From positions 192,001 through 256,000 of the forward strand of contig CAVYTU010000009.1 in the NCBI GenBank assembly GCA_963771465.1: a stretch of 64,000 bases of DNA, given 5' to 3'. The stretch is from an uncultured delta proteobacterium (GTDB taxonomy: Bacteria > Desulfobacterota > Binatia > UBA9968). The notes beneath the pieces are model-generated. The model was not told the origin of the DNA, made no database searches, and saw only the letters and a program-made list of their open reading frames with translations. The translations under genes and the position numbers were made by a program. Below, one piece after another: positions 1 to 64,000 of this stretch. The first letter of the stretch is position 1. Every line of letters begins with the position of its first letter.

Positions 1-1121
1 GGCTCTGCCAAAAGTCGCGCCCGCGCGCCTGGGCGAAAAGAAACGCCGAATATCCGGCCGACGCGACGGCGAACATGGCGGTGAGCCAGACTAGCCATGG
101 GTAGAGCATCCCGCCGGTAAAGATCAACGCCAGCCAAGCTGTCAGCAGGATGCCGAAAACCATCAACACGTAACCGCCCAGCACCAGCCACGAATTCAAA
201 TTCGGTTTGGTCAGCAAATAGAAAAAACGGCCGGGCTTTTTGAGATCGAGCACCAACAAAATCATTGTCACGGTCAAAAACAGCAGCGAGAACACGGGAC
301 CGAAGATGCTGAGCAATATCCCATCCTGTTCGAATCCCATATTAAGCAACAGCGCCGACAGCAACAGCACTCCCGCAGAAATCGACTTGGTCCAGAGATA
401 CGAGGCAATCTTTTTGCCCCACGGCGTCGCGTGCGCCACGTCGTACACTTCGCGCGCTACACCGGGTGTCGAACGGTCGGCGCGCTTGGTTTTAAGCGCG
501 TAGAGGTCTTCTCCCGGATCCTTGTCGGCCCAGAAATGAGTTTCCTGCGGCTCCATCATGGTCGGATTCAAGAGATCGCCGTCGACTCCAGCGTAGAAAA
601 GTTTCGGCTTGGTGCCCTTCTCCACCTTACGCACGCTGACTTTTTCCATGGCGATACGCTTGCTGATGGCTGCTATTGGAATCGTCGAGATCGCCGGAGA
701 GAATTGCTTGGGTGGGACAGACCACTTCACAGGCGGGCTTGTAACCCAACTCGACCCGCGAGGCGTCGAAGTTACACTTGGCCGCGGTATTACGTTCCGG
801 ATCGATATAAAGCGCGTCGTAGGGACAAGCCTGCATGCAGGATTGGCAACCGATACAGCGCTCGTTGTCGAAATCGACGATACCGTCGGTGCGGCGAAAC
901 AGCGACACCGTCGGGCAGATCTCGATGCACGGCGCATCGTCGCAATGATTGCAGCGCAGCACGGCGAAGTGGCGACGGGTGTCCGGATACTGCCCTTTCT
1001 CGACGTACTTAACCCAGGTTCGATTCACGCCGACGGCGATGTTGTGCTCTTCCTTGCAAGCCACCGTGCAGGCGTGGCAGCCGATGCAACGGTTCTGATC
1101 GATGAGAAATCCGTAGCGCAT
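1..1121 (-). CDS. 4Fe-4S dicluster (NrfC/DmsB-like) protein fused to NrfD/PsrC-type membrane anchor; +1 frameshift near 670; runs off the window start
   Basis: CIGCHAC, CNHCDDAPC and CIGCQSCMQACP motifs. After DLDDSNSS a 1-nt shift continues ISKRIAMEKVSVRKVEKGTKPKLFY...PWGKKIASYLWTKSISAG...LLVLDLKKPGRF...SWLVLGGY, which is typical NrfD sequence. Confidence 0.85.
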
Positions 1122-1239
1122 TGTGAACCTTTCCGATCAACTAACTTAGCTATCGAGATTGCAATTGAAAGTTTTGATTCTGATAGCAGGAATATTCAGG
1201 TGCGGTCAATTGAATGGAGCATAAATATTGCTGATTGTT

Positions 1240-1313
1240 GCACCACGAAGGATCACGAAGGGTTCGGAAAATTAAAATCCTAAACTTCGTGATCTTCGTG
1301 TTCTTCGTGGTGC
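1240..1313. repeat. Intergenic REP-like imperfect palindrome (CACCACGAAG..CACGAAG / CTTCGTG..CTTCGTG..CTTCGTGGTG)
   Basis: Inverted arms with tandem CACGAAG/CTTCGTG units around an AT-rich spacer. Confidence 0.8.
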
Positions 1314-1325
1314 GAAGAGTCTGCT

Positions 1326-2774
1326 TCAGTTCGGACGTGACGGAAATGCCGGCGGGATGATTTGCTCGACGCTGCGGCCAGCCCAATCGCGCGCTGACCA
1401 ATTGTCCCAGGCGCGCTTCGCACCGGCTTCGGCTTGCGCGAATAGCTCTTCGTCATCGATGCGCGTCGAGCGGCCGTTTTCGACCACCACTTCGCCGTCG
1501 ACAATCACGGTCTCGACATCGGCGCCGCTAGCGTATTCGACCAAAGCATTGATCGGATCGCGCACGGGACCGTAGCGAGTCGTGCGCAGATTGAGAATCA
1601 CGACGTCAGCCTTGGCACCGACCGCGAGCCGGCCTAAATCCGAACGGCCGAGGGCAGTCGCGCCACCGATGGTTGCCGCGTTGAAGACCGCTGCAGCGCG
1701 CGAACCCGAAGCATTACGATCGACGAGGCGCGAGATTAACGACGCGTAGCGCATCTCCGAAACGATATCGAGCGGATAACTATCCGTGCCGAGACCGATC
1801 CTGACCCCGGCTTCCGAATAACGATCGAAGGACTCCATGGCGAACGCCATTTTGGCGCATTTGTGCGGACAGTGGCCGACCGTGGCGCCGCTCTCGGCAA
1901 GTATCTTTAATTCGTCCCCCAACGGATAGTCGACCCGCGAGTGGCCGCCGGTGATCGCCATATGGCCGAGAGTGGTGCGCGGACCGAGAATGCCGACATC
2001 GGCGAGAAACTCAGCGACCGGCTTGCGATACTTGTTCAGTATTTCCAGGAACTCACGGAAGTTGCCGCCGGCGTGAATGTGGATCGGCACGTCTAATTCT
2101 TTCGCCGCCGCGACCGCTTCTTTAAGCAACGACGGTTCGCAAGTTTCCGCCTGTGCCGGATTCAAGAGGCCCTGCAGCCGGCCGTTGTGGGCGCCGTGGA
2201 ATTTCTTGATGAACTCTACGCCGGCTTTCAATCCAGGACGGCCTTTGTCCGGACGTTCCTCATAGTAATGGCGTCCTTCGGCATCGGTGAAAATATCGTG
2301 GCTGCGAAACGGCGGACTGAAAAAAACCCGGCCGCCGGTTTGTCCGACGATAGCGACGTAATCATCCAACGCTCCCGGTCCGCCGCCGGGATCGAGCACG
2401 GTCGTCGCGCCGTTTCTCAGTGCGCTGTAAAGTGCATATTTCCGTCCCAGGGCCACCGCGGGCGGCGCCGGTGGTTCGACTTTTTCTTTCAACGGCGCGC
2501 CGAAGACAAACCAGTTGGCGGCGAGATAATCTTTCTTGGTTACATCGGTGAGCAGATAATCGCCGACGTTCAACTGCGAGTGCACGTGCAGATTGACGAA
2601 ACCAGGACAGACGATTTTGCCGGCGGCATCGATCACACGGTCGGCAGATTGAGATTTGTCCGTGCCGACCGACTTGATCCTATCGCCGTCAATGAGAACG
2701 GATCCATTGGGAACAATTTCATGGCCGGCGCCGGACCAACCCACGACGACGCCGCCGTCGATGCGAATGCTCAT
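1326..2774 (-). CDS. Amidohydrolase family protein (SsnA/TrzA/chlorohydrolase-like)
   Basis: PGFVNLHVH, HIH, GLGTD and GAKADVVI motifs. Confidence 0.9.
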   Translation of the reverse strand: MSIRIDGGVVVGWSGAGHEIVPNGSVLIDGDRIKSVGTDKSQSADRVIDAAGKIVCPGFVNLHVHSQLNVGDYLLTDVTKKDYLAANWFVFGAPLKEKVEPPAPPAVALGRKYALYSALRNGATTVLDPGGGPGALDDYVAIVGQTGGRVFFSPPFRSHDIFTDAEGRHYYEERPDKGRPGLKAGVEFIKKFHGAHNGRLQGLLNPAQAETCEPSLLKEAVAAAKELDVPIHIHAGGNFREFLEILNKYRKPVAEFLADVGILGPRTTLGHMAITGGHSRVDYPLGDELKILAESGATVGHCPHKCAKMAFAMESFDRYSEAGVRIGLGTDSYPLDIVSEMRYASLISRLVDRNASGSRAAAVFNAATIGGATALGRSDLGRLAVGAKADVVILNLRTTRYGPVRDPINALVEYASGADVETVIVDGEVVVENGRSTRIDDEELFAQAEAGAKRAWDNWSARDWAGRSVEQIIPPAFPSRPN

Positions 2775-2809
2775 GCTGTTATCCTTTTTCGACTGGATTC
2801 GAAGCGAGA

Positions 2810-3520
2810 CTACGCCGGCAGCGTCGGCGTGTCGTCTGCGCGGCCGTGCAGCGCGTACCAGTAGATGTTATTCATGTAACGCCAACGCCTGACCGTCGCC
2901 TCTTCCACTTGCTTGATCGCCGCGTTTTCCAGTTCCGGCGTAGTACAATATTTTTCAACGATAGCGAAACCTTTGGAGCCATGAATTTCGTCGGCGTAAA
3001 TATGTTCCTCAAAGAAACGTATTTCCCGCGCGCGCGGTTTGTAACCGTAATGTTGAAGCAGCGCCGGCACTATTTTTTTACAGATGTCCAGGAACTGCGA
3101 TTCCAGTCCAATGAATAGACCGGCGGCGGCGACCGGCCAGGGTTTTTGGTACACCATCATCCAACCCCAGTTTTGCAGCTGCTCGGTACCGCCGAGCAGG
3201 ATTGAACTTTCGACACTATCGCGATCGACGCCGCTGGCCGCGACATAGTCTTTAAGCATGTCGAGATGGCGATCGTCGGGGTTTTCTTCGTCGCCAAGAT
3301 TCTCGTACAGGTAGTTTTTTACATCGCGCTCGGGAATTTGCGAAGCTAGATACGCAAGCCAGTTCAAAAATTCACCGACGAAATGATAGTGCTGGGTGCA
3401 GTAAAACGCGGTCTGCTCCTTGGTGAGCTTGCCCTGGGCCCAGAGCTCGAAAAACGGATGATTCTTGCTGTGCTTCTCGTCGCGCGTCGCGACCAATTGA
3501 TCGTGAAAAGCATTGCTCAT
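2810..3520 (-). CDS. TenA/PqqC/CADD-like heme-oxygenase-fold diiron enzyme
   Basis: NHPFF, ENLGDEE...H, LESQ and FFEEHIYADEIH carboxylate/His ligand pattern. Confidence 0.8.
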   Translation of the reverse strand: MSNAFHDQLVATRDEKHSKNHPFFELWAQGKLTKEQTAFYCTQHYHFVGEFLNWLAYLASQIPERDVKNYLYENLGDEENPDDRHLDMLKDYVAASGVDRDSVESSILLGGTEQLQNWGWMMVYQKPWPVAAAGLFIGLESQFLDICKKIVPALLQHYGYKPRAREIRFFEEHIYADEIHGSKGFAIVEKYCTTPELENAAIKQVEEATVRRWRYMNNIYWYALHGRADDTPTLPA

Positions 3521-3589
3521 TTTTCACCTCTGCGGAAAGTGGGTTCAATAATTCTTGGCCAATAATCTAGCATTGGTAAAAATAACAAC

Positions 3590-3626
3590 GCCGGCTGAGT
3601 ATCTACATACGATACCCGGCCGGCGC
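3590..3626. terminator. Intergenic stem-loop between TPP enzyme and HDO gene
   Basis: CGCCGGC..GTATC / GATAC..GCCGGCG inverted repeat. Confidence 0.35.
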
Positions 3627-3650
3627 CGATTCGTACGAATTTAAAGCGCT

Positions 3651-5387
3651 CTACCCTTCTCCCCGCTCGACAATCGACTCGACGGTTTTCAGCCGGATAT
3701 CCAATAGCGCCGATTGTCCGCCCGCCACCGCGCGTAGGCCGCGTTCGACCGCTTTGCGTACTTCACCTGGATCTTCGACTTTCTCGCCGTAGCCGTCAAA
3801 AGCTTTTATCATTAACGAATATTCCGGACACGGCGCGATGTGCAGTCCGGAAAAATTATTCGACTTCACCGCCCAACCTCCTGGATAGTATTTTGGCACA
3901 CCTGATTTCTGCGACAGATAACCCTGGTTATTAAACATGATGGTTAGGAACGGCAGGTTATGTTCCTGGGCCGCGCCGAAGGCCGCCGGAGAAGGATCGT
4001 AGTTAAACGAGCCGTCACCGATCAGACAAATCACCGGACGTTTGGGGTTCGCCGCTTTAACCCCAAGGGCAGTCGCTAACCCCGTCCCTAGGCCGCCGAT
4101 GCAACCATTGAAGAACGATCCCGGCGTGAGATTGTCGAAATAACGATGCACCGCCAAACGGTGCGTGATGGTCTCTTCGACGACCATGGCGTCCTTAGGC
4201 AACACCTGGCTGATCTCGTGGGCGACCCAGCGGGTGTCCATCGGTTTCTGATTGGCCAACGCCATCGCCTCTTCGCGCCATTTTTTCCGTCGCGCGTCGT
4301 TGGCGACCTTGAGATCTTCGGCTCGGCGCGCGCGCGCTGCATCGCCTTTGGAAACTTTCTTTTTCAGCGCCGCGAGCAGATGCTCCAGCGACGACTCGAT
4401 CTCGCCGGTGAGACAGAGATCGGACTGGTAGCCGTAATAAGGAATTTCGATGCGCAGCGGATTCTCATCGAGCATGGCAACTTTAGCGCCCTTCGATGGC
4501 GTAATGGAGGCCGGATGCCAAGGGGCGATGACGGCCAAGAGAAAGATTACGTCGGCGCGCTGCACCCCCTCCTTGGCATCATAACCACTGTGCAGCGGAT
4601 GGGTGCGCGGAATATTGATCACCCCCGTGCTACGGGTCTCCACCACGGGACAGCCGAGCAACTCGGCGATCTCGACCAGCGTCTCGACGCTTTTCATCGT
4701 CTTGCCGGCATCCTCGGTGACGATCACCGGATGCTCTGCGCCGGCGAGTAGGTTGGCGAGTTCTTCTATGCCTTTGGGATCGGCGGTTGCCAACGGCGAG
4801 CTGCCAAGATCGGACGGCACGTCCTTGGTCATGCTGTCGAAAAGATATTCCATCGGCACCGACACAAACACCGGTCCGCGCGGTCCGGCCATCGCCAAAC
4901 GGCAAGCGCGTTGCACCGTCGACGGTAATATCGCTTTGGTGTTGACGCCGAAACTCCATTTGACCGTGTGATCGACGAGCTTTGCCGGTCCGCCCAGATC
5001 ACCCAAATGTCCCTGCCATTGGCCGCCGACGTCCGGTCCGTCATCTTCGCCGAAACCGATCGACTCGCCGGCAAAAACCACCATCGGTATCTGTTCGTGC
5101 AGCGCCGCGCGCATCGCCATGGTCGCATGCAACGCGCCCACTGTGGTGTGAATCACCACCGCCGGCAACTTGCCGGTGGACTTGGCGTAACCGCTCGCCA
5201 TGCCAACGGCGATCTCTTCATGACGCGTGCTGTAATATTGTGGCATGCCCTCGACGCCCGGCTCGGCCAACGCCTCCCAAAGGGGCGACCACTCCGATCC
5301 TGGCGATGCGAAGATCTTCTCCACGCCCATCTTACCGAGCACGCGCAGCATCGATTGCGCTCCCGTCAGTCCTTTGGTTTGAATCAT
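3651..5387 (-). CDS. Thiamine-diphosphate-dependent enzyme (acetolactate synthase/benzoylformate decarboxylase superfamily)
   Basis: RHEEIA catalytic Glu; IGDGSF...FNN TPP-binding motif. Confidence 0.92.
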   Translation of the reverse strand: MIQTKGLTGAQSMLRVLGKMGVEKIFASPGSEWSPLWEALAEPGVEGMPQYYSTRHEEIAVGMASGYAKSTGKLPAVVIHTTVGALHATMAMRAALHEQIPMVVFAGESIGFGEDDGPDVGGQWQGHLGDLGGPAKLVDHTVKWSFGVNTKAILPSTVQRACRLAMAGPRGPVFVSVPMEYLFDSMTKDVPSDLGSSPLATADPKGIEELANLLAGAEHPVIVTEDAGKTMKSVETLVEIAELLGCPVVETRSTGVINIPRTHPLHSGYDAKEGVQRADVIFLLAVIAPWHPASITPSKGAKVAMLDENPLRIEIPYYGYQSDLCLTGEIESSLEHLLAALKKKVSKGDAARARRAEDLKVANDARRKKWREEAMALANQKPMDTRWVAHEISQVLPKDAMVVEETITHRLAVHRYFDNLTPGSFFNGCIGGLGTGLATALGVKAANPKRPVICLIGDGSFNYDPSPAAFGAAQEHNLPFLTIMFNNQGYLSQKSGVPKYYPGGWAVKSNNFSGLHIAPCPEYSLMIKAFDGYGEKVEDPGEVRKAVERGLRAVAGGQSALLDIRLKTVESIVERGEG

Positions 5388-5420
5388 CTTGCTTCCTTTC
5401 TCATGTTAGCTAAAAAGCGA

Positions 5421-5469
5421 TCAGCCGCCGGCTTCCAGTCTAGATTGTCAAACTGAAAGCCGACGGCTG
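5421..5469 (-). terminator. Long stem-loop, probable terminator or mRNA stabiliser
   Basis: TCAGCCG.CGGCTT.CAGT / ACTG.AAGCCG.CGGCTGA, followed on the minus strand by TCGCTTTTT. Confidence 0.55.
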
Positions 5470-5480
5470 ACGACTATGGG

Positions 5481-6500
5481 TTAAGATAGATTGTAAAAGC
5501 GCTTGGCGTTATTGAGCAAAAGATCCTTTTTGACCTCGAGGGAAAGATCTTCCCGATTCCACAGAATTGTCGCTGATTCCGGCCAGCTCATGTCCCAGTG
5601 CGGGTAGTCCGACGCATACATCAAAGTTTTGGAACCGATTTCCTGGGCCACGTAGCCGATCATCTTCTCTTCCGGCTCACAGCCATAGTAGCTGTTCTCA
5701 CTGAACAAATATTCGCTCGGTTTCTTTTTACACAAGGGTGCTTCCACCTTGCCGCGCTTTTCCCACTCCTCGTCCATGCGCTCGGCCCAATAGGGCAGCC
5801 AGCCGCAGCCGACTTCGAGGTAGCCGATACGCAACTTAGGAAACATTTCAGGAATGCCGCCGAATACCATCGCGGTCAGTTGGCGCAACACGGGAAAGGG
5901 ATGACCGCAGGTATGCAAGCTAATAAACTGATCGAAGATTTCGCTTCCCGGCTCGTCGCCACCGAAGGCATGAATGGTCAATGGCGTGTTCAACCGCTGC
6001 GCTTCTTCATAGAGCGGGTAGAATTCCGCACTGCCGAGATTCTTGCGGTGCGCTTGGGCCGCCAGCATACCACCGCATAAACCCAGCTTGGTGACCGCGC
6101 GATTGAGTTCCTTGGCGCATTCGTCAGGATTAGCCACCGGTAGATTGGCGACCGCTTTCAGGCGCGGCGATGCTTTGCAATAATCGGAGATAAAATCATT
6201 GTAGGCTCGGCACAGTGCAGTTTGAAACTTCGCATCGCGCACCCGGCCGACGCCCAGACCGCTGGTGGGAAACATAACGGCTGTGTCGATCTGCTGGGTG
6301 TCCATCGCCGCCAACCGATCCTCTACTTTTGCCGCCCCTTGACCCAAGGTGCCGCCGAGATTGCGATCATAATGTTCGCTCGGTATTAACGACGCTTTTT
6401 GACTTCGATAGGGCTCAGGCAAGTAGGGCCTGATCTCGCTGTCGAAATCGCGCGCATGGGCGTCCGAATCCAAAACTTTGATGGCATCACGCAATTTCAT
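5481..6500 (-). CDS. Amidohydrolase_2 family protein (LigI/ACMSD-like)
   Basis: DSDAH, AYND, FYPLYEEAQ, LEVGCGW and ASDYPH motifs. Confidence 0.92.
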   Translation of the reverse strand: MKLRDAIKVLDSDAHARDFDSEIRPYLPEPYRSQKASLIPSEHYDRNLGGTLGQGAAKVEDRLAAMDTQQIDTAVMFPTSGLGVGRVRDAKFQTALCRAYNDFISDYCKASPRLKAVANLPVANPDECAKELNRAVTKLGLCGGMLAAQAHRKNLGSAEFYPLYEEAQRLNTPLTIHAFGGDEPGSEIFDQFISLHTCGHPFPVLRQLTAMVFGGIPEMFPKLRIGYLEVGCGWLPYWAERMDEEWEKRGKVEAPLCKKKPSEYLFSENSYYGCEPEEKMIGYVAQEIGSKTLMYASDYPHWDMSWPESATILWNREDLSLEVKKDLLLNNAKRFYNLS

Positions 6501-6536
6501 AAAGCGCTCCTGAAGATTTTTTGTCTTAAACGACGA

Positions 6537-7673
6537 TCATGCCGCCTTCGGCAATGATGCCGGAGCGTTCAGCTTGTATAACTTGCGCACGTTGGTATTG
6601 AGCAGCTTCTCACGGTCCGCGGCGGACAAGTGAGCCATATCGCGCTCGATCACCGCTCGCGAGTTGGGCCAGGTCGAGTTCTGATGCGGATAGTCATTGG
6701 ACCACATGCAGTTGTCGACGCCCCACCAGGAAAACAGCTTGCCGCCGACCACGTCGTTAAAAAAGGTGGCATAAATCTGCTCGGCAAAATACTCGCTCGG
6801 CAGTTTGCTCATCTGGACTTTTTCCGAATGGCGATGGCGTTTGTAGCCTTTATCGCATTGACCGAGCCAGAAGGGCATCCAGCCGATTTCATTTTCCACT
6901 GAAACGATCTTCAGGCGCGGGTAACGCTCCAGCACGCCGCTATAGATCATTTCAAACAGCGCGTTTTCGATTTCGCGGGTTTGCTCGATACCGATGCGAT
7001 AGCGTTTCATGCCGTGGCTGGTCTGGCGGTGCATGCTGTCGCCGAAGCCGGTGAGAATATGCAGGTGCACCGGCAGGTCGAGATCCTGCGACGCCGCCCA
7101 AAAACGCTCGTAGTGATCCGCGGTGAACGGCAAGCTCGGATGCGGCACTTGCCAGATCATGGTGCCGACGACGCCCTGTTTCTTGCAGCGCTCCATTTCG
7201 GCGATGGCGTGATCGACGTTGTACATCGAGATCAGCGCCACGCCGAACAAGCGATCCGGCACCTTCTGGCAGTATTCGATGATCCAGTCGTTGTAGGTTT
7301 TAAACAGCCCTTCCTGCAATGCGGCGTCCTCGACGCAATAAAGGCCGAGTCCCAAGCTCGGATAAAGCACCTCTGCCGCCACACCGTCGGTGAACATGTC
7401 GCCTTGACGCTCGATGGGATCCCAACCGCCGGGGCGCGCCACGGCAAAGCCGGCCTTGCGAAACTTTTCTACATTCTCGGGCTGCTGCCCTGCCATGAAC
7501 AAACCGCCCACGGCTTGAACCTGCACTTCAGGCGAACCGAACATCCAGGCATCGCGCTGGTCATCGAAAAACATTTTCGGCGCGCGCTCCCGCAGCGACG
7601 CAGGCATACCCTTTTCCCACAGATCCGGCACTTCAATCACATGCGAGTCCGACGAGATAATTGATTGTTCCAT
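6537..7673 (-). CDS. Amidohydrolase_2 family protein
   Basis: SSDSHV, EVLYPS, HLH, VENEIGW and SNDYPH motifs. Confidence 0.92.
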   Translation of the reverse strand: MEQSIISSDSHVIEVPDLWEKGMPASLRERAPKMFFDDQRDAWMFGSPEVQVQAVGGLFMAGQQPENVEKFRKAGFAVARPGGWDPIERQGDMFTDGVAAEVLYPSLGLGLYCVEDAALQEGLFKTYNDWIIEYCQKVPDRLFGVALISMYNVDHAIAEMERCKKQGVVGTMIWQVPHPSLPFTADHYERFWAASQDLDLPVHLHILTGFGDSMHRQTSHGMKRYRIGIEQTREIENALFEMIYSGVLERYPRLKIVSVENEIGWMPFWLGQCDKGYKRHRHSEKVQMSKLPSEYFAEQIYATFFNDVVGGKLFSWWGVDNCMWSNDYPHQNSTWPNSRAVIERDMAHLSAADREKLLNTNVRKLYKLNAPASLPKAA

Positions 7674-7687
7674 AGTCCCTCCTGTAG

Positions 7688-8680
7688 CTATCTTTTAGCC
7701 CATAGTTGATCGAAAAATCCACTCTTTTCAATGTCCTCCAAGAACCTGTTGTCAACTAATTCCTGGGGCCGCACTTTCTTCGCGCGCGGCTCAGTTTGGG
7801 CCACTTCATCGAGGATCGCTTGCAAGGCTTCGGGTTTCACCACCAAGCGCGGCTCCAAGGCCTTGATCTCGGCGTTGTAAGCCGACTCCAAAATGGTCCG
7901 GTCGGTGACGCGCAAGTGTTTGCCCAGAACCTTATAGACAAACTCCCGATCGGTATGCATGAGCTTCGACGCCTCGGCCATGGCGCGCATGTACTGCGCC
8001 ATAGCTTGGTTTTTTTTGGCAATCGTCGAGCGCTTGGTCACGAACGCCGTCGCCGTGTAAGGAATTTTTAGATCCGGCCCGTAAATGACATAGTGATAGC
8101 CGCGCGCCAGCGCCTGGGCGTCGGTCGGCGGCGTCAAGCAAGCGACTTCAACACCACCAGCAAGCAGCGCCGTGAACGACTCCGGATCGCCGCCCGATTG
8201 GAGAAAGGTGTAGTCGCGGTTGGGCTCCATGTTATGACGGCGCAGCGCCTGGATCGTGAAGTAGTGCGAGTTGCTGCCGATCCGGCTGACGGCGATACGC
8301 TTGCCTTTAAGATCTTCCGGCCGTTTCAGATTGCCGCCGGCGACAATGTTTTGGGTCATTAAATTTTTCACGCTGCCGACATAGACGATTTCCGTCGAGC
8401 CGCGCACGAAGGCGATGACGTTGCCGACGCCGCCGGTCATGGTCATATCGGGATCGCCGCCGAGCAACGCCGCGGTAACGATGCTTGATGACGCGATGAA
8501 AACTAAATTGTGGTCGAGATTATATTTCTTGAATAACCCGGCTTCCTCGGCGATCCACGGCAAGGCTTGCGCCATCACCCGCGCCGAATAGATCGTGGTA
8601 AACTTCTCCGCCGCCGGCGCGGGCGCGGCAGCCATCAGCAGCAAGACCGGCAATATGCCGAGCAGAGCTCGCCGTCTCAC
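7688..8680 (-). CDS. ABC transporter substrate-binding protein (NMT1/THI5/SsuA-like)
   Basis: Signal peptide; EAGLFKKYNL and DLKGKRIAVS motifs. Probable GTG start overlaps the upstream stop (GTGA). Confidence 0.88.
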   Translation of the reverse strand: MRRRALLGILPVLLLMAAAPAPAAEKFTTIYSARVMAQALPWIAEEAGLFKKYNLDHNLVFIASSSIVTAALLGGDPDMTMTGGVGNVIAFVRGSTEIVYVGSVKNLMTQNIVAGGNLKRPEDLKGKRIAVSRIGSNSHYFTIQALRRHNMEPNRDYTFLQSGGDPESFTALLAGGVEVACLTPPTDAQALARGYHYVIYGPDLKIPYTATAFVTKRSTIAKKNQAMAQYMRAMAEASKLMHTDREFVYKVLGKHLRVTDRTILESAYNAEIKALEPRLVVKPEALQAILDEVAQTEPRAKKVRPQELVDNRFLEDIEKSGFFDQLWAKR

Positions 8681-9687
8681 TTCTTGCTCCACAATTGATC
8701 CATGAAGCCGCTCTTGTTCATTTCATCCAAGTAGCGGCTATCCACCAATTCCTGCGGCTTGATGTTTTTCGCCCGCGCGTCAGTAGGCGCCAACTCATCG
8801 AGGATCGCCTGCAAGGATTCCATCTTGATCGCCAGACGCGGCTCCAAAGCTTTGATCTCGGCATTGTAGGCTGAATCCAGAACGCTCCGGTCGGAGATGC
8901 GCAGATACTTACCGAGAACTTTGTAGAAGAACTCCCGATCGGTGTGGACCAATTTGGAGGTTTCCGCCATGGCACGCATAAAATTAGTTATCACTTGGGG
9001 TCGCTTGGCGATCACCGAGCGCTTGGTGACAAACGCCGTGGCAGCATAGGGAATCTTCAAATCCGGACCGTAGACGACGTAATGATAACCTCGCGCGATC
9101 GCCAGGGCATCCGTGGGCGGCGTCAAATTGGCGACTTCGAGGGAACCGCTCATCAACGCGGCGAGCGTCTCCGGATCGCCGCCGGTTTGCAAAAAACTGT
9201 AGTCCCGGTTGGGTTCCATGTTATGACGGCGCAGCGCTTGGATCGTGAAGTAGTGAGAGTTGCCGCCGATGCGGCTCACGCCTATCCGTTTGCCCTTCAA
9301 GTCTTCAACTTTTTTGATATTGCCGCCGGCGACCAGCGTCTGAGTCATGACGTTCTTCACGCCGCCGGTGAAAACCACGTCGGTGGAACCGCGCACGTAG
9401 GCCGCCACGTTGCCGATGCCGCCGGTGACCGTCATCTCGGCGTCGCCGCCAAGCAACGCGGCAGTGACGATATTGGACGAGGAAATAAACACTAGATTGA
9501 AATCAAGGTTGTACTTCTTGAATATCCCAGCTTCCTGAGCCACCCAGGGAAACGACTGAGACATGACACGGGCCGAGTGAATGCCGACTAGCCTGTCCGG
9601 CGCCGCGGCGCCACGCGCATCGGTACGTATGGCGATTATCACCAGCGCCATCAATATCCCAAAGATCGAATTGAAATATTTACACAT
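8677..9687 (-). CDS. ABC transporter substrate-binding protein (NMT1/THI5/SsuA-like), close paralogue of the neighbour
   Basis: Same motifs and long identical peptide stretches (NSHYFTIQALRRHNMEPNRDY). Confidence 0.88.
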   Translation of the reverse strand: MCKYFNSIFGILMALVIIAIRTDARGAAAPDRLVGIHSARVMSQSFPWVAQEAGIFKKYNLDFNLVFISSSNIVTAALLGGDAEMTVTGGIGNVAAYVRGSTDVVFTGGVKNVMTQTLVAGGNIKKVEDLKGKRIGVSRIGGNSHYFTIQALRRHNMEPNRDYSFLQTGGDPETLAALMSGSLEVANLTPPTDALAIARGYHYVVYGPDLKIPYAATAFVTKRSVIAKRPQVITNFMRAMAETSKLVHTDREFFYKVLGKYLRISDRSVLDSAYNAEIKALEPRLAIKMESLQAILDELAPTDARAKNIKPQELVDSRYLDEMNKSGFMDQLWSKK

Positions 9688-9701
9688 GAAGATCTCGCTC
9701 G

Positions 9702-9893
9702 TTAGCGTTGGCCGTAGAGTTCGTTGATGAATCCCGTATCTTCTAACTCCTTAATCAAGCGGATGTCAAAGAAGTCTTTGGTGTGCCGATCGAGGTGTGA
9801 CCTGGAGGAGCGAAGGCTTTGGCGCGAATATTTCATGGTGTGATCGGCGCTTGGTACCACATTTGAACTTTTCGCTGATGAGCGCATTGGCAT
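9702..9893 (-). pseudogene. C-terminal remnant of an NMT1-type substrate-binding protein
   Basis: KDFFDIRLIKELEDTGFINELYG matches the C-termini of the other SBPs in the window; upstream sequence is degenerate. Confidence 0.65.
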
Positions 9894-10005
9894 CTCGCCC
9901 TCGTCGCAGCTTCAAGGCGCAACTGCTTTGCCTTCGTTCCGGAAGGGTCACATCTCGATCGCCGTTTCACCGCGCATAATCCAAACTTGGAAATGGCCGA
10001 TAGCG

Positions 10006-11031
10006 TCACGGCGCGAACCGTTCCTTCCAGCGCGGAATCGCCAACGGATTCACCACCGTATCGGGGATTTTGCCGTCGAGAATCGTTAGAATGCTTTGGG
10101 CAGCCATCTTTTGTCCCGCTTCCATGGAGCCCGGATTGGTGCCGATCGAATGCGGCGTGAGAATCAGGCGATCGGGGTCAACTTTGCGCAACGCATTGCC
10201 CCACGTCAGCGGTTCTTCGGCAAATACATCGAGCGCCGCGCCGGCAATCAGGTTTTCATTCAAAGCCTGGACTAGATCGGCTTCTTTGATCGCCGGCCCG
10301 CGTGAGGTATTGACGAGAAACGCCGTCGGCTTCATCAGCTTCAGCTCGCGCAAACCGATCATGCCGCGGGTCTCGCGCGTGAGCACGACGTGCAACGTCA
10401 CCACGTCGGACTGCTTCAGCAACTCGTCCAGGCCGACCATTTCAATGGCCAAATCGGCGACGGCCTCCTGCTTCACATAAGGGTCGTAACCGAGAATTTT
10501 CATGCCCCAGGCGCCGAGGCGCTTGGCGACGTTCCGGCCGATGCGGCCGACGCCGATGATGCCGACGATTTTGCCGAGCATGAGCGAGCCGCGGCTCTCT
10601 GGCGCTTTCCAACCCTGCGCGCGCAGGAAAGCTTCGTTGAACTTGAGCCGTTTGAACTGCGCCACCATCAGGCCGATGGTGGCTTCGCCGACGCCCAGAT
10701 AATTTTCCGGCGTCGGGCTGTTGCAGCAAATAATACCCAAGTCCGTCGCCGCCTCGACATCGACGGTTTCGATACCGATGCTCGACTTCACCACCGCTTG
10801 GAGGTCAGGACAGGAATCTAAAATCTCGCCGCTGATGATATCGCGTCCAGCGGGATAGAGAACCGGGCAATCGCCAACGAGCATGATCAAATCCTTACGC
10901 TCATAGCGAAAGTCGCGGAATTCATCTTGCGGCTTGCCCAACACTAGCTCGCAGCCGGCATTGCGCAGCGCATCTTCCGCCACCGTGATGCGCGGCGGGC
11001 CGGTCAAGCAAACCTTGCGCTTGGCTGCCAT
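10006..11031 (-). CDS. D-isomer-specific 2-hydroxyacid dehydrogenase (SerA-like)
   Basis: GIIGVGRIG, NTSRG, ALDVFAEEP and TPH motifs; AAGGA RBS before ATG at 11031. Confidence 0.9.
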   Translation of the reverse strand: MAAKRKVCLTGPPRITVAEDALRNAGCELVLGKPQDEFRDFRYERKDLIMLVGDCPVLYPAGRDIISGEILDSCPDLQAVVKSSIGIETVDVEAATDLGIICCNSPTPENYLGVGEATIGLMVAQFKRLKFNEAFLRAQGWKAPESRGSLMLGKIVGIIGVGRIGRNVAKRLGAWGMKILGYDPYVKQEAVADLAIEMVGLDELLKQSDVVTLHVVLTRETRGMIGLRELKLMKPTAFLVNTSRGPAIKEADLVQALNENLIAGAALDVFAEEPLTWGNALRKVDPDRLILTPHSIGTNPGSMEAGQKMAAQSILTILDGKIPDTVVNPLAIPRWKERFAP

Positions 11032-11039
11032 CGCATCCT

Positions 11040-12062
11040 TCAGCTCAGATTGTAGAGTTTCTTCGCGGTGTCGGCGAAAAGCCATTTTTTGGCTTCGTCG
11101 TTCAAATCTTTGCGCCGGCCCAAATGCTGGATATTTTCCGGAAACTCGGTGTCCCAGTGGGGAAAGTCCGAAGCATAATAAATGGCCTGGTGCGTCAACA
11201 CCTCGGTCACGGCACCGATCTGCGGTTCATAGTCCTCCGCGTGGAAAAATATCCGTCCATCTTTTAAATAGTCGATGGGCTTTCGTTTGCACTTTGGCGC
11301 TTCCACTTCGCCACGGATTTCCCACTCCTCGCTCATGCGGCCAAACCAGTAGGGCGCCCAGCTACAACCCGCTTCCATGAAGGCGACGCGCAGTTTGGGA
11401 AAGCGGTCGAAAACGCCGCGAAACATCATGCTGGTGCAATGCATCATCTGGGCGAAGGAATGAGACAAGGTGTGCACTTCGATAAATTGATCGAACATAT
11501 CGCCGGCAAAAAAATGCGGCCCGCGCACGGTGGCGTGGACGCCGACCATGCAGCCCAGCTTTTCCGCCTCTTCATAGATCGGCCAATAGTTCTCGTGGCC
11601 GAGCGGCATGCGCAAACCGACCGCCGGCAACATCAGGCCGACCAGTTTTAATTCTTTGACCGCCCGGCGTAATTCTTTCACAGCTTCCGGCACATCCTGG
11701 AACGACACCAAGGCGACGCATTTGAGCCGCGGGCTGACTTTTTGAAATTCTTCCGAACAGAAATTATTCCACGCCTGGGCGTATTGAACCGCCACATCCG
11801 GCTCGCGGATCCAACCGATGCTCAAGCCATTGGTCGGATAAAGCACCGCGGTGGAAACCTCACCGCGATCCATCGCCTCGAGCCAGCTCTTGGCGTCCCC
11901 TGCGCGGCTGCCAAGCTTGCCGCTCAACGAGCGATCCCAGCTATCTCCCAGCGTCAGCGTCGAGACCCGTTTGACGTATTTTTCCGGCATGTATTTCTTG
12001 AGTTGCGCGTCGGATTCGGTGATATGCCCGTCGGCATCGATGACTTCAAATTGATTCGCCAT
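11040..12062 (-). CDS. Amidohydrolase_2 family protein
   Basis: IDADGH, VLYPT, MEAGCSW and ASDFPH motifs. Confidence 0.92.
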   Translation of the reverse strand: MANQFEVIDADGHITESDAQLKKYMPEKYVKRVSTLTLGDSWDRSLSGKLGSRAGDAKSWLEAMDRGEVSTAVLYPTNGLSIGWIREPDVAVQYAQAWNNFCSEEFQKVSPRLKCVALVSFQDVPEAVKELRRAVKELKLVGLMLPAVGLRMPLGHENYWPIYEEAEKLGCMVGVHATVRGPHFFAGDMFDQFIEVHTLSHSFAQMMHCTSMMFRGVFDRFPKLRVAFMEAGCSWAPYWFGRMSEEWEIRGEVEAPKCKRKPIDYLKDGRIFFHAEDYEPQIGAVTEVLTHQAIYYASDFPHWDTEFPENIQHLGRRKDLNDEAKKWLFADTAKKLYNLS

Positions 12063-12294
12063 GGCGGTTTACCTCATCTTAGATTATGTCCCAACTGGTA
12101 CGCCTCAGCCGAGCATTGTGTCAAGAGAGCTAAAGGCAATTGAGAATTTTCTTGAGCGAGGAGCCAAAGTGATGGTAATCAATTAGCTTGCAATTCGCCG
12201 GCGGCTACTGAACGCGCCGGAAGTTCCCCGCCGGCGACAAAGAACTTAAGCTTTTTGTCCGGCAATCGTCTAAGCTGTAAGCGGAGGATGAGGA

Positions 12295-12579
12295 ATGAAA
12301 AAGGCTTGCTATTTGACCCTGCTGCTGACCTGGACCTTATGGACCCGCACCCAGAGTCCGACCTCCGACACTTGGGGAGCGGCTCCCGGCCTGGGTTCTC
12401 AAGCAAAATGCGAAGCAAGCATGAAAGAAAAGCTCGATCTGTGGAAGCAGTTCAAAGACTCCAAGTTTGGCAACAACTCGGTCACCTTCACGAACAACAA
12501 CACCACCATGAGCTACTTCTGCCTGCCCGAAACCGAAGACCCGCGCAAACCGGCCAAAGCGCCCAAGCCCGCGAAGTAA
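12295..12579 (+). CDS. Small exported two-Cys hypothetical protein (C-terminal CLPETEDPR)
   Basis: GAGGA RBS, signal-like N-terminus, two Cys in the mature part. Confidence 0.7.
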   Translation: MKKACYLTLLLTWTLWTRTQSPTSDTWGAAPGLGSQAKCEASMKEKLDLWKQFKDSKFGNNSVTFTNNNTTMSYFCLPETEDPRKPAKAPKPAK

Positions 12580-12718
12580 ACCATTCGCACAGCATTGCCC
12601 TGTCACCGTCGACTATTGAATTGCCGCCTGCCAAAGTCGGCGTATCGCGGTCTGGCGTCATCGGAACTAGACATTACCTTTGCTGAAGGATATGGAAGAT
12701 TCATTCAACGCGAAATGA

Positions 12719-13243
12719 GTGAGTCACAAAATCCTTTACCCGCTGATGGCTGCCAAATCATTAGGCATTGACGAGGCGACTATGAAGGCGAACATGCTCG
12801 ATTATACCAAAGCGGAAATCTCCCAGCTTCCGGACGGCTTGTTAAACGCTGAATGGCAGCAATACATGGCTTTTTCCAACCAACGGCAGCGCTTGCGCGA
12901 AGAGGTGCAAAGAATGATGCGCAAGAAATCCGCCGAGCAACAGGTGAAAGCCGGAGATATTGCGGAAGGTGGCATGGCGACCACCAAACTTGGGACAAAA
13001 GAAGTTTTGTTGGCGAAAGTTGCCGGCAAAATTTACGCCATCGATAACGCTTGCGGTCATTCGGGTTATCCCCTGCACAAGGGAAAACTAGACGGTTACG
13101 TCGTGACGTGCCGATGGCACGACGCCCAGTTCGACGTCCGCAACGGCGCAGTACTATCGGTTGGACGGGAAATGAAACCGATCAATCGATATCGCGTCGC
13201 CCAAGCTGAGGATGGCACAATCAAAATCGGGGAAGAATTATGA
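12719..13243 (+). CDS. Rieske [2Fe-2S] ferredoxin with N-terminal helical extension
   Basis: CGH...CRWH Rieske motifs. Exact start is uncertain. Confidence 0.88.
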   Translation: MSHKILYPLMAAKSLGIDEATMKANMLDYTKAEISQLPDGLLNAEWQQYMAFSNQRQRLREEVQRMMRKKSAEQQVKAGDIAEGGMATTKLGTKEVLLAKVAGKIYAIDNACGHSGYPLHKGKLDGYVVTCRWHDAQFDVRNGAVLSVGREMKPINRYRVAQAEDGTIKIGEEL

Positions 13244-13701
13244 AGACGCCGAGCAGAGCTGAGTTGGACAAACTGAACTTAGACGAGTTGAACGAGCTTG
13301 CCAGCGAGCTCGCTGAAGAAGATGAGGAGATCAAAAGAGTACGGCGCTATTTCATCGACGAATTTTGCCAGCGGGTGCCGGCCAAAGCGATTGCGTCCGC
13401 CGATCTTGCCGAGGGCGAGTTTATGGGTGCGTCATTGGACGGCCGCCCGATTCTCCTCGCTAAGGTCAAAGGAGAAGTTTTCGCCCTCAGCGATAAGTGC
13501 CCGCACCGCGGCTTTCCGCTGCATTACAACGGCAAGCTGGATGGCTATACCATCACCTGCGCCTATCATGGCGGCCAGTTCGATATCCGCAACGGCGCCT
13601 GTATAAAGCATCCGACAGAAACTTACCCATGCGAACGTTTCCAGCCTAACACCGCTGCCGATGGCACCATCGTCTGTGAAGCGATTAAAGAAAAGGCTTG
13701 A
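13240..13701 (+). CDS. Rieske [2Fe-2S] ferredoxin with acidic N-terminal helical extension
   Basis: CPH...CAYH motifs; ATGA overlap with the upstream gene. Confidence 0.9.
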   Translation: MKTPSRAELDKLNLDELNELASELAEEDEEIKRVRRYFIDEFCQRVPAKAIASADLAEGEFMGASLDGRPILLAKVKGEVFALSDKCPHRGFPLHYNGKLDGYTITCAYHGGQFDIRNGACIKHPTETYPCERFQPNTAADGTIVCEAIKEKA

Positions 13702-13773
13702 GAGCCCAAATCCCCGGTCCTGTTTAATGTCTCTCTCGGGACGGTTGAATTCGCTTTCCTTCGGGGCAAGTGA

Positions 13774-13808
13774 AGTTCCGTCATGCCCGCGTACGCGGGA
13801 AAGACGAA
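13774..13808. repeat. Half copy of REP-like element (GTCATkCCCGC..GCGGGAA family)
   Basis: AGTTCCGTCATGCCCGCGTACGCGGGAAAGACGAA resembles the arms at 62612-62703. Confidence 0.65.
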
Positions 13809-13877
13809 CAAGAGCAAGTCCACTGCGACTGGACGCCATCAAAATCCTTTGGCTTTGAGCTGAGGATTGTTTAATTC

Positions 13878-14903
13878 TCACGGAAAGAAAATTTCTTTTA
13901 GCTTCTTGGCGAACTCCGGTTCGCGTTTGATGCCCTCTTCAGTTTGCAGCACCGCCAGTTTTGCGCCTTGCAGAGCGTCGGGTCCGAGACTCGATGAAAC
14001 GCCCTTGCGCAACGGCAGATAGCCGGTGTCGGCGACGGCCTTTTGGCCCGCCTCGGACAAAGTAAAATCAATGTAGAGCTTGGCCGCGTTGGGGTGCGGC
14101 GCGTTTTTCACCAGGCCCAAGCCCACGCGCGTGTAAAACGCGCCGTCACGGGGCTTTAAAAATTTGACCGGCGCCGACTTTGGCGCTTCCACGGTGGCGC
14201 GCTCTTCGGTGCCAGCGATATGGACAAAATATTCGCCGCGCGCGATCAGGCTATAGACGAGATCGTTGGTGCGGCCGAAGAAGATTTTTTGCTGGGCCAT
14301 TTTTCTCAAATAGTTTTCACCGAGGCTCGGGTCCGTCAGGGTCTGGGCGAACCAACTAAAGCCGCCGCCACCGGGGCGCGGATCCTGGATCGCCAGTTTG
14401 CCTTTCCATTTGGGCTCGGCGAGATCGGCCCACGAGCGCGGCGTCTCGTCGGCGCTAACCCAGCGAGTATTAACGACGAGGCCGTAAACATGCGCCGAGT
14501 GCGACAGGGTCAAGCCGCTCTTGTCGATCGCCGAGGGTTCGAACTGCGCAAGTTGCGGCGACAGATACTTTTCCAAGTGTCCTTCCATGCCAAATTGATA
14601 GAGGCCGTTCCAACCACAGGAATGCAAATCGGCCGTAGGCCGCCCGGCGCGCCCTTCGCTTCTGATCTTCTCCTGAAGCTGCGAGCCTTTGCCATAGCTG
14701 ACTTGGACCTTGATCCCTGGATACTGGCGCTCAAACTCGCGCACTACCGGTTCAACGTTTTCCCGTCCGGGACAGCTATAGAGTACCACTCTGCCTTCGG
14801 CGCGCGCTTTGTCGGCGATCTCCGCGCCATGGCTCGGCGCTAACATTGCCACGCCTAAAGTTACGCTAGACCCGAGCAGCGCTACGAGTAATTGTCTTTT
14901 CAT
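13878..14903 (-). CDS. Fe(III)/thiamine/polyamine-class ABC substrate-binding protein (AfuA/FbpA-like)
   Basis: Signal peptide; PRSWADL..PKWKGK and APHPNAAKLYIDF.LS..GQ motifs. Confidence 0.88.
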   Translation of the reverse strand: MKRQLLVALLGSSVTLGVAMLAPSHGAEIADKARAEGRVVLYSCPGRENVEPVVREFERQYPGIKVQVSYGKGSQLQEKIRSEGRAGRPTADLHSCGWNGLYQFGMEGHLEKYLSPQLAQFEPSAIDKSGLTLSHSAHVYGLVVNTRWVSADETPRSWADLAEPKWKGKLAIQDPRPGGGGFSWFAQTLTDPSLGENYLRKMAQQKIFFGRTNDLVYSLIARGEYFVHIAGTEERATVEAPKSAPVKFLKPRDGAFYTRVGLGLVKNAPHPNAAKLYIDFTLSEAGQKAVADTGYLPLRKGVSSSLGPDALQGAKLAVLQTEEGIKREPEFAKKLKEIFFP

Positions 14904-14993
14904 CGCAATTCTCCTTGCCGGCGACTTCTTCCGAGAATCATCGTGTATACACACACTAATTGCCCTCTCGATTACCGCACTCGCTGTTAGCCG

Positions 14994-16682
14994 TCAACGA
15001 TCCTGATCCGCGACTTTCGCTCCTAGCAAACGCGCTAAGCCGAGCGAAACCAAGATGATCACCATCAGCACCAACGAAAGCGCGCACACGGTGCCCGGCT
15101 CGCCTCTCTGCCAGTAATGAAAAAGCGTCACGGAAAGTAGTTCGGTACCGTGGCCGTAAAGTAAAATAACCGGACCGAGTGTGCGGATAAAGCTGACAAA
15201 AAGAATTAGCATACCGGCGAGAAACACCGGCGCCATGAGCTTCAGGGTGATGGTGCGAAAGGCGTAAAGCCAACTGGCGCCGTGAACCCAGGCGCTTTCT
15301 TCCAGTTCGTTGCTGATCTGTACCAGGCCGCCGCAAGCCAACCTAACGCCGAGGGGAATACCGTGGGTGATAAAGGCGATCAGTAAAATCCACAGCGTGC
15401 CGTAAATCTCAAAAGGATAAGGCAGGCGGATATACGCCCAAAGCATGCCTAGGCTGAGAACGATTCCGGGGACCGTCCAGGGCACCCAGGAAATCAGCTC
15501 CAGCGCCTTTTTGCCGCGGAAGTTCGTCTTGGTGATAACGTATGCGACGGCGAACGAAAGTAACATGGTGATCAGCGCCGCCGTACCGCCGAGAAGAAAA
15601 GAATTCTTCATGCTCTGCCAGACGAGCACATCTTGGAAGATCGTCCGGTAATGATGCAAAGTCAGCGTCTCGCGTTCATAGAGACCGAACACTTCGAAGA
15701 ACGATCCCAGCACGAGCTGGGACATGGGCAGCATCGTTGCGATGAAAAAATAAACCGAGCAAATGGCCAGGGTCGCATATTTCCAGCGGCCGAGGCTGAT
15801 GAGCATGGGGCGGTAACCTTTGCCGCTGATGACCGAAAAAGATTTTCCCCGCAGGATTCTATTTTGCACTGCGATCAACAGCGCCGTCATGATAAAAAGT
15901 GTCACCGCCAGCGCGGTGGCAACGCCGTATTTCGGCGGATAGCCAAAATCGAGCGCCTCGTAGATTTTGTTGGTGAAAACAAATATCCCGGCCGGCAGCC
16001 CCAATATCACCGGCAGTTCGAAGGACTCCATGCCGCGCACGAAGGTGAGCAAGCTCGCGCCTAAAATCGCCGGCGCCATAAGCGGCAATGTGATGCGCGC
16101 AAAAACCTCGGCATGGCTGCTGCCCGACGCCAGCGCCGCTTCTTCCAGGGAACTGTCCATGGCGCGAAAGGCGCCGACAATGAGCAGAAACTTGGTCGGG
16201 CCCGAGGTAATTGTCCAGGTCCAAATCAATCCGCCCAGGGAGTAAATATTGAATGGCGGCTCGGCCAAGCCGAAGAGCCAGGTACAGAAGACGTTAAGCA
16301 AACCCGTGCGCGGACTTAGCAGCAACGCCCAGGCAAACACTTCTAAAATCGACGGGACGAAAAAAGGAATGAGCATGAATAGCGTAATCAGGCCGCGGCA
16401 CGGCGTGTCGGTGCGGGTCACCACCCAGGCAAAAAACATCGCCACCACGGCCGACAGCAGAGTTTGCGCGCCGACGATCAAGCAGGTGTTGAGAAAAAGC
16501 CGGTAGGTCTCCCGATCGCTGTAAGCGTCGATAAAATTTTGCAGCGTAAAAACGCCCGGATCGCCAGGGGCCGAGCTGCGCACGCTGCCATAGAGCAGCA
16601 TCAAGACGGGATAGAGGACGATCAGCGAAACGATTAAGAAAAGGACACCGATGACGAATCTGGAAAAGCGGGTTTGGTTCAC
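14994..16682 (-). CDS. Fe(III)-type ABC transporter permease (FbpB-like, two fused halves)
   Basis: Two EAA loops (SLEEAALASGS, ELEESAWVHGA) and about 12 TM segments. Confidence 0.92.
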   Translation of the reverse strand: MNQTRFSRFVIGVLFLIVSLIVLYPVLMLLYGSVRSSAPGDPGVFTLQNFIDAYSDRETYRLFLNTCLIVGAQTLLSAVVAMFFAWVVTRTDTPCRGLITLFMLIPFFVPSILEVFAWALLLSPRTGLLNVFCTWLFGLAEPPFNIYSLGGLIWTWTITSGPTKFLLIVGAFRAMDSSLEEAALASGSSHAEVFARITLPLMAPAILGASLLTFVRGMESFELPVILGLPAGIFVFTNKIYEALDFGYPPKYGVATALAVTLFIMTALLIAVQNRILRGKSFSVISGKGYRPMLISLGRWKYATLAICSVYFFIATMLPMSQLVLGSFFEVFGLYERETLTLHHYRTIFQDVLVWQSMKNSFLLGGTAALITMLLSFAVAYVITKTNFRGKKALELISWVPWTVPGIVLSLGMLWAYIRLPYPFEIYGTLWILLIAFITHGIPLGVRLACGGLVQISNELEESAWVHGASWLYAFRTITLKLMAPVFLAGMLILFVSFIRTLGPVILLYGHGTELLSVTLFHYWQRGEPGTVCALSLVLMVIILVSLGLARLLGAKVADQDR

Positions 16683-16742
16683 TCGAAGTAGCTTCGTTTG
16701 TCGATCAAGTTGTTTTCACTGGACCCAGCAGCAGACGACACG

Positions 16743-17306
16743 CTAAAGGTTCAAAATTTGAGCGCTCATCTCTATTGCGCCCCGACTACGGGCGCAGTTA
16801 GCTCTGTCTACGGTCACCGATAAACTAAAAAAACTGTACGGATTGCCGCCTATATGCGGCAGGGGCACCCACCAGAGCCACCAGTCATCGCCACTCTCGC
16901 GGATCGAGATCGGTATTTGCTGCACAGCGCAGGATTCGAGGTTAACAGCCACGTAACGAGCCTTTCTAACCCAACTCATCAACCAAGTCGACTGTTGCTC
17001 GAAGCAATCTTGCCATCCCTGTCGGCCGTTCGACGCGGACATTGCTCCGCGCTCTTCGCTGACGCAGTCACCGACCACCGGATGAATTAGCCGCACCACG
17101 CCGTACTGCTCGTCCGATTTCGCTCGGGCGAGTAGTCGTCCATTGGCATCGAGGAACGTAACCTCGTCTTTAAAAACCCGCAGCTGATTCGGTTTTTCTT
17201 TCGGATCGTACAAAGTCACGGACAGTGAGCCATGAGTCCGCTGATGGTAGTAACCGTAACTCAAAACACCCGCCACGAATATCAAGACTGCGACGAGTTT
17301 GCCCAT
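16743..17306 (-). CDS. Hypothetical membrane-anchored/exported protein
   Basis: N-terminal TM helix, 4 Cys, WWLWWVPLPHIGG motif. Confidence 0.6.
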   Translation of the reverse strand: MGKLVAVLIFVAGVLSYGYYHQRTHGSLSVTLYDPKEKPNQLRVFKDEVTFLDANGRLLARAKSDEQYGVVRLIHPVVGDCVSEERGAMSASNGRQGWQDCFEQQSTWLMSWVRKARYVAVNLESCAVQQIPISIRESGDDWWLWWVPLPHIGGNPYSFFSLSVTVDRANCARSRGAIEMSAQILNL

Positions 17307-17387
17307 CGTGTTACTATGATCGAAAGTATTCGTACCCTAAGGATTTTTTGCGTGGGTTTTTCGGCTGGAAATGATCAAAAAGAGAAT

Positions 17388-17990
17388 TCACCGAGGAAAA
17401 GTATCCACCAGTTCGCGCAGCCGATCCTTAGCGGATTGAAGAATAGGCACGCCGTCGCCGACCAATAGAATATCGAAGTCGAGCGCCAGCAGTTGACGCG
17501 CGCTATCGCGCAAACGCGGCGGATCGTCCACTACCTTATCTGGTAAGAGCTTGCACTTCCCAGGCGGATCGCCCACGACCGCATCCCCAACTAGCAAAAT
17601 TTTCCGTTCGGGCCAGTGAAGCACAACTTCTCCCTGAGATTTTCCCGGCGAGTCGATCACCACGAACGGACCGACCTTATCGCCTGAGTTCAATTCATCA
17701 TCCAGCACGGCGCCTTCGCTGCGCGCGTGCGCCGCGTCCGCCGGATGGATCGCCGTCCGCGCGCCAGTGCGCACACGTATCTTGTTCGCCGCACGCGAGT
17801 GATTGCGGTTGGTGATGAGAATCTGCGCAACACCCTGCCGCGCCATCTCCGCCAAATCTTCATCACTCGTTTCCACCGGATCGACGCAAAGATTCCCACT
17901 AGCGTACTGAATGAAATGCCCGTTAAAATTGTAACCGTGCGGTTCGGAAAACCACCGCCAAGTGAAGATGCCTGTCAGAATCTCAAGCAT
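17388..17990 (-). CDS. Metallo-beta-lactamase-fold protein (degenerate metal motif)
   Basis: VDP, ITNRNH, PGKS.GE, LLVGDA and LLVGDG motifs. Confidence 0.8.
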   Translation of the reverse strand: MLEILTGIFTWRWFSEPHGYNFNGHFIQYASGNLCVDPVETSDEDLAEMARQGVAQILITNRNHSRAANKIRVRTGARTAIHPADAAHARSEGAVLDDELNSGDKVGPFVVIDSPGKSQGEVVLHWPERKILLVGDAVVGDPPGKCKLLPDKVVDDPPRLRDSARQLLALDFDILLVGDGVPILQSAKDRLRELVDTFPR

Positions 17991-18083
17991 GTTATCTCCG
18001 TTTCATTGGTTACACTGTTGGCCGGACTCTAGCTCACGACCACCGATCGCACTTTTACGATTCGATTATTTTTAAGGTATTGT

Positions 18084-18286
18084 TCACAAGACAGCCGCAA
18101 CCATTCGATCCTTGGCCTCCACTAGAAAGGTCAGAACCGCTTCGCGGCTTACGGTCGGAAATCCTGTTAGATGGTCTCGCCCCCTTCAAGATAGTCCAAT
18201 AACATTTGCACCGGAACGTGAGTTCTCGCAAATACGGGGGTTCCTCCCATTACGTCAGGTGAGCAGGTAATGAGCAGGTTCGTCAT
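18084..18286 (-). pseudogene. DUF433 (antitoxin-like) pseudogene
   Basis: MTNLLITCSPDVMGGTPVFARTHVPVQMLLDYLEGGETI* then, in another frame, GFPTVSREAVLTFLVEAKDRMVAAVL*. Absent from the ORF track. Confidence 0.8.
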
Positions 18287-18701
18287 TATCAAAAAAGTAC
18301 TCCTGAACCGGCTGGGATATCAAGAGCGATCACATCACGCGATCGTTGCCGTAGCTATTTCAGTTGCTCGCGCTTGGATTTGTAAATCTGGCCACCGTGC
18401 GAAACACAAATAATCAATTTCTGACACCGGTTCTAACGGCTTGCCGAAAGCCAATCCGGTAAAAAAAGCCGAAGATGTAGGCAACGCCTACGCGACGTGA
18501 GCCGAGCTTAACACGAATTGACTACGAGCATCCCAGTTTCTTCCTATTCACATCACGCTTTACCGCAAAAGTCTTTTGCCATTTAGTTTTGCCAGAAATG
18601 AACAGAGCAATTCTGTTCGTCCGCCAGGTCTCTCTACACGAAATCGGACGGCGCAATGACGGCAATGTCAATTCGAATGTTGGTTTCGCCATTGCTGTCT
18701 C

Positions 18702-18719
18702 ACGGCCCGTAACTAGCAA
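18702..18719 (+). promoter_or_regulatory. Candidate sigma54 -24/-12 promoter for the tad pseudopilin genes
   Basis: acGGcccgtaactaGCaa, a GG-N10-GC spacing about 75 nt upstream of the ATG. Confidence 0.35.
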
Positions 18720-18790
18720 CAGTGTTACTCAATCGCAGCGGGCGACAGTAGAAAAAACTAAATGTGCGGAAATCAGAAGGAGTTCGAAAG

Positions 18791-19294
18791 ATGTCACTTG
18801 ATTCATCTTCCCCGCTTCTAAGTCGAAAGGGTTTAATGGGTTTAACCGGTTCGTCAGGTCAAGCCGTGGTCGAGTTCACGCTGACGTTTCTAATCCTGCT
18901 GATTGTCGCCTGGATACCGGCAGATTTTGGGCTTGCGTTCTATACCGGGCAGCTCGCTCAGAACGCTGCGCGTGAAGGAGCCAGAATCGCGTCGGCCGAT
19001 CGCACGCTCGTAAGCGGAACGACCAGCTGCGTCGTGCCTTCTTGTACAGGAAACATATTTAAGGAAACCGCAGGAAGGATTTCGGCGGCGCTCCTTCCAG
19101 CCGCGACGATCACGGTGAATCTAGATCCTGATATAGGAACAAATTGCAACCGGATGGTGACAGTCGCGGTATCCGGAACCTACCACTTCTTTTTCTACCA
19201 GCTCCTCCATTGGTTGGGCGTCTCAGGAAACTTAAACGATACGCCGATCACTCGTCAAACACGCATGAGGTGGGAGGCGCAAGCGGGATGCTAA
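18791..19294 (+). CDS. TadE/TadF-like pseudopilin
   Basis: GQAVVEFTL prepilin motif, TM helix, AAREGAR; AAGGAG RBS. Confidence 0.88.
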   Translation: MSLDSSSPLLSRKGLMGLTGSSGQAVVEFTLTFLILLIVAWIPADFGLAFYTGQLAQNAAREGARIASADRTLVSGTTSCVVPSCTGNIFKETAGRISAALLPAATITVNLDPDIGTNCNRMVTVAVSGTYHFFFYQLLHWLGVSGNLNDTPITRQTRMRWEAQAGC

Positions 19295-19339
19295 CGCGTG
19301 AGTTCGAAGTGAACGAGCGAAAACAGGGAGGGCCAACCA

Positions 19340-19858
19340 ATGAACGCTGTGAGTGAAAATGGATCGATGCGCAATAATCAAAGAGGTCAGGGAATCGTCG
19401 AGATTTCGCTCATTACTCCGCTCTTGCTGATTGCGTTGTATATACCCGTCGATTTCGGTGTGTCGTTTTTTATGGGTAACCTGATTCAGACTGCGGCTCG
19501 GGAGGGGGCGCGCATCGGCAGCGGACTTCAAAAGAGCGGCAACGTTCCCAACCTAATCTTTAGCTCGGCTGAAGCCGATACGGTGAAAACAGAAGTCATT
19601 AGCCGATTGCCAGCCTACCTGACAAACAAGACCGTCACGGTGACATTTTACACGGGAACGGCCTGTATGGAATTTGTCGAAGTGAAGGCACAGGGTCAAT
19701 ACAAATTTTTCATGTATCAGTTAATACGATTGTTTGGCGGTAGCGCTCCAAACACTCTGACGATCTCTCGGGGAACGCAAATGCACTACAAATATCAGCC
19801 CTACATAAATAATAATTATTGCACGACTCCGACCAGTTACGGACCCTATTCCGCTTAG
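19340..19858 (+). CDS. TadE/TadF-like pseudopilin
   Basis: RGQGIVEISL and AAREGAR motifs. Confidence 0.88.
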   Translation: MNAVSENGSMRNNQRGQGIVEISLITPLLLIALYIPVDFGVSFFMGNLIQTAAREGARIGSGLQKSGNVPNLIFSSAEADTVKTEVISRLPAYLTNKTVTVTFYTGTACMEFVEVKAQGQYKFFMYQLIRLFGGSAPNTLTISRGTQMHYKYQPYINNNYCTTPTSYGPYSA

Positions 19859-19874
19859 GTCAATGGAGGCTTAT

Positions 19875-20903
19875 ATGCAGCCGTTAAAAAATCAACAAGG
19901 CTATGCGCTCGTCTTCATGACTCTGATGATTGTTTTGCTCTTGATCATGGTCGGCATGGGATTAGACACAGGACATCTGGCCTATGTGCGATCTCAGGGT
20001 CAGCCGGCCGTGGATGCGGCGGCGCTGGCTGCCGCATCGGCAATCCCGAGTGGAAACTGGTCGACAGTTACAGACCGAGCGGCAAAGTTTAACCCCGGCG
20101 GAACAAATCCCGGCACCGGAAACAATTATCTCGACAGTCCTAACAATCAAATCGATCAAAAGAACGTGACCCTGGTGAAATTTGACAACGGGACCGGGGA
20201 ATTTACCACAACAGGAGTCAACATCAACAATGCCAACGGAGCTCGAGTGGCATTAGAAAATACCAATCCATATGGCGGGAGCGCTGCGAAAGCGATGAAA
20301 TCCCCGCTGTTCTTGACGCCACTGCTCAATTTGTTTGGGCAAGCCAGCAAGACGACAGCCGATGTGAGCGTCAGCGCCGTGGCTGTGAACCAAGCGCTTC
20401 CCGGACTTCCCATCGTCGTCGTGGAAGGTCTCTGCAAAGGCCCGAATGTGACTGTAATTTTGGATTTCCAGTCGGGAGGCAATAGCACCGCCGGCTGGGA
20501 AACTTATCAAATCGACAACGCCAGCACCTCTGAGGTTCGCGCCCTCTTCGAAAAGCTGCCTTACTGCGCGGGCCAGCCCGCAATCGATGTTGGCTATTGT
20601 GGAAATGTCGCAAACGGTGTGAACGAAACGATTGCTAATGGGCACCTAAAGCCGATGTTCGAAGCCGACCCGAATCGTTGCTACTTGATTCCAGTGATAA
20701 AAAATGGCGGCAACTTAACCCAGTGCCAGTCGATCACAGATTGGGCCAGCTTTTGCCCCGACAAAGGCAATAACACCAAGGACGCATTCCCGGGGCCGGG
20801 TAAGCTCCAGGGAACGGTTACTTGCGGCCAGAGTGTTTTCGAGTCAAGAGACAGTCTATGTTACGTTCAGCGCCTGGTTCGAGACAAAACGTCTGGGATG
20901 TAA
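19875..20903 (+). CDS. TadG-like pilus assembly/tip protein with Cys-rich C-terminal domain
   Basis: QGYALVF TM, D.G......Q.AVDAAALAAA Tad motif; GGAGG RBS before ATG at 19875. Confidence 0.82.
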   Translation: MQPLKNQQGYALVFMTLMIVLLLIMVGMGLDTGHLAYVRSQGQPAVDAAALAAASAIPSGNWSTVTDRAAKFNPGGTNPGTGNNYLDSPNNQIDQKNVTLVKFDNGTGEFTTTGVNINNANGARVALENTNPYGGSAAKAMKSPLFLTPLLNLFGQASKTTADVSVSAVAVNQALPGLPIVVVEGLCKGPNVTVILDFQSGGNSTAGWETYQIDNASTSEVRALFEKLPYCAGQPAIDVGYCGNVANGVNETIANGHLKPMFEADPNRCYLIPVIKNGGNLTQCQSITDWASFCPDKGNNTKDAFPGPGKLQGTVTCGQSVFESRDSLCYVQRLVRDKTSGM

Positions 20904-21037
20904 TTGGGATGACCTAAAACGGTCGGAGATTTTCCATGTTCATCTCAGCCGACCACGCGACTTCGTTGACGACTCGAGCCCGAGTTATTTCTCAAGGATA
21001 ATTACCCAATCTGCACTAGCCTGCGTTTGAACACTCA

Positions 21038-24000
21038 TTAATAGCGCTTATGCCAAATCAGATCGATGCCTTTAGAACCGGTGCTGCTGGTCGAGCTGCC
21101 GAGCTTCCAATCGGGGGCGATTTGATATTCCACCTCGACCTCTTGACCGTGCTCGCCGGAGAGCTGTTGCGACACCGAGACGTAGGTCTTGCTCCCTAAG
21201 TAGCGGCTGAAACCGACCTGGCCGCCGGAAAAATCGATCTCGCGGATATCCACGCCCAAACTGTCCAATCCCAGCGCCTCGGAAACCGAATTGGCGATCC
21301 GGCCGGCGACGTAGCCGGTGGTGATGCCGATGGCGCTTTTTTGCAAAGCGCCTTGCTCGTTTTGATTCAATGCATTGATCGGCCTGCCAAAAATCAGCAA
21401 CGCCAAAATATCCGCCTGCTCCAAGCGCGGTTGACTCGCGAGCGTGAGCGTCGGTTTTTCCACCGTGCCGTTGATCGTCGCGTCGACCTGGTATTCCGGC
21501 AGCCGATACCTGGCGATGATGTTCAGTGACGGATTGATCTTGTCGCCGCCGGTGAATTGGATGGCGCTGCGTTCCAGTTCAAATCTTCGGCCCTGAAACG
21601 CGAACCAGCCTCTAACAATGTCGACGCGGCCGGTCAGGTCGAGCTCCCGCTGCGGCGCTTTGGTCGCATGAACATCACCCGACAGCTCGGCCAGCAAGTC
21701 CGGATGTCTGATCCAAACGTTGCGCGCTGCCCGCACCGTCAGATCGACGCTAACCGCCTTGACGAAATCGTTGTCGCTCGACGCCTTCTTCTCTTGTCCC
21801 TGCGCCCCGCGTCCGGCGCCGTTGTTGACGATCACGATGGTTTCATCGCGTTTGAACGGCACCTTGCTCTGTTCGAGAAATGCCAGATCGGGACGGAGCG
21901 TTCCCTCGATCACGGTGACCTGACCCTTGATCCTGGGCGCGCTGACGGCACCTTCGATATTGACGTCGCCGTCGATTTTCACTTGATGGCGTGCGGTTTG
22001 GATCGCCGGCCAACTCCGGGCGGTGAGCATGAGCTTGACCGCGCCGATGTCGTAGTTCTTCAAGGCCAGAGCACCGCTGCCGCGAATCTCGCCCTCCTTG
22101 GCTGTCGCCGAGAACTCACGCAGGGTTAAATTGCGCGAATCCAAATCACCCGCCGCCGCTATGGTATGAATTTCCACGCCCAGTGGAATCGCTTTGAGCT
22201 TGCCATCGCGTAGTCGAAACGTGCCGCGCAGGTCGGGCTGCTTGACCGAGCCGCGCGCCTGGACATCGAGGCTGAGCTCGCCGGCGATGTTTTCGACGGA
22301 TTTGCCGCCAAAGGCGTTGAGAAAAGCGAGACCGATACCCGAACTTTGCAGCCGCAGCGCCATGCCGTCGGCGAAATCGGCGCGCCAGCCGTCGCTCCAG
22401 CTCAAATGCAGCGGCACCGTGCCGTCGCCCTTGAGTGCATGCGCCGCGTCTTGTTGTACGGTCAAACGCAATGTTGCTTTACGCTCTCTGTAGTCGATAT
22501 CGGCAAGCGCTCCGGCATAAGCGTGTCCGGCAAAGGATGCGTCGCTCAGGCGCGCTGACGCGGTCACTTCCGGAGCGGCGGCGGTGCCGGCGATCCGCGC
22601 TTTCACCGCGAGCAAGCCGGTTACGTTGGGTGGCTCGGTGACCAATGCCGCCAGCGTATCCAACGGCAAGCTCTCAATGCTTAAATTCAGATCCTGTTTG
22701 CCGGAGAGAGCGAAACGGCCGTTGAGCGCGAGCTCGCGGGCTCCGTTTTTGAGCGCGAGCTGTTCTATTAAAAAGACCTTGTCGCGCCAGCTGACCGTCG
22801 CCGGGTTGCTGAGCTTCCATGCTCCGTCCGGCGCACTTAGGGACGCCTGGCTTAAACGCAACACGGCAGTGTCGCGGCCGAAATCGAGTGTACCGCTCAA
22901 ACCGTGACGTCGGTCGCGTTGATCGAGCGCCGTCACCTCAAATGCCATCGAATCAGGCGACTCGCGCGCCAGCTTGGCGCTAGCGTCGATCCGCCGCAAT
23001 GCCAACCCGGCGTCAACTTCGGCAAGCTGCGCGGTGAGTGTGCCCACGGGCAAAGTCCGGTTCTGCACGCGCTGCAGCGTGAACTTGAGATTGCCATTCT
23101 TAGCGGACATGTTATCGACGCGCACAGCGAACAACCGCGCGGTCCCTTGGGTTTGCACCTCGGCGAAACTACCCTGCGCTTGTCCCGAGAGTTCCACCGC
23201 GCCCGCGCCTTTGCGATCGACCAGCGCCAACCACGGGGAAAGATTTCCCACTCGCAAACGGTAATCGAGCTTACCAGCGACCTTGGCATCCATGCCGAGT
23301 TCGCCATTGACAGAAAGCGTGGACTCCGGCGTGCTCAGGGTGGCGCGTGCAATACGAATTACTTTATTGTTTAACGCCGCGTTCAACTCGCCCTGTTTGA
23401 TCTCGACCGGGCCGAGGGACGACGGCGAGATTCGCAGATCCGCGCGCGTCTCCATATTGGCGAAACTTTTGCCGGCGCCTTTCACCGTGCCTTGAAAATT
23501 TAGCTTACCTTGAAGCGCCTTGCCACCGCCGGCGGTTTTTTGAATATCGAGATCCTTGACGCTCAACGCCACATCGTAACTTGGCCGTTTTTCATCGAGG
23601 ACGATTTTACCGGACCAAGTGGCGTGGCCCAGATTGCTTTTGAGCCGTCCGTCGACCGCCGCAACGCCGCGTTCGAGCCCGCCTTGCAGAGACACCACGC
23701 CGAGCGTCCAGCCCTGCGCCTCAGCGGAGCGAATTTCCAGGCGCGCCTTCCCCGTGGTGCCTTGCAGCGCAAAGCCGGTGCCGCTCGCCTCCATCGTGCC
23801 GCTCATGACGCCGGCGATATTTTTCCCTTCAAGCCACTGGCGCAAATTAACATCACTCAGCGTCATGGTCGCCGAATATTTCGGTTGCTCGGCAGTAACA
23901 TCCGCCTGAAAGCTACCGGTCACCCGCGCGCCCGCCGCCGCGAGCTGAAGTTTTCCCTTGAGCGCATCGAAGGCGCCGTCGACCTGCAGCGTTCCCGTCA

Positions 24001-24832
24001 GGTCACGTTTGAGCGGCGAGTTGGCGACGAAGTAAGCGATGTCGGCCGGCGCGAGCTTGACCAGTTCGAGCTGGGCGTTGATTTTGGCGTGGTCACCGGT
24101 CTCGAGCTGGCCATTCAATTTGACTTGCGAAGCGCGGCTCACGGCCCAAACATTTTTCAGTTTAAGCAGCGCCGGCCGTGTCTCGTCTTGCCGATACTCC
24201 ATCGCGCCCTTGAGATTGAGCTCGGGTCGCCCCTGGGCAATCAGCCCCGACGACAATGCGCGCAAGTCGACGTTCAGCGCTGCCGGAAAAATTTCCACGC
24301 CGCCCTCAAGATTCAAGCGCTCCAGTCGATAAACCTGGCGTTCAGCGGCAAGTTTAAGATCGAGATTGCCGTCCTGTAATCTGAGCGAGCGGACGTACGT
24401 TAATAATCGCATTTTTGACGGCGGCTCGGGTTGGCGCGGCGAGACCGCCTCGACCACGTTCCATTTTCCCTCGCGGTTCTGACTCAAACGCACCCGTGGC
24501 TGCGCAGCATCGATCACCGCTATGCGGACTTCGTTCCAAAGTAACGGGAGCAACGAAAAGGAAACATCGAGCCGGGGAACTTGCACAATCTCGTCGCCTT
24601 CGTAGCGGAGCGACACTCCATAGAGGGTCAGATGGCGCCACACCGAGCCCTCCAAACGGTCGACGGTCAGCGCGCCGCGGATCGAATTGTTGACGGCGCT
24701 GATCCCTTCCTCACGCACCCAACGTTGGAAATTTTCCGTGCGCGTATATAGCGCGGCGCCGAGAACAAGCGTGAAGAGCAGCACCGCGCCGCCAAGCAGG
24801 AACCACTTTATAATGCGGTGCAACTTACCCAT
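21038..24832 (-). CDS. tamB: Translocation and assembly module TamB
   Basis: N-terminal TM anchor, long beta-taco repeats, DUF490-like C-terminus (L.SQP.LEQADILALLIFG; VEYQI...W). Confidence 0.9.
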   Translation of the reverse strand: MGKLHRIIKWFLLGGAVLLFTLVLGAALYTRTENFQRWVREEGISAVNNSIRGALTVDRLEGSVWRHLTLYGVSLRYEGDEIVQVPRLDVSFSLLPLLWNEVRIAVIDAAQPRVRLSQNREGKWNVVEAVSPRQPEPPSKMRLLTYVRSLRLQDGNLDLKLAAERQVYRLERLNLEGGVEIFPAALNVDLRALSSGLIAQGRPELNLKGAMEYRQDETRPALLKLKNVWAVSRASQVKLNGQLETGDHAKINAQLELVKLAPADIAYFVANSPLKRDLTGTLQVDGAFDALKGKLQLAAAGARVTGSFQADVTAEQPKYSATMTLSDVNLRQWLEGKNIAGVMSGTMEASGTGFALQGTTGKARLEIRSAEAQGWTLGVVSLQGGLERGVAAVDGRLKSNLGHATWSGKIVLDEKRPSYDVALSVKDLDIQKTAGGGKALQGKLNFQGTVKGAGKSFANMETRADLRISPSSLGPVEIKQGELNAALNNKVIRIARATLSTPESTLSVNGELGMDAKVAGKLDYRLRVGNLSPWLALVDRKGAGAVELSGQAQGSFAEVQTQGTARLFAVRVDNMSAKNGNLKFTLQRVQNRTLPVGTLTAQLAEVDAGLALRRIDASAKLARESPDSMAFEVTALDQRDRRHGLSGTLDFGRDTAVLRLSQASLSAPDGAWKLSNPATVSWRDKVFLIEQLALKNGARELALNGRFALSGKQDLNLSIESLPLDTLAALVTEPPNVTGLLAVKARIAGTAAAPEVTASARLSDASFAGHAYAGALADIDYRERKATLRLTVQQDAAHALKGDGTVPLHLSWSDGWRADFADGMALRLQSSGIGLAFLNAFGGKSVENIAGELSLDVQARGSVKQPDLRGTFRLRDGKLKAIPLGVEIHTIAAAGDLDSRNLTLREFSATAKEGEIRGSGALALKNYDIGAVKLMLTARSWPAIQTARHQVKIDGDVNIEGAVSAPRIKGQVTVIEGTLRPDLAFLEQSKVPFKRDETIVIVNNGAGRGAQGQEKKASSDNDFVKAVSVDLTVRAARNVWIRHPDLLAELSGDVHATKAPQRELDLTGRVDIVRGWFAFQGRRFELERSAIQFTGGDKINPSLNIIARYRLPEYQVDATINGTVEKPTLTLASQPRLEQADILALLIFGRPINALNQNEQGALQKSAIGITTGYVAGRIANSVSEALGLDSLGVDIREIDFSGGQVGFSRYLGSKTYVSVSQQLSGEHGQEVEVEYQIAPDWKLGSSTSSTGSKGIDLIWHKRY

Positions 24833-24835
24833 GGC

Positions 24836-26671
24836 CTAAAAGAACGCTCCAACACTGAAGTGAATCTGCCAGGACCGTTCCCCACGGGGTGGTTTGAACG
24901 GGAAGCCGATATCCAATCGCAAAGGTCCCACAGGCGTCGCGTAGCTTACGCCGAAGCCGCTGGAAAATTGCAGATCGCCGACCGGAATGTCGAAACGCCG
25001 GGTCGACACCTGGCCAAAGTCGATAAACAGCGCGCCGTTGAGTTCCCGCCAGATCGGCCGGCGCAGTTCGAGGGAACCTTCAATCAGACTGAGTCCGCCC
25101 AAAGGATCGTTGCTCGTGGTTACCGGACCGAGCCGGCGCCGGGCATAACCACGCACGCTTTTTTCTCCCCCCGAATAGAAGCGTTCGAAGAGTGGAAGAT
25201 TCTTGTTGGCGCCGATGGCGTCAGCCACGCCAAGCTTCAGTCGGCTGGCGAAAACCGTCTGCCAACCGATGTCGAAATATTTTTTTCCCTCCGCGGTGAT
25301 TTTGTAAAAGCTGTATTGGCCGCCCCAAATCGCCCCGACCTGGTCCAGGGTCAAAGAAACGGTCTCGCCTTTCTTCGGGTTAAACGGATCGTCCGAAGTG
25401 TTCCACACCAGACCGACCGTGGGTCCGGACAGCACACCGGAGCGGCGCACCCCGCCAAGGCTTTGCACCGTGGCGGCAGCGATGTCGTTCAATTTATCGT
25501 ACTCCACCCGATAACCGATGAAGCCGGTCAGAGTCGGCGAGAATCGATGCTCCAAGCGCGGCATGAAGCGAGTTACGTTGCGCAGATAGGTTTCTTCGTC
25601 TTCCTGTTCATGCTTGAGTTCTGCCGTTCCTCGAGTGTCACGGGTTAGAAAATGAGGCTGAAGGAAATTGATCGACCCCGCCACCGAGATCGATGAATAC
25701 TTGGCGAGTACGGATAAATGTCTACCGCCACCGAGCCAATTCAAATGGCGCCATTCGAATTGACTGCGAAACTGTTCTTCGGTGCCGTAGCCGACGCCGA
25801 TCTTGATCTCGCGATGGGGTTTTTCCGCGACCTCTACCTCCATCGGCACAATCACCGGCGTACCTGTGGTATTCTCCGGGCCGACTTTGACGCTGCTGAA
25901 TAGATCTAAGGCGAGCAGTTTGTCGCGCGTTTCAACTACTTTTTTTAGTGAATAAGTTTCACCGGCTTTATAAACTACCTCCCTCGAGATGACTTCCGGC
26001 TCCACCGTTGCCGCGCCCTTGATCTCCGTGTCACCGAATTGCGCCAGCGGTCCCGCCTGAATCGAATAACCGATCTGCGCTTGTCTCTCCTCCAGATCGA
26101 CTTCCGCTTTACGCTCGGTCTTGACGTGCGCATAACCCTCGTTAGCGAGAAAAGCGCGCAAGAGTTGTTCGGTTTTTTGGTACTCGGCCTCGTTGAAGAT
26201 ATCGCCGCGTTTGAGCGGCAGGGTTTCGGGCAAAGGCGGCGGACTTTGGGTCTGCCCTTCGGCGCGCACTTCAACGTCAATCGCTGCAACGAAAACCGGC
26301 TCGCTCTCGCGGATGTCGAACCGAATCGCGACCAGGCTGTCCTCCGTGTTGGGGTTCAGATCATAAGTGACGTCGGTGCTGTAGTAACCCCGCGACTCGT
26401 AAAACCGCCGCAGCCGTTCAAGATCGGTCTCGAAACTTACCGGATCGAACGCCGGCCGATCCTCCCAAAAGCGATACCAAGGCCGCTCCTTGGTAACGAT
26501 TCCGGCGCTCAGTTCATCGCCGGCAAATAGTTTGTTGCCGAAGAATTCGATCCGCTGCACGCGCCATTGGCGCGCGGGATCGAGAGCATCCAGCAGAACA
26601 GCGCAAGCTGTGTGCGGAAAAGTTGAAAATGCCGCCAGCATCGCAATATACACCGTGCAGACGCGCCTCAC
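24836..26671 (-). CDS. tamA: Omp85 family outer membrane protein TamA
   Basis: POTRA repeats, ERFYSGG..SVRGY, TPVGPLRLD, terminal F; adjacent to tamB. Confidence 0.88.
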   Translation of the reverse strand: MRRVCTVYIAMLAAFSTFPHTACAVLLDALDPARQWRVQRIEFFGNKLFAGDELSAGIVTKERPWYRFWEDRPAFDPVSFETDLERLRRFYESRGYYSTDVTYDLNPNTEDSLVAIRFDIRESEPVFVAAIDVEVRAEGQTQSPPPLPETLPLKRGDIFNEAEYQKTEQLLRAFLANEGYAHVKTERKAEVDLEERQAQIGYSIQAGPLAQFGDTEIKGAATVEPEVISREVVYKAGETYSLKKVVETRDKLLALDLFSSVKVGPENTTGTPVIVPMEVEVAEKPHREIKIGVGYGTEEQFRSQFEWRHLNWLGGGRHLSVLAKYSSISVAGSINFLQPHFLTRDTRGTAELKHEQEDEETYLRNVTRFMPRLEHRFSPTLTGFIGYRVEYDKLNDIAAATVQSLGGVRRSGVLSGPTVGLVWNTSDDPFNPKKGETVSLTLDQVGAIWGGQYSFYKITAEGKKYFDIGWQTVFASRLKLGVADAIGANKNLPLFERFYSGGEKSVRGYARRRLGPVTTSNDPLGGLSLIEGSLELRRPIWRELNGALFIDFGQVSTRRFDIPVGDLQFSSGFGVSYATPVGPLRLDIGFPFKPPRGERSWQIHFSVGAFF

Positions 26672-26856
26672 TATTCATTTTTATCATCCAGGACGGGTCA
26701 AAGTAATACGTTATCGGGAAAAAATTGCGAGGTTATTAGATGGAATGAGCCAATGGACGATGGCGTGAGACTCGGCCAAAGTTGCCAACTGTCGGCATTA
26801 GCGATTCGGTCGATCCAAACACTATACAGAATACAGAGCGTCGACGGCGGATGATT

Positions 26857-27504
26857 TCAACCAGCGAATAGCAAGCCCACGGCGCCGCTGACGATCGCGA
26901 GGTAGATCCCCAATAGCAGCAGTGTAATCAGCAAATTTCTTTTCCAATGATCGCTCAGAGCGATGCCGAATGGCAGTCCGGTGAGAAAGCCGATGATATG
27001 AGCAACGTAGGCGATGTGCGGGTCGTAGCCGGGTATGCGGCTTTTTTCATAGACCACGACGACGTTGTAGAGAAAGTAGATGATCGCGAGCAGTCCTTGC
27101 GGCGCGAGGAAAAGCCAGGAGAACTTGAGCGGTCTGACCAGCATGACGCAGCCTGCCAGAGCGAAGATCGCAGCCGAGGCGCCGAGCATTCCGGTGCCAC
27201 GCGGTAAGTAGATAACACCGAGAATGAAACTGGTGAAGCCGCCGGTAAAGAAGGTCAGCAGCAGCTTGCGCGCGCCGACGGTTTTTTCCAATGTATTGCC
27301 GAAGACGAATAGAAACAGCATGTTGCCGAACAGATGTAAGACGCTGGCATGGATAAACAGGGCCGCGACCAGCGTCCAGACTTTGCCCTTTTGAAGGTTT
27401 TTCAGACTGAAGATTAGATTGTTTTCGGCAAACGCCGGGTCCTGTTGCCATGCCCAAAGGCTCGCCGCGAGGCATGCGAGTATCAGCAGTGTATTGGTCT
27501 TCAA
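26857..27504 (-). CDS. Rhomboid intramembrane serine protease
   Basis: H..HLFGNM, GASAA and AHIIG motifs. Confidence 0.9.
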   Translation of the reverse strand: MKTNTLLILACLAASLWAWQQDPAFAENNLIFSLKNLQKGKVWTLVAALFIHASVLHLFGNMLFLFVFGNTLEKTVGARKLLLTFFTGGFTSFILGVIYLPRGTGMLGASAAIFALAGCVMLVRPLKFSWLFLAPQGLLAIIYFLYNVVVVYEKSRIPGYDPHIAYVAHIIGFLTGLPFGIALSDHWKRNLLITLLLLGIYLAIVSGAVGLLFAG

Positions 27505-27850
27505 GAAATTGCCCGTTGGGGTTTGCTGATCTATCCGACCTTAGCACAAAAATGGGATTGCATGGCGGTCATGGCTATGGCGTTCGAAATCGGCTGAGAT
27601 CATCGTTGCGATCAAACGCTCATCGAGAGCTAGCGTTAACGCAATTAAATTCTCCGTTGCTCATCAGTTTTGATTCTGCTATCTCCACCTTTAAGCGTGG
27701 CTCTCACGTGATCTCGTTCGACGGATCGCTCTCATCGCAATGGGTCTGCCAACTCGAAGGTAAACGCAATCCGTTTCTCTTTCGTCTAGAAATCACCCTA
27801 CATTTAATTTTTGACCCTATGCGAATTGTTAAACAAGAAGGACTGGACAT

Positions 27851-29557
27851 ATGAGTTACGATTTGCTTTTTCGTGGCGGCCGCATCGTCGACGGCTCCGG
27901 GTTACCGCCTTACATGGGCGATATCGCGCTCAAGGATGGAAAGATCGTTGAGATCGGCCGCATACACGGCGGCGCTGTTAAGACGATAAACGTCGACGGC
28001 CTCGTCGTCGCGCCTGGATTTATCGACCATCACACCCACATGGACGGGCAGATCCAGTGGGATCCTTATGCCACCAGCGAGCCCGAGCACGGCATTACGT
28101 CGATTGTCATGGGCAACTGCGGCCTGGCGCTGGCTCCAGTGAAGACTGGAGACGAAGAAGCGCTGATAAAAAGCTTCGTTCGTGTCGAGGCAATCCCGCG
28201 CTCTGTCCTGGAGCAAGGCGTCCGTTGGGGTTGGCATTCCTACGGTGATTATCTCGACCGCTTGGAAGGTCGGTTGGGCATCAACGTCGCTGGACTCGTG
28301 GGCCACATTGCCGTGCGCCAATATGTTTTGGGCGACGCATCGACGGAGCGAGCGGCAACAACCGAAGAAGTCCAGCGCATGAAACAGTTGGTACGAGAGG
28401 CGATGGAGGGCGGCGCGATTGGCTTTTCGACCAACCGCAACGACCGTCATATGCGCGAAGACGGCAAACCGGTGCCGAGCCGGCTGGCCGAAGATGAGGA
28501 AGTGTTCCAGTTGTGCGATGCCCTTGGCGAGCTTAACGCGGGTGTTATCCAGATCAACGAGGGACAAACCAAAATCGCCAAGCACTTCGCGTTGTACGAC
28601 CACGTGGCTCGACGCACGCAGCGCCCCATCGTCTGGCAAATCTTGCGCTACATTTCCTCGCGGCCGAATCTGTGGAAAGAACAGCTCGACGCTGTGGCAG
28701 CTATTTTTCAAAGTGGACAGCGCGCCTATGGTGCTTGCAGTACGATGCCGACGGTACGCCGCTTTACTCTCAAAAACACCCAGGTGTTTGACGAGTTTCC
28801 AACCTGGAAGAACGTGTTATGCATGCCCATCGATGCCCGGCGACAGGCGCTTGCAGACCCGGAAACCCGCCGTAGATTTCGTGCTGACTTTACCGATCCG
28901 CGTCCGACGCTTTTCCACCGTCGCTGGGAATTCGTCAAGGTCGAGAAAGTGGTCAAGTCCGAGAACGAAAAATTCACCGGCAAGAGCGTTGCCGAAGTGG
29001 GAGCCATGTGTGGTGAAGATCCGTTGGACGCATTTCTCAATCTTGCGCTCGGCGAGGATCTCGAAACTGCATTCCAAAACGCCAATTCAGGCGGCGACCA
29101 GCAGGCCATGGCGGAAATTCTTCGCAGCCCCCATGTCTTGATCGGCAACTCCGATGCCGGCGCCCATGTGCAATATGGTGCGCAGTTTGGGTACGGCAGC
29201 ACACTGTTGGGCTTGTGGGTGAGGGAACGGGAAGTGATGAGCTTGGAGTTGGCGGTCCATAAGCTCACTTTTGAAGTGGCGTCCGTTTACGGTCTTGCCG
29301 GCCGGGGATTACTACAGCCAGGCTATGCGGCAGATCTTGCGATATTCGATCCTGGGAAGATCCAGTCGTGCGAACCAGAGTGGGCGCAGGATTACCCGGG
29401 CGGGACCAAGCGGCTGATCCAGCGCGCGCTGGGAATGCATTACACCGTCGTCAATGGACGAGTGATATGTGAAGACGGCCGGTTGAGCGGCGATCTTCCC
29501 GGGCGAGTTCTGCGCACGCCGGCGTACAAAGGGCAAAGCGTCGCAGTGGGTGCTTAG
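27851..29557 (+). CDS. N-acyl-D-amino-acid deacylase family amidohydrolase
   Basis: APGFIDHHTHMD, GITSIVMGNCG, SDAGAH and ADLAIFDP motifs. Confidence 0.9.
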   Translation: MSYDLLFRGGRIVDGSGLPPYMGDIALKDGKIVEIGRIHGGAVKTINVDGLVVAPGFIDHHTHMDGQIQWDPYATSEPEHGITSIVMGNCGLALAPVKTGDEEALIKSFVRVEAIPRSVLEQGVRWGWHSYGDYLDRLEGRLGINVAGLVGHIAVRQYVLGDASTERAATTEEVQRMKQLVREAMEGGAIGFSTNRNDRHMREDGKPVPSRLAEDEEVFQLCDALGELNAGVIQINEGQTKIAKHFALYDHVARRTQRPIVWQILRYISSRPNLWKEQLDAVAAIFQSGQRAYGACSTMPTVRRFTLKNTQVFDEFPTWKNVLCMPIDARRQALADPETRRRFRADFTDPRPTLFHRRWEFVKVEKVVKSENEKFTGKSVAEVGAMCGEDPLDAFLNLALGEDLETAFQNANSGGDQQAMAEILRSPHVLIGNSDAGAHVQYGAQFGYGSTLLGLWVREREVMSLELAVHKLTFEVASVYGLAGRGLLQPGYAADLAIFDPGKIQSCEPEWAQDYPGGTKRLIQRALGMHYTVVNGRVICEDGRLSGDLPGRVLRTPAYKGQSVAVGA

Positions 29558-29642
29558 CTCACTGATCGGACGAACGCTTTGAGGAATTGTCACACGGTCA
29601 TCAATGAATTGACCACGCGAACTTGACCAGGAGGAAAATTTA

Positions 29643-30233
29643 ATGGCCAGGATCAAAGGTATAACGGAAAATGATGCCGATGATGAACTGCGAACTATTA
29701 TTGAAGAGCAGAAGAAACGTCATGGCTTTATCTCGAACGCCGTGCAGGTCTCTGCCGTTAGACCGACAATCTATAAAGGAGTGCAGGCGCTCGCCCAGGG
29801 AATTCAGCAATCGGGACTGATACCGCGGGAGCTACGCAATCTGGTTTGCGTCAGGACCGCGCACATCAACGGTTGCCCTTATTGAATTGACAGCAATGCA
29901 TCCGGGGCGATGCAAAACGGAGCTGCGGCAGAGAAAGTCGAAGCAGCGCTGGGAGATTACAAGAAGAACCCGTTGTTTTCCCTGCGCGAGCGGCTGGCGC
30001 TAGAGCTCGCCGAGCGCATGACTTACACAGGCAAACGGGTCACGGATAAGTTTTTCAAGCGTCTGAAGAAACATTTCAGCGATGAGGAGTTGGTGGAATT
30101 GGCCGCGGTGATCGCGCTGGAGAACTTTCGCAGCAAGTTCAACCCGGTCTTCGGCATAGAGGCTAACAACTTCTGCCCTCTGCCCGGAGTCAAAGAAGCT
30201 GCCGACGCCGCCACGCGTCGTTTCCATGAATGA
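29643..30233 (+). CDS. AhpD/carboxymuconolactone decarboxylase-like selenoprotein (CPYU; UGA at 29883-29885)
   Basis: ORFs 29643-29885 and 29910-30233 are in the same frame, separated only by a TGA at the second Cys position of NGCPYC. Read-through gives one 196-aa CMD-fold protein. Confidence 0.85.
29897..29914 (+). promoter_or_regulatory. Putative bacterial SECIS hairpin
   Basis: TGCATC-CGGGGC-GATGCA, a perfect 6-bp stem with G-rich loop, after an 11-nt spacer from the UGA. Confidence 0.7.
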
Positions 30234-30265
30234 GGCGAGACGCGCGCGGGTCTCGCCGTATCTTT
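30234..30265 (+). terminator. Probable intrinsic terminator
   Basis: GGCGAGAC/GTCTCGCC stem then GTATCTTT, directly after the stop codon. Confidence 0.55.
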
Positions 30266-30321
30266 AGTACGCCGGGAAAATTCAAAGGTGTGACAGAATT
30301 TAACCACAAAGTACCCTCGTC

Positions 30322-32655
30322 TTAGTCTCCGCGCTCTTGGTTCATCTCGACCAGCGCCCGCAGAACTCTTTCCGGAGTGATCGGCAAATCGCGAATGCGC
30401 ACGCCGACCGCATCGTGAATGGCGTTGGCGATGGCGGGCGCCACGGTTAACGCGCCGGTCTCGCCCGCTCCCTTGGCGCCGAAAGGGCCGTCGTCGTGGG
30501 CCACTTGAACGATGATGGGCTGAACCAGGTCCGGCATGTCCTTGATCGAAGCAACTTGATAATCGAGCAACGAACCGTTGATGAGTTGGCCCTCGTCAAA
30601 GATCATCTCTTCGAACATCGTCAAGCCGAGATGCATCAACGCGGCGCCGAGCAACTGCTGCTCGCAGTGGCGCGGATTGATCGCCGTACCGGTATCGCCC
30701 ACGCTGAAAAGTTTTAACACCTTGACGTGCCCGGTTTCCGTGTCGACTTCGACTTCGGCGGCAGTCGCCGAAGGAAACCAATACTCGGTGCACTTTTCCG
30801 ACTGGCCCGTTTCTGGATCCATCTGTGCTGCCGTCGGTTGACAAACGGCCTCGGCCGCGAGGGTGGTGCCGAGACTGCCGAACTTCGCCAGGAATATCTC
30901 GCCGATCGCCATGCCGCGCTCTTCCATGCCGCGCACAACGATTTTTCCATTGCGCGCGAGCAAATCGCCCGGATCGACTTCCAGCTTCGCGGCGACGACT
31001 TCGCACAGTTCCGTTTTGATCTTTGCCGCAGCCATGCGCACGGCGTTGCCCATGTGGTACGTCGAACGGCTGCCCGCGGTGATCGTGTCGTATGGCGTAA
31101 CGTCGGTATCGGGCTGAACGATATGGACGCGACCCGCGTCCATGCCCAACTCCTCCGCCACGATCTGTGCCATCGTCGTCTCCGATCCCTGGCCCATTTC
31201 CACCGTGCTGCTCAGCACGTTGGCCGTGCCGTCGGCATTGAGAATAACGATGGCGCCGGAAATCGACGGCGTTAGCACCGCCTTCACCCCCGCCGCGATG
31301 CCTTTGCCGCGGCGCTTGGTTCCGCTTTGCGCCAGCTTGGGCTTCGACCATTCGACCGCCTGGGCCGCCTTGCGAATCGCTTCTTTAACACCGAACGAAC
31401 GCACGACGGTGCCGGTGGCGAAGCGCTCTCCTTCGTCTAACGCCGGCGTCAAACGAAACTCCACCGGGTCCGCGCCCAGTGCGCGCGCGATCATATCGGT
31501 TTGTGAGTCATAGGCCCAAATCACTTGCGGCACGCCGAAACCGCGGAACGCGCCGGCCGGCACTTTGTTGGTGTAGACGCAGTAGGAATCGATCCACACG
31601 TTGGGAATGCGATACGGTCCCGCGGAAGTGTAACCTGACTTATGACCGATGCGCGGGCCGATCTCGGCATAGGCGCCGGTGTCCCAATAGACTTCGCACT
31701 TGCGCGCGGTGAGCGCGCCGTTTTTGACGGCGGTCTTAATCTTAGTAACGACTTTGTGCTTGGTGATCGTCAAAAACTCTTCTTCGCGCGTGAGCGCGTA
31801 ACGCACCGGCTTTTTCGTGATCAGCGCGAGAACGGTGACCAGCGGTTCCAGCTTGGCGTAGAGCTTGGCACCATAGCCGCCACCGAGGTACGGCACGCGC
31901 ACGCGTATCCGGTGCATGGGAATGCCGAATGTCGTGGCAAGCTCCGTGCGCACGTAGGACGGCGACTGACTCGCCGTCCAGACGTTGATCCGCTGGTGCT
32001 CGTCGACATAAACCAACGTCACGTGCGGCTCCATCGGCATATGCTGCGCCGGCGGCGAGCTGAACCAGTCTTCGAAAACCCGGTCGGCCTCGGCGAAGGC
32101 TTTGTCGACGTCGCCGGTGCGAAGTTTGAAGTGGTAACAGACATTGGACTGTTGACCGGCTTTGACATGGGCAAGATCGGCGAAAGCCTTGGCCGGCCGA
32201 TGCTGCTCATGCACGAGGGTCGCTCCAGCCTTCGCCGCTTCAATCACGTCATGCACCGCGGGCAGCGGTTCGTAGTCGACCTCGACAAGCTGGAGCGCGT
32301 CTTCCGCGGTGCGTCGATCGACCGCCGCCACCGCGACTACGGAATCGCCGATGTAGCAAACCCTTTCCACAGCGAGAATCGGCTGATCGCGAAATGCCGG
32401 GCCGAAATGCGGATCGATGCCCGGCATCTTGGCGATGTCAGCACCCGTCAATACGACGGCCACGCCTTCCAGCGCCTCGGCCTTGGATTTCTCGATGCGG
32501 GTAATTCGCGCGTGGGCATAGGGACTTCGCAACACGGCGACATGGAGCATTCCCGGCATCTCGATGTTGCCGACGTGCAATGCCCGGCCGGTTACTTTTG
32601 GGTTCGCATCCGTGCGATAAACCGATTGTCCTACCACCGAGTAGTTCGCCATCAT
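30322..32655 (-). CDS. Xanthine dehydrogenase/CoxL-family molybdopterin-binding subunit
   Basis: RSPYAHA, GGGYG, AFRGFG, EMGQG and GAKGAGE motifs. Confidence 0.93.
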   Translation of the reverse strand: MMANYSVVGQSVYRTDANPKVTGRALHVGNIEMPGMLHVAVLRSPYAHARITRIEKSKAEALEGVAVVLTGADIAKMPGIDPHFGPAFRDQPILAVERVCYIGDSVVAVAAVDRRTAEDALQLVEVDYEPLPAVHDVIEAAKAGATLVHEQHRPAKAFADLAHVKAGQQSNVCYHFKLRTGDVDKAFAEADRVFEDWFSSPPAQHMPMEPHVTLVYVDEHQRINVWTASQSPSYVRTELATTFGIPMHRIRVRVPYLGGGYGAKLYAKLEPLVTVLALITKKPVRYALTREEEFLTITKHKVVTKIKTAVKNGALTARKCEVYWDTGAYAEIGPRIGHKSGYTSAGPYRIPNVWIDSYCVYTNKVPAGAFRGFGVPQVIWAYDSQTDMIARALGADPVEFRLTPALDEGERFATGTVVRSFGVKEAIRKAAQAVEWSKPKLAQSGTKRRGKGIAAGVKAVLTPSISGAIVILNADGTANVLSSTVEMGQGSETTMAQIVAEELGMDAGRVHIVQPDTDVTPYDTITAGSRSTYHMGNAVRMAAAKIKTELCEVVAAKLEVDPGDLLARNGKIVVRGMEERGMAIGEIFLAKFGSLGTTLAAEAVCQPTAAQMDPETGQSEKCTEYWFPSATAAEVEVDTETGHVKVLKLFSVGDTGTAINPRHCEQQLLGAALMHLGLTMFEEMIFDEGQLINGSLLDYQVASIKDMPDLVQPIIVQVAHDDGPFGAKGAGETGALTVAPAIANAIHDAVGVRIRDLPITPERVLRALVEMNQERGD

Positions 32656-32793
32656 GACCTCGTCCGTTTAATTCCCCTTCTCATACCGTGTTTTCTGCGG
32701 ATTGGAAAGAATTGGCGCAAACCGGCCGATTGCCGATAACAGAGACATGAACGCATGGCGAATCCGTACCGTCGGAGGCAACTAACTTTGGGG

Positions 32794-32824
32794 TTGACAT
32801 CTTTTTTTTCGTGTTCGATAAATT
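32794..32824 (+). promoter_or_regulatory. Candidate sigma70 promoter for the DUF1326 operon
   Basis: TTGACA at 32794 and an AT-rich GATAAATT -10 region. Confidence 0.4.
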
Positions 32825-32935
32825 ACCGGTCGACACGTCCTTCAACTTTGCGCAGGCACCGCGGACACGAAACCAGAGATATGTTCCGAAATGTTTACAG
32901 TGATCGCTGAATGATCACTAAGAAAGGGAGTAGCT

Positions 32936-33538
32936 ATGGCTTACAAACTTGAAGGCAGCCTTTTGGAAGTCTGCAATTGTGAAGTGCTGTGTCCCTGCTG
33001 GGTCGGTATGGACCCGGATAGGGGGACTTGCGATACAGCGCTGGCGCACCATTACGAAAAAGGTGAAATCGACGGTGTCGATGTGTCGGGGCTCACCATG
33101 GCGTTCACCGCGCATGTTCCCGGAAACATCTTGAAAGGCAACTGGCGTGTGGTGGTGCACATCGATGAGCGCGCCACGAAGGCACAGGAAGAGGCACTGC
33201 TGACAGTCTATACCGGCAAACAAGGCGGTCCCGTGGCCGATCTGGTAAAATTGATTGGCGAAGTGGTTTCCGTGGAGCGCTCGCCGATCACGTTTGAAGT
33301 TTCGCAAGGCAAAGGAATCTTGCGCATCGGCAGCGTCGCTGACTGTGAGATGGAACCTTTTCGCGGTCCCAACGGCGAGGTGACAACGCTGCGTGATTCG
33401 ATTTTTACGACCATTCCCGGTTCGCCGGCCTATGTGGCCAGGGCAACGAAGTACAGGATGAACAACCCTGCGCTGGGACAAAACATCGACCTCAAAGATC
33501 ACAACGCCATACAGGGCAATTTCATTTTTCAGAGCTAG
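32936..33538 (+). CDS. DUF1326 domain protein
   Basis: E.CNC...CPC N-terminal motif; G..DGVD.SGL; G.W.....IDERA...Q.EAL...YTGK.GG. Confidence 0.88.
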   Translation: MAYKLEGSLLEVCNCEVLCPCWVGMDPDRGTCDTALAHHYEKGEIDGVDVSGLTMAFTAHVPGNILKGNWRVVVHIDERATKAQEEALLTVYTGKQGGPVADLVKLIGEVVSVERSPITFEVSQGKGILRIGSVADCEMEPFRGPNGEVTTLRDSIFTTIPGSPAYVARATKYRMNNPALGQNIDLKDHNAIQGNFIFQS

Positions 33539-33584
33539 ATTCTCCTGCGCGCGGATGTGAGGGCGAACGTAGTAACTGAACGCC

Positions 33585-34336
33585 ATGGCCGACCGAAGAG
33601 CTTTCCTAGGGTTGATGGCTTCACTGGTCGGCTTGGCATGGTGCGCTCTATGGATCTGGGATCGCTCGCCTTATGGCCGCTACCTTAGTCATCAACAACT
33701 TGGCGAGATCGACGCCGGGTCTTTCCTTCTTCCCGATAACGCTCTACCTGATCGGTTGGACGCTGATGACCGTGGCCATGATGTTGCCGACGACGCTGCC
33801 GCTGCTCGAAATCTTCCGTCGCTTGACGGTGCGGCGCCAGGATCGGTCCCAGCTTCTGGCGCTGCTGGTTGCGGGTTATCTTGGCGTCTGGCTGGGGTTC
33901 GGTATTGCCGCCCACGGAGCTGATTGGCTGTTGCATGAAATCGTCGAGCGCAGTTCCTGGCTTGAAGCGAACGCGTGGCTTGATCGGCGCGGCGACGCTG
34001 CTCTTGGCCGGCGGCTTTCAATTTAGCCGCTTGAAGTACCGTTGCCTGGAGAAGTGCCGTGCGCCGTTGAGTTTCGTCACCGAGTACTGGCGCGGCCGCC
34101 ATGAGCGGCGCAACGCATTTTTGTTGGGTATCAATCACGGCCTCTTTTGCGTCGGCTGCTGCTGGGCGTTGATGCTCTTGATGTTCGCCGTCGGGGTCGG
34201 CAATGTCGCCTGGATGTTGACGCTCGGCGGCTTGATGGCCGCGGAGAAGAATCTGCCCTGGGGCGGCAAACTGAGCGCGCCGCTGGGTGTCGCTTTGCTC
34301 GGCTGGGGCGGGCTGATTTTGCTGCGTCACTCTTGA
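33585..34336 (+). CDS. DUF2182 predicted metal-binding membrane protein, two +1 frameshifts (about 33725 and 33979)
   Basis: W.LM..AMMLP, GY..VW, FQFS.LK..CL..CR.P, CVGCCWALM and EK motifs spread over three overlapping ORFs. Confidence 0.85.
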
Positions 34337-34375
34337 GCAGCGCCACAGCGAAAATCCAGTGAGAGGTTGGCCGAG

Positions 34376-35488
34376 ATGGAAGCAAAAAGCGCGAACAAAT
34401 ATTTTCCAACTGTCGGCGACGGCAGCGGGCTGGCTCAAACCGATGCGCTTTATCAAGAAGAGTTGCAGTTGGCGCTGCGCAATCGCGGCATGCCTCTGGA
34501 GGCACTGCGCTATCCGATCACACCGACCGGTCTGCACTACCTGCTGATCCACTATGACATACCGGAAGTAAACGCCGAAAAATGGCGCCTAAAAATCGCC
34601 GGGCGGGTCGCCAAACCGCTTGATCTAACTCTCGAGGAAATCAAAAAGCGGCCGCGCCGATCCATCCCCGTCACCATGGAATGCGCCGGCAACGGCCGAG
34701 CGCTATTCGCGCCGCGGCGCATAAGCCAACCCTGGCTTCTCGAAGCCATCGGCACCGCCGAGTGGACGGGCACGCCGCTTCGAAGCATCCTGCAGGATGC
34801 CGGCGTCAGCGCCGATGCCGCGGAGATTGTTTTTACCGGCCTGGATCAAGGAGTCGAAGGCGACCAGATTCAATTCTACCAGCGCAGTCTAACCGTCGAC
34901 GAAGCGACGAGGGACGAAGTCTTGCTGGTCTATGAGATGAATGGCGAACCGCTGCCGCCGCAACACGGCTATCCGCTGCGCCTGTTGATGCCGGGATGGT
35001 ATGGCATGGCGAGCGTGAAATGGCTCGATCGCATCGAAGCTGTTGCAGAGCCGTTTCAAGGCTATCAAATGGCGCGCGCCTATCGTTACGCGCAGACAGC
35101 GGACGGTCCGGGTGAAGCCGTCAACTTGATAAGAGCGCGGGCGCTGATGATTCCTCCCGGCATTCCAGACTTCATGAGCCGCAATCGGCTGGTCGACGCC
35201 GGCTCTGTTACTCTCACGGGTAAAGCGTGGGCCGGGCGAGTCGGCGTGTCGCGTGTCGAGGTTAGCGTCGACGGCGGCTCGACTTGGTCCGAGGCCCAAC
35301 TGGGCGAGTCCCAATCACCGTACGCATGGAAAAGTTGGACGTTCGTATGGAATGCCACACCGGGCGCATACGTGCTGTATGTCCGCGCCAGCGATGCCGA
35401 CGGCAATGTGCAGCCGGTCGATCAGCAATGGAACTTCGGCGGCTACGGCAACAACGGCGTGCAGCGCGTGAATGTCCTCGTGCGGTGA
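34376..35488 (+). CDS. Sulfite oxidase family molybdoenzyme (no export signal seen)
   Basis: ECAGNGR, EWTG, MNGEPLPPQHGYPLR, SVKWL and C-terminal VEVS.DGG.TW dimerisation domain. Confidence 0.92.
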   Translation: MEAKSANKYFPTVGDGSGLAQTDALYQEELQLALRNRGMPLEALRYPITPTGLHYLLIHYDIPEVNAEKWRLKIAGRVAKPLDLTLEEIKKRPRRSIPVTMECAGNGRALFAPRRISQPWLLEAIGTAEWTGTPLRSILQDAGVSADAAEIVFTGLDQGVEGDQIQFYQRSLTVDEATRDEVLLVYEMNGEPLPPQHGYPLRLLMPGWYGMASVKWLDRIEAVAEPFQGYQMARAYRYAQTADGPGEAVNLIRARALMIPPGIPDFMSRNRLVDAGSVTLTGKAWAGRVGVSRVEVSVDGGSTWSEAQLGESQSPYAWKSWTFVWNATPGAYVLYVRASDADGNVQPVDQQWNFGGYGNNGVQRVNVLVR

Positions 35489-35676
35489 AATCTTTTTTAC
35501 GTCCCGCAACGATGCGCCGCGCGAGCGATGCAAGGCCTTAACATTCCCGCAAGATCGCAATTTTCACTAAACGCTCGGGCGATTCAGCACTCGCTGGCTC
35601 GAATATATTCGCGTCACAGAAAAAGTATTTTTAATTTTCCTATACAGATGACTTATGCCGATGATAAAATCAGCGA

Positions 35677-36180
35677 ATGAAAAATTTTAAACTGTTGCTG
35701 TCTTGTCGGCTTTTCCTCGCTGTAGTTGTGGCTACGTTGTTCGCGTCAGGAGTCGCGGAGGCCCAATCCGCCGTTCCCTTTAAAGCCACCATTGCTATAA
35801 CTGAATCGATTCAACTTACTGGTACCGCCCGCATGTTTTCTAGTAGGTGACATTTCAGGAACAGGGCTGGCAACGCACCTGGGTAAGGTAACGCTCGATT
35901 CAAGCGATTGCATCAATCCGATAAGCGAGACGGCGTTTTCGTTCTCTTCAGATCAACTTGTCCTCACCGTCGTCGCAAACGGAGACCAAATCTTCGCGAC
36001 CTACGGTGGGATCCTTACGATCGAAGGTACGGTTGGAGTAATTACTGGCGGCTATAAGATTGATTGGGGGAACCGGACGCTATTTACACGCGAGTGGCGT
36101 GGGGACCGTGCAGGGAGTGGAAGACTACTGAGCACTGGCCAAAAGGAAGCGTGCAGCTAACTGGCACTATTTCGTACTAA
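35677..36180 (+). CDS. Exported beta-rich hypothetical protein, interrupted by several small insertions
   Basis: Signal peptide ..AEAQSAVPFKA, then GTGLATHLGK, ANGDQIFATY and GGTGRYLHASG in successive frames, ending LTGTISY*. Confidence 0.65.
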
Positions 36181-36294
36181 AGTATAGCACGGCATCTGGC
36201 GCTCACAGCGAAAAGCGATAAGAAAATCAGTACTGCTCTCGTTTCGCGCCCCTTACGATATTTTCCTGATCATACTTTCCATTGCGCAGCGGCA

Positions 36295-37191
36295 TTATGT
36301 GGAGCGCGCAATCTCTGGCGCGGTCGAAAACGGTAGCGGCAGCGGCGAGCGCACGTGCAGATCGCGCTGCGGGAATGGAATTTCCACGCCGTTCTGACGG
36401 AACTTTTGCACGATCGCGCAGTTGATGTCCGAGTGCACTTCGGGATGGCGGCGCGGGTGAGCGAGCCAAACCCTAAGACGCATGTTCCACGCCGAGTCGC
36501 CGAACCCCCGATGCAGGACGTCAGGAGCCGGTTTCCTTAGCACTTCCGGATGTTCTGCTGCGACTTCCTTCAAGCAACGAATTACGATCTCCAGGTCGGA
36601 CTCGTAGGACACGCCCACGTCGATGTCCAGCCTCACTGTTTCGTCGCCGTAGGACCAGTTCTCCAGCTTCGAGGAAACAAACTCTGAATTCGGCACGATG
36701 ACGGCGATATTTTTCATCGTGCGAATCGTCGTCGAGCGCATATTTATTTCCACGACGTCTCCCTCCTGGTCTCCGACCATGATTCTGTCACCGATCTTGA
36801 TCGGCCGCTCGAGAAGTAGGATAAGGCCGGCAACGAAGTTGGAGGTGATATTTTGTAATCCAAAACCGATGCCGACGGACAAAAAGCCGACAATGATCGC
36901 TAAACCCGTGAGATCGATGCCGATGAATTGAAACGCCACCACGGCGCCGATGATCATAATCAGATAATGGGTGATGCGGGTGAGCGTGTATTGCATGCCC
37001 TCGTCGATGCTCAGCCGAGAAAACAGTTGCGCTCTCAGCACCCGCTGCAACAGACGCGACGTCACGGCGAAGACCGCAATGAAAATGAGAAACATGAAAA
37101 CCGAGGAAGGCGTGATCGCGGTTTGGTTGATCTCAAAGAGCTTGAAGTTCATGAAGGACTGAACCATCTCGATTACGTCTGATAGCTTCAT
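36295..37191 (-). CDS. Small-conductance mechanosensitive channel (MscS family)
   Basis: GIGFGLQNI.SNF.AG, P.KIGD, VPNS and IPFPQRD motifs. Confidence 0.93.
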   Translation of the reverse strand: MKLSDVIEMVQSFMNFKLFEINQTAITPSSVFMFLIFIAVFAVTSRLLQRVLRAQLFSRLSIDEGMQYTLTRITHYLIMIIGAVVAFQFIGIDLTGLAIIVGFLSVGIGFGLQNITSNFVAGLILLLERPIKIGDRIMVGDQEGDVVEINMRSTTIRTMKNIAVIVPNSEFVSSKLENWSYGDETVRLDIDVGVSYESDLEIVIRCLKEVAAEHPEVLRKPAPDVLHRGFGDSAWNMRLRVWLAHPRRHPEVHSDINCAIVQKFRQNGVEIPFPQRDLHVRSPLPLPFSTAPEIARST

Positions 37192-37398
37192 ACTTTGATC
37201 CCCTTTCCCGATCTCATACGACCTGGCTCGATTGTACTCTCAGGCACGGGAGCTCCGAAAGAACCCCGGTAATCCAAGTTTGAATCGATTTCTGCAGGCG
37301 GGAGCCAAGCCAGCAATGGGGAGATTGAAGGTCGAATTAGGTCGGTCGAATTGGAATCGTGCCTGAGGTTAACTTATACTGGTTCAGACACAACCGTG

Positions 37399-38331
37399 TC
37401 ACACTTTCGGAAACACATCCTTGGCCATCCACTCCATGCGCTCCAGCGTTGCCGCCGAACTGGGCTGGCGCACGTCGAAGATCATCGTGCCGACGCCGGC
37501 GCTCTCGTAGTCGCGGATGTCGGCGGCGATTTCTTCCGCGCCGCCCATGAAGCGACGGCGTCGGTCGGCGATCTTTTTCTCTTTGTCGAACAGCGAACCT
37601 TTGAGGGCGACATGGATCGATTTGGGATCGCGGCCGGCTTTGATTGCATATTCGGCAAGCACAGCCAAGTCCTTCTTTACGTCTTCCGGTTCCAGCGGAA
37701 TCGTCGGCACGCCGCCAATGGGATGCCAACCGTCGCCGAGTTGGCCGGCGCGCTTGAGCGCCGCTTTGCTATGGCCGCCGATCCAGATGGGAATCGACTT
37801 TTGCACCGGCTTGGGTAAAAAGATCAGATTGGAAAAATTGCAAAATTTACCGTGGAAGGTCGGCTTGTCGCTGGTCCATAATTCGCGAAAGGCGCGGATG
37901 TATTCGTCGGTCACACGACCACGCTCGGCGTATTCGGGCGCTTGAAGATTTTCGAACTCTTCTTTCATCCAACCGACGCCAACCCCAACGATCACCCGCC
38001 CGCCCGAAAGCACGTCCAAGCTGGCGAGCATCTTGGCGGTGACGATCGGATTGCGATAGGGCAAAATCATCACACTGGTGGCAAAGCGAATCCGCTTGGT
38101 CGCCCCGGCGAGAAAACCCATCGTCATGAGCGTTTCGAGATGATAACCCGTGCCCGGATACTTGCCGTCGACAGTGTATGGATACGGGACGGAGATGTCG
38201 GTCGGCACGATGACGTGATCGGCGACCGTCAGCAGACTGAAGCCCAACGCTTCGGCTTGCTGGGCAAAACGAACCAACTCTTCTGGTTTTACCGTGGCGC
38301 TCGACGCCGGAAGATGTAAACCGTACTGCAT
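37399..38331 (-). CDS. LLM-class (probably F420-dependent) oxidoreductase
   Basis: ADHV, LPYRNP...AK..A.LD.LS.GR, GVGW..EE and PKPVQ..PIWIGG motifs. Confidence 0.9.
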   Translation of the reverse strand: MQYGLHLPASSATVKPEELVRFAQQAEALGFSLLTVADHVIVPTDISVPYPYTVDGKYPGTGYHLETLMTMGFLAGATKRIRFATSVMILPYRNPIVTAKMLASLDVLSGGRVIVGVGVGWMKEEFENLQAPEYAERGRVTDEYIRAFRELWTSDKPTFHGKFCNFSNLIFLPKPVQKSIPIWIGGHSKAALKRAGQLGDGWHPIGGVPTIPLEPEDVKKDLAVLAEYAIKAGRDPKSIHVALKGSLFDKEKKIADRRRRFMGGAEEIAADIRDYESAGVGTMIFDVRQPSSAATLERMEWMAKDVFPKV

Positions 38332-38336
38332 GATGA

Positions 38337-38906
38337 CTAACCCGCCTGTGCCAAAAACTTTTGTGAACTTTGTTCTAGCGTGATCGCATCGCCGGTGCGA
38401 ATGATGCCGTCGCTCACAACTGCGGCTTTGAGGCCGCTGCGATGCTCCAGAGCTTTGAAGATGCTCGGCAGCTTGGTCACGGCGACCAGATGGCCGCAGG
38501 GCTCGAACAGGCGGATGCCGCGCATGCGCACGTTGCCGACAGTGAATTCTTGCCCAAGCAGCTCGATGAGCGGCACGCCACGGGTGACAATATTGCGCCG
38601 GGTCAGAATGCCGATAGCGCTGACATCGATCTCCTGGGCGGCAAGCTCCAAAACCTCATCCTCGATGAGACTTACTGCTTTGTCGGATCGCTTTACCGCA
38701 TCCCAGGAGTCGCGAAAGAATCGATCACCCTCCAAACCGCGATCCGCGAATGCTCGCACAGTGGAGACCGAAACCATCGCTTGCGCAGATTGAGGCGTGA
38801 TGAAGATCTCCTTAACGCTCCCCTGCCAAGCCGCGCTCGTCGGTTGATAACCGCGCCACAACTCGGGCGGCATCTCTTCGGGCATCGGTCGGATCGCTTG
38901 CGTCAT
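38337..38906 (-). CDS. MOSC domain protein
   Basis: GLEGDR, RRNIV.RG, EPC and G.IR.GD motifs. Confidence 0.85.
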   Translation of the reverse strand: MTQAIRPMPEEMPPELWRGYQPTSAAWQGSVKEIFITPQSAQAMVSVSTVRAFADRGLEGDRFFRDSWDAVKRSDKAVSLIEDEVLELAAQEIDVSAIGILTRRNIVTRGVPLIELLGQEFTVGNVRMRGIRLFEPCGHLVAVTKLPSIFKALEHRSGLKAAVVSDGIIRTGDAITLEQSSQKFLAQAG

Positions 38907-38926
38907 ATTGCCTCCCCGAAACGACA

Positions 38927-38952
38927 CCGGCCACTGATTTCTCAGTGGCCGG
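38927..38952 (-). terminator. Perfect 11-bp stem-loop with GAAA loop (minus strand) between the cupin and MOSC genes
   Basis: CCGGCCACTGA-TTTC-TCAGTGGCCGG. Confidence 0.5.
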
Positions 38953-38984
38953 CGCTTACTAACATGGGCGGGTTGAAATAAAAC

Positions 38985-39467
38985 TTATCCGGCCGAGTCG
39001 GCGAAAAATCGGCTATCTTCGATCGGCTCGACGGTCTTGTTCTCCTCGGAGGAGGCGATTAATGGTTTGCCATCCGGACGAACGCGCATCTCCACGCCGC
39101 CCTGGGGCTTGCCCTTGATGCCCGAGCCGACGCGAATCACAACCAAATTTTCCGGGCCGGTGTTCAAGTAGCGGTAATACGCGCCCCTGGGAATCATCAC
39201 GCCCTGGTGTTTTTCAACTTTGATCTCATTGCCCTTTTCATCGAAGACGCTCATCTGGCCTTCGAGCACGATGAAGGAATGATCTTCATCGAGATGGGTA
39301 TGAATCTCATTCTCGCCGCCTTCGTAATTGATCTTGGTGTGGATCCACATGTTCTCGGTCTCCGCGACGAGCTGGGTGACTCTCCCCTGCTTCATATACG
39401 GCGTCCTAAGGGAGAATTTTTGCGTGCGCGGTTTTTCCGTCGGATCGATCTTCTTTGCGGGTTGCAT
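38985..39467 (-). CDS. Cupin domain protein
   Basis: GGENEIHTHLDEDHSFIVLEG and IPRG..Y...N.G motifs. Confidence 0.85.
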   Translation of the reverse strand: MQPAKKIDPTEKPRTQKFSLRTPYMKQGRVTQLVAETENMWIHTKINYEGGENEIHTHLDEDHSFIVLEGQMSVFDEKGNEIKVEKHQGVMIPRGAYYRYLNTGPENLVVIRVGSGIKGKPQGGVEMRVRPDGKPLIASSEENKTVEPIEDSRFFADSAG

Positions 39468-39496
39468 GCCTATTCCTTTCAATGGTGCTCAAGTTT

Positions 39497-40558
39497 TTAG
39501 TTATTAATCCCGTCGACCTTGATGTGGTAGAGATCGAGGACGTTTTGCCGAACGACTTTGTCGATCACCGGCTTCGGCAAGTGGCCTAATTCATCGGCGA
39601 TCACTTGGCGCGAGTGCGGCCAGGTCGACGCGGCGTGCGGATAGTCGCTCGACCACATGAAATTATCTTCGCCGAACCAATCCATCATCCGACCGCCGCA
39701 GGGGTCGCTAAAGAAAGTCGCGAACACCTGATCCTTGACGTATTCGCTGGGCAGCTTTTTCATGTAAGGCAGCGGCGCCTTGGGGCTATGGCGAACAAAA
39801 TACTTGTCCCACTCGTGACAATGGAAAGGAATCCAGGCGACTTCGTTTTCGACGTAGACGATCTTCAGCTTGGGATGCTTCGCGATGGCGCCGCCGAATA
39901 CGAGATCGAACAGTGTGTTCGCCGCATCGGCGAGTTTTTGGTTGACGGTCATCTTGTAGGTGTCCAAGCCCTTGCGGTCGAAGCGGCTGTAATTGAAACC
40001 GGTCAAGATATGCACGTTGACCGGCATGTCGAGTTCAGACGCCGCTTCCCAGAACGGATAGTAGTATTCACTGGTAAACGGCAGATTGTCCGGCGGCACC
40101 TGCCAGATCATGCAGCCGATCATGCCGTTCTTTTTGCAGCGTTCGAGTTCTTTGATCGCGTTGGGAATGCTGTACATGGAAATATTAGGAATGCCGAAGA
40201 GTCGGCCCGGCGCGGCTTTGCAATATTCCATCATCCAATCGTTGGCGATTTGAAAACAGGCTTCCTGCAGCTCGGCGTCTTCCAGGGCGAAAAGTCGCAA
40301 CCCGAACGTCGCGTACAACACCTCGGCGCTGACGCCATCGACAGCCATTTCATCCAAACGGGCCGTGGGGTCTTGCCCCCCAGGTTTTTCACCGGCCGAA
40401 TTGCGCGGTGGAAATTTCGGAAACTTGGCGCGCAGACTCGGGGTGAGATTTTTTTCCCAAAGGTCGGGCGGCTCCATGATATGTGAATCCGACGAGACGA
40501 TTTTATCTTTCCCCAATACTTGTTCCGCGGTGCGTTTCACCGCAGTCGCTGTGGTCAT
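39497..40558 (-). CDS. Amidohydrolase_2 family protein
   Basis: SSDSH, HILTG, VENEVAW and SSDYPH motifs; similar to 6537-7673. Confidence 0.92.
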   Translation of the reverse strand: MTTATAVKRTAEQVLGKDKIVSSDSHIMEPPDLWEKNLTPSLRAKFPKFPPRNSAGEKPGGQDPTARLDEMAVDGVSAEVLYATFGLRLFALEDAELQEACFQIANDWMMEYCKAAPGRLFGIPNISMYSIPNAIKELERCKKNGMIGCMIWQVPPDNLPFTSEYYYPFWEAASELDMPVNVHILTGFNYSRFDRKGLDTYKMTVNQKLADAANTLFDLVFGGAIAKHPKLKIVYVENEVAWIPFHCHEWDKYFVRHSPKAPLPYMKKLPSEYVKDQVFATFFSDPCGGRMMDWFGEDNFMWSSDYPHAASTWPHSRQVIADELGHLPKPVIDKVVRQNVLDLYHIKVDGINN

Positions 40559-40679
40559 AGGCTCTTCCCTCCTGAGTACTTAATATTCCACAGCAATATG
40601 CCTTTTTGCCGGGTTTGTCCAGGCCGCATCGGAGTCTTATCGAATTGGACATTCAGGGACGCATACGCTAAATCATCTC

Positions 40680-41525
40680 ATGGCCATGACTTTTCTCACG
40701 CGACCGATTTGGTTTTTATTTCTCCTTGCGTTTCTGGTTTTGCCCACCGTGATCATCGCGGCTGAGGCGCAAAACGCCTTTAACCAAGGCGTTAAGCTGT
40801 ATAAGGCAGCGAAATACAAAGACGCCATCGCGGCCTTCAACCGCGCGCTTAAGGCCGCGCCAAAGTCCGATGAAATCTACAACAACCGCGGCTTGGCCTA
40901 TTTCAAAATGGGTCAGCATGAGAGCGCGATCAAAGACTACGACGAAGCGCTCAAGCTCAATCCCAAGATGACGGAAGCTTATTTCAATCGGGGCAACGCC
41001 CATATGGCGCAGAATCTTCACGAGCGCGCGCTCAAAGATTTTGACGAGGTGATCAAACACGATGCCAACGCGCCGCTGGCACATCGGCAACGGGGCCTCG
41101 CCTACATCGCTTTAAAACAATTCGACAAAGCGATCGGAGATTTCAATCAAGCGCAGAAGTTGGACGCTAAAGACGTGGAGATTTACTATAACCGCGGCTT
41201 GGCTTACCGACGACTCGGCAAGAACGAGCTGGCGATCCAAGATTATTCCGAAGCGATCAAGCTCGAGCCGAAGAACGCCGAGTCGTACAATAATCGCGCC
41301 AACGCTTACTCGCTGCTCGGCAAGTACGAGGACGCCGCCAAAGACTACGATGAAGCGATCAAGCTCGATGGCAAAAGCGCCAAGATCTACGCCAACCGCG
41401 GTGTGATCCGTTCGCGCCTGGGTAAGACCGACGATGCCCAAAAAGATTTCAAGAAAGCGCTCGAGCTCGACCCGGCGCTCAAAGACAGGATCGAGCCGCT
41501 GATAACACCATCAAAAGGAAAATAA
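40680..41525 (+). CDS. Exported tetratricopeptide repeat protein
   Basis: Signal peptide plus about 7 TPRs (Y.NRG.A...G....AI.DY..AI.L.P). Confidence 0.92.
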   Translation: MAMTFLTRPIWFLFLLAFLVLPTVIIAAEAQNAFNQGVKLYKAAKYKDAIAAFNRALKAAPKSDEIYNNRGLAYFKMGQHESAIKDYDEALKLNPKMTEAYFNRGNAHMAQNLHERALKDFDEVIKHDANAPLAHRQRGLAYIALKQFDKAIGDFNQAQKLDAKDVEIYYNRGLAYRRLGKNELAIQDYSEAIKLEPKNAESYNNRANAYSLLGKYEDAAKDYDEAIKLDGKSAKIYANRGVIRSRLGKTDDAQKDFKKALELDPALKDRIEPLITPSKGK

Positions 41526-41528
41526 TCC

Positions 41529-42587
41529 ATGGCGCGCAACGTTTTGCTATTCCGATTTCTATTGGCCTTGCTGACAGCGCCGGCAAAGCTCTGGGCGGGG
41601 CTGGCGGACGATCCGCTCAAAGCCGCGGTTGATTTACACGACGCCGGCAAGATCAAAGAAGCTCTCATCGAGTATGACAAAGCGCTCAAGGCCAATCCGA
41701 AACTGGCCGAGGCGTACTTCAACCGCGGCAACGCACACTACGATCTCGGCCAGAATCAGCAAGCGCTAAAAGACTACGGCGAGGCGATCCGCTTGAATCC
41801 CAAAGACAGCGAAGCCTACTTCAATCGCGCCAACGTTTATCGGCGCTTGAAACAGGATCAACCCGCGCTCAATGACTACAGCGCGGCGATCAAGCTCAGC
41901 CCCAGCGAAGCGCGCAATTACGTCAACCGGGGTGCGATTCATTTCGACGCCAAGCGCTACGACAGCGCGATCAAGGATTACAGCGAGGCGATCCGCATCG
42001 AACCCGAAGACGGCCAGCACTATTTCAACCGCGGCAATAGTTACCTGGCGCTGGATAAAAAAGACGACGCGATCAAAGACTACGAGGCGGCCTTGGCCAG
42101 AGATCCCAAGCTCGCCGACGCCTACTACAATCGCGGCATCGCCTATTCACATTCGAACAAATACGAAGACGCCATTCGCGACTTCGACGAGGCGATCAAG
42201 CTCAACAGCGCGAATGCCGAAGCGTTTTACAATCGCGGCTTGGCGAAAATGAAAACCGGCAGGCATGACGGCGCCATTGAGGACTATAGCGAAGCGATCC
42301 GCTTGAATTCAAAAGATGCCGAGGCGCCGTTTAACCGCGGCCTCGCTTACATGAGAGTAGGCAAACACGATTTTGCCGCCCGTGACTTCACCCAAGTAAT
42401 CATCTTGCAGCCAAAAAACGCCGACGCCTACGTTTATCGCGGTATCATTCGCGTCTATCAGAACAATGGCAAAGACGCCGACACCGACTTTCAAAAAGCT
42501 TTTCAGCTCGATCCCGGTCTCAAGAAAAAACTCCAACCGATCATTGACGACGCCAAGGCGAAGGCGAAAAGCGGCGCGAAGCAGTGA
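41529..42587 (+). CDS. Exported tetratricopeptide repeat protein
   Basis: Signal peptide plus about 9 TPRs. Confidence 0.92.
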   Translation: MARNVLLFRFLLALLTAPAKLWAGLADDPLKAAVDLHDAGKIKEALIEYDKALKANPKLAEAYFNRGNAHYDLGQNQQALKDYGEAIRLNPKDSEAYFNRANVYRRLKQDQPALNDYSAAIKLSPSEARNYVNRGAIHFDAKRYDSAIKDYSEAIRIEPEDGQHYFNRGNSYLALDKKDDAIKDYEAALARDPKLADAYYNRGIAYSHSNKYEDAIRDFDEAIKLNSANAEAFYNRGLAKMKTGRHDGAIEDYSEAIRLNSKDAEAPFNRGLAYMRVGKHDFAARDFTQVIILQPKNADAYVYRGIIRVYQNNGKDADTDFQKAFQLDPGLKKKLQPIIDDAKAKAKSGAKQ

Positions 42588-42652
42588 ATCCCATCGAGTG
42601 GCAGTGAGTAGCCAGCAAAAAGCAGTCAGCGGTAAGAAGCAGAGCAAAACCG

Positions 42653-43630
42653 ATGATTAGAAAGATCGTTGTCTGCCTACTGATTACTGTCGTTCTGCTA
42701 ACTGCTTCTCTCGCCGAGTCGCAGCAGCCGGTAAAGGTATTTAAGATTGGCTGGCTCACGAGTATTTCCGGTCAAACATCCGCATCCGGGATAATCCAAC
42801 AAGGGCTTCGTCCGCTCGGCTATGTTGAAGGCAAAAACACAATATTCGAGTATCGATCCGCGGAAGGTAAGCTCGACCATCTCTCGGCCCTCGCTGGCGA
42901 GCTGGTCCGTCTTAAGGTTGACGTTATAGTCACGACGGGGACAGAGGTTGCTCTAGCTGCCAAGAATGCGACTAAAACGATTCCGATCGTTTTTACAAGC
43001 GGAGCTGATCCTGTTGCGGCGAGGTTAGTTGACAGCCTCGCGCGGCCTGGCGGGAACCTGACGGGTCTCAGCACTATTTCCGGGGAGTTGACCGGCAAGC
43101 GACTGGAGTTGCTCACGGAAACCGTCCGCAAGCTCTCCCGCGTCGCAGTGCTTTGGCACCCACGGGCGGCAAGCTCTGCGCAACAATGGAAAGAAAGCCA
43201 AGTGCCGGCGCGCGAACTGGGGCTGCAGCTTCACTCCATGGAAGTCACCAGCGGTGATAAATTCGAGAGCGCTTTCAAAGACGCTATCAAAGCGGGTAGT
43301 GCGGCTCTGGCCGTGACCTCGGCCCCGGTTAACAATTCAAATCAAAAACAGATCGCCGACCTGGCGGCAAAACATCGGTTACCGGGAATATCGCCTTGGG
43401 GAGAATTTGTCGCCAGCGGAGGATTGATGTCCTACGGCGCCGACGACGCCGAGCGCTACAGGCGGGCGGCATACCTCATCGACAGAATCCTGAAGGGAGC
43501 CAAGCCCGCCGAACTACCGGTTGAGCAGCCGATGGGGTTTGAGTTCACTATCAATCTCAAAACCGCCAAAACCCTCGGCCTGACGATTCCACCGATCGTG
43601 CTGATGCGCGCGACGAAGGTTATCAAGTAG
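42653..43630 (+). CDS. ABC_sub_bind-type (putative tryptophan/tyrosine-class) substrate-binding protein
   Basis: LGYVEGKN, DPV...LV.SLARPGGN.TG, GGLMSYG and PVEQP..FE..INLKTA motifs. Confidence 0.9.
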   Translation: MIRKIVVCLLITVVLLTASLAESQQPVKVFKIGWLTSISGQTSASGIIQQGLRPLGYVEGKNTIFEYRSAEGKLDHLSALAGELVRLKVDVIVTTGTEVALAAKNATKTIPIVFTSGADPVAARLVDSLARPGGNLTGLSTISGELTGKRLELLTETVRKLSRVAVLWHPRAASSAQQWKESQVPARELGLQLHSMEVTSGDKFESAFKDAIKAGSAALAVTSAPVNNSNQKQIADLAAKHRLPGISPWGEFVASGGLMSYGADDAERYRRAAYLIDRILKGAKPAELPVEQPMGFEFTINLKTAKTLGLTIPPIVLMRATKVIK

Positions 43631-43705
43631 CCGATGGATAACTGAGTGAGTATTTGAAAACCACTCACTGAGAAATGTTTTCGCTGAGGTTTATTCGGAA
43701 TATCG

Positions 43706-43755
43706 CCTGTGGTGAGCACCGTCGAACTACCGTTAAATGCATGCGGGAATGACGG
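43706..43755. repeat. Mosaic REP-like remnant ending GCATGCGGGAATGACGG
   Basis: Shares GCATGCGGGAATGACG with 55338-55369. Confidence 0.55.
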
Positions 43756-43825
43756 GTCCGGAGAAGCGGGCGAATGACCCAGCTCGCCACGGGAATGTGA
43801 CCAGCATAGCTTGAAGACAAATTGC

Positions 43826-44245
43826 ATGGCTGACGCAAATATTCTCGGTGGCCTGATCGGCGGCGCGCTTATCGGTATCGCCGCTTCCCTGCTCTTGCTC
43901 TTGAACGGCCGCATCGCCGGGATATCCGGCATTCTCAGCGGCGTCTTTGGGACCATTGGCGGCACGGAACGATATTGGCGGCTCGCCTTTGTCATCGGGC
44001 TCATCTGCGGCGCGGCGATTTATTTTCTCGCCGCAGGCCGCCACGCAGTTCAACTTCCAGCTGGCAATCTAACTCTGATCGTCGCGGGATTGCTCGTCGG
44101 CTTCGGCACGAGACTCGGTTCGGGCTGCACTTCGGGCCATGGTGTTTGCGGACTGGCGCGTCTCTCGCCGCGTTCACTGGCGGCGACTGCGACATTTATG
44201 CTGTTCGGTATGCTTACGGTATTTCTGATTCGCCACTTGAGCTGA
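43826..44245 (+). CDS. YeeE/YedE (PmpA/B-type) sulfur-compound transporter subunit
   Basis: GRIAGISG and GSGCTSGHGVCG motifs. Confidence 0.9.
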   Translation: MADANILGGLIGGALIGIAASLLLLLNGRIAGISGILSGVFGTIGGTERYWRLAFVIGLICGAAIYFLAAGRHAVQLPAGNLTLIVAGLLVGFGTRLGSGCTSGHGVCGLARLSPRSLAATATFMLFGMLTVFLIRHLS

Positions 44246-44247
44246 TT

Positions 44248-44655
44248 ATGCAATTGACTGCTGCCTTCGCCAGTGGAATTATTTTCGGCCTCGGATTGAG
44301 CATTTCCGAGATGATCAACCCGGCGCGGGTGATCGGCTTTCTCGACATCACAGGCTGGTGGGACCCGACGCTCATGTTCGTTATGGCTGGCGCGCTCGCA
44401 GTCACGATTCCAGCGTTCACTTTAATTATGCGCCGCAGTCAGCCGCTGCTTGATGGCCAATTTGTTCTGCCAATCAAACGCGTCGTCGATCGGCCGCTGA
44501 TTCTTGGCGCAGCAATTTTCGGCATCGGCTGGGGCCTCGGCGGTTTCTGCCCTGGCCCGGCGTTGGCCGCTTTGGCAAGCGGCTCGCCGGCGGTTATTTT
44601 ATTTGTTCTCGCGATGATCGTCGGCCAGCGGCTTGCCGGCCGTTTCGCTGGATAA
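44248..44655 (+). CDS. YeeE/YedE (PmpA/B-type) partner subunit
   Basis: M.NP.RV.GFLD..G.WDPTL and FG.GWGL.G.CPGP motifs. Confidence 0.9.
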   Translation: MQLTAAFASGIIFGLGLSISEMINPARVIGFLDITGWWDPTLMFVMAGALAVTIPAFTLIMRRSQPLLDGQFVLPIKRVVDRPLILGAAIFGIGWGLGGFCPGPALAALASGSPAVILFVLAMIVGQRLAGRFAG

Positions 44656-44769
44656 GACTTGCACTGAGCTTCTCGACTCGAAGCTAGACTTGCTTCGCTG
44701 AAAATCGGCGCAATGGGTGCCGTGGATCGCCCGCGAAACGGCGATCCGCTACCGTGCCCAGAGCCGCGC

Positions 44770-45012
44770 GTTCCCGACAATGTTTTCGCTGCCTACAACA
44801 TTTTCGTCACCTGCCAGACCAACGATGACGTGCCCTACATCGTCAGCTGCTGTGGCGAAGATCGCTTGGTCATCGGCACCGACTATGGCCACACCGACCC
44901 GTCGAGCGCGGTTACGGCGCTCAATGAATTTCAGCGCATGGAAGGTTTGGACTCAGCGGTGAAGGGAAAGATTCTTTCGCACAACGCCGAGGCGCTGTAC
45001 GCGTTGCAGTGA
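44770..45012 (+). pseudogene. C-terminal fragment of an amidohydrolase_2
   Basis: NIFVTCQ..DD, LVIGTDYGH.D, KILS.NA.ALY; no N-terminal part. Confidence 0.75.
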
Positions 45013-45101
45013 GATCCGCAGAGAAAATGTATTTGGACGACATCGCAGTCGAAGCTGAATTACTGGCGGCGCGACGGTGTTCCGGCTAGCAAGTCGTGTG
45101 A

Positions 45102-46442
45102 TTAGTACCAACGAGGCAATTCCAGCAGCGCGTGCTGATTGGATTCGCCGCGTAATAGGGCTAGCCACTTTTCCTGGCCGCGCTTAAATTGCTGCAATTT
45201 GACTCCGGTCAATGAGTTCGGACCGGGAATCTTTATTGACAGGAAATCGATCTTTTCGCCATTGAGGGCAAACTCAAAGTGAAGATGCGGGCCGGTCGCG
45301 TAACCGGTCTGGCCCACTGTACCGATTGGGTCGCCGGTTTTGACCCTCGCGCCTTCCTCTAGCCCAACGGCGATCCGTGATAAATGGGCGTATGTGGACG
45401 AATAACCGCCGGCATGTTTGAGCTCGACCATCAAACCGTAGCCCCCACGCGAGCCGGCAAATTCCACCGTTCCAGCGCCCACCGCAATGACTGCTGTCCC
45501 CTGCGGCGCCTGATAATCCACCGCTTCATGGGGCCGCAAGACTCCCGTCGCTGGATCAGGCCGCGCCAAATCGAATGTCGAGGAGATGCGATCGAACTTT
45601 AACGGCGCGGCCAGAAAAGAGCTTGGTAATAAGTTGCCGTCGATATCGTAATACTGCAACGAGTCATCCGCGCCGGAAAATCCCAATGCTTCATAGGATC
45701 GGCCGCCCGCTACGACCCGCGCCGCGGCGATCTGACCGACCACCACATGGCCGTCGAGATAATATTTCTGCGGCATCGCAACGCTAACTTCATCGCCGGC
45801 GCTCAAATCCGCCGAGAGGTCGAGTTCGGAACTGAATATCCTGTGCAACTCAGCGATTTGCGCCGAAGATAAACCAGCTTGGGCCGCGCTCTCAGAAAAT
45901 TGCTTGCTCACCTTCACACGCAGGAGATTTAACCGCGCAACGTGAAACAGCTCTTCGCGCTCCACCGACCAGCCGCCCAGGGTCGCGCTGGCGCGCACGA
46001 TATGATTTTGCAGCACAAACTCCACCGCCCGTAGGTTTCGGCTGTGTGCATCCAATACCAAATTAAATGATTGATCCCTTGGCATGCGCCGCCAGTCGAC
46101 GATATCGCGCATTTTTTTCAGCAGCTCCTGGCTCGAGCTCTGCGGCAAACCGTGGCGCTTCAGAATGTTGGTGATATTTTCATTGCGTCCAAGCTTTACT
46201 GCCAGCCGTTCAACCACTCCCGTGTTCAATCTATCCGGCGTCGCCGTGCTGCGGCGATCGTCGGACGGATTTAATGACGGGACCAAAGCGAAGATTCCCA
46301 GCATCGCCGCTGCGAAAAGCGCGGCGCCGACCGGTAACCCGTCGAAGATATCAGCAAAGAAGTTGCGGAGAATTTTGAGATACATTTGGCAATCGATCGG
46401 AAGCGTTTCGTGGTTCATATCGGATAAGCCATAGTGGGTCAA
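45102..46442 (-). CDS. M23 family peptidoglycan DD-endopeptidase (MepM-like)
   Basis: HEAVDY, YAHLS and TGPHLHFE zinc motifs. Start is uncertain. Confidence 0.88.
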   Translation of the reverse strand: MTHYGLSDMNHETLPIDCQMYLKILRNFFADIFDGLPVGAALFAAAMLGIFALVPSLNPSDDRRSTATPDRLNTGVVERLAVKLGRNENITNILKRHGLPQSSSQELLKKMRDIVDWRRMPRDQSFNLVLDAHSRNLRAVEFVLQNHIVRASATLGGWSVEREELFHVARLNLLRVKVSKQFSESAAQAGLSSAQIAELHRIFSSELDLSADLSAGDEVSVAMPQKYYLDGHVVVGQIAAARVVAGGRSYEALGFSGADDSLQYYDIDGNLLPSSFLAAPLKFDRISSTFDLARPDPATGVLRPHEAVDYQAPQGTAVIAVGAGTVEFAGSRGGYGLMVELKHAGGYSSTYAHLSRIAVGLEEGARVKTGDPIGTVGQTGYATGPHLHFEFALNGEKIDFLSIKIPGPNSLTGVKLQQFKRGQEKWLALLRGESNQHALLELPRWY

Positions 46443-46487
46443 TACTTTTTTTGCAAATAATGATTTACTCTTTAAAACAAAACTAAG

Positions 46488-46913
46488 CTATGCTGTGAAA
46501 GCGTCGTGATAGAGAACTTTGCCTTCTTGGCATTCGGACGAGAACGGTCGCGCCAAAAAATATTCCGTTGGAAATCCGTCGAGGCTGAGACCTTGGCGCG
46601 CAACAAAACCGAAGCGAGAAGAAAAGTCGGACTCGCCGAGCAAGACGCAGCCATTTGCGCCGCCCGCTTCAAGTAACTTTAAACCGGCATTGATTAAGCG
46701 ACTACCGATACCCTTCCTTTGATGGATTGGGGTGACCGACATCAAGCACAGACACCAGTGAAACCGTGAGCGCGCTACTTTCTCGCGCAGCTTGTCGACG
46801 ATATGCTGTTCCCTATGGTTGTTATACGACTGGTCTTCGAAAGCCGCGACAATGACGGCGCGGATCGCCGGCACATCCGCGCGCTCTTCCGGACGGATTA
46901 TGATCTCTAGCAA
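46488..46913 (-). pseudogene. GNAT acetyltransferase (YhbS-like) with an in-frame internal deletion
   Basis: IRPE...D, E..IV..LR, V.P.HQRKGIG..LI and CVLLG motifs; the usual LSLVA..VGH strands are missing. Confidence 0.6.
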
Positions 46914-46956
46914 TTGGCCGTCTCGTTGCCGATGAAATAGATTTTCGGCAAGCTGG

Positions 46957-47904
46957 TTACGCGAGAATCGCCTTACAGATTTCCTCGACGTGACGATGAT
47001 CCGTGCCGCAGCAACCGCCGAGCACGTTCAAACTCGCGAGCTTGTCACGAAGTTGTCGGTATTGTCGACCGAGTTCGTTGGGATTTCCAACATCGAGCTC
47101 GGTGGCTTCGTCGAGTTCTTTATGACTTTTCGTCGAAGCATTCGCTCTCACGCCGCGGATTCTTGCGGTCCACGACGCGTCTTTATCCAACACCCCTGCG
47201 AAGTGACTCGGGTGCGCGCAGTTAATCATATAATAAGCCGGTAAAGGGATGGTCGCGCCATCGACTTGTTCGATGGCATCCTTTAGAGATTGACCGTTGG
47301 GCAATTGGCCGTCGATCTCGACTGTGAACGAAATAACGACCGGCATGCCGACCCGCCGTGCCGCGCGGGCAATCCCGATCGCTTCAGCCGGATAGGTCAT
47401 GGTGATCGCAGTTACCATATCCGCATCCGCAGCGCGAAAGGTTTCCGCTTGGAGCGCATGATAGTTCTCAGCTTCTGTCTCCGTCATAAAGCTCGCCGGA
47501 TTGTAGCCGTCGCCGCGCGGCCCGATGCAGCCGCTGATAACCATCGGCGTGCCCGAGGTTTCAAATTCCTGCCGAATCCGATGCAGCATAGCGATGGCCC
47601 GACGATTGGCTTCGACGAGCGCTGCCTTCGAATAGCCAAGCTTCGCGCCCCAATCCGCGCTGGCGCGCCAGGTCGCGCTCTCGAGAATACAGCCCACGTC
47701 GTACCCGCTCGCGAGCGCGGCATAGGTGCGGAAATATTTCACCAGCGCCGACTCGCCGGCCGCATGCTTTAACAAGTCGAATGCCGCGAAGAACGGTAGT
47801 TCCAGCCCTTCGTGAAAGATCAGCGTGGTCTCGATACCGCCGTCGGTGACAAATAGATCGCCGGACAGTTGCGGCAATTGGTTTCGGTATTTTGCCATCG
47901 GCAC
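46957..47904 (-). CDS. Homocysteine S-methyltransferase family protein
   Basis: TDGG, GP.GDGY, INCAH and GGCCGT zinc ligands. Confidence 0.9.
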   Translation of the reverse strand: MPMAKYRNQLPQLSGDLFVTDGGIETTLIFHEGLELPFFAAFDLLKHAAGESALVKYFRTYAALASGYDVGCILESATWRASADWGAKLGYSKAALVEANRRAIAMLHRIRQEFETSGTPMVISGCIGPRGDGYNPASFMTETEAENYHALQAETFRAADADMVTAITMTYPAEAIGIARAARRVGMPVVISFTVEIDGQLPNGQSLKDAIEQVDGATIPLPAYYMINCAHPSHFAGVLDKDASWTARIRGVRANASTKSHKELDEATELDVGNPNELGRQYRQLRDKLASLNVLGGCCGTDHRHVEEICKAILA

Positions 47905-48008
47905 GCGTCAAGGAGTCTAGGTCCAAATCATTTGAGACGATGGAAGAATTTTTCGCTGTTTAAATCCTGCAATCATGAATTCAATCGAAACGGCAACGGT
48001 GGCGATTG

Positions 48009-49295
48009 CTAGAGACCGTTTGAAGTCCCGTTCACGACCTTGGCGTCGCTATTATGCAGCATCGCTTCTTGTTGTTCCCGCAGCCGCTCAAAACGCGCCA
48101 GATTTTGGCCGGCCAACTGCTGCTCTTTTGGAATCCGTAGATTCAAAAAATTGACCTTGGTGCCGCCGCGCAAAAACTCAAAATGAAGATGCGGTCCGGT
48201 TGTGTGACCCGTCTGACCGACAAATCCAATCACGTCGCCGGGATCCACCGACTGGCCTTTGCGCAAATTCGCCGCGAACCGAGAAAAATGCGCATAGCGA
48301 GACATGTAGCTGCCGGAATGGCGTACATCGACAACATTTCCGTAGCCGTTGCGCCGACCGATAAATTCCACCTTGCCGCGCCCGATGGAAACCACCGGCG
48401 TTCCGGTCGGCGCCGCGTAATCGATCGCCAGGTGAGGTCTTACCGTGCGAAAGATCGGATGGCGTCGAGTGGGGTTAAACGGCGAAGAAATGCGTGCATA
48501 ACTCAAAGGCGCACGCAAGAAAGAGCGCCGCAGCGCTTGTCCGTTGCGATTATAATAAGCGCCAGTGGCGTTGCCGTCTAAGAAATAATAGGCGTTGTGG
48601 AGTTCATTCTCAGCTTCCAGTTCGGCTGCTAGGATTCGACCCTCTCCGCGCCTACCATCGGCGTAACGCAGGGTTTCGACGATCACGCTAAATCCGTCGC
48701 CCCGCTGAAAGTCAGAAAAGAAGTCGATATCGGATTCGAAGATCTTCGCCAAATCGAAAATATGTTGCGGCGTCAATCCCGCTTCAGTGCCGCTTTCGTA
48801 AAGACTTCCCTTGACCGTGCCACGCACGACTTGTTTTTCGCGCACGAACGGAATTTCGTGCCGCTCCGCGAACCAGCCTTGTTGCGTAGCTTTGACCCGA
48901 ACCAGCGCGTCATCGACGACAAACTCCATCGCTTGTACCGTGCGATCCTCGCCGCTCAAGACCACCGCGACATTGTCACCGGGGCGAATCTTGCGTGGAT
49001 TTAGAAACGGACGGAGTTTCTCGATCATCGCGTGAGCCGATGGCGGAGCAACTCCAAAGCGCTTCAACACGGAACCCAAAGTTTCTCCCGAGCGCAATTT
49101 AACGCCAACTCGAGAATCCACCGGCGCAGCGATCGTGGCGGCCGGCGCCGTTTGGTATTCTTGCTGCGGCGCATTGACCATCGGCGCGCACAACAACGCG
49201 ATCGCAGCCAGCATGCCAATCCATGCGCAACGATAGCAAAACTCCAGCAGCAATTTGTTTATCGATGGGCGGCAAGGGATAGGTCGATCATTCAT
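48009..49295 (-). CDS. M23 family peptidoglycan DD-endopeptidase (MepM-like)
   Basis: TM anchor, LysM/OapA-like region, HLAIDY and TGPHLHFE motifs. Confidence 0.92.
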   Translation of the reverse strand: MNDRPIPCRPSINKLLLEFCYRCAWIGMLAAIALLCAPMVNAPQQEYQTAPAATIAAPVDSRVGVKLRSGETLGSVLKRFGVAPPSAHAMIEKLRPFLNPRKIRPGDNVAVVLSGEDRTVQAMEFVVDDALVRVKATQQGWFAERHEIPFVREKQVVRGTVKGSLYESGTEAGLTPQHIFDLAKIFESDIDFFSDFQRGDGFSVIVETLRYADGRRGEGRILAAELEAENELHNAYYFLDGNATGAYYNRNGQALRRSFLRAPLSYARISSPFNPTRRHPIFRTVRPHLAIDYAAPTGTPVVSIGRGKVEFIGRRNGYGNVVDVRHSGSYMSRYAHFSRFAANLRKGQSVDPGDVIGFVGQTGHTTGPHLHFEFLRGGTKVNFLNLRIPKEQQLAGQNLARFERLREQQEAMLHNSDAKVVNGTSNGL

Positions 49296-49530
49296 GGAGA
49301 CATCCAGTTTTTCGAGCAGAGTAGCGAATCATTTAACCAGGGTCAAAACATCGGCACCGTTTTTTTAAACTTTTTTATTGCGGGGATCGAGAAAAAGACG
49401 TCCATCAAGTCATTTTGCGCCGTTCAACCTTAGTGAGGACGGTTTACAGCTAGACCTGAACGGGTTATATCGAACTCGAATTTGAGCGTTTAATGAATCG
49501 CCGATTTAATTTGGCTCAGGAGCAGACGCA

Positions 49531-50628
49531 ATGATTTTTTTGACCAACGAACATATCGCCCAAGTCCTCGACATGAAGATCTGCATCGACGCCATGGAAG
49601 ATGCTTATCGAGAATTGAACGAGCAGCGCGCCGGTTACCGGCCGCGCATCGACTTCTACGTTCCGCACGAGCCGCACTATTATCGCTGGGGCACCATGGA
49701 AGGCGCGTCGCGCAAGCTCGGAGTGTTCGCCATTCGGATGAAATCCGATATGCTCGCCTGGGAAAACCAAGACGGCTTCATGGTCGAGGATAAGTATTGC
49801 ATGGAGCGCGGCACCTACTGTGGTTTGATCTTTCTCACCAGCACGCGCAACGGCGAGCCGCTGGCAATCATGAACGACGGCTATCTCCAGCATATGCGTG
49901 TGGGCGCCTGCGCCGGCATCGGCACGAAATATTTGGCGCGGAAAAATTCAAAAGTCCTCGCCATGATCGGTTCGGGCGGCATGGCGCGAACTTATGCCGA
50001 AGCGATCAAGCATGTCCGGCCTATCGAAGTGATGCGCGTGTACAGCCCGACGAGAAAGAACCGCGAGGCATTCGCAGCCGAGATGACGGAAAAGCTCGAC
50101 ATCGAAGTGATCGCCGTCGATTCGCCGGAAAAGGCGCTCAAAGGCGCCGATATCGTATCGCTGACGACCGATTCTTTGGTCCCGGTCATCAAAGCGGAAT
50201 GGTTGGAGCCGGGCATGCATATTAACAACGTGCGCAACAACGAGGCCGGTCCAGATGTGCTCGCGCGCGCCGATGTGCGCGCCCGGCTCGGCACTTCGAC
50301 CTTGTACGCCGATCGCAATGCGCCGGAAGTCGTGACCGGCAGCGACGGCATGTTCGGTTTCATCGCCGGCAGTCCAGAAGAAAAAAATAAAATACCCACG
50401 TCGCCGCATCACGAGATCGACAACCCAAACATCGGCACGGTACCGGACATCATGGCGGGTAAATGGATCGGCAGAGCCAATGAACAGCAGATTACTTTTT
50501 TAAACAACCAAGGCACCCAAGGCTTACAATTCGCGGCGGTGGGCGGAACTGCGTATAATCTCGCCAAAGCCAAAGGGCTCGGTCATCCGCTGCCGTTGGC
50601 ATGGTTCACGCAGAATATACGAGATTGA
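49531..50628 (+). CDS. Ornithine cyclodeaminase/mu-crystallin family protein
   Basis: GEPLAI, MR.GA, IGSGGMA, W..PG.H and G..LQF motifs. Confidence 0.88.
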   Translation: MIFLTNEHIAQVLDMKICIDAMEDAYRELNEQRAGYRPRIDFYVPHEPHYYRWGTMEGASRKLGVFAIRMKSDMLAWENQDGFMVEDKYCMERGTYCGLIFLTSTRNGEPLAIMNDGYLQHMRVGACAGIGTKYLARKNSKVLAMIGSGGMARTYAEAIKHVRPIEVMRVYSPTRKNREAFAAEMTEKLDIEVIAVDSPEKALKGADIVSLTTDSLVPVIKAEWLEPGMHINNVRNNEAGPDVLARADVRARLGTSTLYADRNAPEVVTGSDGMFGFIAGSPEEKNKIPTSPHHEIDNPNIGTVPDIMAGKWIGRANEQQITFLNNQGTQGLQFAAVGGTAYNLAKAKGLGHPLPLAWFTQNIRD

Positions 50629-50707
50629 GAAGAAGGAAGTGTTGGAGTTAAAGAATTCCGAAGCGGAATCAATACTCCACTCGCTCCAACCCTTACGGAG
50701 ATTTCCC

Positions 50708-51502
50708 ATGGCTACTCTACGCTACGTCGCATATCTCGCCGAAGATCCGGCGAAGCTCGTGGACTTCTACCACCGCTTTCTCGGCACCGAAGAACTGGGC
50801 CGAACAGCCGACGGCGACATCACGATCACCGACGGCTTTTACAATTTGACCTTTTTTAAAAATCGTCCTGAGCTTGGCGAGATGCAGATGAACAACGGCC
50901 TGCACCACATTGGCCTGCAAGTCGACGATCTCGAAGAAGTGAAGGACCGCTTTTTGAAATTCAATCCGCGCGGGATGATCATCCCGGAGACCGACGACTT
51001 ACAGCACGGCGAGATGCGTCTGCATGACCCGGAATGCCGGCCGGTCACGGTATCTACCAAAAGCTTCGGCGTACCGGCGAGCAAAGAAAAGCAATTTCCG
51101 CGCGTCCGTCACATCGCCTATAACGCTCTCGATCCGGAAAGCATGTTGCAGTTTTACACCCAGGTACTCGGCCTGCGCGAAATCCCGTCGAGCTACCAGC
51201 GCCGCCAGCAGGGCCTCGCCAACCGCTTCTGTGCCGACGGCAAAACCAACCTGGCGATCCACCCCTTTTACAGCCCAGTCGAAGGCCACGAAGCCAAATA
51301 CGGCATCAACCATATCGGCTTTCTGACCAATACGATGCAAGCGACGATGGCCGAACTGAGCAGCGTCCTGAAAATCGTGCCGCGTCCGTCGAGCCGACCC
51401 TACGCTGAATTTCGCTTCCGCGATCTCGAAGGCAACGCTTTAGATTTATCACAGACCAAAGGCTGGGAGGTCGACGTCGATAAATGGGTAAGCGCGGCGT
51501 GA
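50708..51502 (+). CDS. VOC/glyoxalase family protein (two modules)
   Basis: FY..LG, GLHHIG.QVDD, HIA, GINHIGF and D.EGN motifs; GGAG RBS. Confidence 0.85.
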   Translation: MATLRYVAYLAEDPAKLVDFYHRFLGTEELGRTADGDITITDGFYNLTFFKNRPELGEMQMNNGLHHIGLQVDDLEEVKDRFLKFNPRGMIIPETDDLQHGEMRLHDPECRPVTVSTKSFGVPASKEKQFPRVRHIAYNALDPESMLQFYTQVLGLREIPSSYQRRQQGLANRFCADGKTNLAIHPFYSPVEGHEAKYGINHIGFLTNTMQATMAELSSVLKIVPRPSSRPYAEFRFRDLEGNALDLSQTKGWEVDVDKWVSAA

Positions 51503-51542
51503 TATTAAGATCGGAATGATGGACGATTGGAGTACTGGAGCG

Positions 51543-52569
51543 ATGGCCAGGAAAAACATCAACGCGCCAGATATCAGTTGCCAGATTGTTCTTCTTGTTC
51601 ATTTTATCGTTCGGCGCAGCGCAAACACTGTGGGCCGCCGCGCCGCTGGAAAAACTCACCATCGGCTGGAGCGCCATCGCCGGTTCGCAAGCACCGTTTT
51701 GGATCACCAAGGAAGCCGGCTTATTCGAGAAGAACGGCCTCGACGTCATCATGATCTACCTCGACGGCGGTTCTCGGGCGACTCAAGCGATGATGTCCGG
51801 CGATATGCCGATCGCCCAGGTCGGCGGCAATGCGCCGGTGGTCGCCAAGCTGCGCGGCGCCGATATCACACTTATTGCTGGACTGCTCAATGTTCTTGCC
51901 TACAGCATGGTGGTATCACCGGAAATCAAAAAGCCGGAAGATCTACGCGGTAAAAAACTTACCGTTAGCCGCTTCGGCTCCAACTCCGATTATGCGACGC
52001 GCAAGATTTTGCTTAAGTGGGGTTTGCGTCCCGACATAGATGTTGCAGTGCTACAGATTCCCGGCGGCCAGCCGACCCGCCTCGCGGCGATTCAATCGGG
52101 GCAGATTCACGGTATGGTTGCGCAACCGCCAGTGACGAATCTTGCTCGCAAATTCAAGATGAACATCATCGCCGAACCGGAAGACTTTGGCGGCGCCTAC
52201 CCGACCACGCCGGTGGCCGCGCGGATTTCGTTCATCAAGGACAAGCGCGAAACTGTCCGCAAATTTACTCGCGCGCTGTTGGAGGGTATTCACGTTTACA
52301 AGACGCAAAAGGATTTCAGCAAAAAAGTGATCGCCAAGTATGTAAAGACCGACGATAACGACGCTTTGGAAGACAGCTACCAGTTTTTCTCTCGCCTCGT
52401 GCCGCAAAAACCCTATCCCTCGCTTGACGCCATCAAAGAAGCCCTCGCCGAGCTCGGCGAGAAAGATCCCAAGGTGCGTTCAGCCAAGCCCGAAGACTTC
52501 GCCGACATGAGCGTGATCAAAGAGTTCGACGACAACGGGTTTATCGATGGGCTTTATAAGAAGCGCTAA
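51543..52569 (+). CDS. NMT1/THI5-type ABC substrate-binding protein; probable +1 insertion in the A5 run after the ATG
   Basis: EAGLFEKNGLDV and DLRGK motifs. ATG at 51543 joins the 51586 ORF if one base is removed. Confidence 0.85.
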
Positions 52570-52916
52570 GAAAACGATTCTGCATCGGCGTCAGATAAGT
52601 ATGCTGTCTGCGAATTGCCGGATTTTTTCCACCACAGAGCCACAGTCGCAAGCCATATCTTATTCCAATCAGCGGTGGTATAGTTACTATACACCGAAGA
52701 TCGTAGCTACCTTCTCGTGCTTCTCGCCTTGGTATTTGACACGCTTCTCCGATGACCCGCAAGCACTGGACGAGCTTGAGTTCAACTTGCCGGGTGGCGT
52801 TTCACTGGAATGTAAAATCCGCTCTGGACGGATTTTAGTCTGGAATCTGGAAATATTGGCGCCAACGAGCTGGAAAGATTCACTTCGCTCTAGTTCCAGC
52901 AGAAATGGAGATTCGA

Positions 52917-53435
52917 ATGACCTTGACTGTTGGCGATAAGGTTGTTTATACGGGCCGGGGTCCCTGTCTTATTGATGCGGTCGTTAACAAAGTCGTTTGT
53001 GGAACGACGGCGAGTTTTTACCGATTAGCCCTATTGGACGATAGCAAAGCCGAGTTGTTCATGCCGGTCGATAAGTCCACCGATCAACATGTGCGGGCAT
53101 TGCTGAACCGGTCTGAGATTCCCAAGCTGTTAGGACTCCTCAAAACCCACGCCGCAGTGACCAAAGATCCTGGAACGGCGAGAAACTGGCGCCAGCGCGA
53201 GTTAGACAGTCTCAAACTATTCAACTCTGGTTCCATATTCGAACTGGCCCAGATGGTCGAGTCACTGACTCAGTTGAGCACCACCAAGAACCTAGCCGCC
53301 CACGACCGGGAGACGCTGTATCGTGCCAGGAAGCTGCTGATATGCGAGATCTCGGAAGTGATGGGCGAAAGTAAAACTGCGGCAGAAGCACGCATTGACC
53401 ACGTGCTCGAACCCGGTAAGAACAAGTCGAACTAG
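52917..53435 (+). CDS. CarD/CdnL family transcription regulator
   Basis: VGDKVVY...G, VR.L, NWRQR, G....LA.....L and ARKLL..EI motifs. Confidence 0.85.
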   Translation: MTLTVGDKVVYTGRGPCLIDAVVNKVVCGTTASFYRLALLDDSKAELFMPVDKSTDQHVRALLNRSEIPKLLGLLKTHAAVTKDPGTARNWRQRELDSLKLFNSGSIFELAQMVESLTQLSTTKNLAAHDRETLYRARKLLICEISEVMGESKTAAEARIDHVLEPGKNKSN

Positions 53436-53496
53436 TTCGAAACTGAAATCCACACTCGTTATCGGCCTGAAGCTCAAGAAGATCGAAGCGTAGAAA

Positions 53497-54168
53497 TCAG
53501 ATCACGCCAGCCTTCTCCTCGGTAAAACAGAGCCTTTGGGCTTGCTGCAAACGCTTATCCGTCGGATGGAAAACATCGCCGGAATAGTTCTGACTCTCGA
53601 AGCCTTGCAGAATCTGCACCCAGATACGGCAATCCCAGCCGAGCTTTTTCCAATATCCCAAGCCTATCGAGTCCGCCTCCAGTTCCTTATCCATCGAGTA
53701 GTTACGAAATCTCACATTCCACGGCAGCCCCACATCGACGTTGGATACGCCGTCCCGTAATGTCGTATTGAGAGTAGAAAAGTTAGATCCCGTTTGCTTG
53801 GCATGACCGGCGGTCTCATGGGCAATTTCGTGAGCCAAGGTTTGCCGTAGCAACCAAAGGTAAGACAAATGTCTAGAGGCGAGCTTCGCTAGCTGGTGAC
53901 TAATATATATGCGGCGGTTTCCAAAGGTCATTCCCAGAACGTCTTTGCGGGGGAAATCAGAGAGAAAGATTTGATAGTGCGAAACACCGTACTTGTCGTC
54001 ACTGGCGGCGACAATCTGCGCCGCCTCGTTTCTCACCAGGAGTTCGACTGCGTCATCTGAAACGATGGGGATATGCGCTTGCGTCGAGCACGATGTTAAA
54101 ACCAAATAGAAAACAACCATTCCGTATAAACAACGGCTGCCTCGCGTCAGCAAGTGTAATTCGACCAT
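53497..54168 (-). CDS. M48 family metallopeptidase (probable lipoprotein)
   Basis: LAHEIAH, YS...ELEAD and HP...R motifs; LTSC lipobox-like sequence. Confidence 0.8.
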   Translation of the reverse strand: MVELHLLTRGSRCLYGMVVFYLVLTSCSTQAHIPIVSDDAVELLVRNEAAQIVAASDDKYGVSHYQIFLSDFPRKDVLGMTFGNRRIYISHQLAKLASRHLSYLWLLRQTLAHEIAHETAGHAKQTGSNFSTLNTTLRDGVSNVDVGLPWNVRFRNYSMDKELEADSIGLGYWKKLGWDCRIWVQILQGFESQNYSGDVFHPTDKRLQQAQRLCFTEEKAGVI

Positions 54169-54353
54169 CCGGATATGCCTTCACTTCCGTCAAACATTAA
54201 ACTCACGCAAGTTACCACACCCAATCTGGGATCAACAACAGACATTACCGGGTTCGTTAACTACAAAGCCGCCCCGCAAGTCTAGCACGGTCATTATTTC
54301 GCGGGCGTTGTGTCTTTTGATAAATGGGCGTAGGGAAGGAACGAGGCGTGACG

Positions 54354-55301
54354 ATGAAAAAAAACAATTTCTCCAAGTGCGCCTCGCGATCGGGCGCTTT
54401 CCTCCGGACTATCGGGCTAGCTGCCGGCTTGGCAGCGCTCTGTACAGGCGCTACCGACACGGCATACAGCCAAACCAACGCCAATCCGATGAGACCCATC
54501 CCGATCCCCGCCCAGGCTCCGGCTAAGGACGGCATGGCGCAGATTCCCGACACCCGTCTCTGGTACTGGGACACGGGCGGCCAAGGCGTGCCGATCGTGC
54601 TTCTTCATCCGGCAACCGGCAGCGCGCTGATCTGGGGTTACCAGCAGCCGGTGTTCGCCAATGCCGGCTACCGCGTCATCGCCTATTCGCGACGCGGCTA
54701 CTACAACTCCGCGCCCTTCGACAAGAACAATCCTGGCATTGGCTCCGAGGACCTTCGCCATCTCGCCGATGTTCTGGGCCTTAAGCGATTTCATGTGTTG
54801 GCATCGGCAGCCGGCGGCAGCATCGCTTCAGACTTCGCGTTCTCCTACCAGGACCGGCTCCTGAGCCTAACCATTTCCAGCAATTCCTTCGGCGTGCGCG
54901 AGGGCGAGATCGCGAAGGTCGCGGCCTCCATTCGCCCCAAGGGCTTTGATGAATTGCCGGCCGAATTTCGCGAGATCGGTCCATCATATCGAGCAGCCAA
55001 CCCCGAAGGCGTCAAGGCCTGGATCGAGCTCGAGCACAAGGCGCTGATCGGCCCCCGAGTTTCGCAAGCACTCAAAAATCAGATCACGCAGGCGAAGCTC
55101 AAGGAACTCAAGCTGCCGACGCTGTTGATTGCCGGCGCTGCGGACCTGTATACGCCGCCCTCGATCTCGCGGATGCTCGCTGCCGAGATTCCAAACAGCC
55201 GGGTAGTGCTGATACCCGAGTCCGGGCATTCGATCTACTGGGAGCAGCCGGAGCTCTTCAATCGCGCCGTGCTCGACTTCATCGGTGGGCAGTCGAAATA
55301 G
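54354..55301 (+). CDS. Exported alpha/beta-hydrolase-fold protein with non-canonical nucleophile elbow
   Basis: LLHPATG, VLASAAGG, PTLLI.G..D and GHS motifs. Confidence 0.85.
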   Translation: MKKNNFSKCASRSGAFLRTIGLAAGLAALCTGATDTAYSQTNANPMRPIPIPAQAPAKDGMAQIPDTRLWYWDTGGQGVPIVLLHPATGSALIWGYQQPVFANAGYRVIAYSRRGYYNSAPFDKNNPGIGSEDLRHLADVLGLKRFHVLASAAGGSIASDFAFSYQDRLLSLTISSNSFGVREGEIAKVAASIRPKGFDELPAEFREIGPSYRAANPEGVKAWIELEHKALIGPRVSQALKNQITQAKLKELKLPTLLIAGAADLYTPPSISRMLAAEIPNSRVVLIPESGHSIYWEQPELFNRAVLDFIGGQSK

Positions 55302-55337
55302 CCGAAGGAGCAACAGAGGTCAAGTCCAGCAATCCTC

Positions 55338-55369
55338 TGGATTCCCGCCAAAAGCATGCGGGAATGACG
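55338..55369. repeat. REP-like arm TGGATTCCCGC..GCGGGAATGACG
   Basis: Same family as the element in dnaE2. Confidence 0.7.
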
Positions 55370-55470
55370 CTTCGGTGAGAAATTTCATTCCACGCGGTAA
55401 GCTTCGGAAATCCCACCTAGCGAGATTGGAGATATCTTGCTACGAATAAAAAGATCCCGCGATAAGTACC

Positions 55471-56538
55471 ATGCCAGCTATCGAGAGCATCGAAGTCTTG
55501 GTGATTCAGCAAGTGCCCGACCAGGTGCTCGACCGAATTGCCAACGTCGATCAGCGCATCAAGGTTATCGATGCCAGAGGATGGTTTGACGTCGAGCTGC
55601 GCGCTACTTGGCCGCAATGGACCGTCGATCGTTATCTTGGCTCCCGTAAATATCCTGCCACCAGCGGTTACCAGCGAAACCAAGCGCTGGCGTCAGCCGA
55701 GATCATCCTCGTCGGCTGGCCTCCGGTAAAAGACATCTGCGCTCGCGCGCCTCGACTGAAATGGGTCCACGAGCTGCCGGCGGGAGCGAGCAATTTTCTC
55801 GATACCGATCTGTGGAGCTCGGATGTTATCGTAACTACTTCCCGCGGGCTGACGAATAGGCGCCCGATGGCCGAGTATGTGTTGGCGAGCTTCCTCCACT
55901 TTGCTCGCGGGCTTCACTTGAGTTACCGCGACCAACGGCGCCACCGCTTCGATCATCACACTTACGATCCGATAATTATTCGGGACAAGACTGTATGCGT
56001 TATCGGCGCCGGCGGCATTGGCCAGGAAGTCGCTAAGCTTTGTGGCGCGGCGGGCATGCGCGTGGTCGGTACGCGCCGGGACGTTGTTCCGGGTGCCGCA
56101 CAACCATCAAGCTTTACGCGCATAGAATCCTCCCACGCCTTGAATGATCTGCTCCGCGAGAGTGAATTCGTCGCCGTTTGTTGTCCGTGGACAAAAGAGA
56201 CCACGCGCCTTATCAGCAGAGACGCTTTTAACGCGATGAAACCGGGGACGGTTTTAGTCAACATCGCGCGCGGTGAGATCGTCGATGAAGAAGCTTTGAT
56301 CGTCGCGCTGAAGGAGGGCAAACTGCGCGGCTTCGCAACCGACGTCTACGATGGTGAATTCGATCGTCCGCCAGATCCGCGCCTGTGGGACGATGAACGA
56401 GTCGTCATAACACCCCATATCTCCGCGGTTACAGACGTTTCGGAGCATCAAGGGATAAATTTATTCTGCGACAACTTGCGTCGCTATCTTGAAGGCCAAC
56501 CGCTAGCAAACGTCATCGACTGGCAACGTGGCTATTGA
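55471..56538 (+). CDS. D-2-hydroxyacid dehydrogenase
   Basis: GAGGIG, NIARG, TDVY..E and TPH motifs. Confidence 0.9.
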   Translation: MPAIESIEVLVIQQVPDQVLDRIANVDQRIKVIDARGWFDVELRATWPQWTVDRYLGSRKYPATSGYQRNQALASAEIILVGWPPVKDICARAPRLKWVHELPAGASNFLDTDLWSSDVIVTTSRGLTNRRPMAEYVLASFLHFARGLHLSYRDQRRHRFDHHTYDPIIIRDKTVCVIGAGGIGQEVAKLCGAAGMRVVGTRRDVVPGAAQPSSFTRIESSHALNDLLRESEFVAVCCPWTKETTRLISRDAFNAMKPGTVLVNIARGEIVDEEALIVALKEGKLRGFATDVYDGEFDRPPDPRLWDDERVVITPHISAVTDVSEHQGINLFCDNLRRYLEGQPLANVIDWQRGY

Positions 56539-56566
56539 AATTGGCTGGCGACCACGATTCATCTGC

Positions 56567-56643
56567 TTCACCGCGCCGGCAGAGAAAGGCAGAGGGAAAC
56601 ATCCAGCAGAACGACTCTGAAAATTCTGCGCCTCTGCGGTGAA
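56567..56643. repeat. Intergenic imperfect palindrome (TTCACCGC..CAGAG / CTCTGCGGTGAA) between convergent genes
   Basis: Inverted ends and repeated CAGAG/CTCTG units. Confidence 0.65.
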
Positions 56644-56648
56644 AAATC

Positions 56649-57396
56649 TTAACCGACGAAATGAAACCCGCCGTCGACGTTCAATAGTTGCCCCGTCATA
56701 AAATCGCTTTCGCTCGACGACAGAAAGAGTACCGTACCGACCAGATCATCTTCTACTTGTGAGCGCTTGATGCTGCGTTGTTGGGCGCGAACTTTTTCGT
56801 ACTCGGGGTCGACTTGGCGGCCTTCGGTAACGACGAAGCCGGGGCTCACCGTGTTGACGCAGATATTCCAATCGCCCAGTTCCCGAGCCATGGCGCGCGT
56901 CATTGCGATCAACGCGCCTTTCGATGTGACGTAGTGAATATAGTTCGGGTTGCCGGTGAGCGCGACGTTGGATGAGATGTTGATGATCTTGCCGCTATTT
57001 TGCTTTTGCATGTGCGGCGCGACGGCTTTGGCGCAGAGCCAGGAGCCGCGCACGTTGACCGCCATCGCCTTGTCGAATTCCTCGACGGTCATTTCCCAGA
57101 ACGGCCCCTTCCACACCGACATAAAATACGCCGCGTTGTTGATGAGAATATCGACGGTGCCGAACTGTTTTACCGTTTCGCTCACCATCGCCTTGACACT
57201 CTCTTCATTCGACACGTCACAGGCCATGCTGATCGCCGTGCCGCCCATGTCTTGAATCGCGCTTGACGACATGATCGGCGCTGGCGATATCCGGCAGTGC
57301 GACTTTCGCACCCTCTTTGGCGAACCCCATCGCGTACGCCTTGCCGATCTTACCGCCGCCTCCCGTGATGATGACCGACTTGCCCGCGAAGCGCAT
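56649..57396 (-). CDS. Short-chain dehydrogenase/reductase; +1 frameshift near 57262
   Basis: MRFAGKSVIITGGGGKIG N-terminus in one frame; NNAA, YVTSK and NVDGG in the 56649-57311 ORF. Confidence 0.88.
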
Positions 57397-57471
57397 AAAG
57401 TTCTCCTTTACTTTAGTTCAAGCGTCACTTAACACCCGCTCCTAGGGGTGTCAACGAAATCACCCGATTGA

Positions 57472-57501
57472 TTGACACTACAACCACCGACCTTTTATGA
57501 T
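57472..57501 (+). promoter_or_regulatory. Sigma70-type promoter (a divergent TTGACA on the minus strand lies at 57449-57454)
   Basis: TTGACA-N18-TATGAT. Confidence 0.55.
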
Positions 57502-57563
57502 CACGATTGGCGACGACGCTTTACCGAGCGCGTTTGCGGCAAGAAATAAACGGAGAACATTCC

Positions 57564-58523
57564 ATGGCCAAACTGAAACTCACCATCGCTTTCGACAAAT
57601 ACGACTATCTTCAACCATTACGTGACGGCCAGATCGAAGTCGAAGGCATCGATCTTAACTTCATCACGGTTGAAAGCGGCATTCGCCATGAGCGTATGTT
57701 TCACTACGGCGAATACGACGCCTGCGAGTTCTCCATGTCGTCTTATCTGGTCGCTCGCGGCCAAGACATCGACTGGCTGCAAGCGATCCCTTTTTTTCCG
57801 CGCCGCATGTGGGGCCACAAGTTTTGCTTCATCCAGGCAAACTCCGGTGTGAAAAAACCTGCCGAGTTGAAAGGTGGACGGATCGGTCTGCGCAGTTATG
57901 AGAATACGCTGGCGCTGGTCACCAAAGGCATGTTGATGAACAGCTACGATCTCGGCGTCGGCGACGTCACCTGGGTGATCGTCAACAAGGAACATGTCGG
58001 CTTCAAATTGCCGCCGCATATCAAAGTCGAGTTCGTCGAAGGCAAGCGCAAGCTCGAAGAGCTGTTGGTCGAAGGTAAAGTCGACGCCGAAGTCGAGCCC
58101 GACTTGCCGCAGCGCTGGATTCGCGGCGACGGCACGCTCGAACGATTGTTTCCGGCATTCGAGAACGAAGAGCGCGCATACTACAAGAAGACGGGAATCT
58201 TTCCGATCATGCACCCGGTGGTCATCAAGAAAGAGATTCTCGACCGCGATCCCTGGGTGGCGACCAGTTTATACGAAGCCCTGCTGGCGTCGCGCAATGC
58301 TTACAACGAGTTTATGGAGCAACCGCATCGTTTGAGCTTTGCCTGGGGTCGTTCGTATTTGGAGGAGGAAAGAAAGTTTTTCGGCAAGGATCCGTTTTAT
58401 CAAGGCTTGAAAGAAAACTATAACGATGTGGAGAACTTGATCAAATTTGCCGGCCAGCAAGGCATGCTCGGGCGAAATTTAGGGGTCGAAGAATTATTTA
58501 CGGAAAATACGAGGAACACCTAG
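57564..58523 (+). CDS. 4,5-dihydroxyphthalate decarboxylase-like (PhtD/OphC, PBP2 fold) protein
   Basis: YD...PL.DG....EGIDL, D.CEFS.SSY, IP.FP.R and TGIFPIMH motifs. Confidence 0.8.
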   Translation: MAKLKLTIAFDKYDYLQPLRDGQIEVEGIDLNFITVESGIRHERMFHYGEYDACEFSMSSYLVARGQDIDWLQAIPFFPRRMWGHKFCFIQANSGVKKPAELKGGRIGLRSYENTLALVTKGMLMNSYDLGVGDVTWVIVNKEHVGFKLPPHIKVEFVEGKRKLEELLVEGKVDAEVEPDLPQRWIRGDGTLERLFPAFENEERAYYKKTGIFPIMHPVVIKKEILDRDPWVATSLYEALLASRNAYNEFMEQPHRLSFAWGRSYLEEERKFFGKDPFYQGLKENYNDVENLIKFAGQQGMLGRNLGVEELFTENTRNT

Positions 58524-58547
58524 CCGCCGATGACATCGGATTCAGTC

Positions 58548-58622
58548 TGTCATTTCGAGCGCTGCGAGAAATCTTGCGTTACAGAGGAAAGATTTCTCGT
58601 CGCGTCGCTCCTCGAAATGATA
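58548..58622. repeat. REP/RPE-like palindrome TGTCATTTCGAG..GAGAAATCT / AGATTTCTC..CTCGAAATGATA
   Basis: Two nested inverted repeats. Confidence 0.8.
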
Positions 58623-58677
58623 CCCGTGCGTTTTAATATTCGTTTGAATTGAACGATAAAGACCGGAGGGAAAGATT

Positions 58678-59772
58678 ATGGCTGACTACCGAATCATCGA
58701 CGCCGACGGGCATGTGATGGAGCTGGACTCAGAGCTGCGTGAGTTTATTGGCGCGCCGTATAATGACTTGGAGTGGCACCAAAGCTATTCATTTTGGCCG
58801 GGCCTGACGATGGACGGTTTTCTTCGTTCGCTGCGTAAGAAAGGCGGCTGGGCTGGCGGCGGCACCGGGCCGAATGCCCAAGATTGGCTACGTTTTCTCG
58901 ACATCAACAAGATCGAGCTGACCGTGCTGTACCCGACTCAGGGCCTGACCCACGGCGCGATTCAAGACCACGACTGGGCGATCTGCATGGCCAAAGCTTA
59001 CAACGACTGGCTCTACAACAAGTTCATGGCGGTGAGCCGGCGTTTGGTCGGCGTTGCGCTACTGCCGATCCAAGACATCGGCGAAGCGGTCAAGGAACTG
59101 CGCCGCGCGGTGACCGAGTTGGGCATGGTCGGCGCCGTGCTTCCCGCGGTTGCACCGGCGGGACGGCTCTACAGCGGACCAGAGTTTTATCCGCTATGGG
59201 AAGAAGCACAGCGGCTCGACGTACCGGTTTCGACTCACGGCGGTTTAAGCATGCCGTCGCTCGGCCTCGATATGGTGAACAATTTCACCATCGGCCACAC
59301 GCTTGAACATCCCTTCGCGCAAATTCGCCAGTTCACGGCGTTGATGTTCGAAGGGGTTTTTGAATTGTTCCCCAATTTCAAATTCGGCTGCATCGAGTGC
59401 GGCGTCGGCTGGGTGCCTTACATGATGGACCGCATGGACGAAGAACAAGAGCGCAAAGGCCATTATTCGCCGCGCTGCAAATTGAAACCCAGCGAGTACG
59501 TCAAGAAAGGCAACATCTATTTCGCGGTCGAAGTCGAAGAGTCGGCGCTGCCGCTCGCCGCTCAAGTAGGGAATGACAATTCGCTCATCTGGGCCTCCGA
59601 CTACCCGCACGAACGCGACCAACGCGACTTCAGCCACGACATTCCGAACTTGATCAATCGCAAAGATATCAGCGATGAATTAAAGCGTAAGATCTTCTGG
59701 GACAACCCACTGCGTTTCTATCCGCGACTGAAAGCGCGAGTAGAGAAGGACGAAACTAAAGCTGTCGCTTAG
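58678..59772 (+). CDS. Amidohydrolase_2 family protein
   Basis: IDADGH, VLYPT, AYNDW, IECGVGW and ASDYPH motifs. Confidence 0.92.
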   Translation: MADYRIIDADGHVMELDSELREFIGAPYNDLEWHQSYSFWPGLTMDGFLRSLRKKGGWAGGGTGPNAQDWLRFLDINKIELTVLYPTQGLTHGAIQDHDWAICMAKAYNDWLYNKFMAVSRRLVGVALLPIQDIGEAVKELRRAVTELGMVGAVLPAVAPAGRLYSGPEFYPLWEEAQRLDVPVSTHGGLSMPSLGLDMVNNFTIGHTLEHPFAQIRQFTALMFEGVFELFPNFKFGCIECGVGWVPYMMDRMDEEQERKGHYSPRCKLKPSEYVKKGNIYFAVEVEESALPLAAQVGNDNSLIWASDYPHERDQRDFSHDIPNLINRKDISDELKRKIFWDNPLRFYPRLKARVEKDETKAVA

Positions 59773-59790
59773 TCAAAAACTTCGAATACT

Positions 59791-59863
59791 GCACCACAGA
59801 GGCACAGAGTTCGCGGAAAGGATTATCTATTTCTTCTCTGCATCCTCTGTGTCTCTGCCGTGT
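59791..59863. repeat. Intergenic palindrome CACCACAGAGGCACAGAG / CTCTGTGTCTCTG between convergent genes
   Basis: Same architecture as 1240-1313; partial copy near 52630. Confidence 0.75.
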
Positions 59864-59870
59864 AGTTCTT

Positions 59871-63086
<3,216 letters not shown>

Positions 63087-63130
63087 AAATAGAGCAGATC
63101 TCAGATAGAGAGTGAGATAAGAAGAGACGA

Positions 63131-63730
63131 TTACTTAGGCAACAAAGGATGTAACTGCCGATCGTGTAGTTTTGCCAAAAGCGCCAGCGCCAGCAGCGCA
63201 CCTAGCAGCGCCAGCGCCATATCCGATTGGGTATCCCACATATAGCCTTGGGTGCCGAGAAAACTTTCGGCGGAGTCACCGGTCGCCACGGCGACGGCCC
63301 ATTCGAATAGTTCGTACAACGCGCTAAAGGCGAGACAAATCGAAACGACAAACAGATTCAACCAGCTCCGGCCGTTGACCACTTGATGGCGAACCAAGAT
63401 CTCACGGGCGATGATCGCCGGAACAAACCCCTGGGTGAAGTGGCCGAGCTTGTCGTAGTTGTTTCGTTGCCAGCCGAAGAAACTGCGGACGAATTTAAAC
63501 GTATCGACCTCGGCGTAGGTATAATGCGCGCCGAGAAAAAGAATCAGGCAATGACCAAGTATCAAGGTATAAGCGAGCGGCGTTAGCGGGAAGCGCTTGT
63601 AAGTTGCGGCGAGAATGACGAGAGCGATCAGCGCCGGCACCGCTTCGAGAAACCAAGTAAAGTAATCCCGTGGATTGACAGCCGACCAAACAAGAGCGCT
63701 GAAATAAACGGTCAGCCAAAGAAACTTCAT
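63131..63730 (-). CDS. DUF2238 (YjdF-like) membrane protein
   Basis: W.LE, GAHYTYA, RN.YD..GHF, YE..EW and GTQG..WD.Q.DM motifs. Confidence 0.9.
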
Positions 63731-63742
63731 TTCACCCGGCCG

Positions 63743-64000
63743 TTAACCATGTTCTTTGACAATCGCTTGCCGGCGGAAACAGTTCACCGCATGATCGTTG
63801 ACCATGCCGGTTGCTTGCATATGCGCGTAAATAATCGTCGAGCCGACGAACTTAAAGCCGCGCTGCTTTAAGTCCTTGCTCAAAGCATCGGACTCACGGC
63901 TGGTCGCCGGATAATTTTTCAGCGATTTGAGACGATTGACGATCGGTTTGCCGTCGACGAAACGCCAAATGTATTTGTCGAAGCTGCCGAACTCTGCCTG
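63743..64000 (-). CDS. tag: DNA-3-methyladenine glycosylase I, C-terminal part (5' end outside the window)
   Basis: EFGSFDKYIWRFV...SDALSKDLKQRGFKFVGSTIIYAHMQATGMVNDHAVNC. Absent from the ORF track. Confidence 0.92.
   Translation of the reverse strand, partial: QAEFGSFDKYIWRFVDGKPIVNRLKSLKNYPATSRESDALSKDLKQRGFKFVGSTIIYAHMQATGMVNDHAVNCFRRQAIVKEHG

Follow-up and report, generated by a model that had tools for sequence, protein, structure and literature searches.

The window analysed here is a 64,000-nt stretch of DNA with an average G+C content of 55.7%. From the ATG at position 29643, a reading frame beginning with MARIKG and continuing to HINGCPY reached an in-frame TGA at 29883-29885, in the context ...AAC GGT TGC CCT TAT TGA ATT GAC AGC AAT GCA..., and then remained open up to a second TGA at 30231-30233. 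Standard ORF calling divided the region into two ORFs, 29643-29885 (80 residues) and 29910-30233 (107 residues). The initial annotation of this DNA had claimed a single hidden selenoprotein of AhpD/carboxymuconolactone-decarboxylase (CMD) type with a CxxU motif, and had listed an AGGAGG motif ahead of the upstream ORF, the TGA and the open frame behind it, a hairpin just 3′ of the TGA, an Asn in the place of the usual motif His and an additional C-terminal Cys. All of these sequence features were present on direct reading (Table 1). GGAGG-like motifs also occurred upstream of the equivalent ATG in most of the related loci described below. A terminator-like hairpin with a T-rich tail directly followed the stop codon, although one such site found against 1.1 expected from shuffled sequences in a consensus scan makes it a weak feature by itself.

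Table 1. Features of the predicted selenoprotein gene and its immediate surroundings (positions are those of the window).
Feature	Position	Strand	Remarks
Amidohydrolase gene	27851..29557		flanking gene
Shine-Dalgarno-like AGGAGG	29629..29634	+	8 nt upstream of ATG 29643; read directly
Predicted AhpD/CMD-like (YciW-related) selenoprotein CDS	29643..30233	+	196 codons plus stop, in-frame TGA read through
Cys78 codon, first residue of the C-P-Y-U redox motif	29874..29876	+	nearly invariant in alignments A3 and A4
In-frame TGA, codon 81, predicted selenocysteine U81	29883..29885	+	TGA in 81/81; Cys in 26/28 distant homologues
Asn85 codon, at the His position of canonical CxxCxxxH	29895..29897	+	aligns with the motif His of PA0269
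SECIS-like hairpin	29897..29914	+	five core pairs in 77/77; RNAalifold; synonymous constraint
Cys178 codon in NFCPLP	30174..30176	+	at least 90% conserved in A1 and A4; 19/28 distant homologues
Terminator-like hairpin and T-rich tail	30234..30267 (stem-loop 30234-30257)	+	directly 3′ of the stop codon
Molybdopterin-binding dehydrogenase subunit gene	30322..32655	-	flanking gene

Considered in the window copy alone, these features did not exceed chance, because long open flanks around a TGA were common (43 window TGAs, counted over all six frames, had at least 60 open codons on each side), a comparable hairpin followed 84 of the 1944 window TGAs (4.3%), and the single-sequence folds were no better than those of shuffled sequences (91 nt, z -1.32, 17 of 200 shuffles as good; 43 nt, z -0.44, 55 of 200 as good). 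The evidence that rises above chance is comparative, namely that the TGA, the hairpin and both halves of the protein are conserved.

Similarity at the protein level extended across the TGA. The read-through translation matched the Pfam CMD family (PF02627) over residues 41-103, which span the TGA, with 46.9 bits against a cutoff of 23 (E 2.7e-12), and the NCBIfam model TIGR00778 (ahpD_dom) with 36.4 bits against a cutoff of 27.8. The alignment to NCBIfam NF053654 (E 4.5e-47) joined residues 1-173 to model positions 1-172 of 179, again across the TGA, at a score of 160.1 bits, which is about half of the curated cutoff of 310 and does not reach it. None of the seven proteins scored against this model (the window protein, L039, L074, L076, P0110, P0120, and P0097) attained the cutoff, with relatives scoring between 124 and 164 bits, and paralogues and Chloroflexota forms also fell short of the curated NCBIfam selenoprotein cutoffs. 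The peroxidase-related enzyme model TIGR01926 gave 61.4 bits, below its cutoff of 81.8, and TIGR00777 gave a weak match of residues 66-103 to model positions 118-155 (E 0.042), in the same register as the alignment with PA0269 of Pseudomonas aeruginosa. The sequence of the PA0269 crystal structure aligned over residues 33-172, and tblastn matches in related loci covered residues 1-196. Positions 29643-30233 are thus a single gene and not two, the product of which belongs to the AhpD/CMD superfamily, in its YciW or 'peroxidase-related' branch.

Structure prediction with AlphaFold2, using a 75-sequence alignment (A4) as input, returned an all-helical model of the read-through protein with ten helices (pLDDT 94.3, pTM 0.90). 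At E values of up to 0.001, Foldseek retrieved 37 matches from the PDB. The listed ones were chains of the AhpD/CMD family, the best being 2prr (TM 0.80), Bmp8 6ohi (0.77), and the AhpD of Deinococcus radiodurans 6k40 (0.76). The predicted fold is AhpD-like.

A scan of one genome per species gave 554 pattern matches and 280 relatives, the best 80 of which were used and were 58-91% identical to the window protein. Their record titles named Binatia, 'delta proteobacterium', Thermodesulfobacteriota, Dehalococcoidia/SAR202/Chloroflexota, Verrucomicrobiia, Acidiferrales, and Eisenbacteria MAGs. All 80 of these best loci had an in-frame stop within NGCP[Y/F]*[I/L/M]D, and it was always TGA, which bears out UGA conservation in relatives, a check that had been named beforehand. 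The terminal stops of the same genes (the window copy plus the 80 loci) were mixed, with 51 TGA, 16 TAA, and 14 TAG. Ten MAGs among the best 80 contributed two loci each, with TGA in every copy; the 64-kb window contained no second paralogue. The TGA codon was at residue 81 in 70 of the 72 sequences with an assigned start. The two exceptions were L008, where it was residue 82, and L012, for which the start pattern took an earlier Met.

The same column was occupied by Cys in 26 of 28 distant full-length homologues (29-39% identity), the exceptions being P0127 (Arg) and P0100 (Ser), and the column of C78 was likewise Cys in 26 of the 28. This agrees with the expectation that homologues would have Cys where the window gene has UGA. 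The U/C column was the only invariant column of the 75-sequence alignment, and nearly invariant columns stood on both sides of the TGA. Above about 40% identity, no Cys form was seen.

These observations bear on the reading that the TGA is a true stop, in which case the region would be a pseudogene, reflect a sequencing error or hold a gene inactivated by a nonsense mutation. Standard calling does give two ORFs, and the 64-kb window showed no selenocysteine (Sec) machinery. Nevertheless, all 80 independent assemblies, drawn from several phyla, have an identical TGA, both halves are conserved at the protein level, and the column was always TGA while terminal stops were mixed. A true stop is therefore extremely improbable.

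The hairpin had the sequence T-GCATC-CGGGGC-GATGC-A, with a core helix in which 29898-29902 pairs with 29909-29913 and an optional outer U-A pair (29897/29914). In the window copy, the loop (29903-29908) was C GGGG C, with a C.C mismatch and no U. The spacer after the UGA was 11 nt with the outer U-A pair taken as the start of the hairpin, and 12 nt with the conserved G-C pair in that role. An ungapped alignment of 77 distinct 54-nt stretches around the UGA revealed that the five core pairs formed in 77/77 sequences (385 of 385 cells) at a fixed distance from the UGA, without indels between UGA and stem, and RNAalifold independently predicted the identical five base pairs. When the partner strand was slid by 1-3 columns, pairing fell from 87.8% to 20.6-55.1%. 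Pair 24-35 of the alignment was AU in 59 sequences, GU in 11 and GC in seven, which represents one compensatory change. The GC cases were seven Chloroflexota-type rows in which Met90 was replaced by Ala or Thr and the synonymous third base of Ala86 had changed as well, and as they all fall in one clade, shared ancestry may inflate the apparent conservation of the hairpin. A sixth pair was CG in 43 sequences, GC in four, and unpaired in 30, including the window copy (C.C). Loop positions G29 and G31 were invariant throughout the 77-sequence alignment.

Third codon positions within the stem were also constrained. Ala86 ended in A in 61 cases and in G in 19, never in C or T (0.79 bits), and Ser87 ended in C in 75, in G in four, and in T in one (0.38 bits), compared with 1.03-1.91 bits at the 13 other four-fold sites of residues 41-94. 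A lower CAGC/GCUG helix predicted for the window copy was rejected as part of the element, being not conserved, with only 40.9% of cells paired. Rfam returned no family at the gathering score for the whole window, nor at E up to 10 for 29850-29990.

What is conserved at the RNA level is a minimal stem-loop at a fixed distance. In Escherichia coli fdhF, an upper stem-loop of minimal size, located some 11 nt after the UGA, is sufficient. The conserved element agrees with the published description of the bacterial SECIS as a stem-loop whose small apical loop contains G (PMC1088965).

The position of the stem is also relevant to a second alternative, namely that the locus holds two separate small genes, whose products of 80 and about 107 residues are translated independently and perhaps assemble afterwards. 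An in-frame ATG (Met90) lay nine codons past the TGA in 70 of 81 sequences, and both fragments have been entered in databases as proteins. This ATG, however, is part of the conserved stem, so that its conservation can be attributed to its location there, and in the other 11 of the 81 sequences the first in-frame start was elsewhere, at codon +1, +3, +13, +18, +21, +36 or +44. The Cys-type homologues are single chains with CxxC intact, and separation into two products would take away the second redox residue and interrupt the active-site helix (H79-91 of the AlphaFold2 model). Two independent genes at this locus are accordingly very improbable.

A third possibility is that the UGA specifies one of the standard amino acids (Trp, Gly, Cys or Arg), through a changed code or near-cognate suppression, without selenium. 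Some JGI gene calls do give Trp at this codon under code 4 (P0002-P0004 and P0006), one distant homologue (P0127) has Arg at the column, and Sec machinery was seen neither in the 64-kb window nor in the related flanks. The usage of stop codons points the other way. The 45 Pfam-supported ORFs in the window ended in TGA (18), TAG (12) or TAA (15), and TGA terminated the selenoprotein gene itself in 51 of 81 copies, which argues that the TGA code is not reassigned. Moreover, the code-4 calls P0002 and P0003 run through the real terminal TGA too, the homologues have Cys rather than Trp or Gly at the column, and a hairpin at fixed distance together with constrained synonymous sites is what SelB-dependent decoding would require. 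Decoding of the UGA as a standard amino acid is therefore improbable.

With regard to the Sec machinery, ARAGORN detected no tRNA gene in the 64-kb window, and tRNA-Sec was not detected in the 60 related loci (out of 80) that were scanned. No sel gene was present among the 53 window ORFs scanned by Pfam and four further window ORFs, and E. coli SelA, SelB, and SelD had no tblastn match in the window. Against 990,215 nt of related flanks, the same three queries produced a single match, in L020, and this was rejected as SelD, since it corresponded to an AIR-synthase-like ORF nearer to HypE/ThiL that scored 94.6 bits, below the NCBIfam SelD cutoff of 125. The missing sel genes and tRNA-Sec are absence of evidence only, because the window and flanks are small parts of the genomes.

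The conserved TGA, the hairpin, the Cys column and the protein similarity across the TGA all support the hidden CxxU selenoprotein of the initial annotation. Positions 29643-30233 very probably encode one 196-residue AhpD/CMD protein in which codon 81, UGA, is decoded as selenocysteine via the hairpin. From established bacterial Sec decoding we infer that SelB carrying Sec-tRNA(Sec) would bind the hairpin with its G-rich loop while the ribosome is at UGA-81, and that Sec would be inserted there instead of termination. The dependence on SelB, the chemistry and the substrate are likewise suggested by analogy. Residues C78-x-x-U81 would form a redox centre where the second helix of a conserved helix pair begins, and the product is most likely a thiol/selenol-based oxidoreductase by comparison with related proteins; possible activities would include that of a peroxidase, the reduction of a partner of peroxiredoxin type, or some other reductive reaction resembling those of characterised CxxC enzymes with the CMD fold.

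Alignment with PA0269 matched C78, Y80, and U81 to Cys48, Tyr50, and Cys51 of its Cys-Ala-Tyr-Cys centre, such that U81 took the position of the second Cys of the AhpD motif, and the AlphaFold2 model placed C78-P-Y-U81 at the start of helix 79-91. The proton relay of PA0269 has been described as Glu36, Cys48, Tyr50, Cys51, and His55, with Glu118, Cys130, His132, Cys133, and His137 as the equivalents in the AhpD of Mycobacterium tuberculosis, and His55/His137 is reported as invariant in the same account (PMC3141380). Relative to this canonical arrangement, Glu-x11-Cys-x2-Cys-x3-His, both Glu and His were missing in the window protein. The relay Glu position, 12 residues before the first Cys, was Asn66, and was Asn, His, Tyr or Ser in relatives, with no Glu among the related-locus contexts listed. 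The motif His position, four residues after the second Cys, was Asn85, and was Asn in all 81 Sec-type translations listed. The substitution of His by Asn that the initial annotation singled out is thus real, but it is peculiar neither to this gene nor to Sec, as Asn also occupied this position in 11 of the 28 Cys-type homologues (His in six, Gly in six, and other residues in five). Similarly, the 'extra' C-terminal Cys is present but is a conserved feature of the family rather than an addition (at least 90% in A4, and 19 of the 28 distant homologues). Asp83 was nearly invariant in A4. The signature of the Sec clade can be written as [N/H/Y/S]-x11-C-x2-U-x3-N plus the conserved C-terminal Cys178, a residue that could serve as an additional, third partner in the redox centre.

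Publications on AhpD-like CxxU selenoproteins date back to 2005, and the gene belongs to this known type. They were described as a new selenoprotein family in Sargasso Sea data, with 27 sequences assigned to COG2128 (PMC1088965), and were counted among the most abundant selenoprotein families in the GOS data, with 299 sequences of AhpD-like 1 and 70 of AhpD-like 2 (PMC2398784). They are included in a 2026 review that cites the TIGR01926 model (PMC13188914), and AhpD-like is a family in BSepDB (PMC13326102), where the present clade may already be catalogued. According to these published descriptions, the known members (COG2128/TIGR01926) likewise have CxxU in an AhpD/CMD fold with widespread Cys homologues, likewise have a small stem-loop after the UGA with a G in the apical loop, and are likewise uncharacterised in function and presumed to be redox proteins. 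The window clade, by contrast, scored below the TIGR01926 cutoff, and the sources differ, with Binatia, 'delta proteobacterium', and Chloroflexota MAGs here and ocean surface reads in those accounts.

The best-scoring curated model was NF053654, named 'GroundWater_YciW' YciW-related (seleno)protein, which aligned end to end across the Sec column and was also matched by the paralogues and distant Cys homologues of the window protein. Judged from these sequence scores, the window clade is a sister group of NF053654 and not a member of it. PA0269 (PDB 2o4d, 2ijc, and 7xw1) and M. tuberculosis AhpD have the two-helix active-site motif and the all-helical fold in common with the window protein, but their second Cys is Sec in the window protein, and the relay Glu and His are replaced by Asn66 and Asn85. 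PA0269 is also shorter, with 145 residues compared to 196 in the window protein with its conserved C-terminal Cys. The debrominase Bmp8 (PDB 6ohi/6ohj), another protein with the CMD fold, was alike in full-length topology (TM 0.77 over 185 columns), with sequence similarity at E 1e-09 and an identity of only about 21%; neither a bmp-like gene cluster nor evidence of a halogenated substrate was found at the window gene.

The expectation that annotation would split the gene into two false fragments was confirmed in public protein sets. Only five of 106 protein-database matches were near full length, and four of these (P0002, P0003, P0004, and P0006, all JGI entries under code 4) had W at the Sec column. 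P0002 and P0003 are artefacts of code-4 gene calling, since W was also read through their real terminal TGA. The fifth, P0005, is divergent in its middle part and is read as a probable frame-shifted gene call. The remaining matches were mostly C-terminal pieces of 108-130 residues, of which there were dozens, and an exhaustive representative search also recovered 80-residue N-terminal pieces ending in ...NGCPY (P0109 and P0196). The gene and hundreds of its relatives are deposited as two 'hypothetical' or 'CMD family' fragments, or as code-4 Trp mistranslations, and a complete redox enzyme is regained once the Sec codon is recognised. The Sec codon would also flag the source genomes, apparently Binatia-like, as selenium users.

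The fixation of Sec within the clade, the altered active-site signature, and a lineage with no published selenium link add a modest extra interest; the literature searched contained no report that ties Binatia/Binatota to selenocysteine or selenoproteins. A distinct YciW/AhpD-like clade that is often duplicated and widespread, with Sec fixed and the catalytic centre rebuilt, and that is uncurated and undescribed in this lineage, can be suggested only tentatively and is rather doubtful at present. If true, its chemistry could differ from AhpD-type peroxide defence, and it could be the first indication that Binatia use Sec. Biochemical attention is warranted by two traits of the clade with its fixed Sec, namely that the AhpD proton-relay residues are consistently lost and that a third Cys is conserved.

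Among the 43 TGA junctions of the window with long open flanks, the only other tempting one was at 34334-34336. As a second selenoprotein candidate it was rejected and is read as two adjacent genes, because the ORFs on either side belong to different domain families (PpoB2-like and sulfite-oxidase-like) and a start codon follows the TGA.

The gene neighbourhood offered no clue to function. No ahpC was adjacent to the gene in the window, neither of the two flanking genes in the window stood beside the selenoprotein gene at more than two of the 80 related loci, and no conserved neighbour that would suggest a functional partner was found among them. The commonest flanking family at the related loci was that of NMT1-like binding proteins, which were also abundant in the window.

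Two loci encoding the selenoprotein were present in each of 10 MAGs among the best 80 of 280 relatives (L001/L039, L003/L067, L004/L068, L006/L031, L008/L042, L009/L070, L010/L051, L017/L018, L058/L060, and L062/L069). The usual pair was made up of an 'IDSNASGAM' type, with 85–91% identity to the window, and an 'I/LDINASSGM' type, with 63–68% identity. The TGA and hairpin were found in both locus types of these two-locus MAGs. Within the 64-kb window the selenoprotein gene was single-copy.

Among the database proteins matched by the selenoprotein searches, four JGI gene calls (P0002, P0003, P0004, and P0006) had Trp at the Sec column, the alignment position of U81, and two of these (P0002 and P0003) also continued past the true terminal TGA, gaining extra residues. 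The Trp residues look like a database artefact of code-4 gene calling on short contigs, and such an artefact conceals selenoproteins in databases. Variant residues also occurred in two distant homologues, with Arg at the Sec/Cys column in P0127 (QCPFRID) and Ser replacing the first Cys in P0115 (SSPFCVD). The Arg codon CGA is one base apart from TGA.

The TGA that stops a PpoB2 copper-chaperone-like ORF lies ahead of a sulfite-oxidase-like molybdoenzyme ORF in the same reading frame. Read-through joining the two was rejected, and they were taken as two adjacent genes. The ORF at 33,692–34,552, on the strand opposite the PpoB2-like ORF, had no Pfam match and is probably spurious. A 445-nt 'tmRNA' called by ARAGORN in the related locus L074 (6579–7023) is probably also false; its 3′ end overlaps tRNA-Ala, and the call adjoins tRNA-Arg and tRNA-Trp.

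The window was rich in paralogues; five of its ORFs belong to Amidohydro_2, and another three encode NMT1/THI5-like binding proteins. At related loci, too, this NMT1-like family was the one most often found beside the selenoprotein gene (28 loci among the best 80 of 280 relatives), a pattern that looks like expansion across the lineage and not like a functional association. The overlapping Sulf_transp and DUF6691 ORFs resemble a YeeE/YedE-like sulfur-transport pair; proteins of the YedE type have been connected with selenium metabolism. Two paralogous M23 peptidase genes flank a homocysteine S-methyltransferase-family gene.

Coordinates of other ORFs and genes in the window
Feature	Position	Strand	Pfam/domain
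Amidohydro_2 and NMT1/THI5-like paralogues	5481–7673, 11040–12062, 39497–40558, 58678–59772; 7688–9687, 51586–52569		
PpoB2-like	33869–34336	+	PF09948 (E 3.6e-42)
Sulfite-oxidase-like	34367–35488	+	PF00174
Sulf_transp	43811–44245	+	PF04143
DUF6691	43975–44655	+	DUF6691
M23 peptidase	45102–46442	-	Csd3_N2
Homocysteine S-methyltransferase-family	46957–47904		
M23 peptidase	48009–49295	-	Csd3_N2
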